Source: Octopus vulgaris (Eukaryota). Taken from it: a stretch of 64,000 bases of DNA. The notes below the pieces were generated by a model that was not told the DNA's origin, searched no databases, and worked only from the letters and a program-made list of their open reading frames with translations. The stretch is taken from contig OX597835.1 of assembly GCA_951406725.2 (NCBI GenBank), positions 3,906,001 to 3,970,000 on the forward strand, in the 5' to 3' direction. This document shows, piece by piece, positions 1-64,000 of the stretch (position 1 is its first letter; the number at the start of each line of letters is the position of its first letter). A program made the translations under genes and the position numbers.

Positions 1-163
1 TTTAAAGAATTTGGAAGTAAATTTTTTTTGCTTTTTCAAAGTCGACACAGAAAACAGCTTTTGGATGGAAGTTGTAAAATATATCGTCATGTATGACTAG
101 AGAGTTTGCTTAAAGCTGTACTTGACGTACGGAACCAGTCAGTATTGTAACTCAGGAATTTTC

Positions 164-213
164 CATTCCACCTTTATTTGGAATTATGCATTCCACCTTT
201 ATTTGGAATTATG
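164..213 (-). promoter_or_regulatory. 25-bp tandem duplication in P5CS 3' UTR, each copy carrying AATAAA (candidate poly(A) signals)
   Basis: cattccacctttatttggaattatg x2; tttatt at 173-178 and 198-203. Confidence 0.45.
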
Positions 214-691
214 CTCTTCTCATTTAATCAGGAGAAAAAAAAAAAAAAAAAATCATATTTTATTTTAGCTGCAGACATTAATGTAGATTAAAACTAAAGG
301 TGTTACCATAGCAATATTCAATTAATTATTGTTGTTGTTCTTCTTCTTAGTGTTACAGCTGTCTTTATTAAAACTGTTTTTATGAGTTTTTTTTTTTTAT
401 AAAAATTTGGTTTTGTGGTTGTTGGTGTTGTTGTTCTTCGCTATGGCTGTTGTAAATTCTGTGACAGCTTCTGTTGTTGTTCTTGTGTTTATAGTTGTTC
501 ATAAGCGTTGCTGTTCTCAAACTTTTCCTTACTATGAGGCTTGTTGTTGTTGTTGTTGTTTGTTTTTCTTAAAGCTGTTATTGTTATTATCACTTCTATG
601 TTTGATGTTGTTGTTGTTGTTTGTCTTTCATGTAAACCTGTTCCCAAGAAACTCCGCCAGGCGCATGTGACCCACCAGAGTCCAAGGTTGA

Positions 692-858
692 CTATTCCTT
701 GACTGGAATGCTTTCGTGGGCATACGATAGTTTCCCAGTGGAAAAGTCAGAAACTGTTTGACCTTCTCCCCTTAGGACCCATTTTGTGGTCAGTAACCCT
801 TCAACTCCAACAGGGCCCCTTGCGTGGATACGACTTGTACTGATTCCAACCTCAGCCC
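692..858 (-). CDS. ALDH18A1: P5CS last coding exon with TAG stop
   Basis: [55 protein letters not shown]; ttttcAG acceptor. Confidence 0.95.
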
Positions 859-1782
859 CTGAAAAAATAACAAGGGTACATCATTTATAAAAATATAATA
901 GTTTTAATTTCTGATTTAATTGAAAGTAAGATGTCTGGCAAGTGCTACCAGTCGAGAACTCCGCATACCGGAAGCCAGCAAGTGTATGGGGTCATCAGAA
1001 GAGAATGCGCGCCGTTTCGGGGCCAACCTCTCGACGGCATCAATGTGCCCCCCCCCCACTGATATGAGGCCCTGCTTGCTAGATCAACTGGTTATTAAAT
1101 AATGCTCACTATCAACTAATTAATTACACACAATGAAATTATCAAATTCTTCAAAAAAACTCTCCTGCTGTGGAATATTTATGGACAACACAGATTATCA
1201 CCACTTTCTTTCAATTCCAGATTCTGAGACCCCGTTCGGTCACGACACAGACCATGGGATTGCACCTAGAAAGTTACCCTCCCAGGCTCAAGTCCAGGCA
1301 AGGTTGTTTATGGAAGACTAGCAGTTGCCCATGCATACCGGCCTCCACGCCACCAGTGTTATCCAAAGGAAAGGCAACGGCCAATACAGCTTGGCACCAG
1401 TGATGTCACAACTCCTTTCTACAGCTGAGTGAACTGGAGCAACGTGAAATAAAGTGTCTTACTCAAGAACACAACACACAGCCCGGTTTGGGATTCGAGC
1501 TCACAAGCTCACGATCGTAAGCTCGACGCTTTAACCACTGAGCCATGTGCCTTCACTATTCCAGATTAGATCTTAATTAATTAATTAATTACAAAAGTGA
1601 TGATGTAATTTTGCTGAGTCAGTTATCAATAGCAAAATTTTGGAATGTTGTTGATGATATCATTGGTGTGTTAGTTGCTCCATATTGACACAGATAAGTG
1701 GTTAGAGTAAGAGTAGACTAGTGTAACAATAAACTAATATAACTGAATCTGTGCAAAACAGAGAGAAGATATGGTTACTTAC

Positions 1783-1878
1783 CTAATCCAAACCTGTATC
1801 CATCAGAAAAACGTGTGCTAATATTATGGAAAACACACGCACTGTCCACTGTTTTCAAAAATCTTTCAGCCACAGCAG
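1783..1878 (-). CDS. ALDH18A1: P5CS coding exon 13
   Basis: [32 protein letters not shown]; ccacAG / GTAAGT. Confidence 0.96.
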
Positions 1879-2289
1879 CTGTGGAATAGAGAAATGGAAC
1901 ATTAGAACATGAAAACAATAGCAAAGTTCCATGTAAAAAGCGCTGTCCACTCTGTAAGGTGGTTGGCGTTAGGAAGGGCACCCAACCATAAAAAACCATG
2001 CCAAAACAGACAGTGAAGCCTGGTGCAGTCTTCAATCTAGCCGGCTCCTGACAAACCATCCAACCCATGCCAGCATGAAAAACAGACGTTAAATCATGAT
2101 GATGATAATGATGACATATTAATTATTGATCTTATTAATCACAAGGTCAACTTTGTCTGACCCCCTTCTAAAACAGTAGGAGTGTGGTGGGAAGAAATCT
2201 GGTTGTTGTTTTTAGAAGGTTAAGCAACCATGCAGAGTTTCCCTGACTTATTAGAAGTCATGATGGTGTACACATGTTGATGCAGAGAT

Positions 2290-3236
2290 ATATGCCTTAG
2301 GTCTGCTGCTGGTAACAAAGGGCCTCTCACTCAAAGTGAAAGGTAGACTGTAAGATGCATGTGTGCACACAGCCATGCTACACAGCTGTGAAAATTGGGC
2401 TGTGACTGCTGAGGACATGCATAAGCTTGCAAGAAATGAAGCTATTATGCTCCACTGGATGTGTAATGTCAGTGTGCATACACAACAGAGTGGAAGCACC
2501 CTGAGAGAAAAGTTGGGAATAAGAAGCATCAGATGTGGTGTGTAAGAGAGACGACTGAGCTGGTTTGGTCATGTGTTGTATATGGATGAGGACAGGTGGT
2601 GTGTGGAAAAGTGGAGGAAACCTGTCGAAGTGGTAGACCCAGGAAGACTTGGGATGAGGGGGTGAAGTGTGACCTTCGACTGTTGGGCCTCATGGAAGTA
2701 ATGACAAGTGACTTTGGAGATATGTTGTGCTTGAGAAGACCTGACAAGCCAAGTGAGACTGTAGCCATGGTCTATGCCAGTGTCACATAACCGGCCCATT
2801 TAAGAGTATCCTTCAATCATTGGGCAATAAACTGTGCTTGAGAAGACCTGTTGAGTGATGTGAAATTATTGTTGTGGCCGATGCCAGTACCACCTGACTG
2901 GCACCTGTGCTGGTGGCACGTAAAAAGCAGCATACGATCACGGTCAATGCCAGTGACGCCCGACTAGTCCCATGCCGGTGGCATGTAAAAAGAACCATTT
3001 GGGTGTGGTCGATGCCAGGACCACCTGACTGGCTCCTGTGCCGGTGACCCGTAAAAAGCACCCACTATACTCTCAGAGTGGTTAGCGTTAGGAAGGGCAT
3101 CCAGCTGTAGAAACCTTGCCAGATCAGACTGGAGCCTGGTACAGCCTTCTGGTTTGCCAGTCCTTAGTCAAACCGTCCAACCAATGCCAGCATAGAAAGC
3201 GGACGTTAAACAATGATGTTGATGATGAGGATGATG
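2290..3236 (+). mobile_element. RTE-type LINE 3' fragment (decayed RT C-terminus) followed by family D 3' UTR and (GAT)n tail
   Basis: TAMLHSCENWAV...MLHWMC...LREKLGIRSI, RLSWFGHV, GRPRKTW motifs with stops. Confidence 0.85.
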
Positions 3237-3744
3237 CTTTAGTTCAGTAACATATATTTCTAGGGATTTGGGGAGTTTTGATTTTATTTATTTTAGTTTT
3301 TTGAAGAAACCTAACTTCAAATACCTTTTTACAGATCAATGTTTAAACACTATTTTCTAAGCCTGAGAAAGGTAAGTAGGTGGTGCAATATTGAATTTTG
3401 CACCCCAACAAAATTTTAGGAGGGGCAAGTGCGCCCCATACACCCCCTATTTCCGGCCCCTTGGACAAGGAAGTTCCTTTGTCAAGCTGCGACAAAAACG
3501 GTCGACATTTACAAACATTATTTCTGTAGCCATATAAAAGTAAATTACTATGTCGATTGGAATCACCGTGTCAAGGGGAATAACATCTCAAGGGGAATAA
3601 CCGTGTGAAGGGAAATAATTCCTTACAACTTTCATAAGCATTTCCTATTGGCTTCGTCAACTGAGCAAGTAATTAACGATAATTAACAGTCAGCAGAATC
3701 CACGTGAAAGCTAATTAGAAAGTCAGAGAGTCAATTCCAATTCT

Positions 3745-3956
3745 TATTTCTTTATTTCTTTATTTCCCACAAGGGGCTAAACACAGAGGAGACAAACAAG
3801 GACAGACAAAGGGCTTAAGTCGATTACATCGACTCCAGGACGTAACTGGTACTTAATTTATCGACCCCGAAAGGATGAAAGGCAAAGTGGACCTCAGCGG
3901 AATTTGAACTCAGAACATAATGGCAGACGAAATACCGCTAAGCATTTCGCCCAGTG
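3745..3956 (-). mobile_element. SINE family B, slightly 5'-truncated, 15-bp TSD
   Basis: TSD gtcaattccaattct at 3730-3744 and 3957-3971. Confidence 0.88.
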
Positions 3957-4522
3957 GTCAATTCCAATTCTATCAGTGGTCATTGGGTGGCTTTAGTGAA
4001 GTCCGATTTATTTCAGCCATTCAAGCCAGGTCATCTTCTTCTTTCCAGTCTCAGGAGCCCTAAAAAGAGCCCTTCCTTTTCTGACTAAAACATGAAAAAT
4101 TAAGAAGCTTACTTCCCAACCACATAGTCCTGGGTTCAATTCCACTGAGTGGCACTTTGAGCAAGTTGTCTTCTACTGTAGCCTCAGGCTGAGCAAATCT
4201 TGTGAGTGGATTTGGTTGATGGAAACTGGAAAAAGCCTGTCATGTATGTATATGTGTATGTATGTGTGTCTGTGTTTGTCCCCCCACCACCCACCACCAT
4301 TGCTTGACAACTAATGTTGGAGTGTTTACGTCCCTGTAACTTAGCAGCTCAGCAAAACAGACCAATAGAATAAGTACTAGGCTTACAAAGAATAAGTCCT
4401 GGGGTCGATTTCTTCAACTAAAATCCTTTAAGGTGGTGCTCTATGAGGGCCACAGTCAAATGACTGAAACATGTAAAAGAATAAAAGAAATAGATAAAAT
4501 CAGATGCCAAAGTTCATCTTAC

Positions 4523-4709
4523 CATTCTTTGTGAGGATAGACTCTGTGTGAGCGCTACCGTATTTGTGTATGTGAGAAATAGCATCATCGACATCGTCTA
4601 CAATTTCAACAGCACACTCTAAGCAACTGTATTCCATATTCATCCGAACTGCTGGAGAAGGGCCAAACTTCAGCAGGCTTGTTAAACGAGGACCAGCGTG
4701 AACTTTTAC
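4523..4709 (-). CDS. ALDH18A1: P5CS coding exon 12
   Basis: VKVHAGPRL...EYSCLECAVEIVDDVDDAISHIHKYGSAHTESILTKN; ttacAG / GTAAGA. Confidence 0.96.
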
Positions 4710-4770
4710 CTGTAAACAGAGGTTGTAAAAAGGGTTGCTGACATGATGCAAGCAGGAACACCTAGACATC

Positions 4771-5200
4771 CCAGACTGTCAACACTTACACGTTCCAGAC
4801 CGTCAACACTTACACATTCCAGACCATCAACACTTACACATTCCAGACCGTCAACACTTACATATTCCAGACCGTCAACACTTACATGTTCCAGACCGTC
4901 AACACTTACACATTCCAGACCGTCAACACTTACACATTCCAGACCGTCAACACTTACACATTCCAGACCGTCAATGCTTACACATTCCAGACCGTCAACA
5001 CTTACACATTCCAGACCGTCAACACTTACACATTCCAGACCGTCAACACTTACACATTCCAGACCGTCAACAATTACACATTCCAGACCTTCAACACTTA
5101 CACATTCTAGACCGTCAACACTTACACATTCCAGACCGTCAACAATTACACATTTCAGACCGTCAACACTTACGCATTCCAGACCGTCAACACTTACACA
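4771..5200. repeat. 24-bp minisatellite, ~18 copies, in a P5CS intron
   Basis: Unit ccagaccgtcaacacttacacatt; accounts for the spurious HSRPSTLT ORF. Confidence 0.97.
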
Positions 5201-5261
5201 CTGTCATTAGTACAATTATGTTGTTTTTTTTTTAATTTCTCAAAAATCTGTCAACACTTAC

Positions 5262-5383
5262 ATTTTCCATCTTAAACATTTCAAATATTTTATCAAATAA
5301 ATCAGATCTGAAGAGTTGTCGGTGTATAAGGAGTGTTTCCATAGCGTTACAAGCTGCAGGATAATCACATTTAGAGTCTTTCA
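5262..5383 (-). CDS. ALDH18A1: P5CS coding exon 11 (catalytic Cys motif; not in ORF track)
   Basis: [41 protein letters not shown]; ttccAG / GTAAGT. Confidence 0.95.
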
Positions 5384-6390
5384 CTGGAAAGAAACAAAGA
5401 AAGAAGCAAGTCTCAGTAATGGTAAAAGCTGGAATCTAAGGAAATGGTTGTGATGAGGACAGTAGCAACCTCTTCACTGCCAGGTAAGTGGTTTACTCAT
5501 TGGTATGCATATCCCAGTTTTACAATAGGTAGACCATATATATATATATAAGGCAAATAAGAAAATGGAGAGGATAATCAATTGACAAACATCACCCTAT
5601 AGACATTCATTCATATCTGTTTATTAATTGATTACAATCATATGAATAAGAAATCCAAATAAACAAATGAATAAGAATAAATGAGTGAAAAAAATACGAA
5701 GCTCTTAACAGCTGTTTCTACTATGGCATGATGTGGAAAACTTGGCAGAGTGGTTGGCATTTGGAAGGGCATCCAGCTGTAAAAACCTTACCAAAACTGA
5801 CTTCACCTGTACTTGTGCCATGTAAAAAGCACCAAGTCCACTCTGCAGGGTGGTTGGTGTTAGGAAGGGCATCCAGCTGTAAAAAATCCTGCCAAAAACA
5901 GTCCCAGAAGTCTGGTGCAGGTTTCTGCCTGGTTGGCTCCTGTCAAACTGTCCCACCCATGCCAGCATGGAAGATGGACATTAAACAATGATGAAGATGA
6001 TACATATATGGTAAAATAGGGGTTTAAAATGCACCAAATTTATATATATGTTTTCATATAAAAGTTTTTCTGTAAAACTATAAGTGCATGTTTTCACAAA
6101 GTGAGTTTCACATGGAAAAAGAGAATCACGTTTTACTGAAAAGTTTCCATGTATAAAAAAACAGTTTTACTCAATAAATTTTAATGTTTGTTTTATATTT
6201 ATGTAGTATAAACTGTTTGACTCAGTTCCCCAACTTAAAGTTCTGTGGGCAGATAGGACATGCCCAACTCCTCAGATGCTAAGAGCAGAATCAGCTCCTA
6301 ACATCCAATGAGGTGATGAATGGGTCCCGTGCACCCACAAAATTTCAAGTCACGTGCAACTGAATCAAATTGTTATTAAAAATACATATA

Positions 6391-6800
6391 GGTGTAGGAG
6401 TGGCTGTGTGGTAAGTAGCTTGCTTACCAACCACATGGTTCCGGGTTCAGTCCCACTGTGTGGCACCTTGGGCAAGTGTCTTCTGCTATAGCCTCAGGTT
6501 GACCGAAGCCTTGTGAATGGATTTGGTAGACGAAAACTGAAAGAAGCCTGTCGTATATATGTATATATATTTGTATGTGTGTGTATATGTTTGTGTGTCT
6601 ATGTTTGTCCTCCAACATCGCTCGACAACCGATGCTGATGTGTTTACGTCCTCGTAACTTAGCGGTTCGGCAAAAGAGACCGATAGAATAAGTACTAGGC
6701 TTACAAAGAATAAGTCCTGGGGTCGATTTGCTCGACTAAAGGTGGTGCTCCAGCATGGCCGCAGTCAAATGACTGAAACAAGTAAAAGAGTAAAGAGTAA
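6391..6800 (+). mobile_element. Full-length tRNA-derived SINE, family A (internal TA/TG tract, agtaaa tail)
   Basis: A box tggctgtgtgg, B box ggttcagtccc; many near-identical copies in the window. Confidence 0.9.
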
Positions 6801-7161
6801 CTCTAACTTTCTTTCATTTGTTCCCTCACTTGTGTGTGTGTGTGTGTGTGTGCGTGCGTGTGTGCGTGTGTATATGCATGCATGTGTGTGTACACACATG
6901 CACACACACAGACACACACAGATACATAGCTGTGCACCACACGAACCATGCTGAGCTACTCAACATGGTAAAAACTTGATGAAATTAAAAGCCACGAAAT
7001 TCATTATTTTTAATTAAATTGTTAATTAATACAAAGTGTTAGCACTTGTAAACTCCATTGGAGTTTTAAGATTTTCTCATCAGCAAAGAAGAACATTCAT
7101 TCAATCCATTCAAAGCAGCATCAAATTCAAAAACCATAATCAAAGAGGACATTAGTCTCAC

Positions 7162-7357
7162 CAATATCAATAACTTTTTCGGGATCAGCATCTTTATCAA
7201 TATACACGTGACATACACCTTCACTGTGGCCCAGCACTGGGATTCCTTTGCTCATATCTTGAATCTTGGAGACAAGTTCATTAGATCCTCTTGGAATAAC
7301 AAGATCGATATATTCATCAAGTGTCATCAAATCTTCAATGTCTTCTCGTCGGCTCAC
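7162..7357 (-). CDS. ALDH18A1: P5CS coding exon 10
   Basis: [25 protein letters not shown]...[16 protein letters not shown]...; cttcAG / GTGAGA. Confidence 0.96.
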
Positions 7358-7374
7358 CTGAAGAGATAGATATT

Positions 7375-7531
7375 TATTTCTTTACTACCCACAAGGGGCT
7401 AAACACAGAGGGGACAAACAAGGACAGACAAACGGATTAAGTCGATTATATCGACCCCAGTGCGTAACTGGTAATTAATTTATCGACCCCGAAAGGATGA
7501 AAGGCAAAGTTGACCTTGGCGGAATTTGAAA
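7375..7531 (-). mobile_element. 5'-truncated SINE family B inserted in the acceptor region of P5CS exon 10
   Basis: TSD tgaagagatagatatt at 7359-7374 and 7532-7547. Confidence 0.9.
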
Positions 7532-7540
7532 TGAAGAGAT

Positions 7541-7680
7541 AGATATTAAGAAGGATTAGATCACTCACTCCCTGATTCATAAGAAGGATTCAATCTGTCT
7601 TCCCCTGATACATTAAAAAGGATTAGACTAGTCATCACCTGATACATTAAGAAGGATTAGATCAGTCGCTGCCTGATATA
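7541..7680. repeat. Degenerate ~33-35-bp tandem repeat, ~4 copies
   Basis: Recurring cctgatacattaagaaggattaga. Confidence 0.75.
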
Positions 7681-7896
7681 TCATCACATCTCATAATTTG
7701 GTCAACTGTTGATTCAGTGGAAATATTCGTCACTGATCTTCTTTTCAATCATTACAGCACAAAGTAATTAACACAAAACAATTAGTACAATGTAACACTG
7801 TGTGTGTGTGTATATATATATATAAGTGGAGGCGCAATGGCCCAGTGGTTAGGGCACACACACAATATTATACTATATATATATATATATATATAT

Positions 7897-8233
7897 TTCT
7901 TTCGTGACCGACCAGGCTATCAGATGTTGTTACACATCGCTGGTCACAATGCACTTCGCATTGTTTTAGCCTTCAAATGATGCCACCCTGCTGGCGAAGT
8001 GAGCAGGCCAAAAGAAGAAAGAGTAAGAGAAAGTTGTAGTGAAAGAGTACAGCAGGGATCGCCACCACCCCTTGCTGGAGCCTCGTGGAGCTTAAGGTGT
8101 TTTCGCTCAATAAACACTCAATAAACACTCATTTTTCGCTCAATAAACACTCACAACGCCCGGTCTGGGAATTGAAACCACGATCCCACGACCGTGAGTC
8201 CGCTGCCCTAACCACTGGGCCATTGCGCCTCCA
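7897..8233 (-). mobile_element. SINE family C copy
   Basis: Reverse complement of gtggaggcgcaatggcccagtggttagggcagcggactc. Confidence 0.8.
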
Positions 8234-8399
8234 CATATAGGGTAACATTTAGCAATATATTAAGGTTTAAAATATATACAATAATTGAGGACATGTGCAT
8301 AAACATTGAAGTACATATATGCAAACACACACACACACATGCAGATAACCATATATCCCACCCCCCGAGAAATATGCAAAGAAATGCTTCAATACTTAC

Positions 8400-8537
8400 A
8401 AGGGACACTGTTTCCTTTGGTACGTAAGGCTCCAGTGCATCTTGCACCAATTCTTGTAGAAGTTTGTTACTATTTGAAGCTTCTTTTCCACCTTTTAACA
8501 ACAAACCATTGGCGCTGGCAATGGCAAGGGCCGCAAC
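8400..8537 (-). CDS. ALDH18A1: P5CS coding exon 9
   Basis: [46 protein letters not shown]; tttcAG / GTAAGT. Confidence 0.96.
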
Positions 8538-8687
8538 CTGAAAGATATTTTCAAAATAGAATGACATAAATAAAACAGTAAAACAGGGTTGTGTAAAGGC
8601 GCTTGGGCCTAGTGGTTAGGGTGTTGTGCTCGTAATCATAAGATTGTGGGTTCAATTCCAGGAATGGGTGGCACAGGAGTGAATATA

Positions 8688-9590
8688 GGCGCAGGAGCAG
8701 CTGTGTGGTAAGTAGCTTGCTTACCAACCACATGGTTCCGGGTTCATTCCCACAGCGTGGCACCTTGGGCAAGTGTCTTCTACTATAGCCTCGGGCCAAC
8801 CAAAGCCTTGTAAGTGGATTTGGTAGATGGAAACTGAAAGAAGCCCGTCATAAGAGTAAATAAGAGAGACAGAGACAGGCAGAAACAAGGAAAATGCCCC
8901 TTGTATTTGAATACTATACAAATATTCTTTTAAAAAACTTTTCTTTTAATTTTTCTAAATTTAATTATTTAATTGTTACAGTTGAAAAAGTCTCAATGAC
9001 TGAAACCGGTACTAAAATGTTTTTTATAAAATTATTTTAGCATTTTCTATCTTGACTTTTTTCCATATATATATATATCATCATCATCATCATCATCATC
9101 ATTTAGCGTCCGTGATGATGATGATGATGATGATATATATATATATATGGAAATATATATATATATATATAATACAAAATGGGACAAGAACGCAAAACAT
9201 CCGGACAACTAGGTGATACAAAAAGGGGACAACAAAACATCCAGATAGACGATACAAAGAAAACAAGGACGGGTCATTCGAAGTTTTCTATCTTCAGTCA
9301 AGAACCAGATTATCCTTGCAATTTCGGCTGATTATTCTTGAGATTGCTCCAATCTGGCCAGCCCTGTGTATGTGTGTGTATATGTTTGTGTGTCTGTGTT
9401 TGTCTCCCCAATATCACTTGACAACTGATGGTGGTGTGTTTACGTCCCCGTAACTTAGCAGTTTAGCAAAAGAGACCGACAGAATAAGTACTAGGCTTAC
9501 AAAGAATAAGTCCTGGGGGTCGATTTGCTTGACAAAAGGCAATGCTCCAGCATGGCCACAGTCAAATGACTGAAACGAGTAAAGGAGAAA
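8688..9590 (+). mobile_element. SINE family A head and body separated by ~500 bp of nested repeat fragments
   Basis: Head 8688-8850, body/tail 9365-9590. Confidence 0.75.
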
Positions 9591-9674
9591 AGCGAAAAAA
9601 CACAGACACAGAAACACACACACACATACACACACACACATACATACATATATATATATATATATACATATATA

Positions 9675-9837
9675 CGACGGGCTTCTTTCAGTTTCCGTCT
9701 ACCAAATCCACTCACAAGGCTTTGGTCAGCCCGAGGCTATAGTAGAAGACACTTGCCCAAGGTGCCACTCAGTGGGACTGAACCCGGAACCATGTGATTG
9801 GTAAGCAAGCTACTTACCACACAGCCACTCCTGCGCC
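9675..9837 (-). mobile_element. SINE family A head
   Basis: Reverse complement of ggcgcaggagtggctgtgtgg...gaagcccgtcg. Confidence 0.88.
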
Positions 9838-9927
9838 TATATTTAACTCTTTTAAGCAAATCCCAATGAATGGACAACATTACTTAAATAGGGGCTTTCT
9901 CTTGAAAGTAAGGAAAGGGTTGTTTAC

Positions 9928-10145
9928 CTGTGGCAAAGCATCAGGGCGGGATTCAAAGATCACAAGCAGCACTCCAACAGGTACCGTGATTTGCTTCAAG
10001 TCAAGTCCATCAGCAATGTTTGAGTGTCGAATGACACGACCGACAATATCTTCAGAAGTGGCAGCAATCTGTCGAAGACCTCCAGCTAAAACATTCAGCT
10101 TCTCTTTAGTGAGTTTCAGCCGGGCAATCATGGGAGCAGACAATC
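9928..10145 (-). CDS. ALDH18A1: P5CS coding exon 8
   Basis: [12 protein letters not shown]...GLRQIAA...[21 protein letters not shown]; cattAG / GTAAAC. Confidence 0.95.
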
Positions 10146-10469
10146 CTAATGAGGAGAAGTCACAATGATTAGAAAATAGCTGTCTTGTTTGTTTTAAATA
10201 TACATTTTTAAGAAAGAAAAAAAAGACATTTGATAGCAAGATAAAATAACATCTAATAACTTCATAATGATTTGCATCTCCCACATATTAACCCTCTCGT
10301 TACCGTATTTCTGTTGAGATGCTTTGTGTTTCTTTCAATTAATTTTAAATATAACAAAGAATTTAGTAAAATAACTTCGTTATCATTCAGCTAGTGTTAG
10401 GAACATAAATTGTGACTAAGGTTTGGTGAAAGATTTTAATTCAAAACTTATGAAAACAAGACATTTGTA

Positions 10470-10622
10470 CTTGGTGATCCCAGCTTCTAGCGACATTTTC
10501 GGCCTTATCTGCTTAAGAACTTCTCCATTGGTGAGCCTCGCTGTCCATGGAATCTGCAAAAGTCTTCTCCAACACCAAAGCTCGAAAGCATTAATTCTCT
10601 TCTGGTCAGCTTTCTTAAAAAG
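10470..10622 (-). mobile_element. RTE/BovB-like LINE fragment
   Basis: KRINAFELWCWRRLLQIPWTARLTN, the typical RTE-BovB C-terminal signature. Confidence 0.85.
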
Positions 10623-10956
10623 CACTGGTGATGGTGCCATGTAAAAATCACACAGTACACTCTGTGAAGTGGTGGGCATTAGGAAGGACAACCAGCTGTA
10701 TGAACCAAGCCAAAACAGACAATGGGACCTGGTGTGGATCCGGAGGTTGTGAGCTCCTGTCAAACCATCCAGTCCATGCCAGTGTGGAAAACAAATGTCA
10801 AATGATGAGGATAAGGATGAGGATGATGATGATAACAGATATTTCAAAAGATGCTGTGTTCAGACAGCTAACAACTGATGTGGGTAGTTTTACATAAATT
10901 TTATAGAATTTTATATAACATCACCGAGATATCAACAAGAAATAAAGGTTACCAAC

Positions 10957-11100
10957 CAGTCATTTCTGCTTCGAGAACGTCTTTTCTGTTGGCCTGGAGG
11001 ATTTCGTCTTTGCGGTCAATCAAGGAATTGGCAAGTCTGTAGATGATGTCAGCTCTTTCTTTTGGTGTGATCGTTTGCAACAAACGACTGCCTTCGCGTG
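10957..11100 (-). CDS. ALDH18A1: P5CS coding exon 7 (not in ORF track)
   Basis: AREGSRLLQTITPKERADIIYRLANSLIDRKDEILQANRKDVLEAEMT; ttacAG / GTTGGT, phase 1-1. Confidence 0.92.
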
Positions 11101-11387
11101 CTGTAAACAATAATTATGGTCTTGTAAAACGTTATCAATATCTATATGACTTTCTACACGAACACACACACACACACACACACGCATACACACATATATG
11201 CATGTGTGTGTGTGTGAATATGTAGTTTTGAGATATTTCTTTTTTTATGGCTTGCATTAATGAACAACAGCACTGGCCCATAACTGGTTCTCTGCGTTTC
11301 TATGGAAACAAGGCCGAGTGATGCTTGTGCACTCAGCCTCTCACCTCTATCTCATTGGCTGAGATAGATCATGTGACAGTCTCTCTC

Positions 11388-11550
11388 TTTTACTCTCTCT
11401 TTTACTTGTTTCAGTCATTTGACTGTGGCCATGCTGGAGCACCGCCTTTAGTCAAGCAAATCGACCCCAGGACTTATTCTTTGTAAGCCTAGTACTTATT
11501 CTATCAGTCTCTTTTGCTGAACCACTAAGTTACGGGGACGTAAACACACA
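11388..11550 (-). mobile_element. SINE family A 3' half
   Basis: cttgtttcagtcatttgactgtggccatgctggagcaccgcc. Confidence 0.85.
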
Positions 11551-11885
11551 CATATATATATATATAAATATATGAAACCCTGAAATTCAAGAGCTCTATC
11601 CCTATACCATAAGTCTGAGCCTACAAAGGAGCCTCTACATGGCCATTTAACTTGCTAAAAATAGTAACTAAATTTCCTTCAAATCAATTACTTCAATCTT
11701 AAAAAAAGGCAAAGACACAGTTTTTAAAGCAGAGATTTGAGAGGGATCTAAAAAGGAAGGGAGGGTGAAATAGATAATGTCGTTCTGGATACCTCACAAA
11801 AGACAGGATCCCTTTGATCTAAGAGCTGCTCTATCAGAACTGACCAAGGGTTCAACAACAACAACAACAACAACAAAATTCTTAC

Positions 11886-12048
11886 CTTGCATGGCTTGCA
11901 GTTCTACAGGTGTTCCAGTCACCTGAGCTGTTGTGAAAAATGTTCCAACTTGTTTGCCTTTGATAATGTTTAACAAAGCTTTCTCTTCCGTACCATTGCA
12001 GATCACTACAGACACACCATTCTGCACAGCCCATGTAGCGGCCTTCAC
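11886..12048 (-). CDS. ALDH18A1: P5CS coding exon 6
   Basis: VKAATWAVQNGVSVVICNG...KQVGTFF...ELQAMQ; ccAG / GTAAGA, ends phase 1. Confidence 0.95.
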
Positions 12049-12376
12049 CTGGTAATTAAAATAGACAATTACTTTGTTTTCAATTAATTTAAAGACAATT
12101 GATACCTCTCACACACAGTGTCTTCATTATTTTGACAGAAAAAAATTTAATTTAATTTCCCACTGCCTAAAACAAGCTTCACCTTCATTCAGGTGTGAAA
12201 ATAGATTTCCATCCATAGCATAGACACCTGTTAATCTAAAGATGCAATTTTTAATGAAATAACAATGAAAATAATTTCTAAGGATCATTCACGCAATGGC
12301 CAAAATTTCAGAGTGGAATATTGTCTGTTAAATTAACAGCATCCTATTTCAATAAAAGAGAGTAAATTCTTCATAC

Positions 12377-12595
12377 CTTTGATTCCATGCCTCCAAGACC
12401 AACTCTAGATTTCCCTTCAAATACCACAGAAGTATTGTCAGTTGTCGGAGAAAACGTGTGGACGAGACGAGAACCTTCAGTACCCGGTGGACTGGTGTAT
12501 AATCCATTGACATCCGACATTAATATAAGAATATCAGAGTCCATTTCCACAGCTAAACGGGCAGCCAAACTGTCATTGTCTTTCAGACTGATAAC
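12377..12595 (-). CDS. ALDH18A1: P5CS coding exon 5
   Basis: [33 protein letters not shown]...[12 protein letters not shown]; ttctAG / GTATGA. Confidence 0.96.
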
Positions 12596-12812
12596 CTAGA
12601 AAATGGTAAAGAATTTTAGGAAGAATTCAAATCTGTTTTTCTATATTCAGTGAAGCTTGGAAAATCAAGAAACAATGTTTTTCTCTTTTAAAGATAAATA
12701 AAATTTATTTGGTCAAAAAATTCTTCTCAATCTGTGACAGATTTGGAAAAAGGTGTTGGTACTGCTGTTTCTTTTGGGAATGAGCAAAATTGACACACAC
12801 ACATACACACAA

Positions 12813-12845
<33 letters not shown>

Positions 12846-13034
12846 TTTCCTTGTAAACTGTTTTTAACATGTTCTTATTATTATCAAAGAATGTATATAT
12901 GTATTGTAATATTTTGTGACAACCAGTACCTAACACAACAAAGCTTTTACATTTTACTTTTGACAATCTTTTTCTAAAAAAGTGAAACCGGTCAAGTGAA
13001 TAAACATCTTTTAAAATTGCATTTTCAAACCTTC

Positions 13035-13086
<52 letters not shown>

Positions 13087-13747
13087 GTACATATATGGAG
13101 ACAGAGAGACAGAGAGAAATACGTTATACATATATATTGAACTCAGTACAAGTAATAGAGTATATTTATTTGCATAAAGTTGATGATTCCCTCTCCAACA
13201 ACTCAGAACACTTCTATTATTGATCTATTCCATTGTAGCTGACATGAAGATAACAATTAAATGTATAACTAAATGCTTAATTAACTTTAAATTAAATTTA
13301 AAATTTCCAGAAAGGAGTTTTTATTAAAATTCTACCAACATATTTTGGAAACATTTAATTATATATTTTGATTTTACCTATTTTTTAGATTTTTATTTTT
13401 ACTTACTTTTCAACATTCATATAATTATTTTCAACACATCCATTCTTTCGTAGTTAATTAGTTAATTAGTGATAAAATAAGATTGGAACTTGTTAGTCAG
13501 GCAGACAAAGGCAAAGACAATCATGTCCTAATACAACGGTGACTGTAAGTTTTGATCTCATGGTTTTGTGGTTCACTAAATTGAAAAGAGAGAGCACTCC
13601 ATCAGTTACGATGATGAGGGTCCCAGCTGATACGATCAGTGGAACAGCTTGCATGTGAAATTAGTATGCAAGTGGCTGAGCAATCCACAGGCACGTGTTC
13701 CCCTAACATACTTTGATTATTGTACTTCGATTCAGGAAAAATTTAAA

Positions 13748-13903
13748 GGCACAGGAGTGGCTGTGTAGTAAGTAGCTTGCTTACCAACCACATGGTTCCA
13801 GGTTCAGTTCCACTGCATGACACCTTGGGCAAGTGTCTTCTACTACAGCCTCAGGCCGACCAAAGCCTTGTCAGTGGATTTGGGAGACGGAAACTGAAAG
13901 AAA
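13748..13903 (+). mobile_element. SINE family A head
   Basis: ggcacaggagtggctgtgtagtaag...ggaaactgaaagaa. Confidence 0.85.
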
Positions 13904-15179
13904 CTATAATCCATTTCATTTGATTACAGATTTTAGCTTCTTTAATTAATTAAGTCACTTTTTTTACACGATTCCTTTATAGTTTAGATATCTTTTTCTT
14001 TTTCTGAAAAGAAGGGACAACAGAACTTATAAATGTTTTTTTGGTCCTCTACGGATAAATTAGCAAGATTAATGGGGTTATTGTTCAGTTTGAATTCATC
14101 CAGGTTAGTAGTTGAAGGGAAAACAGGGGTGAGGCAGCTGTTAAGGAAGACTGAATAATTAGGGGTACATGTAATACTGGTTGAAGCTGTTTAGTAGATT
14201 TTTCTACAAGGGTGAGATACAAAAGGGCTGTAGGGTGGTGAAAAGATGGGTACATTGAAGGAAATTTAGATGAATGGGGGTAAATAGTCAATGAATGAAG
14301 ATGAAAAGAAGCAATTGTGGATGTTGAAGAAGAGAGAGAATGAAAGAGACAACTCAAGTGCTGGTTCAAATTCGTTAAAACCTGATGAATCACTTTTAAT
14401 TAATCACTTTTAATTATGGTTTATAATCAAAATCACAAGCTATTTCATTTGAGATTGAGCCACAGAACTTGTTAAAAGTCTTGTACAGTACTGAGACAAA
14501 ATTATAGAATTTGCTGGAATATAACAGCCAGAACTAACGCTTCTGCTAATTTTTTTCCAGACCACAAAGTTCCATTGGGTTCAGCAAACAACTACAACTT
14601 CTAAAGCAGTAAAAAGATGAGAAATAGATTTCCCCATGGATAGAATATTGGATGAATAAAGGTAGCTTTCCCATTATTTTAATTCAGTACCCTTCAAATC
14701 AAAGGACTCTGGTACTGCCATCTATATTACAAGTCACTACTCCAGGTAGGTGGAAGCACCATAGTTAATTAACTGGTGGTTTTTATCTATTAAGACCACC
14801 AGCCCTGACAACGTCCTCTCCATTATATTGAAACTACATACCTCAGGACTAAACCCTGTCCTCACTCGAATCACTCTGTCTCTCTCTCTCTCTCTCTCGG
14901 GATGCTATGGTAAACATGCCAAAGAGTATCCCATTTGCAAGAAAGGCAACCTGGTAACCTCTTTCAAAGTTTAGCTGAAACCCCTGACTCAATCAACCAT
15001 CTAACGCCATCCTATTGCACTAATGGAAACAACCATTAACAACAGAAATAGCAGCCAGATCTCCCTTAACTCACACCCTACAGTCTTAAATAAATGTATG
15101 TCTGCCTGATGAGAGATGATCAACAGCAGTGAAGATTTTCAACATTAATGTTTGATTACCAGAAGATGAAGAATGGAGG

Positions 15180-15217
<38 letters not shown>

Positions 15218-17269
15218 TCAAATAAGCAGAAAATGGGAAAAAACACTCTTGATCAACAAACAAATTGACCAACATCAGTTAATTATTTTTTAATGCAAAA
15301 TATAACATAACATTTCTTACAGCCGTTTCGGCTGCCAATGTCAGTCGGTGCTTTCAAAGAAGGCCCAATATATATGAATCATACCATTTTTCAGTATTCA
15401 ACTTCAAGCTTCACACTGAAAAATGCTATGATTCTAATATATTGAGCCTTCTGGCCTCAACTCAAGGCTGTTCTTTCCTCTTCCCTTCTTTTATTTTATG
15501 TATGTGTACTCACTCTGATGAAGCTCTATGTACTAGATTGAATATGCTATAAAGTTGACACATATTATTTTCGGAATTTTCTTTGAAAGCACCGACTGAC
15601 ATTGGCAGCCGAAATGGCCGTAAGAAATGTTAGGTTATGCTTTGCATTGAAAAATAATTAACCAATGTTGGTCAATTTGTTTAAATTTGATTCCTGAAAA
15701 ACTTTTGTTTATTCTGTTATTACCTGTACCCTATGAGCATAGTGTGCTTGCATGCTGATGCCCAGGGTTAACATAGGCAAATGATACAGGTAGGACGAAC
15801 AGATATTCTTATCCCTTAAATGGTTATTCCTGCTGCTAACTCTGCTTACCTACACACACACACACACACATATTTGGCAACCTCACTGCAGTTGGTGCCA
15901 CATAAAAAGCACCCAGAACACTCTGTAAAGTGGTTGGCATTAGGAAGGACATCCAGCTGTAGAAACCCTGGCAAATCAGACATAGAACCTGGTGAAGCCC
16001 TCTGGCTCATCTGTTCTTGTCAAACTGGCCAAACCATGTCCAGCATGGAAAAAGGGACATTAAATGACGACGACGATGATGATGATGATAATGATAATGA
16101 TGATGGAGCTGATCTCAATGCTATCCAACTTTCATGTACAGGAAACAAATGGTTCGGAAAACTATGCAGTAGTTTAGTAGTAGCAGTATTAGTCAAAGTA
16201 GTAGTAATAATAGGATATTAAAGATAGGACCCTTTCCCCAACACCCCTTTTTTTAAAAATATTTTTATAAAAAATTTTCATGTATCATTCTATTAAAATA
16301 ATTTCCATCTCATTTTGTTGTTATCTGAAACAAAGGTTGTGTTTTTTTTCTTTGATATCTCAAGGGGTAACTAAAACCATAACCAGGACTTAATTCACCA
16401 AATCTTTGTTTCTAGAACAGCAAATAGAAAAGAAAGGAGAAGGGTTCGATTTCAAAGCAATTTTGCAATTTTCTTTTTTGTAGTTTTCTGGATTTCCAAG
16501 ACCAAAGATATTCCATAAAACCATGTATCTCTTCCCTAAATGGTAAGAACAATGGTATATTATATTGTTTATATTATATTGCTATATTGTCTATTTTAGC
16601 AAAGGATTTATTAAATCCCCACCATTGCATAACTGGTACTTTGTTTGCTAATCCTTAGGATTATTGATTTATTATCCAAGAACTAAAGCCTTTCTATACA
16701 AATCCACTCATTCACTGCATTAATATCAATTATGCTGGATGTAATATAAGGCTTTGAGAAAGTCCCCTGTGAAGGAATAGCCTCAAATCTATGGAAATAT
16801 TTATTTTTCACTTATTCAATGTGACAGTGTCTAGACTTAACTTCACACATAGACATAATATCGATGATGGTAGATTATTAGCATATAATATAAAGTTTTG
16901 AGAAAGTCTTCTGTGAAGGACTAGCTTCCTATCCATGAAAATATTTATTTCGCTTTTACTAAATGTGACAGTATCCAGACTTAATTTTAGACCCTACAGA
17001 TTGTTTGTGTGAACAGCAAAGTGGACAGACCTCACTCGATATGCTTTTAAGGTGCAGGTTCCAGCTATGAACTATTTAATTTCATTTGTAGGGTTAACGC
17101 CTTTAAAAAACAGCATTTAAAGACTCAACTTTCAAATTTATTACATTTTATTAAAATAAATGGACAGTGGTTTTGTCTCTAAAAACAAATTGCTCCATCA
17201 AAAACCATTCCACATAAATTAAAAAGATGGAAAGTAATATAATTACCAGAAAAATGGTCTTTTAATAAC

Positions 17270-17715
17270 CCTTTCTACTACAGGCTGAAGGCCTGAAATT
17301 TTAGGGGAGGGGACAAGTCAATTCCATCAACCCCCAGCATTTGACTGGTACTTATTTCATTGACCCTCAAATGGATGAACGCCAAAGTCAACCTCAGTAG
17401 AATTTGAAATCAGAATGTAAAGAGGGGCGAAATGCTGATAAGCATTCTACCTGGAATGGTAACAACTCTGCCAACTCACCTCCTCATCATTTTTTAATAA
17501 TCCTTTCTCCTAAAGGCACAAAGCCTGAAAGTTTGAAGGAGAGGGGAGTCAATTACATTGACCTCAGTGCATAACCGGTACTTAATTAATCAACCCCCGA
17601 AAGGATGAAAGGCAAAGTCAACCTTGGCGGAATTTGAACCCATAACCTAAGGACAGATGAAATGCCACTAAGCTTTGCACCCAGCGTGCCAACGATTCTG
17701 CCAGCTCACCACCTT
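17270..17715 (-). mobile_element. Two tandem older SINE family B-related copies
   Basis: Two decayed cccgaaaggatgaaaggcaaagtcaacct...gccagctcacc blocks. Confidence 0.75.
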
Positions 17716-18102
17716 ATTGTCTTTCAATAATAAAAGCACATTCATTCTGATAATCTAATGCCAAATTCCGATCCTAATCTTTTTAATTTCAAAATCTTTA
17801 TTCACCAGAGCTAGAGTCATTCTATCAGTTGGTCCTTAAACTTGTGACCAGCAACTGGAACCAAAATATCATCTACAGACACAAGATTAGTTCCAAACTA
17901 ATATCTCAGACATTGTGAAATTCTTCATAAAACCCAAATATTTTGGGGGAATAGTTTTCATTGCAATTTTCTTGCCATATATAAAAAGAAATTTAATTAT
18001 CCTCATATTTAAGTTCTGTTTTCATTATAAATAGCAATTTTTTACTAAAATTGCGACCCTTTCTTCTTATTATTTGCCATTTCTATAAACACAATTCCTC
18101 AC

Positions 18103-18126
18103 CTGCTCTGCTGCATCCATATATAC
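18103..18126 (-). CDS. ALDH18A1: Candidate alternative 24-nt microexon of P5CS (VYMDAAEQ)
   Basis: cactaat branch point...ccattttttAG|GTATATATGGATGCAGCAGAGCAG|GTGAGG; phase 0-0, no stop, inside a phase-0 intron. Confidence 0.6.
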
Positions 18127-18379
18127 CTAAAAAATGGGACGTGCGGATTAGTGACAGAATTGAAACTGTAAAACAAAATACATGCGAAAACATGCCAAAG
18201 TGAAGATTAAGGAATGTGTGACTGTTGTTTCTAGGATATCATTTGGAATTGGTTAGTTTAGAGACAGAATCTGTAAACTGGAATGACAAAAATTCTTCTG
18301 GAAAATATTTTGAAGTTTCATTTGATTTCAAGAGAAATAAAGAATATTGGTCAATATAAATAATTATCAATTACATAAT

Positions 18380-18815
18380 TACAGAATCAGAATCGAAATC
18401 GATCAATGGAAATTGCAGCTGAGTTACCAGTGCCGGTGGCATGTAAGAGAACCATCTGAATGTGGCCATTGCCAGCGCCGCCTCGACTGGCCTCGTGCCG
18501 GTGGCACATAAAAAGCACCATCCGTTCATGGCCATTGCCAGCCTCGCCTGGCCCCCGTGCCAGTGGCACATAAAAAGCACCATCCGATCGTGGCCGTTTG
18601 CCAGACTCGTCTGGCACCTGTGCCGGTGGCACGTAAAAAGCACCCACTACACTCATGGAGTGGTTGGCGTTAGGAAGGGCATCCAGCCGTAGAAACATTG
18701 CCAGATCAAACTGGGCCTGGTGCAGCCTTCTGGCTTCCCAGACCCCAGTTGAACCGTCCAACCCATGCTAGCATGGAAAGTGGACGCTAAACGATGATGA
18801 GGACGATGATGATGA
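18380..18815 (+). mobile_element. Retroposon 3' part (family D) with internal gtgccggtggcacgtaaaaagcacc repeats and (GAT)n tail
   Basis: Same tail at 1930-2113, 2850-3235, 5750-6000, 10630-10833, 15890-16103, 20530-20688 and, on minus, 54600-55120, 59340-59465. Confidence 0.8.
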
Positions 18816-19398
18816 TAATTGATCGTTAATTAGTCTTCTTCTTGTGCTGCTGCTGCTGCTACTGTTGTGTAATTTGAAACCGTGAAAGTCTTGCAACACT
18901 TGTGATGCTTGTCTTTGTTTTTAATGCAAAAAAGCGTGATGGCTGTAGTAGAACAGTGTGTAGGCTGATGTAATGCAGTGTACTATAATGTAATAGTATA
19001 TGTGTGAGTGTACGAATATGCATGTGGTTTGATGTAGAATATATTTGTAAACATGTTATTTCTCGTAGACAAAAGAGCTCTCATGTTTGGCTTGTTACTA
19101 TGGAAAAAGACGCCTATAAATCTGTGGCTTATGATTGGCTAAAACTACTCCAAATTTGTAAACTTTAAAAGCTATTAACTCATTATTTATTGATTTATTG
19201 ATTTTATAGCAAGTTGATGCAGGTTGTTTATCCTGTCTCCCTCTGACCTTTAGTTCATGCAAATGAAAAAATTGTATTATTTATGGGATGACCCACTACA
19301 TATATATATATATATATATACATACACACACATACACACATGCACACACACACACACACATATATATATACACACACACTTTATGATTGTGTGAATGA

Positions 19399-19454
<56 letters not shown>

Positions 19455-19509
19455 CCAACATGACTCAGCTGTATGGTTGTATCTAGTCGAAAAGTAGTAT
19501 GAGAGTGTG

Positions 19510-19542
<33 letters not shown>

Positions 19543-19903
19543 ACTGTATTGATTTAATATTGAGAAAAAGCATTAGTGAGACACGAGTCTCATCCTAAAA
19601 CTCATCACAGAAAAGGTTGCGACTTAGAAATCCCAGTTACACTCCAGAGGTTACAATTACAACCACAATGTCCTTGTTACTTGTAATAAATCACTGATAC
19701 GTAACAAATTTCGGTCACATCTTAAAAACAATAATTGGATGTGAACACAGTTAACTTAAAAGTATAGTGACTTATTATGAAACACAGTTACTGCCCAGTC
19801 ACCATAGTAACAGAAACTACATTAATTAATAATCAGGTTCCTCACATTAAAACAACAAAACAATAAGAAAAATAACCAGGTAACAAAACATTGTAAAACT
19901 TAC

Positions 19904-20056
19904 CCCTGAGAGGTCCTTGTCTTGCTCTGGTGGTGGGGCAACAGCATCGTTTGCATTTAATATTGGGATGATGTTTAATCGAATCAACTCTGATAGGGTG
20001 CTATGCAAATTCTTACGGCTTTCCTCATTGCTGAAGTCAGGTTTGGTCACTAACAC
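19904..20056 (-). CDS. ALDH18A1: P5CS coding exon 4
   Basis: VLVTKPDFSNEESRKNLHSTLSELIRLNIIPILNANDAVAPPPEQDKDLSG; ttctAG / GTAAGT, phase 0. Confidence 0.95.
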
Positions 20057-22120
20057 CTAGAAAAAAATTGAAATTTAGATCGAATCATGGTCTTATAAAT
20101 TCCATTGTATTGCTTGGACATTATGGAAGGTTTCTTCTTTCAGTGATGGTGATTTAAGAGAAGATACACTGATGCAGTTCCTGGCTGGATTTGAAACCTG
20201 CACTGCAACCCAATAAAATATCAATTTTAGATTTCATGTTGTTGCAGAGCTACAGTCAGTTCAGCTCAAGTAATACTTCCGCTATGGAGGCATTAGACCC
20301 AAATCCATGTTATTATAGTCCAGTCTAATCTGAAAGTAACTCCTGTTTAATATTATTAAGGTGGAGGCTCATGGCCTAGTGGTTAGAGCAGCAGACTCGC
20401 AGTTGAGGGATCGCGGGTTCGAATCTCAGACCAGGCGATGTGTGTGTTTATGAGCGAAACACCTAAGCTCCACATGGCTCCAGCAAAAGGTAATGGTGAA
20501 CTTCTGCTGACTCTTTCCTCCTGCACACAGGAAGCATCCAGCACACTCTGTTAAGTGGTTGGTGTTAGGAAGGGCATCCAGCCATAGAAACCATGCCTCA
20601 ACAGACAGCTGGAATCTAGTTGGCTCCATGACAAACTATCCAACCCATGCCAGCATGGAAAGCAGACATTAAATGATGATGATGATGATTTTCTGATAAG
20701 CAAAAGTCAGTTGTTTCAGCTTTCAATGTGAGACAACCAGCAAAATAAAATAAAAAATGCCTTGCTTAGAAGAAAATAGGTAAGGGTTAGAGACAGGAAG
20801 AGCATGCAGCCATTGGAAATCTTTGGCAACAAGCTTTATGTAATGTATGCTGATATGAAAAACAGAAATAAAAACAGAAATAAAAATAGCATAAAATGAA
20901 CTTCATTACATTTGTTATTGCCAAGTTTTAAAAAAAAGGTATTGTGAACCCAAGGTTAGGATAGACGTCACTTGCTCAAGGTGCTGTGAAGTGGAATTGA
21001 ACCAGGAATGCCATGGTTGAGAAATAAACTTCTTAACCACAAAGCCATGCCTGTTAGGTTTATATGTCCAGGAATTTTGTTCTTTGAACTAAATTTTCTC
21101 AATTGATCAGCATTCTTCATCATTGAGAATGGAACCTCTTACTGTTGTCCAAAGATTGACAGCAAACATGTAATTCCTCAGATCATTAAAATGATTTGAG
21201 GAAATCGGTAACGATGATTGATAAACTCATAACCATTAAACACACACACACACACACACAATTATGGAAGAAGATTTTTTTCTCTCTTCCCTTTTTTGAT
21301 TGAATATTATTAAATATTTTCCTTTTCTCCAAAACTTTGATAAACACATTATCATTATTATTATTAAAAGCTTATCATAAAACTAACCTCTTGCATTGTG
21401 AACTTTAAACTGAAAGTCTGTGTCACTGTTAATAACAATAAGGATTTTGGTCTGATAAAAGAAGAATTTTAAATATAAAAATATTATCTGTTTTAGCTCT
21501 TTCAGTTTATAGTTCTCCCTGAATTAATTATATTAACACTGACCCAATTATATTTATATGATGACCTATTTTTCTTGGTAGATGGCATCTGAGTAATTTA
21601 TTCTCTAAATAATTCTATTTTTCAAAGACAACCAGTGTATGGTAGTGATTCTTCTATCACTACTGAAGCAAGTGGAGTGAAACCTGTGTTTGGCTAATGA
21701 GAACATAATAAGATTGGAACATGTCTGTAGTTACTGAAATAATTATAATAATATTATTCACTGGTTAATACCACTTTTGTTTTTCTTCACTTCATAATTA
21801 TTCTTAGTTAAATTTTTAAAACAGTAATTTAATTATTAATTTAAAACTTTAACGAATCCATGCTGTGCCCTCACTCTCCTAATCTTCTAAACAAGTTTCC
21901 AGTGTGGTTTTTCTGTGCATATCAACTGAGGTTACATCACCACCTTGCACGTGCTAAACGGGAAGCCTCTACCAGGTTGATAAACCTATTAGAAATAGCA
22001 GCCAAATCATTCATGAATCATAATCTACTACCTTAACAAACAAGTGTACATCAGGTAGTGTACTCCTAGGTACACTACATTTCAGATCATAGATCTGCCT
22101 GGTCAAGGTAGACTTAGGAC

Positions 22121-22187
<67 letters not shown>

Positions 22188-22272
22188 AGAGAGAGAGAGA
22201 GAGTTGACGTTTCTCAGACATTTACTCATTAATATTGTTGTGTTAATTAAATATGTTAGTGTGATGACTTAC

Positions 22273-22377
22273 CTGAGCAGTCCTTACACCATACTGAATA
22301 AACATCTGTTCATAAAGAGACATTAAACCACTCTGACCAGTTGCAGCACAGGCCCGGGGTTCAATTAAGGATTTGCT
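22273..22377 (-). CDS. ALDH18A1: P5CS coding exon 3
   Basis: [35 protein letters not shown]; tttcAG / GTAAGT. Confidence 0.95.
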
Positions 22378-22830
22378 CTGAAAGCAAGAATAGAAGGCAA
22401 AAAAAAAAATAAGGTATTTAAGTAAGTCATGTGCGTGCGTGTCCCCCCCCATCACCATTTGACAACCGGTACTGTTGTGTTTACATCACCATAACTTGGC
22501 AGTTTGGCAAAAGAGACCAATAGAATAAGTACTATGGTTCAAAAATAAGTTCTGGCATCAAATTGTTTGACTAAAATCTGTCATGGCGGTGCTCTGGCAT
22601 GGCCACAGTCAAATGATTGGAACAAGTAATAGAATAAAAGAATAAAATTAAATATTCTAAATACTGATTTAATAATAAAAAAATTATATTTTATTACATC
22701 TCTTCTAGATTCTTGATAATTTTCAAACTTAATTGATAATTACATTGGTAATGTACTTCATTAGGGATGTGTTCCTGAAAAGGTTAAATTCCTTTGAGAA
22801 TGTTTTGGGACGTCAGAAGAAATCACTTAC

Positions 22831-22974
22831 CTTTGATTCATAATTGGCAAGCGTCATGGTCTGTCGCATACTCATTGACATGAGAATTTCTTGCTGTAAC
22901 TTTTGTTTACCATATGCAACGGCACCACTTGTTACCATTAAGACTTCTTTACCTTGGTTCTGTAACTCCGAAAC
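22831..22974 (-). CDS. ALDH18A1: P5CS coding exon 2
   Basis: [48 protein letters not shown]; ttgcAG / GTAAGT. Confidence 0.95.
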
Positions 22975-23107
22975 CTGCAAAAGTCAGAAGCCGTTTTCAA
23001 GATCTGACTATAGACTTTTGCAACATTAAGTTAATACACAACACACACACACACAGAGTACAGCCTCACACACACACACACAGAGTACAGCCTCACACAA
23101 ATACACA

Positions 23108-23140
<33 letters not shown>

Positions 23141-23334
23141 GATTGGTTGAGTGTAATGACCAGTATTTTTCATTTGAAATTTCTTCTTTTACTGGTCTTG
23201 TTCTTTGGACTATGTCCATGCTAGAACATTAGTCAAGAGTTTACTCAGGATCAACAATCCCACAGGCATATGGCACAGTGGTTAAGAGCATGGACTACTA
23301 ACCCCAAGATTCCAAGTTCGATTCCAAGCAGTGA

Positions 23335-23365
<31 letters not shown>

Positions 23366-23690
23366 CATAGCCATGTGTTGAGAGGGATTCTTTGGGGTTT
23401 GAATAATTCACCTCTGGAAACATGGGTGGTTTTTTCAACATCCTTAAGCAACCCTTATTCAGGGACCGTTTGACCGGGATGGGCTACTTAACCTGAAGAA
23501 AATTCTAACTGGGCCCCACCTGCAAAGTCATGCACTGTTTATCTTGATATGAGATCACCATGTCGCGCACATTTGGTTGTGATGCATGTGCCTGGTGTAC
23601 CCTTATCAGACAGGTAGTCATGATGGGTATATTGGGCTTTGTATATTTTACCCCAGTGTCACTTTGATGGCGTGCACTGCTCTCTCACTC

Positions 23691-23746
<56 letters not shown>

Positions 23747-24458
23747 TGATGATGATAACATCGAAAAATACCTTAGGAATGAGAACCCAGGTTCGAAATT
23801 TCCCCAAGACACCTGAAGAAGACCAAAGCAAGAGAAGCCCTTTGATAAGCCACCCCACACCCCCCTAGATGGTTTAAATCAGTCTTGGATAAAAATTTAT
23901 TTCTTAAACATTGTTGGAAAAGTGAAATGTATGTTGTTACTAAAACTGACTTAGATTATTGTGACTGTCATTTGTGGGTAGATATTGAAGGCAAAGTCCA
24001 CCAAGGTTTAAGGAAGCACTGCAAAGTGGCAAACAACAGCTTCAATGTGGCGCTAACAATAGTTTTACAGGTTTCTTGTTGCTAGTTTAATCCTAAGTCA
24101 GTCGTTATTAAGCAGACATAGATTCACAAACATTTCTCATATAAGCATTCCGTCATGTTTGATCAGTTATCGCATACTTTAGATTCATTATCCAACATAC
24201 TGTTTTTAAAGAAAATAAGATGTGATTCGAAGTAGCTTTTGCTACTGTTTCTAGCACATCAAGTGACCACTGAGAGGTTCCTTCACAAGCTCATCTCAGA
24301 GTTAGTAATTTGTGTTCAGTTCCTGCCACAAGAAAATCTACCTTCAACCTCCAACGGAAAAATGTCCGTCTAGAGAGAGATTCATCTCCCTCTCTCTCTC
24401 TCCCCCTCTCTACAAAGCTGAGTCGCTTTTAAATGAATTTCTGTGCTTTACAGAGGAA

Positions 24459-24890
24459 CTAGCAGTATAGCCCGGCGTTGCCCGGGTATGTAAGAGCCCC
24501 TAGTAGGCAACGACTAATCCCAATCTAGTCCTTTCCCTCTAGGGAACGAAGGCGCATGTGTAGGTTGCAATGTCTTCTCTTCACTCAAATACTTCTGTGT
24601 ATACGATGTTCCTAGCTGTCCCTTTGGGCGATAAAAAGGTCGAGTTGTGTCCCCTAGACAGAAAATGTGTTGAATATAAAAAGCTTAGATTCTCGACCCC
24701 ATGTCGAATTTATCAATTTTTTTCAGAACTGGGGAAACTTTTTAAAATTTTAGCTGCGTTAGTTTTGAATTATGACATTGGGCTATGTGTGTGTCAAGTT
24801 TCATCAGAATCGGTTGAAAGCCGTGGTCAGGGTGAGGGTACAACCTGACAGCCACACAGACAGACAAACTGCCGTTTATATATATAGAGA
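24459..24890 (-). mobile_element. Non-autonomous Helitron
   Basis: On minus: 5' TC, subterminal hairpin cccgggcaacgccgggc, 3' CTAG, inserted between A and T. Confidence 0.85.
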
Positions 24891-24935
24891 TAACTGTTCA
24901 AGAGCACCTTGTCACCTTCAATTTAATCAACTCAC

Positions 24936-25244
24936 CTGTTCAACAATAGAGGCAAGACGACCGAGAGCAATGCCACACTCATCATCTCTTGTGATCACTG
25001 CACTTCCTAGTTTAACCACAACACGTTTGGCATGGAGAAGATCCTGGCGGTAGAGGAAGCTACCAGCACACCGTGCTCCCGAGAGTGTCAAGTTCCGTTT
25101 GGTTATATGTTGGATGTAACTTCGACAAACAGGGGACACATACTGTCGAGTGGAATTCTCTGGATAAACTTGTCGAGCAGTTGAGAGTCGTCGGACAAAA
25201 GCCTGCTGCAAGCAGACAGCTGAAGAAAGTTTCCTTGTGTACAT
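24936..25244 (-). CDS. ALDH18A1: P5CS coding exon 1 (Arg/Ser-rich mitochondrial-type leader + start of kinase domain)
   Basis: MYTRKLSS...[33 protein letters not shown]; acceptor tctttcAG at 25253-25254, 8 nt above the ATG; donor CAG|GTGAG. Confidence 0.93.
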
Positions 25245-25769
25245 GTTTAAATCTGAAAGAGACGAAAATGGAGTAAGTTATGGAGTGAGAGAAACAGAGA
25301 GGATTGTTAGTCAGTAGATTAAAGAAATAGTTCTGAGTTCAAATTCCGCCCAGGTCAACTTTGCCTTTCATCCTTTCGGGGTCGATAAATTAAGTACTAG
25401 TTATGTACTGAGGTCAATGTAATCAACTTAATCCCTTTGTCTGTTTCTGTCAACCAAATCAACTCACAAGGCTTTGGTCAGCCCGAGGCTATAATAGAAG
25501 ACACTTGCACAAAGCGCCATACTGTGGGACTGAACCCGGAACCATGTGGTTCGTAAGCAAGCTACTTACGACACAGCCACTAGGATTTTAGTCGATTATA
25601 CTCTCCCTCCCAACAAAATTTTGTGACTCTGTACCAGCTTAAGAAAGCATCATGTTTTATAATAATAATAATAATAATAATAACGATAATAATAAATTTT
25701 CCAATATAGACACAAGGCCTGGATTTTGTGGGGAGCAGGTAAGTCAATCATATTTACCCCAGTACTTAC

Positions 25770-26105
25770 GTAGCTATGGTGTGACCTCACCTGGAATTTG
25801 CATCACTGGTCTGGAACCCCTATCTTGCCCAGGATATTAATCGTCTGGAAGCTGTTCAGCGACGTGCAACCAAGATAATACCCTCCATCAGGCATTTGCC
25901 ATATTCTGAAGGCCTTACTTCCCTGGGAATGGATACATTGAAACTCCGACGTCTGGCAGCTGACTTGGCAGACACTCATAAAATTATCAACCATCATACA
26001 AACAATAACTCTGAGCACCTTTTCAAACTCCACCTGTCTAACACTCGTGGATATGTTTACAAAGTCAGAAAACAGCACAGCTCCCATGACTTTCGGAAAC
26101 ATTTT
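25770..26105 (+). mobile_element. CR1/L2-type LINE RT C-terminal fragment
   Basis: QDINRLEAVQRRATKII...PYSEGLTSLGMDTLKLRRLAADL...NTRG...RKHF. Confidence 0.85.
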
Positions 26106-26402
26106 ATTTATATATATATATATATTATATTAATTAGAGACAAAACCACTATTATGCAAATCAAACAAAAAAAGACTTAAGCCAATACAAAAAAATTTTA
26201 TATAAATTAAATATAATTAAAAAATTTAATTATATTTAATTTATATAAAATTTTTATGTATTGGCTTAAGTCTTTTTTTGTTTGATTTGCATAGTAGTGG
26301 TTTTGTCTCTAATTAATATAATATAATATTTTACTATAAAATTGGATTCAATCCTAAATCTGATTTTTCCCTGTAAATTTGGATTTATTCCCTAATATTT
26401 AT

Positions 26403-26456
<54 letters not shown>

Positions 26457-27304
26457 ATATATACATATATAGTTCTAATATAAGGATAAAATATACTTCT
26501 AATATAAGGATAAAATTTTTTTTTTTAATTTTATCAGTGGCCAGTATATGAAAAATACTTTTTAAGGTGAAAATTATAAATACAATTATGAATAAGGGCA
26601 AAAGAAAAAATTTCATTGCAAATATGCTGAAAAATAGATGCTAAATTGTCTGACCACATAAAATTTTCACTTATATTATTACACCATGTGTTGAAATGAA
26701 GAAACAAGCTAAAAGAAATCCATAGTTATTCTTGAATCAGTTCCAATTTCTGGATTAATTTAAAAAGGATTCTTCCTTCATCAGAGTGGTGCAATAATAT
26801 AAGCATTTTATGTGGTTACACGATTTACTGTCTATTTTTCAGCATATTGGCAAAGAAAATTTTTTTCTTTTGCCCTTATTTATAATTATCCCTTGTCAAA
26901 GAAAATATTTCTCCAGCGTTCACTATTTTACCCTCATTCTGGTCTAATGACCCTCCATGTTTGTTTTTGTCCGGTTTCCTTGTATGTCTCCACTGTCCTG
27001 TTTTTGCTCCCAGCTTTGACCCTCCATAAATCACAAATTTTATTTCAGTACTTATGAGAGCAACTATCTTCGAAGACTCATATTGTCGTTCAATGCTCAA
27101 AATGAGGAGTACACAGACAGCCGACAACTGATGAAGGGTCGTTCTTTATGTTATTTGTCCTGTTTTCCATTTGTTTCTCTCGTTGTTTGCGTATTTAACT
27201 CATTTGTTTTCGTATTTCATGTTGTTTACTGTTGGTGACATCCTGTACCCATATATGCATGTGTGTGTGTATATATATATATATATGCGCATATATATAT
27301 ATAT

Positions 27305-27341
<37 letters not shown>

Positions 27342-27354
27342 TATATATATATGC

Positions 27355-27386
<32 letters not shown>

Positions 27387-28059
27387 TATTCATATATATA
27401 TATATGTGTGAGTGTATGAATATGCACACACGTGTGTATGTGTGCGTTTGTGGCACCCACAACCACTTGATAACTGGGGTTGGTTTCTTTACATCCCAAT
27501 AACTTAGTAGTTCAGCATAAAATACCGATAGAATAAGTACCAGGCTTTTAAAATATAAGTCCTGGCGTTGATTTCTTCAACTAAAACACTTCAAGGTAAT
27601 GCCCCAGCATGGCCACAATCCAATGACTGAAACAAGTATAGGTAAAAGATATACGTCGTCGTCATCATCATCGTTTTAACGTCCACTTTTCCATGCTGGC
27701 ATGTGTTGGACGGAATTCGTTGAGTGGATGTTCACCTGTTTCCAAGTAAGGTACTGTATCCCCACGACCAGGCATGTTACCGTGGAAGATTGGGAACGAG
27801 GGACACCGTTTTTTATGACGGTGACGCAGTGTCAAGGAAAGGAGACAATAACACCCCACCACACACACACACATTATACATGGTGGGCTTCTTTCAGTTT
27901 CCGTCCAGGCTTTGGTGTACACTTTCATCATATTGTACACCTAACTAGATAGAAAGCTAGATAATTATTCTCTAGAGTGAGAGGGGGAGGAGAGACAAGG
28001 AGACAGACGGACGGACAGACAGTAAAACAGAGATATACACATAGACAGCTACAAAGAGA

Positions 28060-28397
<338 letters not shown>

Positions 28398-29891
28398 TAA
28401 AGATTTGGTTGTCGCGAAACGATCAACTTCTCTTCCGATCGTTGACGGTTTTCTCCGGACCAGCAGCGATTCTGGCCGATCTCTCTCCCCCATCACTTAT
28501 TATTCTTATTTTTAAACTTAAAGTTTTTGAAAAAAAAATAGTCTTTACTAATTTTCTTTTCATTTTTAAATTCTCATTTTCTCTGCGCTATATCGATAGA
28601 GACATTTTAAATGAATTAAGAATAAAGGGTGGAGACCCTTTGCTCGAGTAAGCCAAGTCCTGGGTTGATGTCTCGGAAATGTGTCTTTGTTAAAAAAAAA
28701 TATTTGTTTTTATTTACGAATGGAGAGTTTCTATGATTGAAATAAAACACTGCGTAGGAGTCAGCACTAAAAGCAAAAGTGAGGGGGCAATACACATCTT
28801 GATAAATAAATAATCGAGCTCGACGTGCAAGAAATAGCAGCCAGAGTTCCCTCAAATCACATTTGTATTGTCATTATTTAAAAAAAATTTAAAAAATAAT
28901 AATAATAATGAAATTATTGTATACAGTGCTCAGGTGCACCACAACAATCTAGTCCATAATTTAGATACATTGTCTGAGTAATTTAGATATATTGTGTGAG
29001 TAAAAGACTAGATGGTCATGACTGGAACTTAATTACATTTTACCGTTGGAAGGTAATAATAATCCTTTCTACTTGTAGGCACAAGGCCTGAAATTTTGGG
29101 GGAGGGGGGTAAAGTCGATAACATCAACCCCAGTACTTGACTGACACTAATTTTACCGACCCCAAAATTTGAACTCAAAACGTAAAACCGGATGAGGTAG
29201 AGCTAGCTAAGCAGTCCGGCACACCAACGATTCTGACCACCCACCCACACAACGGTGTGGAACGACAACGTTTAAGTAATCTCCTAGTATAGACAGCTAA
29301 ATTAATATAACAGTTTGATCACAAAATATTATTATACACACATCAAGTACTTTCTGTGTATGACAAAAAGGTTGAGAGAAGCTGGTATCATAACAACGTT
29401 AAACACTGAAATCTTAAATTTCTAAAGAACAATAATATTTTGGCGTGACAAAGAGTTTTATTATCATGAAATAGTCCCGATAGTCAACGTTCTGAGTTCA
29501 AATACAACCATTGGCCGTTCATTCTTCCCAGAACTCTTATAATTCAACTCACATCCGGACTCCTTATAAAAATCGAATCCAGTATTTGAAGTTTCCTTAT
29601 AAATCACCACCGTTGAAGTTGCTGGTTTCTTAATGCGGAGAAGCTGTATATGTATATGCTAGTGGAAACATACATCACCGAGGGCTCAGAGAAAGACCCC
29701 CACATCGAACATTCTAGCCGTGTCTAGCTTATTCAAAAAGGGGTCAAGCTACCCTGACTTTAAAAAAAAACACGGATTTCATTTTCGGTTGATCTCTCTC
29801 TTTCTCTCTCTCTCCACATAACACATATTTAAAAAGACCGTTGGCAGGTGGCTTGATGAATAATGCGTGACTAGATGAATAATGAGTAGTT

Positions 29892-29922
<31 letters not shown>

Positions 29923-30840
29923 AGCCACAGGTAAGCTATGACTAAACCAACCTATGATGAAAGACGTTCCATAAGTGACCATCCTATCTATTTTTAGCAA
30001 TATTTTAAAGATCGTATTTACCTCCCACCACTCTTTTTTAAGGCGGTAAGATGTAGGTGAAAGGAGTTTATAGCTGCTATTTCTAGCAATTCGGTTCAAG
30101 CTTATTATAATTACCAGTAATTAGTTTTGAGTTAATGTTTCATCTCTCCTGGTGCAATTAGAATAAAGATGTCACTAATATATTGATTAGAAGTAGATTT
30201 GATTCGGCCCAAATTAGTAAATCTCTAATAATGGCAGCTTTCATTGTTTGATAGAAAGTTCTAGATGAACTTTCTAATCACATTACGGGTTCGGGTCTCT
30301 GTTGCCACTAAATTCATTAGCCGTATTAATTAATTAATCATAGAGCCATCGAAGGTGTTAGCCAGTAAGTGGTAGCCTGAACTGCTAGAAATAGCAGCAA
30401 ATATCACAAATCACATCCTACAACCTTAGAAAGGCGAGGTGATCACGGCTTGACTGTTTGTGGTGATACAGGTCTGTCTGTCTGTTCAATCAGGATTGAC
30501 CTAGGGCTAAATAACAATAAGAACAGCAGCAACATCATTTTAGAAATTAATGTCGCATCAACCTCCGTTTGTTTTATAAGTTCAAAACGATCGTTAATTA
30601 AGGTTTTCAATTATTTTGTGGGGTTCGTAAATGGAAGCAAAGAATAATAACAACTAGATTTAGTTGGATTTAATATGCCTATATTACATGTATCTGTATT
30701 AATTATTACAACCATTATTGTTGTTTTCGCTCTTCTACTCCATGTAAATCAATTGTAAATTTTCTCTCAAACAATTTGGGTCCTTCAAGTCATTAGAATA
30801 CAATGTATTACTGAATGCATTCAACTGACAGTAATTTTTC

Positions 30841-30907
<67 letters not shown>

Positions 30908-30914
<7 letters not shown>

Positions 30915-31265
30915 ACGGTAAGATAACAAAAGAAAGAAAGAGACCTCAATATTATGTAAATAGAGGGAATTTATCTATAAAATAATATGTTACATTACTC
31001 GATAGTCAAGATAAAACTCTGAGTTTCAGATGCCGAAGTGGAAATCCACAACACCATCTCTTCGGTTATCTGGCTATTTCCGTACATTAGCGGTTCGGCA
31101 AGGGAGACCGATGTAATGAGTACTAGGCTTACAAAGAATAAGTCCTGGGGTTGATTTGTTCGACTAAAATAGCCAGATAACCGAAGAGATGGTGTTGTGG
31201 ATTTCCACTTCGGCATCTGAAACTCAGAGTTTTATCTTGACTATCGAGTAATGTAACATATTATT
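30908..31265. mobile_element. Penelope-like repeat fragment with 99-bp perfect inverted repeat, flanked by (TA)n
   Basis: Arms 30981-31079 and 31167-31265; same family at 45830-46062 and 44770-44935. The Penelope assignment is inference. Confidence 0.6.
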
Positions 31266-32307
31266 GTATATATATATATATATATATAAATCATTCTGTA
31301 ATCAAATCCCATCGACGTTTTGATTTTCATTCTTGCAGGGGTCAATAAAATACTAAATCTAGAACAGGGGTTAATGGTATCGACTGAACCCCTCCCCTCT
31401 AAAATTGCTAACCTTTGTGCCTAAGTTAGAAACAACAGTAATTAATATAATTACGATTAATATTTAAATGATGCCCATTTAATAGTTGACTGAGGCCAGA
31501 TTGGCTTTAAAGCGAAAGTGAAAGTAGATGTTTTAAGAAGAATCAGGAAACTCTTCAAGTTTTCTTTTTTCCGGCAGCAAGAAACAATACAAAAGAAAAA
31601 AAATCGACAGCCACAACATAAAACTCCTTCGGTAATCTCCTTTTTACAAACGATGACATTGCTACTTGCCTTTCTTCGGTTACTTTTTCCGTTTCTTTCG
31701 GTTTTAGTTCAAAAATTAGAAAGTAAATCAAAGTGTGGAATCCATCTCAGGTGAAGAAACATCAAACGAAATAAAAGACCAGCTTCCACCTCAAGTGACA
31801 TGTTTGACATGTGAGTTATCTCCCTTATCTACATCGGTGCACGAAGCCTCAATGCTGATGACGATGATGATACTGATGATGATGATGACGACGACGACGA
31901 CGACGGCGGCGATTTATTTGCTATTGTTAATAGTAAAACTACAGCTCTACTTAACTCATCGATATTTTCCCAAAAAGTAATCCCTGTTGCATTCCCTATA
32001 TTCCATATAGATTTTTGTGTACAGTTTTGCATTGCGTCACATTCGACTCGTCAGCTGTTGACTGGAAATTAAAATGAAATCATTTTTTTCTAACCGCATC
32101 GCTCCTTTGTTGAATGAATTGTAACCGTTGTGTGTTTATATATATATGTTTTCTTATTACCCACAAGGGGCTAAACATAGAGGGGAGAAACAAAGACAGA
32201 CAAACGAATTAAGTCGATTACAACGACCCCAGTGTGTAACTGGTACTTAATTTATCGACCCCGAAAGGATGAAAGGCAAAGTGTTTATATATATATAAAA
32301 GAGGAAA

Positions 32308-32348
<41 letters not shown>

Positions 32349-32399
32349 TTTTACTCTTTTATATCCAAGCTTATGCAGTTATGTAACACACGTTCTTGG

Positions 32400-32700
32400 G
32401 CTAACTTCTAGCTGTTTTGCAATTTCAGAAGCCTTTGAACGGGGTTCGTTTTCCACAATTCTCTTCAAACAGCGAAGCCTCCTTTCCAAGGGCCCAGGTC
32501 AGCCGGGACGAGAATCTGTTGATTCTTTCCTTGGCTTTTGAACTGCACTATAATTCTATTTACAGTAGCAAAAAGAATTTGAAGATTTTTGGCAATTTTT
32601 CGCTGGCAAAGACCAGCCTCAGATTGCCTAACAATACGACCTCTTTGAAAATCTGACAGTTCTGCTGAATTTTTTGTGCATTGCATGGTTACTCTTTGCA
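32400..32700 (-). mobile_element. Tc1-like transposase N-terminal HTH fragment
   Basis: ELSDFQRGRIV...EAGLCQRKIAKNLQI..ATVNRII. Confidence 0.75.
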
Positions 32701-32942
32701 AATGTTTAATATAATGGCACCTGGAACGAAAAAGAATAATTACATTGTGGGTTTGTCTCCCACCATCGATTAACAACTGATGTTGGTGTGTTTATGTTTT
32801 CCGTACATTAGCGGTTCGGCAAGGGAGACCGATGGAATGAGTACTAGGCTTACAAAGAATAAGTCCTGGGGTTGATTTGTTCAACTAAAAGAATGGCCAC
32901 AGTCAAATGACTGAAACAAGTAAAAGAATAAAAAAACATATA

Positions 32943-33165
32943 TACACAAGAGATACTGGAAAGTTCCTGGCTTTAAGGGTATCACGAAAAGTGTGGTTGG
33001 AGTCCCAGCCTTTTGAGTTCTTTTACAGGGATTAGAAAAATTGAAGGGCCACTGCAATAAGCATGCGAGTCTGAGAATGGAATATGCTGAATAAAATCTT
33101 AAGTAACTGATCCACCTATATTTCCTTTTACTCAAAGCCAAGAACTTTTCAGCCCCCCCCCCGTA
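32943..33165. mobile_element. Mariner-type MITE
   Basis: Imperfect TIRs ctggaaagttcctggcttt / aaagccaagaacttttcag. Confidence 0.7.
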
Positions 33166-33186
33166 GATATATGATATATATATATA

Positions 33187-33757
33187 TTGGGTTGTCCGGA
33201 AAGTTTGTGCCGATTTATAGGAGCTTACCTTTCGACTTATCTTAGAACATGGTTGAGTCCATAAAATAGGATTTGACTACACCTCCATTTAGAGCACAGT
33301 TTAAGCTATCTTTTAGTGTAAGGACATTTATGTTCCTATAACCTGTGTTAATTCTGTAACCCTTTAAAATGGAAGATAAGACAATTCATTTTTGGCATTT
33401 GATGCTTTGGGAACCAGACAAAAATTGCTGAAGCTCAGCTGGGATGTATTACCCCACCCTCCATATTCACCAGATATTGCTCCTTTGGATTTCCACTTAT
33501 TCAGGTCTCTGCAGAATAGTCTTAATGGTAAAAATTTCAATTCCTTGGATGACATAAAAAGATACCTTGATGAATTCAATTCTTTGCCAAGAAACCATCT
33601 CAATTCTGGGAAGAGGGTATTTTCAAGTTAAAGGAAAGATGGTGATGCATTGTGCAACAAAATGGTTCATATTTGGTTGATTAAAAATGTAATGGCAAGT
33701 ATTTATTGACCTTTTTCTTTCCTTTAATTATCAGCACGAACTTTCTGGACAACCCAA
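33187..33757 (+). mobile_element. Internally deleted mariner element
   Basis: TIRs ttgggttgtccggaaagtttgtgccgat / atcagcacgaactttctggacaacccaa, TA flanks; transposase remnant LPHPPYSPDIAPLDFHLF. Confidence 0.92.
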
Positions 33758-34351
33758 TATATTTCGATTTTGAATTTGGTTTGCAAGATTCTTTATATGA
33801 GTTTGTGTGTTGAAGCATATTCTGTTGTGTCTGGGCAGAGTCATTTTCTTTCTGTGCCTAATAACGTAACACACTCACCGGTAAAATTTTCACTTCTTTG
33901 TTATTTTTATTTTCCTAAAATTTTCATTGCATCTTCCAACCTTTTCAATAGTCTTGACTCTCAAAGACTATTGAAAAGGTCCCAAGATGCAACAAAAATG
34001 TTAGGAAAATAAAAATAAGAAATAAGTGGAAATTTTACCGGTGAGTTACATTATAAGGCACAAAAAGAAAATTACTCTCCCCAGGCACAACAGAATATAT
34101 TTTTTATTATCTTTTATTTGTTTTAGTCATTAGACTGTGGCCATGCTGGGGCACCACCTTGAAGAATTTTTTGTCAAATGAACTGACCTCAATACTTATT
34201 TTTTCATTCATCCAGCTACTTATTCTATCTGTCTCTTTTGCTGAACTGCTAAGCTACAGGGACATAAACACACCAACACTGGCTGTTTGGCCCCAGGTTA
34301 AAGTAAAAGACACCTGCCCAAGGTGCCCCCATGTGGCTAGGAAGCAAACTT

Positions 34352-34582
34352 CTTATTTCTTTATTGCCTACAAGGGGCTAAACATAGAGGGGACAAAGAC
34401 AGACAAACGGATTAAGTCGATTACATTGACCCCAGTGTGTAACTGGTATTTAATTTATCAACCCCGAAAGGATGAAAGGCAAAGTTGACCTCAGCGGAAT
34501 TTGAACTCAGAACATAACAGCAGACGAAATACTGCTAAGCATTTCGCCCAGCGTGCTAACGTTTCTGCCAGCTCGCCGCCTT
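34352..34582 (-). mobile_element. Full-length SINE family B nested in a decayed family A copy
   Basis: Matches 48683-48917; flanked by aaacttctta on both sides. Confidence 0.85.
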
Positions 34583-35055
34583 AGAAAACTTCTTACCACA
34601 CAGCCACACCCGCACCTATATATATATATATTAGTCATGTCATCAATAAGTTTTTGTGTTTGTAAACAGGACAGGTATAAAGGATTGGTTTCTCCTTAAT
34701 TATTCTTGACTGATAAGTCACCAACCAAACTGCCAGAAAGCTTAATCACACCTAGTGTTGAGTTAACAATCATTTATACAAACTGCTAAAATATAGGACT
34801 CGGTTATTTTCTTATCACAGTTAACAATAGCATCAGTAATATTGACCTGGAAAATATATATATTTATTTTTGTTCTTTTACTTGTTCCAGCGATTGGACT
34901 GGGGCCATGCTGGAGCATCACCTTGTAGGTTTACTTTGTAAATTATATCAACCCCCAGTGGTTATTTTAAGTCTGTTATTTATCATTCTCCATTTGTTGT
35001 ACTCTTTATTTACCTGACCTAAATGCAGACCACTCTTGTACAAACAATGTCTATA

Positions 35056-35430
35056 GGTGCAGGAGTGGCTGTGTGGTAAATAGCTTGCTTACCAACCACA
35101 TGGTTCCGGGTTCAGTCCCACTGTGTGGCACCTTGGGCAAGTGTCTTCTACTATAGCCTCGGGCCGACCAAAGCCTTGTGAGTGGATCTGTTAGACGGAA
35201 ACTGAAAGAAGCTCATCATATATATCTGTACATATATATATTTATATAAATATATATATGTGTGTGTGTGTGTGTGTCTGTGTTTGTCCCCGTCAACTAG
35301 CGGTTTGGCAAAAGAGACCAATAGAATAAGTACTAGGCTTACAAAGAATAAGTCCTGAGGTCGATTTGCTCAACTAAAGGCAGTGCTCCAGCATGGCTGC
35401 AGTCAAATGACTGAAACAAATAAAAGAAAA
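35056..35430 (+). mobile_element. SINE family A, near full length
   Basis: Head, TA/TG tract and tail as in 6391-6800. Confidence 0.88.
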
Positions 35431-35599
35431 AAAAAGAAAAGAAAGAAATGTGAACCACAAACACGAAGGCACACATGCAAACATTGTTAGCTTTGTGGCA
35501 TTTTATATTCAAGTTGTATGTAGGGGTTTATTCATTGTTACAATAGGGTTCAGGATATTTTGGATATGAAGGGAGTTGCTAAGGATTTACTCTTCTCTA

Positions 35600-35945
35600 G
35601 GCACATGGCTCAGTGGTTTAGAGTGTTGGCTTCACAATCATGAGGTAGTGAGTTCAATTTCCAGATTAAGCAGTGTGTTGTGTTCTTGAGCAAAACACTT
35701 TATTTCACATTTGCTCCAGTTCACTCATCTGTAGAAATGAGTTGTGACATCATTGGTACCAAGCTGATTTGTCCTTCGCCTTTCTCTTGGATAACATCGG
35801 TGGCATGGAGTGGTGGGGGTTGGTATGCATGGATGACAGCTGGTCTTCTATAAATAACCTTACCTGGACTTATGCCTCGGAGGGTAACTTTCTAGGTGTA
35901 ACCCCATGGTCATTCATGATTGAAGGGGTCTTTACTCTTTACCCT
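35600..35945 (+). mobile_element. tRNA-derived SINE with central domain gtgttcttgagcaaaacactttatttcac
   Basis: A box tggctcagtgg, B box gagttcaattt; related copy at ~1240-1555 (-). Confidence 0.75.
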
Positions 35946-36333
35946 TCTCTAGCATTGTTCTTAATATTTCTAACTTATAAGGTGGTTAGCTTGCAGAGTT
36001 GTTTGAACTCTGGACAAAATGCTTAGCAATACTTCATCTGTTTTTACATTCTGAGTTCAAATGCTGCCTGAGTCGACTTTGCCTTTTGTACTTTCAGGGG
36101 TCAATAAAATAAGTACCAGCTGAGCACTGGGGTTGATGAAATCAATTTGCCCACCTCCCCTGAAATTGCTGGCCTTGTGCCAAAATTTGAAACCACTATT
36201 TCTAACATGGTATTGTGTGGACTTCCTTTATTGACTAATAAGTAAAGTTACCTTCTAGAGCCATGCTGATTCATAAAGGCCAGTTTCCTGGTTTTATGGC
36301 ATAGATATTCTCCACACTGGTCCATTGCAGGAT

Positions 36334-36560
36334 TACCGTAAATCCTCGAGTATAATCCGCATTTTTTTCCCAAAATTTAAAGGTCAAAATCCCTAGTGCG
36401 TACTATATACGAGGTTAAAAATGAAAGATATTTTCTAAGCAATGTCCGAGTCTCTATTTGCTGTCCGGCAATGTTTATTCAGACGCATTTTGTGATGTCG
36501 GGCGCGAAAATACCTTAAGCTAAACCTGAAAGCAATGAAGTCATAAAAGAATCATCCATA
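36334..36560 (+). mobile_element. Tigger/pogo-like terminal fragment
   Basis: taccgtaaatcctcgagtataatccgc...gcgtactatatacgagg terminal/subterminal inverted motif. Confidence 0.55.
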
Positions 36561-36576
36561 ACTTGCAGTTAGCAAC

Positions 36577-36607
<31 letters not shown>

Positions 36608-36643
36608 TATATATATACACACACATATATATACACATATATA

Positions 36644-37511
36644 CGACGGGCTTCTTTCATTTTCCATCTACCAAATCCACTCACAAGGCTTTGGTCAGCC
36701 CAAGGCTATAATACAAGACACTTGTCCAAGGTGCCATGCAGTGGGACTGAACCCGGAGACATGTGGTTCGTAAGCAAGCTACTTACCACACAGCCACTCC
36801 TATGCCTATTGGCTGGGTTTTATTCAAAAAGATTTCATTATTGAGCTGTTGTTTAGTCCGAGATATGCCATTATTTCACACACACACACACACGACAAGC
36901 TGTAATACCTACAACTTCCACCACAGCCTCCCATCCTGTCCCACCCCTGAGACTAAAAGAAGAAACGCTGCCTCAAGATGCCATGCTGTGAGACTATCAT
37001 TTTAGATATTCTTCATTCCTTCTGTTTTTCCAGGTCACAGAAATCAATAACAACATTTCAAGAAACACAAGCGTATATAAATTGCAATGCACCTACTTAA
37101 CTACAGTCGTAGATCTAATTAACACTTTCTGACGGATGTCATTAGCTCTGACCTGGTCGTTAGTGGCTACGTCAATGTGGAGTGTACCATGAAGTATGTG
37201 ACAGAAACAAAGAAATCAAAATAAAACAACAAAAGCAGGGAAATGTGGTTTGTATGTTGCTCTGCTAATCTTATGTTGCTTGGTTTCACTACTTTGCACT
37301 GGCCAACTATATTGTATCGAATAGACTTAAGAAAATGAGAGAATCTGTACAGGAGTGGCTGTGTGGTAAGTAGCTTGCTTACCAACCACATGGTTCCGGG
37401 TTCAGTCCCACTGCGTGGCACCTTGGGCAAGTGTCTTCTACTATAGCCTTGGGCCGACCAAAGCCTTGTGAGTGGATTTGGTAGACGGAAACTGAAAGAA
37501 GCCAATCATTA

Positions 37512-37562
<51 letters not shown>

Positions 37563-37930
37563 GTGTGTGGTATGTAGCTTGCCACATGGTTCCGGGTTCA
37601 GTCCTACTGCGTGGCACCTTGGGCAAGTGTTTTCTACTATAGCCTCGAACCAACCAACGCCTTGTGATTGGATTTGGTAGACAGAAACTGAAAGAAGACC
37701 GTTGAATATGTATGTGTGTGTGTGTGTGTGTTTATGTTTGTCGCCCCATCATCGCTTGACAACTGATGCTGGTGTGCTTACATCCCCATAACTTAGCGGT
37801 TCGGCAAAAGAGACCGATAGAATAAGCACTAGGCTTCCAGAGAATAAGTCCAGGGGTCAATTTGCTCGACTAAAGGTGGTGCCCCAGCATGGCCGCAGTC
37901 AAATGACTGAAACAAGTAAAAGAGTAAAAA
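36644..37930. mobile_element. Cluster of SINE family A copies (36644-36807 minus head; 37350-37503 plus head; 37573-37930 plus, near full)
   Basis: Sequence identity to the family A consensus seen elsewhere in the window. Confidence 0.85.
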
Positions 37931-39942
37931 TGTTTCAATGTAAACTGTTTTGAAAATTAATTTAATAACAGCACCAAAATGTTGTGATGCACCACATGTA
38001 TAGATCCACTTAGTTCCATATTTGGGCAAAACTGAACAATTTATTAGGAATATAACTAGTAATAGTAAATGCTGTCTTTGTAGTAAATTTGGTAACCGGA
38101 TATAGCAAATAGTAAATATTGATATATTTATTAATAGTAAATGATATATAAGTCATTTATTTAGTAATAGTAAATGTTGATATTTAGTAATAGCCACTAT
38201 TATATCAATAATAGGTGGTAGCAGTGACAAGTGTATTTGTAATATATTTAGTAATCAAATGCAGTAAATAGGTAATAGTAAATATCAATGTATTTGTTAA
38301 TAGTAAATGATATATTGTGGAGGTGCGTGGCTTAGTGGTTAGGGTGTTGAACTCATGATTGCAAGGTTGTGGTTTCAATTCCTGGACCAGGCGACACATT
38401 GTGTTCTTTAGCAAAACACTTCATTTCATGTTGCATTGCAGGTCAGAATTTTAGCCGTGTTCTGATTTTATATTTCAGCATGGCTAATGTTGACTGCCGT
38501 TGTCTTTTAACATTTAGGTTAAAATAATTTGTCGGTGATGGTCACACTCATCTTACTAGTCAACATCTTCTCTGTGTGTGTTTTATTCTTTTATTTGTTT
38601 CAGTAAAATTTATGTTAGCAGGCTCATTTTCTTTACTTGAAAAATCCTAGCATCTTTAGATTATGTCTTGGCATTTTCCTGGCATAACCAAATGCACAAA
38701 TGACAATTAATATAAAAGTAAATTGATAACCAGAGTCGAGGAGTTTCAGATTTAAAAGTAATTATCCACAGATATTCTGCTGGCTGATTTTGGAAGAGAT
38801 GGTTACATCGGCAGGGCAATTAACCTCTATGGACTGTACATGACATTTCTTTGTAGTTCCCAATAACTACATCAGATCTGTTATGTTTGCCCTTTGTAGA
38901 AGTTTTGATAGGAATTCTTCATTAATATTCCTTGTGCTGATGTGTACTTCCTTGCAGAGATGTTAATATTTATCTCACAGCAATCCCCTTTTGTGGATAG
39001 CATTGTACATTGTTTTAGCAATGACATTAAGTCAGAATATCTGTGTGTGTGAGTGTGTGCACACGTGTGTGGAGAGAGAGAGAGAAAGATAACATAATCA
39101 AGATACATTAAAATAAACACACACACACACTCATACGCACATATATATATCAATTCTACTTTTATAAGAAGAGAGGTGCCCAACAAATGCTAAGCAGGTC
39201 AAAACTTCAAATTCACTTTCACCTCTCTTCTTGTAAAAGTAAAAGTATAATTGATATGCACTCTGCAAAATATACACTCTGCAAAAAGCATTGAATAATA
39301 CTTCAGTTTAATGCTGAATCGTTTTTCTTATAACTTTATATGAAAAAAAAACATTAATAAATATTTATACACATACACAAATACATACATACATACAAAA
39401 ATCTGTAAAACTTTCCAGAAGTTTATCTTTTAAGTAAATATGAGCATATCTAGATATGCAACTATATGCATGAGAATACCTAAAGCAAAACATACAAATC
39501 TGCACGTATAAATACAAACATACATATAAACAAAAATACCCTGTTGTTGATGTTGAAATTCCAATGAAGGAGCATTGGATCTAGGTTAGAAACCGGGTCT
39601 TTCTCTATTGACAAGAAATTTTGAATAATTACATACATACATACATACATACACATACACACACACACTCATACAAGCACACAGAGTGCGAGAGAGGAGA
39701 GAAGGAGAGGAAGAGAGATGGCTGTAAAAGACTCAGATTAAGTTCTTTACTTTGAAATATATTTCACCCAGATATATGAAGTTTTGTGGAATGGAAAAGT
39801 GAAAGTAGACAGCAAGTAATTGTAGTAGTAGTAGTAGTAGTAGTAGTATTTGCACTATTTGAAATTAATTAAAAGAAATACATGGTGTAATTGTATAGCA
39901 TGTGAATGAGAAACTTGGGGTTACATATATATATATACATAC

Positions 39943-40047
<105 letters not shown>

Positions 40048-40059
40048 CATACATACATA

Positions 40060-40570
40060 CATATATATATATAATATAATATAATGATAAATAATATATA
40101 AATATATGCATATATACATACATATATGTTCATACCTACATATATATGTATATATACATGCATATATATACATATAATATAATGATAAATAATATATAAA
40201 TATATGCATATATACATACATATATGTTCATACCTACATATATATGTATATATACATGCATATATATATATATAATATAATGATAAATAATATATAAATA
40301 TATGCATATATACATACATATATGTTCATACCTACATATATATGTATATATACATGCATATATATACATATAATATAATGATAAATAATATATAAATATA
40401 TGCATATATACATACATATATGTTCATACCTACATATATATGTATATATACATGCATATATATATATAATATAATGATAAATAATATATAAATATATGCA
40501 TATATACATACATATATGTTCATACCTACATATATATGTATATATACATGCATATATATATATATATATA
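40060..40570. repeat. ~98-bp AT-rich tandem repeat, ~5 copies, grown out of a (TA)n tract
   Basis: gttcatacc at 40128, 40226, 40324, 40422, 40518. Confidence 0.9.
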
Positions 40571-41127
40571 TACATACAGAGAGAGAGAGAGGAGAGAGAG
40601 AGAGGAGAAAGAGAGAGAGAGAGAGAGAGAGATTTATAACTTTTTGCATGGACACATAAACACACAGGACTTACCGATGAGTGTCGCCGCCTGGTGTAAG
40701 GTAGACCAAAATAGTGGCTGTGACAGATTTCCCCGTTAACTCTCTGATGACGTCACTCTAAAACCACGTGATTATTTTGACACCTTGGTCCTTTCAGTCA
40801 GTGGTTGTTCTTATCTTTATTCCATGTACACACACACATAAACAAACACACACACACACACACACACACAAGCACACGCACACACACACAAACAAACATA
40901 CACACACACACAAACACACACACACACAAACACACACAAGCACACGCACACACATACACGCTCACACCTGTACATGCAAATATATTGTACGTACATACTA
41001 TACACTCGTACATATATACCTATATATATATATACACCTATACATACATGTAAGGCACATACCTATATCCATACACTTAGACATACACAAATACGTGCGT
41101 CCATTCGTATCTTCTTCTTTCTTTCTT

Positions 41128-41327
41128 TTATCTTTTACTTGTTTCAGTCATTTGACTGCGGCCATGCTGGAGCACCGCCTTTAATCGAGCAACTCGACCC
41201 CGGGACTTATTCTTTTGTAAGCCCTGTACTTATTCTATCGGTCTCTTTTGCCGAACCGCTAAGTAACGGGGACATAAACACACCAGCATCAGTTGTCAAG
41301 CAATGCTAGTGGGACAAACACAAACAT

Positions 41328-41412
<85 letters not shown>

Positions 41413-41577
41413 TACGACAGGCTTCTTTCAGTTTCCGTCTACCAGATCCCCTCACAAGGCATTGGTCGGCCCGGGGCTATAGCAGAAGACACTTGCCCAA
41501 GATGCCACGCAGTAGGACTGAACCCGGAACCATGTGGTTGGTTAGCAAGCTACTTACCACACAGCCACTCCTGCGCC
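41128..41577 (-). mobile_element. Full-length SINE family A
   Basis: Reverse-complement head at 41577, tail at ~41130. Confidence 0.9.
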
Positions 41578-41922
41578 TATATATATAAACATATATATAA
41601 ACGTACATGATAATGATGATTGCTTCATCTTGACAACTGATACCCATCTCAATCAACCTGTAATTACTCCGATAACCGTCATAGAGTTTTTTGTGCATTG
41701 AGCTATCGTCAGAAGGCTTTTAAAGAGAATCAAGACGAAGAAGACGGAACGAGACATCTGTAAGTCGTTAGACACACGCTTGTACAACACGTGTCACACT
41801 TTATAAGCATCAACAACTGGAATCCAGAGGAAAGTATTGCAAAATCTCTAACAACTACATCAACTGCACGTTTGATTTCAGGGTCCCTTCTCTGAGACTT
41901 TTACCGCCAAAGTATACTTGCT

Positions 41923-42125
41923 GTGGAGGCGCAATGGCCCAGTGGTTAGGGAAGCGGACTCGCGGTCGGAGGATTGCGGTTTCGACTCCCAGACCGGGCG
42001 TTGTGTGTGTTTATTGAGCGAAAACACCTAAAGTTCCACGAGGCTCCGGCAGGGGATGGTGGCGACTCCTGTTGAACTCCCTCGCCCCAACTTTCTCTCA
42101 CTCTCTCTTCCTGTTTCTTGAGAAA
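41923..42125 (+). mobile_element. tRNA-derived SINE family C head
   Basis: gtggaggcgcaatggcccagtggttaggg...tttcgactccc; related copies at 7897-8233 (-) and 20361-20520 (+). Confidence 0.8.
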
Positions 42126-43661
42126 CGCTGCGGTGGACTGGCGACTCGTCCAGCTGGAGGGAACACATATGCCACAGAAACGGAAGGGCGGCCCTTCCGT
42201 TTGCTGTCCCCAGACCCCACGAAAAACACATATTGTCTACAGCAGACCCCTAAGTACCGCCGGGGTGGACCGTCGCTACCACCCCACTAGCTACGCTGGT
42301 GAGGATACCTACAAGTTAGCAGAGATTTGAACAAAGCTTATTTGCATACAACGCATTGATTCCCCGTGAGTTCATCATGCGATTCCTCATGAGTAAAATC
42401 CTTTAACGGGATTTGTTTATTGGTTGACCAAAAATCATCGACGTCAGCAAGCAAATCTTGGCCATTTTAGCTGTCGATGACCCGACCATGAAATAAATTA
42501 TGTTGGGTCACATGTTAACAGTAAGATTAAAGAGTTATCTGACTTGACATACATACATACATATATAAATTCTTGATGTTGCTGAAATTCCAATGAAGGA
42601 GCCTTGGATCTAGGTTAGAAACCGATTCTTTCTCTATTGGTTTGTAGCACTCTGAATTCAAATCAGGTTGAGGCCATTTTCGTCTTTTATCCCTCCAGGG
42701 TCCATAACTAGAGTTTCCAGACTAGAATGGTAGACTGGAGGAATGGTTAAAGCATCGGACTGGATTCCTTGTGCCATTTGTTCGTCTACAACCCATGAAG
42801 GCCGCAATTATCCATATGGATAATAGACCTTATCCATTCTCCTGCTTGACATCCAAACGTGGTTTTTGGGTGTCTTTAGCAGCGATTGTTCTGTTGTAGA
42901 CATTTGGAGCTGGCCTCCGGTTTGGAAATAATTCCCTTCTCCTTCCTTTCTATCCCATCAACTGCAGGGGATGCTATAAAGGGCCACGGCTCCTGCCCTT
43001 CACCCCACTGGATTCAGCGATAACAACAACAAAACATTATTAGTTTCACGTACAAGGGTTCCAGTCATGTGATGAACTAAATTAGCTGCTCATTTAGAAA
43101 ATTTGTGGCTCATTAATTTATAGTGGTTGAATACTCCACAGGCACCCTAAATGTGCCACACACTCTTCCATCGAATGGGCTTCCTCACAGCTTCCATGAA
43201 TCCCAATTTTACTCACAAGCTTTGGTAAGTAAAATTGTGAGTAAAATTGGGATTCATGGAAGACACTTACCAAAGATGCCACACAGGGAAATCGAACACA
43301 GGAGCTTGTGATTGCGAAGCGATCTTTTTAACCATTTGGTCATATTGTAATTAGATATATATGCATGCATGCATTAACATACATTAACATGTAGGTTTGC
43401 GTAAAGGCCTAGAAATATTGGGGTTCTTCAAGAAAGAAATTGATTCGCATTCTCCAAATATAATCGATAAGTGCTACAATGGCAGTTTGGAAATCGTTCC
43501 AAGGATTCTCCACTTGAGGTCCCTGAGTTGAACACATAGACATGATAAGCAATGTTAAATACCCTGAATATTTCATTGGATGTACTTCGGTACCCATCAT
43601 ATTGATTCGACTAAAGGTGCTGTTTACAAGTTAATTCGACCCAACCGGATTCATTTGAAAT

Positions 43662-43719
<58 letters not shown>

Positions 43720-43757
43720 GGATGGATGGATGGATGGATAGAGATAGATAGATAGAT

Positions 43758-43848
<91 letters not shown>

Positions 43849-43860
43849 GATAGAGATAGA
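43662..43860. repeat. Compound (GATA)n/(GGAT)n/(GA)n microsatellite
   Basis: Direct reading. Confidence 0.95.
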
Positions 43861-44503
43861 CTGTCCCCTTGCTAAGCAGGAACGGCCTGGAAAGGGTGTT
43901 TTAATTCAGGAACTGGTCAGGAGCATCACGTGACTGGCGGTTGCCATCTCTTTGTCGGTTTCCAAGGCAACTTCTAAGAAATTTACAACTCCTACTCGAG
44001 TTACCAGCCACCGTATAGAAATACAGTCTTCTGTGTGTGTGAGAGTATGCACATGTACATGCATATATATATATACACGCACCTCACACACACACATATA
44101 TACATATATGTATACACACATGCACACGTGTATATATACATACGCATACATGTGTGTGTGTGTGTGCATGTAATTTTTATAAGTTCGTAAAAGCAACATA
44201 AACTAGTTTTCGTTGATGGTTAGTTCCAGGTTAATCTTCTTGGAGCAGGCTTATAATCAAAGCCATTCTTCTCATGGCCATCTCGTATTTTCCTTGATAC
44301 TGAGCTCAGGACGATATAATCGGACACGTCCTTTTATAAGCCGGTTTTAGCTGCTATTTCTAGCATCTTTAGCTACCATGTTAGTGGTTATCACGCAAAC
44401 ACACACATCTCCCATATATCAGCATTTTACTGGAGTTTACTCCCTCTTACTGTACCAGTAATTTACTGGGACAAAAGCACTCTTAATCCCAGCTACATAT
44501 AGT

Positions 44504-44662
44504 CGCAGGCGTGGCTGTGTGGTAAGAAGCTTGCTCCCCAACACATAGTTCCAGGTTCAGTCCCACTGCGTGGCACGTTGACCATATGGCTTCTATTATA
44601 GCCTCGGGCTGACCAATGGCTTCTGAGTGGATTTGGTAGACGGAAAATGAAAGAAGCCCGTC

Positions 44663-44737
<75 letters not shown>

Positions 44738-44947
44738 TATATATGCATATGTGTGTGTGTGTATGTGTGTAAATGTAATATGTGACAATTTATACGGTGG
44801 ACATGATAAAACTCCGAGTTTCGGATGTCGGAGAGGAAAAATATCCGGGTATCGGAAAAAAAATGCTTTCACAGATAAATTCCTCTACTTACATAATATC
44901 GAGGTCTCTTTCATTCTTTTGTCGTCTTACCATTTATATATATATAT

Positions 44948-45027
<80 letters not shown>

Positions 45028-45245
45028 GTGTCTGTGTTTGTCTCCCACCGCTACGGCTTGACAACCGGCGCCGGTGTGTGTTTACGTACCTGTAACTTAG
45101 CGGCATGGCAAATAGAGACGGAGAGAATAAGTATCAAGCTTATAAAAGATACGTACTGGGGGGGTCGACTCATTCGATTCAAAAATTCTCCAAGGCGGTG
45201 CCCCAGCATGGCCGCAGTCTAATGACTGAAACAAGTAAAAAGGAA
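44504..45245 (+). mobile_element. SINE family A interrupted in its TA tract by a Penelope-like fragment (44770-44935)
   Basis: Head 44504-44663, body 45026-45245. Confidence 0.8.
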
Positions 45246-45666
45246 AAAAAAAACTACATACCTTGTGTATCTCTTGTACTCGGAGTATCAAACTTCCCTG
45301 AGAGTCAACAGTCGCCAGTATGTCAAATGACATTCGAAGACGTCTGGAACTCTTCTCCAGCCTCCACCCACCCCCAAAACACCATTCTTTCCCTCTTATT
45401 TACCCTTTCCCTACCCTCGTTCTCCCTCCCTCTCTCTCTCTCTCTTTCCCCCCTTTTCTCTTCCGCTCAACCGATTGCATCATATATTTATGGTGCACTC
45501 AGCTGTCGACGTCAGCATGTACCGGCATGTATATGTGCATAAATAAATGTATGTACATGTGTGTGTATGGATGGATGGATGGATGGATGGATGGATGGAT
45601 AGATGTATTAATATATGCATGTATGTATGTCAATGCATACATTCACATTATATATATATATGTATG

Positions 45667-45723
<57 letters not shown>

Positions 45724-45786
45724 ATATATATCTTTATATTTTATCTAGTTTCAGCTCACGAGCTGTGGCCATGCTGGGGCACCGCC

Positions 45787-45829
<43 letters not shown>

Positions 45830-45837
<8 letters not shown>

Positions 45838-46059
45838 ATGTTACATTACTCGGTAGTCAAGATAAAACTCTGAGTTTCAGATGCCGAAGTGGAAATCCAC
45901 AACACCATCTCCTGATGGGGTTGTGGATTTCCACTTCGGCATCTGAAACTCAGAGTTTTATCTTGACTACCGAGTAATGTAACATATTGTATAGATAAAT
46001 TTCCTCTATTTACATAATATTGAGGTCTCTTTCTTTCTTTTGTTATCTTACCGTTTTAT

Positions 46060-46062
<3 letters not shown>
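45830..46062. mobile_element. Penelope-like fragment with ~80-bp-arm palindrome, flanked by (TA)n
   Basis: Arms 45830-45909 and 45914-45993, one mismatch, 4-nt loop. Confidence 0.6.
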
Positions 46063-46132
<70 letters not shown>

Positions 46133-46451
46133 GAACAAACTTACTTAGAAATGGATGCGTGCGTTCTGTCGTGTAATAACAAATTAATAAATAAAACATA
46201 AGCATATGTACATGCATATATATACGTACCTAGATCTACATGTATATATATATACATGCATATATGGGTACAGGACACAAAAAAAAAACGTCGAACAGAA
46301 TGAGAAACGAAAACATAAACACAAAACCAAGGAAATCGAAATTTTTTCTTAAACAACGAAAAAATAGAATACAGGACATACAAACAAGGAACATTCTCCT
46401 TCTTCAGTCGCCTCTGTTTCATCTACTCTGGCATCCGTTAGTCTCGAAAGA

Positions 46452-47530
46452 CTATGGATCTGCGCCTTGGATTGGATCGGTGTCGCAGCATCGCTTGTGG
46501 CTGACAAGGCCAATGCGTGAGTGACAGTCACGGGTGGAACGGTGGCAAATGTGGTTGGTCGGTTGGTCGTGGTTCGGTCTTCCTGCGTCTCTGTCCTCTG
46601 CTATCTGACGTATGTGATCTTCTACCCTCAGGGCGGTACACAAGCCGGAACGGTCCTTTGCCATGTTCTCCCAGGTTATGGTATTCATACTCATGGCCTT
46701 CATGCTACGTTTGCACACATCCTTGAAACGGAGATGTGGTCGCCCGCGAGCATGTCTACCGGAGGCTAGCTCCCCATGCAGTATATCTTTCGGTAACCTC
46801 CCATCCGGAGGCATCCGGTGCACGTGTCCCAACCAGCGGAGACGGAGTTACCGAAGTAGTGTGAAAGTAATTAATAGTTGGGAACGGGTAAGCATCTCGT
46901 TGTTGGTGATGCAGTCGTTCCACTTGACCCCGAGAATACTCCAAAGGTTGTGCAGATGGAAGGCATTCAGGCGGTGCTCTTGTCTGGCGTAAAAGTACCA
47001 GGTCTCACCGCCGTATAGCAAGGTGCTGAGGACAGATACTTTATAGATTGTGAATTTGGTGGATCTCGTCAGCTTGCCGTTTAACCACATTTTTTTGGAG
47101 CTAGTCTGGCGAAGGTCGAAGCTGTTAACCAGATTCTCCTGTTCAGCTCCTGGTCGAGTATGAGGTCACCCGTAGTTGTTGAGTCAAGGTAGGTAAACTT
47201 ACGGACCATATCGAGTGAGTGGTTGTCGATGGTAATGAGGTGGGGATCCGAGACACCTTGACCCATTACTTTGGTCTTGCAGTTCTGAATGAGCTACTAA
47301 AGCTGCGTCGTCGGCAAACAGCATCTCCCGGGCGTAAACCCGCGGAGTTTGGTCTTCGCAGTAAGCCTTGACAGATTGAATAGTTTACCATCCGACTTTG
47401 TGTGGAGACAAACGCCGTCGTTTTGCGTACCAAATGCATACTCGAGCATGATAGCGAAGTAGATGTTGAACAGGATAGGAGCAAGCACGCACTCTTGAAA
47501 AAAGGCAAAGTAGCCGTGGATCTTCTCTGT
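46452..47530 (-). pseudogene. Frameshifted RTE-clade LINE reverse transcriptase (5'-truncated)
   Basis: QECVLAPILFNIYF, FTYLDS, STLLYGGETW, GHVHRMP..RLPKDILHGEL..GRP.LRFKD across shifted frames. Confidence 0.9.
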
Positions 47531-48682
47531 AGTAAGATACCTCCACTCGTCCCTGAAATAAAACGACGCCTTCCTACTCTCAAACACTGCTCCCTCCCAA
47601 TTAATCGAGAGGGATTTTCCTTTTTCCTGTTCTTTCCTCATCTTGCAGATTTCTTGGTAACCTCACTAGTGCTGGTGGCACGAAAAATAAAATAAAGTGG
47701 TTGACGTTTGGAAGAACATCCAGCGGTAGAAACCACGCCATAGCTGACAGCTGGAGCACGACGCAGCCCTACGGCTTACCGGAAACTGTCGAACTATCCA
47801 ACCCATACCGACATAGAAAAAAACGGACGTAAAATGTTAAGTGCACGCTCGCGTGTATGTGCGTGTGCGGGAGTGAGTGCATGTGAGCGTGTATATTTTC
47901 ACATACACACAGATGCAAGGTGCAGCGGTTGACGCTACTCCTAATAGAAATTATGACATCACTGTCGGCCTGACACACACACAGACAGACAGACACATAC
48001 ACACACACAGACTCCCTTCTTAACTACCAGAGAAAATTACCTCATTGTGTTGTGCTACTGATAGAGTCACTAAATCCTGAACGATCTGAAATAGTTTTCG
48101 TTTTCCCTGCCCTAAATAAAGAGTGAGACTGGGAGAACCTACATAACTCTAAAAACACCGACGATAAATAAGCTCTTACCAGTCCTAATACTTTGGTTGT
48201 TAGAACGACATCTTTCGAAGTTATAGTACCACTACCCCTACACACACACACACTCATACGTTGTTTTTAAAGTTACAAATATTGTGTTAGGGTTCACTTC
48301 AAAAAGTTCGTTCAAAACAAGAAATATTTTAGCTGATAAAGTTTACTGTCAGAATTTCTTGGACATTTGTTTATTATTGGGGAACGTTAAATGTAAACAA
48401 TGGCAAATTCGTTATATTGACACAAAGATAAAATTGATAACATTTTTTTGTACAACAACCAATAATTAATCTTGTTGTTGTTATCTTTTATGTTGAATTA
48501 CACAGATTTATCGTTCTGTTTTAATCCCAATTCCTTGAACAGTAACTGATTTTAAACTGGTGTTTGTTGGTTTCAAACAAAGCACCCACCACTACCTCTA
48601 TGAACCCTGTCCTTCCTTGCACGCACGACGCACGCAATTTAACGGTGGGTATGGAAGTAGGTGGAGATATAATTAATAACAT

Positions 48683-48917
48683 AGAAGGCGGCGAGCTGGC
48701 AGACACGTTAGCGCACCGGGCGGAATGCTTAGCGGTATTTCGTCTGTCGTTACGTTCTGAGTTCAAATTCAGCCGAGGTCGACTTTGCCTTTCATCCTTT
48801 CGGGGTCGATAAATAAAAGTACCAGTTTCGCACTGGGGTCGATGTAATCGACTTAATCCGTTTGTTTGTCCTTGTTAGTCCTCTCTATGTTTAGCCCCTT
48901 GTGGGTAGTAAAGAAAT
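48683..48917 (+). mobile_element. Full-length SINE family B (Meta/Sauria-like central domain) with 16-bp TSD
   Basis: ggcggcgagctggcag...gagttcaaatt...gcctttcatcctttcggggtcgataaa; TSD atataattaataacat at 48667-48682 and 48918-48933. Confidence 0.88.
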
Positions 48918-49820
48918 ATATAATTAATAACATGTAGTATATTGGGTTGAAAACCATGGAGGAGTAAAAGCCCTTAAGTTCTAGTTTTGGATGATGTTTG
49001 GAAAACCACAGAAAGGTTCCATGACCAACTAAGCTTGGAACAACTAAACTAACGAGCCTCTGTGGCTCATTTGTCCACCTAGAAACAGCTTAATCTCCCT
49101 TAAAACCATTCTCTACTCTCTTATAAAATGACATATTAAATAGAGTTGCTTTAAAGTAGATCTTTAGAGTAGATCTTAATAAAGGACAGGATGGTCAAAA
49201 CTGGGGTGCTACTTTGGTATGCGATCTACTTGCCATGAAACTAATTTGGTATGTGATCTATAATTTATATGTTGATTTACAAGAAGAGTTATACTTATCA
49301 AGAACATGGAAAACACCTGTATGAGTTTCGAGAGGATACCTGGTTAGAGAGTATGAAGTATAATTGGAATGTCTGTTCGGGTGTCAAAGCTCCGGTCCTG
49401 ACTCAACCAAATACATCAACAATACGCTTCAGTCCGGTATAGACATCGGTCTCGATAGCCGATCTGTGCTTCTTTCTGTGGTTTTACCAGTTTATTGATA
49501 TCTGAATATCGAAAGAACCCCCAAGTTGTTGACGAAAAAGTTTTACAACGAGATCATAGACGAGACGAAGGCAGTTGCATTTTTTGGAAGAAATGGCCTT
49601 TAAGATGAAGAAGATGATGTTGCACCATGTCATCGCTGGGGAGGAGAAATGAAAGAAACTCGCTTCATTGTAAACTGATGTAAGACTTATGACTGAGGAA
49701 CAGAAAGGACACCAGGCTAAGGTTCGGGTATTTGTTGAGGTTTCAGAAATTGTTCGTGTTTATATTAAAGGCTAACATTCACATCTGGAAAAGAAGAAAT
49801 TAAATCCCTTAATAAAATCT

Positions 49821-50327
49821 GGAGAAGGTAAAGAATACGCACACCCGGTGTTTAGGGTATAGTTACAGTTACCCCCCTTGACAGCGGGTTCAAACAAGCC
49901 GGTCATATATATATAGAGGGCGTTACGTAATATCAAGGTTCAGACCTCGGTCCCTTTCTGCACTGAGATGCGAACTGGGAAGACGAACCCTGACTGGCTC
50001 TCTCTCTCATACTACATTCCCAGCTACCAGATAGGAGCAAAAGCTCAGAAAACCATGGCCTCTACGCACCAGCCTTTCCAGTTATCATTCAGTTGTGTAT
50101 AGACTGTGGCCTGGCCACAATAAACGTATTTAAAGTTACAACCTTGTTCATGTATTCTTCGTCCGGGTTTACTACCAAATGAGATTACAACCTTCTGGGT
50201 GAGTCACATTCGATGGATCAACAACAACCTACCTGTCTATAAGGGTGAGGGTTAGGGTTATAATTTTGTTAGGTTTAGGGTTTTGTTACGCCGAAAACGA
50301 GTGGTGTGCGTATTCTTTACCTCTGCC
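49821..50327. mobile_element. Non-autonomous TIR element with 8-bp TSD (hAT-like)
   Basis: Perfect 20-bp IR aggtaaagaatacgcacacc (49826-49845 / 50303-50322); TSD taaaatct at 49813-49820 and 50328-50335. Confidence 0.85.
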
Positions 50328-50814
50328 TAAAATCTTTCATTGAGGCCATGAACGGACTTGGGTTATTTAAAGTACATTTAGCTTTACGGTGAATAACTCG
50401 ACAAATAACTACGTGCGTCTCGTACTGTGTTGAGTTCTAGTTTCTGACCGAGCAAAGATCAAAATATTTGTCAACTGTTTTCTGTGTCATGTCCAAATAA
50501 AAGCGAAGACATTGACACAGTTTTTGATGTTGACACATGGTTACGCCTCTAAAAGACACATCCACCGACAATATTCAGGACTTTTCAATAACATTGTTGG
50601 GTGTACGTGATATCTTTGTGTGTGTGTGTGTGTGTGCGTGCGCGTGGGAATATGTATTTGTACATTATATACAAAATATATGCAATATGTGTTTTTTTTT
50701 CCCCAAGAAAACAGGAGATTCTGAGTGTTTTTCTCCTTTTATTTGTTGAGTCTGAGGTGAAGGAACGGAATCCGCGACACTTCGAAACTTGGTGGTCTCG
50801 ATGCCGTTAATATC

Positions 50815-51228
50815 TCTTACTCTTTTTACTCTTTTACTTGTTTCAGTCATTTGACTGCGGCCATGCTGGAGCACCGCCTTTAATCGAGCAACTCGACCCC
50901 GGGACTTATTCTTTTGTAAGCCCAGTACTTACTCTATCGGTCTCTTTTGCCGAACCGCTAAGTGACGGAGACGTAAACACACCAGCATCGGTTGTCAACC
51001 AATGCTAGAGGGACAAACACAGACACACAAACACACACACGCATACATATATATATAGATATATACGACGGGCTTCTTTCAGTTTCCGTCTACCAAATCC
51101 ACTCACAAGGCTTTGGTCGGCCCGAGGCTGTAGTAGAAGACACTTGCCCAAGGTGCCACGCAGTGGGACTGAACCCGGAACCATGTGGTTGGTAGACAGG
51201 CTACTTACCACACAGCCACTCCTGCGCC
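50815..51228 (-). mobile_element. Full-length SINE family A
   Basis: Near-consensus copy. Confidence 0.9.
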
Positions 51229-54024
51229 TATATCGCAGTCTTATCATTAATGGTACGAAACTGAAAATCTTCTGATTGAAATAACTAACTGATGAGGAAT
51301 TTAAGGACCTTCTGTGTCTATTTTCCATCCGTTCGTGCACTTAATATTCGTTTTTCCATTCGTCTATGCATTTATTATACGCTTATTTTTTATAACTTGC
51401 CATTCTATGCCCGTTTTTCGTTTGTGCAATTACAATATATTTTTTAACTTTATATATATATATATATATACATATACAGGGTTCAACGTTGACACTGAGT
51501 CTGGAACTTAACTATGGTCTGTCTATAGCACTTATTCAGCATTACCTGACATCTTTGGGTCTCAATGATACCATTATCTCTTATACATACATACATATAT
51601 ATATACATACATATATATATATATATATACATACATAATACATACATACATACATACATACATACATACAATGTGTGTGTGTGTGTATGTATGTATGCAT
51701 CTATGTGTGCGCGTGTCTTCATGTCTGTATTTGTCCCACCCCGCCACTGCTTGACAACTGGTGGTTGGTGTATGGGGGAGAGGAACATGTTCAAAAGGAT
51801 GGTTTCATTCACCTGCCCTGATGTTTCGGGTAGTACCAGAGATAATCAAAAGAAACCTGGCGGAGCGCCAAACAGTCAGTAATATAGCAGTTCGGCAAAA
51901 TTGGACCGATAGAATAAATACCAGCCTTTAAAAGAAAGTCCTGGGGTCAATTTGTTCGACTACCCCCCCCCAAGGCGGTGCTCCAACATGGCCGCAGTCA
52001 CATGACTGAATCAAGTAAAAGATAAAGGCTAGAAGATCTTTCCTTCTTCACCGAACGACTGTCTCCAGTCTTTTTCCTTAGCTCTTCCTTTCCCTTCTCG
52101 TCACCTCCACCACCTCATCCAGTGTTTTATACTCCTCTAGCAATCTGTTGCCACATACACACATACATGCATGCACACACGCCCGCATATATGCACATAC
52201 GCAACCACACGAGCACGAAGGGGAAAGTGTATGGCTGCCGTGGCATAAACTTGTGGTGGAAGAAGCACACAAACGGATTTAGAGAGATTAGCCTCAATAT
52301 ATAAAAACCTCGTTATTTATTCTACAAGTTGGCAAAGAGATCCAGATTATAACACACACACACACACATGTATGTGTGTGTGTGTATATGATGGCGCGTG
52401 GGTTAGTGATTAGGGTATTCGGCTCACGACTGTGAGTTCGATTCCCGGCAGCGCCTTGTGTCCTTGAGCAAGACGCTTTATTTTTTTATGTTACTCCAAT
52501 CCACTCAACTGGCAAAAATGAATAGTACCATATTCTGTTTCATGCTGAATCTCCTTGAGAACCACGTTAAGGGCATGCTTGTCTGTGAAGTATTCGGCCT
52601 GTTGTATGAGTAGGCGTATCACCCTTGCTTGGCAGCGGGTAAACGAGCTGGCCATACAGATATAGAGGGCGTTACGCAACATTAAGGTTCAGACACGTGA
52701 CCTCATCTCTTCTTTTCTACATGGACACGCAAGCTATGAGGACGCAACTTGACCGGCTCTATTTTATGCCACGGGCCAGTTTGCAGAGAGGAGCTATGGC
52801 CTCTACACACCAACCATTCTATCTATCATTCCACTGTGTCTATACGCGTGGCCACAATAAACGTGTTTAAGTTACAACCTTTCTTGCATATGTTCTTCAT
52901 CCAAGTTTACTTACCAACGAGATTACAGCCTTCTGAGAGTCATATTAGGCGGCTCAATAACGACCTACACCATCTAAAATTCTGACCCTCGACATGGACA
53001 ACTATCCATCTGAATATGTATTATATGCCATGGTGTTGATGTCACCATAGCAGTACCTCTCGATACTGTTAATGGCAGCAGTTTAGCCAAATAATCAAAG
53101 AATGCGACAACATCAACTGAACAAGTGAAATAAGGCCAAAACGTGGTCTCTGCTGGATCTAACGAAGATTGAACGTTGTTTCCAGAGAAGACAACGTTTC
53201 TGCTGCCAGGCACCCATGCACCAACAGGGCTCTCCACTTTGTTTCATTGTTGTGGGATCAATTCCGCAGACATTGCACCCTTACAGCATTAAGTAGTCAA
53301 AATGTTGAAGATGTCGAGTCCAATATTCTATTGACCAGCGGAAACTACAATTGTCTCAGAGTCTTGCATTTCTTTCGAGTCTGGCTTTTGAAGAAATACA
53401 ATTACGTATTGCAACAAGTGTATGGTTGTAAGAGATCACTTTGTTAGTAAGAGTGGTGCGTGCGCCTACCCCTCCCCCCCTCATCAACCTCCGCACACAC
53501 ATACAACGCAGCGTTCGTCAACCAAATCCCACTTGCATAGAATTGGTCAACCGGAAATTAAGGTCGCGGTCACTGCGCTGTAGAAAGGGGTTGCGAAGCG
53601 AACTTCTTAACCACAGCCATAACTGTGTCTTTACCAACTTTGATCTTTTCTAACTGATACATCCACGACTCGGTTTCGATTCCTCGTTGGCTCCCATTTC
53701 GCTTTATTTCATTTACGTTATTAATCGATTTGTCACCTGCTTTCAAAGAATTAATCAATGACTCACCTGAAATTACTTTACAGTTTGTTCAGGAGATGAA
53801 TCATAAAAATTACCTTCGCCCCCCCCTCCTCCAACACACCACAGCATCACGTGTCGTTAATCAGTTTCAGTCGTAGCGGACATTGGATGGAAGATAAGAT
53901 TATAAATATAAAACTAGGGTGACAGGCAACGATTGAAACGATGTACATGATATCACCTTAACAGACCACATTCCATTCTTAAACTCTCGATCTTGTCCAT
54001 AGATATCGATCAAGTTAAAATATT

Positions 54025-54076
<52 letters not shown>

Positions 54077-55121
54077 ATCTACAAGAGTTAATTCCCCTCA
54101 CAATATTAACTCTCGACCCGTTCTTAGTTGTGACCATCACGATTTGTCTTGAGACTTCGTATACCTGGGACATTATCTTACTATCTTAATTTTGCAAGCT
54201 GATCACCTGGAGGAAAGGTGTTTGCCTTCATTTTGGATTAAAAACGAATTTTTCATGCTTCCGTATATAATGTGTGTGTGTATGTGTATATATGTATATC
54301 TATTATATAAAATCCGTTCTGTCCGTCAGTGTGTCTTCTAGGATCTCGGGCATCCTCCATCTGATTGCGCGCAAATTTGATATGTAGATACCGACAGTAT
54401 CAGGGCGTGTATAAGTCTTGAAAAAATTACAAAAATCGATTCCAGGAGAAAATGCGATCGATAAAGCCGTGGGAACGTACATTTTGCATTTGTACGCGCA
54501 TCGGACAAGTTGTTTTGAGAAAATTTGGTTTAAATGTTTGACAACTCAGCACCGTCCATTGGAGGGGGGGGGGGGCGTTTTCCCCAAATATATATATATA
54601 TCATCATCATCATCATCATCGTTTAACGTCCGTTTTCCATGCTAGCATGGGTTGGACAGTTCGACCGGGGTCTGGGAAGCTAGGAGGCTGCACTAGGCTC
54701 CAGTCTTATCTGGCAGTGTTTCTACAGCTTTAGTTTCTACAGTGTAGTGGATGCTTTTTACGTGCCACCAGCATGGAAGCCAGTCAAGGTTGCGCTGGCA
54801 TCGGCCACACGTACGGATGGTGCTTTCAACGAGCCACCGGCACAGGTGTCATAATTACAATTTCCATTTGATATTTTGATGTTGATGTACTTGACTCCAT
54901 AGGTCTCCTCAAGCACACACAAACATATATATATATCATCATCATCATCGTTTAACATCCGTTCTCCATGCTAGCATGGGTTGGACGGTTTGACCAGGGA
55001 TCTGGGAAGCCAGAAGGCTGCACCAGGCTCCAGTCTTATCTGGCAATGTTTCTACAGCTGGATGCCCTTCCTAACGCCAACCACTCCGTGAGTGTAGTGG
55101 GTGCTTTTTACGTGCCACCTG

Positions 55122-55166
<45 letters not shown>

Positions 55167-55508
55167 TTATGAAAGAGGTAAAATAAGTTCTTAAACAGGA
55201 CAAATGTAACGAAAACAACTCTTTTATATAAAGTATTTTTATTCAGATTTACGGGGAGAAAAATAATAGAAGCCTAAAGACAACGAATGTAAAATATAAC
55301 TTGTTCCTGTCGATAGAAAAGTTGAATTTGAATGAGGGGGAGGGATTTCACACACACATACACACACATATGTATATCTATGCACATAGATACCTACAAG
55401 TGCATATATATGCATATATACATGCAGACACACACACACACATATATTCATAAACATTGAAACATACACATATACATGAAAACATAAATATATATATACA
55501 TACACATT

Positions 55509-55546
<38 letters not shown>

Positions 55547-55719
55547 TTTATGAATATAAACATATACATATTCTACACAATTATGTATATAATATATATA
55601 TTTGTTTGCTTTATTTTAGTCTGTTTTTCCATGCTAGCATGGATTAGATGGGAAGGGGCTGGGAATTTTTACAGCTGGATGCTCTCCCAGAGGCCAACCC
55701 GTACCTGTTTTACAAGGGA

Positions 55720-56002
55720 TATACATACATACATACGCATACATACATATATATACATACATACATATATATATATATACATATATATATATACACATAC
55801 ATATGCATACATACATACACACATACATATGCATACATACATACATACATACATATATATATATACACATGTATATACATATATATATATATATATACAT
55901 ATACATGTATATATTTATACATATATATACGTATATATGTATATATATACATATATATGTATATACACACATATATATATATATACATGTGTATATATAT
56001 AC

Positions 56003-56038
<36 letters not shown>

Positions 56039-56054
56039 TTATACATGTATATAC

Positions 56055-56089
<35 letters not shown>

Positions 56090-56565
56090 CGTGTATATAT
56101 TTATATATGTATATACATACATATATATATATATACGTGTATATATTTATACATGTACATACATATACATGTACATACATATACATGTATATACATATAC
56201 ATGTATATACATATACATGTATATACATATACATGTATATACATATACATACATATACATGTATATACATATATATACATATACATACATATACATATAT
56301 ATATATACATATACATACATATATACATATACATATATATACATGTATATACATATATATATATATACATGTATATACATATATATATATACATGTATAT
56401 ACATATATATATATACATATACATGTATATATGTACTTATATGTATATACAGACACACATTATATATATACATATATATATATACGTATATATACACACA
56501 TATATATATACATACATATACACACACATATATATATATACACATACATAATTATACATACACAT
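55720..56565. repeat. ~850-bp degenerate TA/CA low-complexity tract downstream of the WDR1 stop
   Basis: Direct reading; source of the spurious 364/314-aa ORFs. Confidence 0.95.
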
Positions 56566-56989
56566 AAACAAAACAGTCAACATGTAAAGTAGGCACAAAT
56601 ATATATATAGTTATGTGTTGCTCTAGCAAAAATGAACCAGCCATGATCAGCGCCATATCTATTAGAAGTTCCAGAAGTGGAATCAGCAATTTTTATAAAA
56701 ATATCAGAAACTGAAAACGAAAATAGGGAAATTAAAATAATAGGGAGAAAAAAAAAAAATATATATATATTTACCATTTTCTCATGAATACAATATATTG
56801 AGGATTATTGTTTAACTTAAAAAGACAGCAATTATAAACAGCAGTGTATATGTAAGAGGAAGAAGAGAAGGAAGGAAGAGAAAGAGGCCAGAAGAGGAAG
56901 AAGGAAATGAAAGAGGCAAGAGGAGCGGTTGGAGAGAGAGAAGAAGACAGCATGGCTTAATATCGGAGTTGATTTTGGGGGAGACAAGT

Positions 56990-57096
56990 TTAAAAAGTGA
57001 TGGCCCATTGTTTCAGGTTACTGTCTTGTCCGGCTGATAATACAAGATTGCTGTCCAGCCAGATGACACGGTTTACCTGGCTAAGTCGATGTGCAC
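56990..57096 (-). CDS. WDR1: Last coding exon of WDR1/AIP1 (not in ORF track)
   Basis: GAHRLSQVNRVIWLDSNLVLSAGQDSNLKQWAITF*; matches the recalled WDR1 C-terminal pattern AHRL..V....WLD......D...K.W.IT; phase matches the upstream exon. Confidence 0.88.
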
Positions 57097-57999
57097 CTGT
57101 TAATACAGAAAAATAAGAAGAAGTTGAAAGATAATTATTGAAACTGCATTAACAAGATTTAACAATAAAGATTTACCCTGTGAGCTTTTTTTTTTATTTT
57201 AATGTAATGAGATAAAAGCTGAATTAGATTTAAGTCAAGCAAGATCTATTTTACCATTTCACAGTTAGGAAAATCTTCACAAATCCTAAAACAATTGTAG
57301 CAGTGATTTGAAACCTCAACCACTGGATTAAAACTAATACACCTGTTTGTTGTATATATACCTGTCTTCGTCTTTTGTTTTTCTATAAATTCCAACAATA
57401 ATTTAAGAGCACCTGGAGCGCTAAGAGCACCATCCGAGCGTGATCGTTGCCAGAGCAACAAACTGGCTTCTGTGCCAGTGGCACATTAAACACACCATTT
57501 GAGCGTGATTATTACCTGCGTCGCCTTACTGACATTTGAGCGAGGTCATTGCCAGTGCCGCTGGACTGGCTCCTGTGCAGGTGGCACATAAAAAGCAGCA
57601 TTTGAGTGTGGCCGTTGCCAGTACTGCCTGTAATTAGTACTGAAAGTAATTAGGATGTTGACAATCATGAATGATTTCAAATCTCATCAAATTTTTCCAT
57701 GGCTATTATTTCTCTAAATTAATTACACTGTATACACCTTATGAGATAATGCCTTTAAGACACATTGGATGTGGTCCAAGGTGGACTATGCCTATGGAAA
57801 AAAAAAACAGGAAAGTTGTGACTTGAATGGCATCCACAATAGGCTTGTTCATTCAAGCCAGACGAGGGCCTGAACAACAACAATATTTTCATATTCTACC
57901 CCATCTACTCTCCACCTCTCTCTCTCTCTCTCGGTGTCTCTTCCCACTCCTCACTTTCTTGGTGTCCCCAACTCCGAAAATAATCACAAGTCAACAAAC

Positions 58000-58144
58000 C
58001 TTTGATATTCAATGAGGAAAACGTATCCTGGATATCATGTATAACGATGTTGCCGTCAACACCAGCAGAAGCCAGGTGGGTGCTGTCTGGAGACCAGGCC
58101 ACAGAGTTTACTTTGACCGAGTGACTAGTAGAACGATATTTCAC
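58000..58144 (-). CDS. WDR1: Penultimate coding exon of WD40 protein WDR1/AIP1 (actin-interacting protein 1)
   Basis: VKYRSTSHSVKVNSVAWSPDSTHLASAGVDGNIVIHDIQDTFSSLNIK; tttcAG / GTTTGT; resembles the WDR1 H..K...AWSPD..H.AS.G.D repeat. Confidence 0.85.
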
Positions 58145-58746
58145 CTGAAAGAAAGACACAAACCATTACAATTATTTTTCCATTTGGAACAAGGTAGCAA
58201 TTGATTAGAACCCCCCGAGCCCGAGTATTACTGGTATCTATTTTCACAACCCACCAAGTTGTTACAAGAAACACAAAGGGTTAGACTTAACATGCCATCA
58301 GTCTGTCCCGTTTCACCATTTACCAGCAGATATTAAAGTTGGACATTACAATACCAATTTCTAAGTCTGAGATGACTCACAAAATGTGTTACAAGAACTG
58401 CCCTTCCAACTACAACAAAATAAAAAACCCTATAAATTCATATAAATGCACTAAACACGGGACATATGAAATCAGAATTGTGATGGCTAAATGTTTACAA
58501 ATTAGACAACACTAAAACATTAAGACAAGGGAGTCATGGCTGGAATATCTTGGATCATAGCTCTACTTGACCAGAACTAACATGTGCTTATCAACAACAA
58601 CCACCATTCTTATAAAGTTAGCTACCAAAAAATTCTTCCATATGGAACTTTCTGGAAACAGGAAACCATAAAGAAGTTCAAAATATAAAAATCTCCTTTT
58701 ATTAATTATTTTAAAAACCAAAAAATAGTAATTATCATCAACAGAA

Positions 58747-59250
58747 ATGATTTCTATAATTAATGACATGCATAAGATCTGGTCATCAAATCTAAGTAGA
58801 GACTTCAAACTTGAAATTTTCAAAGCCACAGTCGAATCAATTCTACTATATGGTTTAGAAACCTGGACGTTATCAAAGAAGCTTGAGAGGTGGTTGGATG
58901 GAACCTACACTCGCCTCCTTATGAGAGCTCAAAATCGCTCGTGGAAGCGTCATCCAACCGAAATGCAAATATATGGGAAACTACCACCTGTGTCATCTCC
59001 TGTGAAAGGTAGGAGAGTCCAGTTTGCTGGACATTGTTGTAGAGCTGAAAAAGAGGTAATTTCTACTCTTCTCCTCTGGAAGCCATCTACTCGCAATACC
59101 AGAGGGCGCACACTCTCCTACCCTGATGTAATCTCCAGGGATACAGGCATCCAGCAACAGGACCTCCGTAATGCTATGATGGACCGTGAAGTCTGGCGTA
59201 ACATAGTAAATTCCATTGTCTCGACCATGGTCGAACAATGATGATGATGA
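58747..59250 (+). mobile_element. RTE-like LINE 3' end with (TGA)n tail, in a WDR1 intron
   Basis: ATVESILLYGLETWTL...RRVQFAGHC...AMMDREVWR* followed by tgatgatgat. Confidence 0.9.
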
Positions 59251-59696
59251 TAATTAATTACCAAACACTTGGGTATAATAATTGGGTATTCTACCAACAG
59301 TATATTGGATAGATATTATCCCTTAGTTGGTTATATATCATCATCATCATTTAACGTCCGTTTTCCATGCTAGCATGGGTTGGACGGTTCGACTGGGGTC
59401 TGGGAAGCCAGGAGGCTGCACCAGGCCCAGTCTGATCTGGCAGGGTTTCTACAGCTGGATGCCCTTGGGTTAGATGAATATGTAATGTGGCATGGTTTTA
59501 CAGCCAGATGTCTTTCTTGCCACTGAACCACATCTGTTTTCCCAGTGAGGGATATCTTGTTACACTCCATTTCAAAAGCACAGAATTAGAGGAAATTTGT
59601 TGATAAGGAATGTCAACATAACATCATCATTTCGAGCCTTAATGCTTTTGTGGAATATAAACACACACAAATACTCTCTCTCTTTCTCTCTCTCAT

Positions 59697-60103
59697 ACTC
59701 TTTTACTTGTTTCAGTCATTTAACTACAGCCATGCTGGAGCACCGCCTTTAGTCGAGCAACTCGACCCCGGGACTTATTCTTCTGTAAGCCCAGTACTTG
59801 TTCTATCAGTCTCTTTTGCCGAACCGCTAAGTAACGGGGACATAAACACACCAGCATTGGTTGTCAAGCAATGCTAGGGGGACAAACACATGCACACAAA
59901 CACACACACGCACATATATATATATATATATAAATATATACGACGGGCTTCTTTCAGTTTCCGTCTACCAAATCCACTCACAAGGCTTTGGTCGGCCCGA
60001 GGCTATAGTAGAAGACACTTGCCCAAGGTGCCACGCAGTGGGACTGAACCCGGAACCATGTGGTTGGTAAACAAGCTGCTTACCACACAGCCACTCCTGC
60101 GCC
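59697..60103 (-). mobile_element. Full-length SINE family A abutting the 163-bp satellite
   Basis: Near-consensus copy; its 5' ~55 nt match that part of the satellite unit. Confidence 0.9.
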
Positions 60104-63100
60104 ACTCCATACGTATTCAGTTTTCATCTATCAATTCTATTCACAAGGCATTGGTCAATCCAAGGCTACAGTAGAAGACACTTGCCTAAAGTGCCACAGA
60201 GCGGGACAGAACCCGGAACCATGTGGTTGGTAAACAAGCTGCTTACCACACAGCCACTCCTGCGCCACTCCATACGTATTCAGTTTTCATCTATCAATTC
60301 TATTCACAAGGCATTGGTCAATCCAAGGCTACAGTAGAAGACACTTGCCTAAAGTGCCACAGAGCGGGACAGAACCCGGAACCATGTGGTTGGTAAACAA
60401 GCTACTTACCACACAGCCACTCCTGCGCCACTCCATACGTATTCAGTTTTCATCTATCAATTCTATTCACAAGGCATTGGTCAATCCAAGGCTACAGTAG
60501 AAGACACTTGCCTAAAGTGCCACAGAGCGGGACAGAACCCGGAACCATGTGGTTGGTAAACAAGCTGCTTACCACACAGCCACTCCTGCGCCACTCCATA
60601 CGTATTCAGTTTTCATCTATCAATTCTATTCACAAGGCATTGGTCAATCCAAGGCTACAGTAGAAGACACTTGCCTAAAGTGCCACAGAGCGGGACAGAA
60701 CCCGGAACCATGTGGTTGGTAAACAAGCTGCTTACCACACAGCCACTCCTGCGCCACTCCATACGTATTCAGTTTTCATCTATCAATTCTATTCACAAGG
60801 CATTGGTCAATCCAAGGCTACAGTAGAAGACACTTGCCTAAAGTGCCACAGAGCGGGACAGAACCCGGAACCATGTGGTTGGTAAACAAGCTGCTTACCA
60901 CACAGCCACTCCTGCGCCACTCCATACGTATTCAGTTTTCATCTATCAATTCTATTCACAAGGCATTGGTCAATCCAAGGCTACAGTAGAAGACACTTGC
61001 CTAAAGTGCCACAGAGCGGGACAGAACCCGGAACCATGTGGTTGGTAAACAAGCTACTTACCACACAGCCACTCCTGCGCCACTCCATACGTATTCAGTT
61101 TTCATCTATCAATTCTATTCACAAGGCATTGGTCAATCCAAGGCTACAGTAGAAGACACTTGCCTAAAGTGCCACAGAGCGGGACAGAACCCGGAACCAT
61201 GTGGTTGGTAAACAAGCTGCTTACCACACAGCCACTCCTGCGCCACTCCATACGTATTCAGTTTTCATCTATCAATTCTATTCACAAGGCATTGGTCAAT
61301 CCAAGGCTACAGTAGAAGACACTTGCCTAAAGTGCCACAGAGCGGGACAGAACCCGGAACCATGTGGTTGGTAAACAAGCTGCTTACCACACAGCCACTC
61401 CTGCGCCACTCCATACGTATTCAGTTTTCATCTATCAATTCTATTCACAAGGCATTGGTCAATCCAAGGCTACAGTAGAAGACACTTGCCTAAAGTGCCA
61501 CAGAGCGGGACAGAACCCGGAACCATGTGGTTGGTAAACAAGCTGCTTACCACACAGCCACTCCTGCGCCACTCCATACGTATTCAGTTTTCATCTATCA
61601 ATTCTATTCACAAGGCATTGGTCAATCCAAGGCTACAGTAGAAGACACTTGCCTAAAGTGCCACAGAGCGGGACAGAACCCGGAACCATGTGGTTGGTAA
61701 ACAAGCTACTTACCACACAGCCACTCCTGCGCCACTCCATACGTATTCAGTTTTCATCTATCAATTCTATTCACAAGGCATTGGTCAATCCAAGGCTACA
61801 GTAGAAGACACTTGCCTAAAGTGCCACAGAGCGGGACAGAACCCGGAACCATGTGGTTGGTAAACAAGCTGCTTACCACACACCACGCCACTCCTGCGCC
61901 ACTCCATACGTATTCAGTTTTCATCTATCAATTCTATTCACAAGGCATTGGTCAATCCAAGGCTACAGTAGAAGACACTTGCCTAAAGTGCCACAGAGCG
62001 GGACAGAACCCGGAACCATGTGGTTGGTAAACAAGCTGCTTACCACACAGCCACTCCTGCGCCACTCCATACGTATTCAGTTTTCATCTATCAATTCTAT
62101 TCACAAGGCATTGGTCAATCCAAGGCTACAGTAGAAGACACTTGCCTAAAGTGCCACAGAGCGGGACAGAACCCGGAACCATGTGGTTGGTAAACAAGCT
62201 GCTTACCACACAGCCACTCCTGCGCCACTCCATACGTATTCAGTTTTCATCTATCAATTCTATTCACAAGGCATTGGTCAATCCAAGGCTACAGTAGAAG
62301 ACACTTGCCTAAAGTGCCACAGAGCGGGACAGAACCCGGAACCATGTGGTTGGTAAACAAGCTGCTTACCACACAGCCACTCCTGCGCCACTCCATACGT
62401 ATTCAGTTTTCATCTATCAATTCTATTCACAAGGCATTGGTCAATCCAAGGCTACAGTAGAAGACACTTGCCTAAAGTGCCACAGAGCGGGACAGAACCC
62501 GGAACCATGTGGTTGGTAAACAAGCTACTTACCACACAGCCACTCCTGCGCCACTCCATACGTATTCAGTTTTCATCTATCAATTCTATTCACAAGGCAT
62601 TGGTCAATCCAAGGCTACAGTAGAAGACACTTGCCTAAAGTGCCACAGAGCGGGACAGAACCCGGAACCATGTGGTTGGTAAACAAGCTGCTTACCACAC
62701 AGCCACTCCTGCGCCACTCCATACGTATTCAGTTTTCATCTATCAATTCTATTCACAAGGCATTGGTCAATCCAAGGCTACAGTAGAAGACACTTGCCTA
62801 AAGTGCCACAGAGAGGGACAGAACCCGGAACCATGTGGTTGGTAAACAAGCTGCTTACCACACAGCCACTCCTGCGCCACTCCATACGTATTCAGTTTTC
62901 ATCTATCAATTCTATTCACAAGGCATTGGTCAATCCAAGGCTACAGTAGAAGACACTTGCCTAAAGTGCCACAGAGCGGGACAGAACCCGGAACCATGTG
63001 GTTGGTAAACAAGCTGCTTACCACACAGCCACTCCTGCGCCACTCCATACGTATTCAGTTTTCATCTATCAATTCTATTCACAAGGCATTGGTCAATCCA

Positions 63101-63966
63101 AGGCTACAGTAGAAGACACTTGCCTAAAGTGCCACAGAGCGGGACAGAACCCGGAACCATGTGGTTGGTAAACAAGCTGCTTACCACACAGCCACTCCTG
63201 CGCCACTCCATACGTATTCAGTTTTCATCTATCAATTCTATTCACAAGGCATTGGTCAATCCAAGGCTACAGTAGAAGACACTTGCCTAAAGTGCCACAG
63301 AGCGGGACAGAACCCGGAACCATGTGGTTGGTAAACAAGCTGCTTACCACACAGCCACTCCTGCGCCACTCCATACGTATTCAGTTTTCATCTATCAATT
63401 CTATTCACAAGGCATTGGTCAATCCAAGGCTACAGTAGAAGACACTTGCCTAAAGTGCCACAGAGCGGGACAGAACCCGGAACCATGTGGTTGGTAAACA
63501 AGCTGCTTACCACACAGCCACTCCTGCGCCACTCCATACGTATTCAGTTTTCATCTATCAATTCTATTCACAAGGCATTGGTCAATCCAAGGCTACAGTA
63601 GAAGACACTTGCCTAAAGTGCCACAGAGCGGGACAGAACCCGGAACCATGTGGTTGGTAAACAAGCTGCTTACCACACAGCCACTCCTGCGCCACTCCAT
63701 ACGTATTCAGTTTTCATCTATCAATTCTATTCACAAGGCATTGGTCAATCCAAGGCTACAGTAGAAGACACTTGCCTAAAGTGCCACAGAGCGGGACAGA
63801 ACCCGGAACCATGTGGTTGGTAAACAAGCTACTTACCACACAGCCACTCCTGCGCCACTCCATACGTATTCAGTTTTCATCTATCAATTCTATTCACAAG
63901 GCATTGGTCAATCCAAGGCTACAGTAGAAGATACTTGCCTAAAGTGCCACAGAGCGGGACAGAACC
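60104..63966 (-). repeat. 163-bp satellite (23 full units + 1 partial) derived from SINE tRNA-like heads
   Basis: acgtattcag recurs at 60111, 60274, 60437...63864; one 4-bp insertion near 61883; units nearly identical. Confidence 0.97.
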
Positions 63967-64000
63967 TGAGACCACACGGTCACAAAATCAACTCTCGGCT

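Follow-up and report, generated by a model that had tools for sequence, protein, structure and literature searches.

A 24-nt cassette microexon in the lid loop of octopus P5CS, at a junction where animal P5CS isoforms recurrently differ

The Octopus vulgaris gene for P5CS, an enzyme that makes proline and ornithine, raises the question of whether a very short exon, proposed from the DNA in an initial annotation, is truly spliced into the glutamate-kinase domain, and whether its eight residues could release feedback inhibition as a two-residue insert does in mammals. The gene was analysed in a window of 64,000 nt (contig OX597835.1) and its features are collected in Table 1. Joining the 14 constant coding exons gave a skip-form CDS whose translation is exactly that of the O. 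vulgaris protein CAI9738772.1 (P0123), and the flanking coding exons confirmed the proposed site between DLSG and VISLKDNDS. The host intron was also correctly described in the initial annotation as phase 0, 7.3 kb in length and the longest of the coding region (the runner-up among 13 coding introns is 2644 nt), as was the upstream donor, GTAAGTTT, which has no GT at +7 and its next in-frame GT at +28. The alternative-donor arrangement of the mammalian switch is therefore absent in octopus, where there is no GT at +7 and the microexon is a separate exon of its own, 1.8 kb into the intron.

Table 1. Features of the P5CS locus (window coordinates).
Feature	Position	Strand	Details
P5CS (ALDH18A1 orthologue) coding region	692..25244	minus	14 constant exons + microexon
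Upstream coding exon	19904..20056	minus	aa 187-237, ends ...DLSG, donor GTAAGTTT
Host intron	12596..19903	minus	7308 nt, phase 0
Two GCATG motifs	18181..18195	minus	-69 and -59 from exon, 10 nt apart; possible silencer
Branch-point-like CACTAAT	18147..18153	minus	CTAAT at -25; putative function
Short pyrimidine tract (ccattttttAG) and weak acceptor AG	18127..18138	minus	use seen in joint 18126/19904
Cassette microexon	18103..18126	minus	24 nt, phase 0/0, VYMDAAEQ = residues 238-245 of 794-aa isoform
Microexon donor GTGAGG (CAG/GTGAGG)	18097..18102	minus	use seen in joint 12595/18103
Downstream coding exon	12377..12595	minus	aa 238-310 of skip form, starts VISLKDNDS

The proposed branch point, acceptor tract, eight-codon stop-free exon and donor were all found in place. 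A small splice-site matrix, built from the 13 splice sites of the gene itself, ranked the microexon third among 227 frame-keeping AG..GT candidates of the host intron with an acceptor score of 2.9 (9.2–15.2 for the training sites), and an equally good candidate occurred in 73 of 100 Markov-simulated introns, so that the splice signals alone were not above chance. The reality of the exon is established by outside evidence, namely spliced contigs and annotated proteins carrying the insert. A second minus-strand AG..GT candidate in the host intron (window 17509-17480; 30 nt, frame-keeping) outscores the real microexon; it borders on a repeat-rich stretch, and its joint was absent among the spliced joints listed. 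A P5CS intron also holds, at window 5203-4709 on the minus strand, a tandem repeat of about 24 nt that gives a 165-codon open frame of ECVSVDGL-like units.

Contigs from four of 24 listed sequencing runs were compared (X1, X5, X14 and X21). The exons were covered in X1 and X5, and the lack of cover in X14 and X21 speaks neither for nor against inclusion; that these runs are RNA is a guess, in favour of which the spliced joints speak. Runs X1 and X5, from two different studies, each contained the joints 19904>18126 and 18103>12595 with GT-AG ends, showing an exon within the 3–27 nt range of cassette microexons whose own AG and GT are used in spliced RNA. Inclusion contigs had a depth of 252.8 (X1) and 337.9 (X5) versus about 2–10 for the listed intron contigs, and in one X5 contig 23 further letters stood between the upstream and downstream exons, a length compatible with the 24-nt exon when shared end bases are counted. 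The 24-nt exon encoding VYMDAAEQ is real and is a cassette microexon. The inclusion joints predicted in the initial annotation were thus recovered, whereas the direct skip joint 19904>12595 was absent among the 15 joints listed (173 further joints exist), the runs being kept as contigs, which drop rare forms. Alternative skipping was found in protein pairs with and without the insert, and in O. vulgaris itself it is taken from annotation.

Protein comparisons, as proposed at the outset to check conservation, showed that the exon has counterparts in other coleoids. The identical VYMDAAEQ is present in O. sinensis (RefSeq XP_029649427.1), VYMNAAEQ is the sole difference between O. bimaculoides isoforms X1 and X2, and both O. 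vulgaris protein models and the Argonauta model are of the skip form; because the O. sinensis and O. bimaculoides models include the insert, the exon is already in automated annotation. Counterparts of 7–8 residues occur in two decapodiform relatives: AYRTIGEQ is all that separates P0131 (5 contigs) from P0129 (88 contigs) in the cuttlefish cluster, and P0004 and P0138, which the tree places with full support as the sister group of that cluster, carry VFRNSGQ at the junction. Coleoid inserts share position, length and final Q, and octopus and cuttlefish have three of eight insert residues identical versus 65 of 68 in the flanks. Judged from these alignments the insert sequence is changing fast, and the octopus exon may be either independent or descended from an old, fast-changing exon.

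Upstream of the exon, the two GCATG motifs, which we take to be Rbfox-type cores, possibly form a silencer; the whole 7.3-kb intron holds seven GCATG, and the P value of about 0.004 for two within 100 nt was calculated post hoc. The accessible text of a study of eMIC/SRRM4-dependent neural microexons describes exons of <28 nt that keep the frame and have a weak acceptor, a strong CUAAY branch point, UGC near the 3' splice site, a long AG exclusion zone and a UCUC-rich tract (PMC8797185). The octopus exon is alike in size, frame, strong CTAAT branch point (-25) and weak acceptor, but differs in lacking UGC throughout the 150 nt before it. Its pyrimidine tract is short and T-rich, with no long run of UCUC, and its nearest upstream AG is at -41 (no control set). 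A reading of the exon as an eMIC target lost support on the missing TGC in these 150 nt, and no P5CS entry was present in one supplement file of the eMIC study.

To place the octopus exon among animals, 325 proteins were fetched, of which 192 gave loop matches with the common animal form; insect, rotifer and nematode loops of different build fell outside these matches. Inserts at the junction were found in 36 of the 192 and were lacking in 156, and the 26 distinct inserts ranged from 1 to 33 residues and shared no motif. Of 29 animal cluster groups, 15 contained isoform pairs with and without an insert at the DLxG/VIS junction, and these 15 range from cnidarians to hemichordates (octopus, cuttlefish, limpet, scallop, abalone, acorn worm, crinoids, mite, water flea, two barnacle groups, mayfly, two octocorals and one cnidarian-clade group). 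Two crinoid clusters were merged, reducing 30 look-ups to 29 groups, and seven of the 29 had been chosen for having an insert, the event being present in 10 of the remaining 22. The hotspot count disregarded indels N-terminal of residue 70 and those of the C-terminal tail (784-786). A uniform model over 13 junctions gave P of about 4e-5, a value that serves as a guide only because the lineages are related. The optional VN of fish P5CS falls at the junction that holds the octopus exon, and the human VN insert presumably lies at this DLQG/VIS junction too. The correspondence with the vertebrate junction claimed in the initial annotation therefore stands on fish sequences, as does its claim that octopus arrived there by a route other than donor sliding.

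The ends of the inserts suggest several splicing routes. By first and last residue, 10 of the 26 can be explained by extension of neither the donor nor the acceptor; provided that the phase-0 intron is conserved, these would be cassette exons. Others are compatible with donor extension (VN, VQ, VR..., VG...) or a NAGNAG acceptor (Q). These routes are apparently as read from the protein ends, the octopus exon alone having been seen in DNA. In a metagenome scan for the cnidarian locus the junction turned up in no genomic sequence, so that cassette status outside octopus is read from protein ends only; the scan yielded two transcript-like contigs that span the junction, most of its 80 loci matching the reductase half only. 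One contig (L002) is 65% identical overall to the cnidarian-clade protein P0119 and keeps five of seven insert residues, the same proportion kept between the two octocorals. For the P0119 cluster of the cnidarian clade and P0231, the junction holds +0, +7 or +14 residues, as two 21-nt microexons in tandem might produce. Because optional inserts occur in 15 of 29 groups, apparently by several routes, the junction is a recurrent splicing hotspot and no one-off. The independent octopus solution proposed in the initial annotation is accordingly upheld as regards a cassette exon in place of donor sliding, and given up as a lone case, since optional inserts are found across Metazoa.

A second isoform hotspot near residue 151 had indels in 10 of the 29 groups. 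It maps to window 22831/22377, a phase-0 junction after K151 in a disordered loop beside the filament hook, and its groups include oyster, mussel, several gastropods, amphioxus and mayfly, the mayfly group being the only one with events at both hotspots; the octopus models showed no insert after K151. Two other records drew attention. The Lingula isoforms P0005 and P0140 are equal in length and differ by 23 substitutions, all within residues 159-192, a stretch about the size of an exon, so that mutually exclusive exons seem to be at work, and the 1604-aa Macrostomum record P0001 holds two tandem P5CS copies, either a real duplication or a fused model.

Alignments to the solved structures 8zpj and 7f5t placed the octopus insert in the lid loop, between the equivalents of E. 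coli glutamate 5-kinase D137 and D148 and inside Drosophila region II (residues 211-232). In E. coli the loop E135-N149 closes over proline and feedback-resistance mutations cluster there, according to the available portion of the study (10.1101/2024.09.19.614007). The accessible parts of the Drosophila reports describe region II as disordered and invisible in the cryo-EM maps, modelled in a closed state with glutamate and an open state with G5P, touching this intermediate and proposed to regulate catalysis, with filament contacts made outside it by the hook and the GPR loop. Compared proteins of fly, beetle and spider have a longer lid loop, which is disordered as well and so evidently tolerates length. 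Reviews citing Hu et al. 1999, also available in part, state that ornithine inhibition of mammalian P5CS, which is non-competitive, is abolished in P5CS.long by its two-residue insert. Further partly available sources, not assigned to single claims, were PMC8963878, PMC11061531, PMC8584052, PMC7560826, PMC6689680, PMC9025460 and PMC6395431.

By analogy with these systems, we lean slightly towards the microexon retuning P5CS feedback inhibition, with the longer loop weakening inhibition by ornithine or proline. The optional exon adds eight residues to the loop over the glutamate pocket, and these would hinder the inhibited state of the loop and give a feedback-resistant long form, less inhibited by ornithine or proline as with the mammalian insert; inclusion would be regulated between tissues, and loop length would count for more than loop sequence. 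Evidence for this reading comes from the splicing of the exon, the skip isoforms, the lid-loop position, the decapodiform counterparts of 7–8 residues, the recurrence of optional inserts across groups and the residues kept among cnidarian-clade inserts. Against it weighs the second disordered loop, an equally strong hotspot, as tolerance alone predicts; so do the fast change of the insert sequence, the length tolerated by the loop, the lack of a skip joint among those listed and the 156 of 192 loop matches that carry no insert. The partly accessible literature yielded no enzyme assay on any invertebrate P5CS isoform, and reports ornithine inhibition for mammals only.

Tolerated splicing variation, in which inserts survive only because the intron interrupts a disordered loop, both isoforms behaving alike, would account for both hotspots lying in loops disordered in the fly structure, for inserts of widely varying length with no common motif and for the weak splice signals of the microexon, and one review, as far as its accessible text goes, mentions no overt effect of long versus short P5CS on cell growth. 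We nevertheless consider it unlikely, because an exon of 7–8 residues has been kept in both octopods and decapodiforms, the form assembled from two RNA runs is the inclusion form and no trace product, the cnidarian-clade inserts are conserved in sequence, and in mammals two residues at this site suffice to switch inhibition according to the available part of a review. There is a similarly small chance that the exon is functional with another target, be it catalytic rate, glutamyl-phosphate channelling, filament assembly or a partner or modification site. The proposed role of region II as a catalytic regulator in contact with G5P fits such a target, as does an alternative exon of GFPT1 that alters activity as well as feedback (PMC10514471, accessible part), and mammalian ornithine inhibition, being non-competitive, need not be an ancient property of the loop; yet the filament contacts lie outside region II, and the only measured effects found in the partly available sources for altering this loop concern feedback. 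Very improbable is a constitutive exon whose skip models are annotation misses, or recursive splicing of the long intron at the AG/GT with which the exon starts. In its favour, the joints listed were inclusion joints only, the single O. sinensis model examined includes the exon and the exon begins GTATAT immediately after AG. Against it, models with and without the exon exist for O. bimaculoides, both forms occur among cuttlefish-cluster contigs, all 24 nt are retained in mature contigs, and the cuttlefish exon, which starts with Ala, cannot begin with GT.

The feedback reading can be extended beyond octopus, and here our confidence falls somewhat below even. Animals from cnidarians to vertebrates might share one trick, in which splicing alters the length of the lid at an ancient phase-0 junction and switches feedback off, length rather than sequence being the signal; jointly with this, and with the same reserve, the trick might have been rebuilt many times with different parts. 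Cephalopods, cnidarians, barnacles and limpets would use cassette microexons, vertebrates, water fleas and scallops an extended donor, and crinoids NAGNAG acceptors. If true, this would be a clear example of splicing control having evolved again and again at a single allosteric site, with the mammalian ornithine switch as one case of a pan-metazoan rule. The recurrence makes the allosteric question directly testable, as the 26 natural inserts at one junction are ready reagents for relating loop length to inhibition and bear on human ALDH18A1 enzymology. Proline is described as a sparker fuel in cephalopods in the accessible literature, and isoform choice could thus set proline supply.

The open literature, for which listings were partial and subscription journals lay outside, yielded no description of this junction carrying an insert in invertebrate P5CS, and a search for 'microexon' with 'ALDH18A1' gave 0 matches. 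A preprint on octopus tissue splicing (10.64898/2026.09.05.749416) does not name P5CS in the available main text, and its supplements may list the exon; a paper on P5CS evolution presents the long/short switch for mammals only in its accessible part. The exon is known to annotation pipelines and falls in a known regulatory loop, and it is the recurrence across animals that looks unreported.

Among known systems, mammalian P5CS.long/P5CS.short is the closest, likewise having an optional in-frame insert in the glutamate-kinase domain, with the fish VN at the octopus junction; in mammals the use of the two isoforms is tissue-specific, gut having the short one. The mammalian system differs in using donor sliding and two residues where octopus uses a separate cassette exon and eight. 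The octopus insert also lies in the loop homologous to E135-N149 of E. coli glutamate 5-kinase, where changes release proline feedback, but the bacterial loop is altered by point mutation and held by a PUA domain that is absent from P5CS, whereas in octopus splicing alters its length. The muscle exon 9 of GFPT1, in the accessible text a mammal-specific 54-nt exon that is a small cassette exon in a rate-limiting enzyme and raises feedback inhibition (PMC10514471), shares the idea of a cassette exon altering the feedback of a metabolic enzyme, an effect that in octopus is suggested by analogy; GFPT1 is an unrelated enzyme, and its exon raises inhibition rather than removing it.
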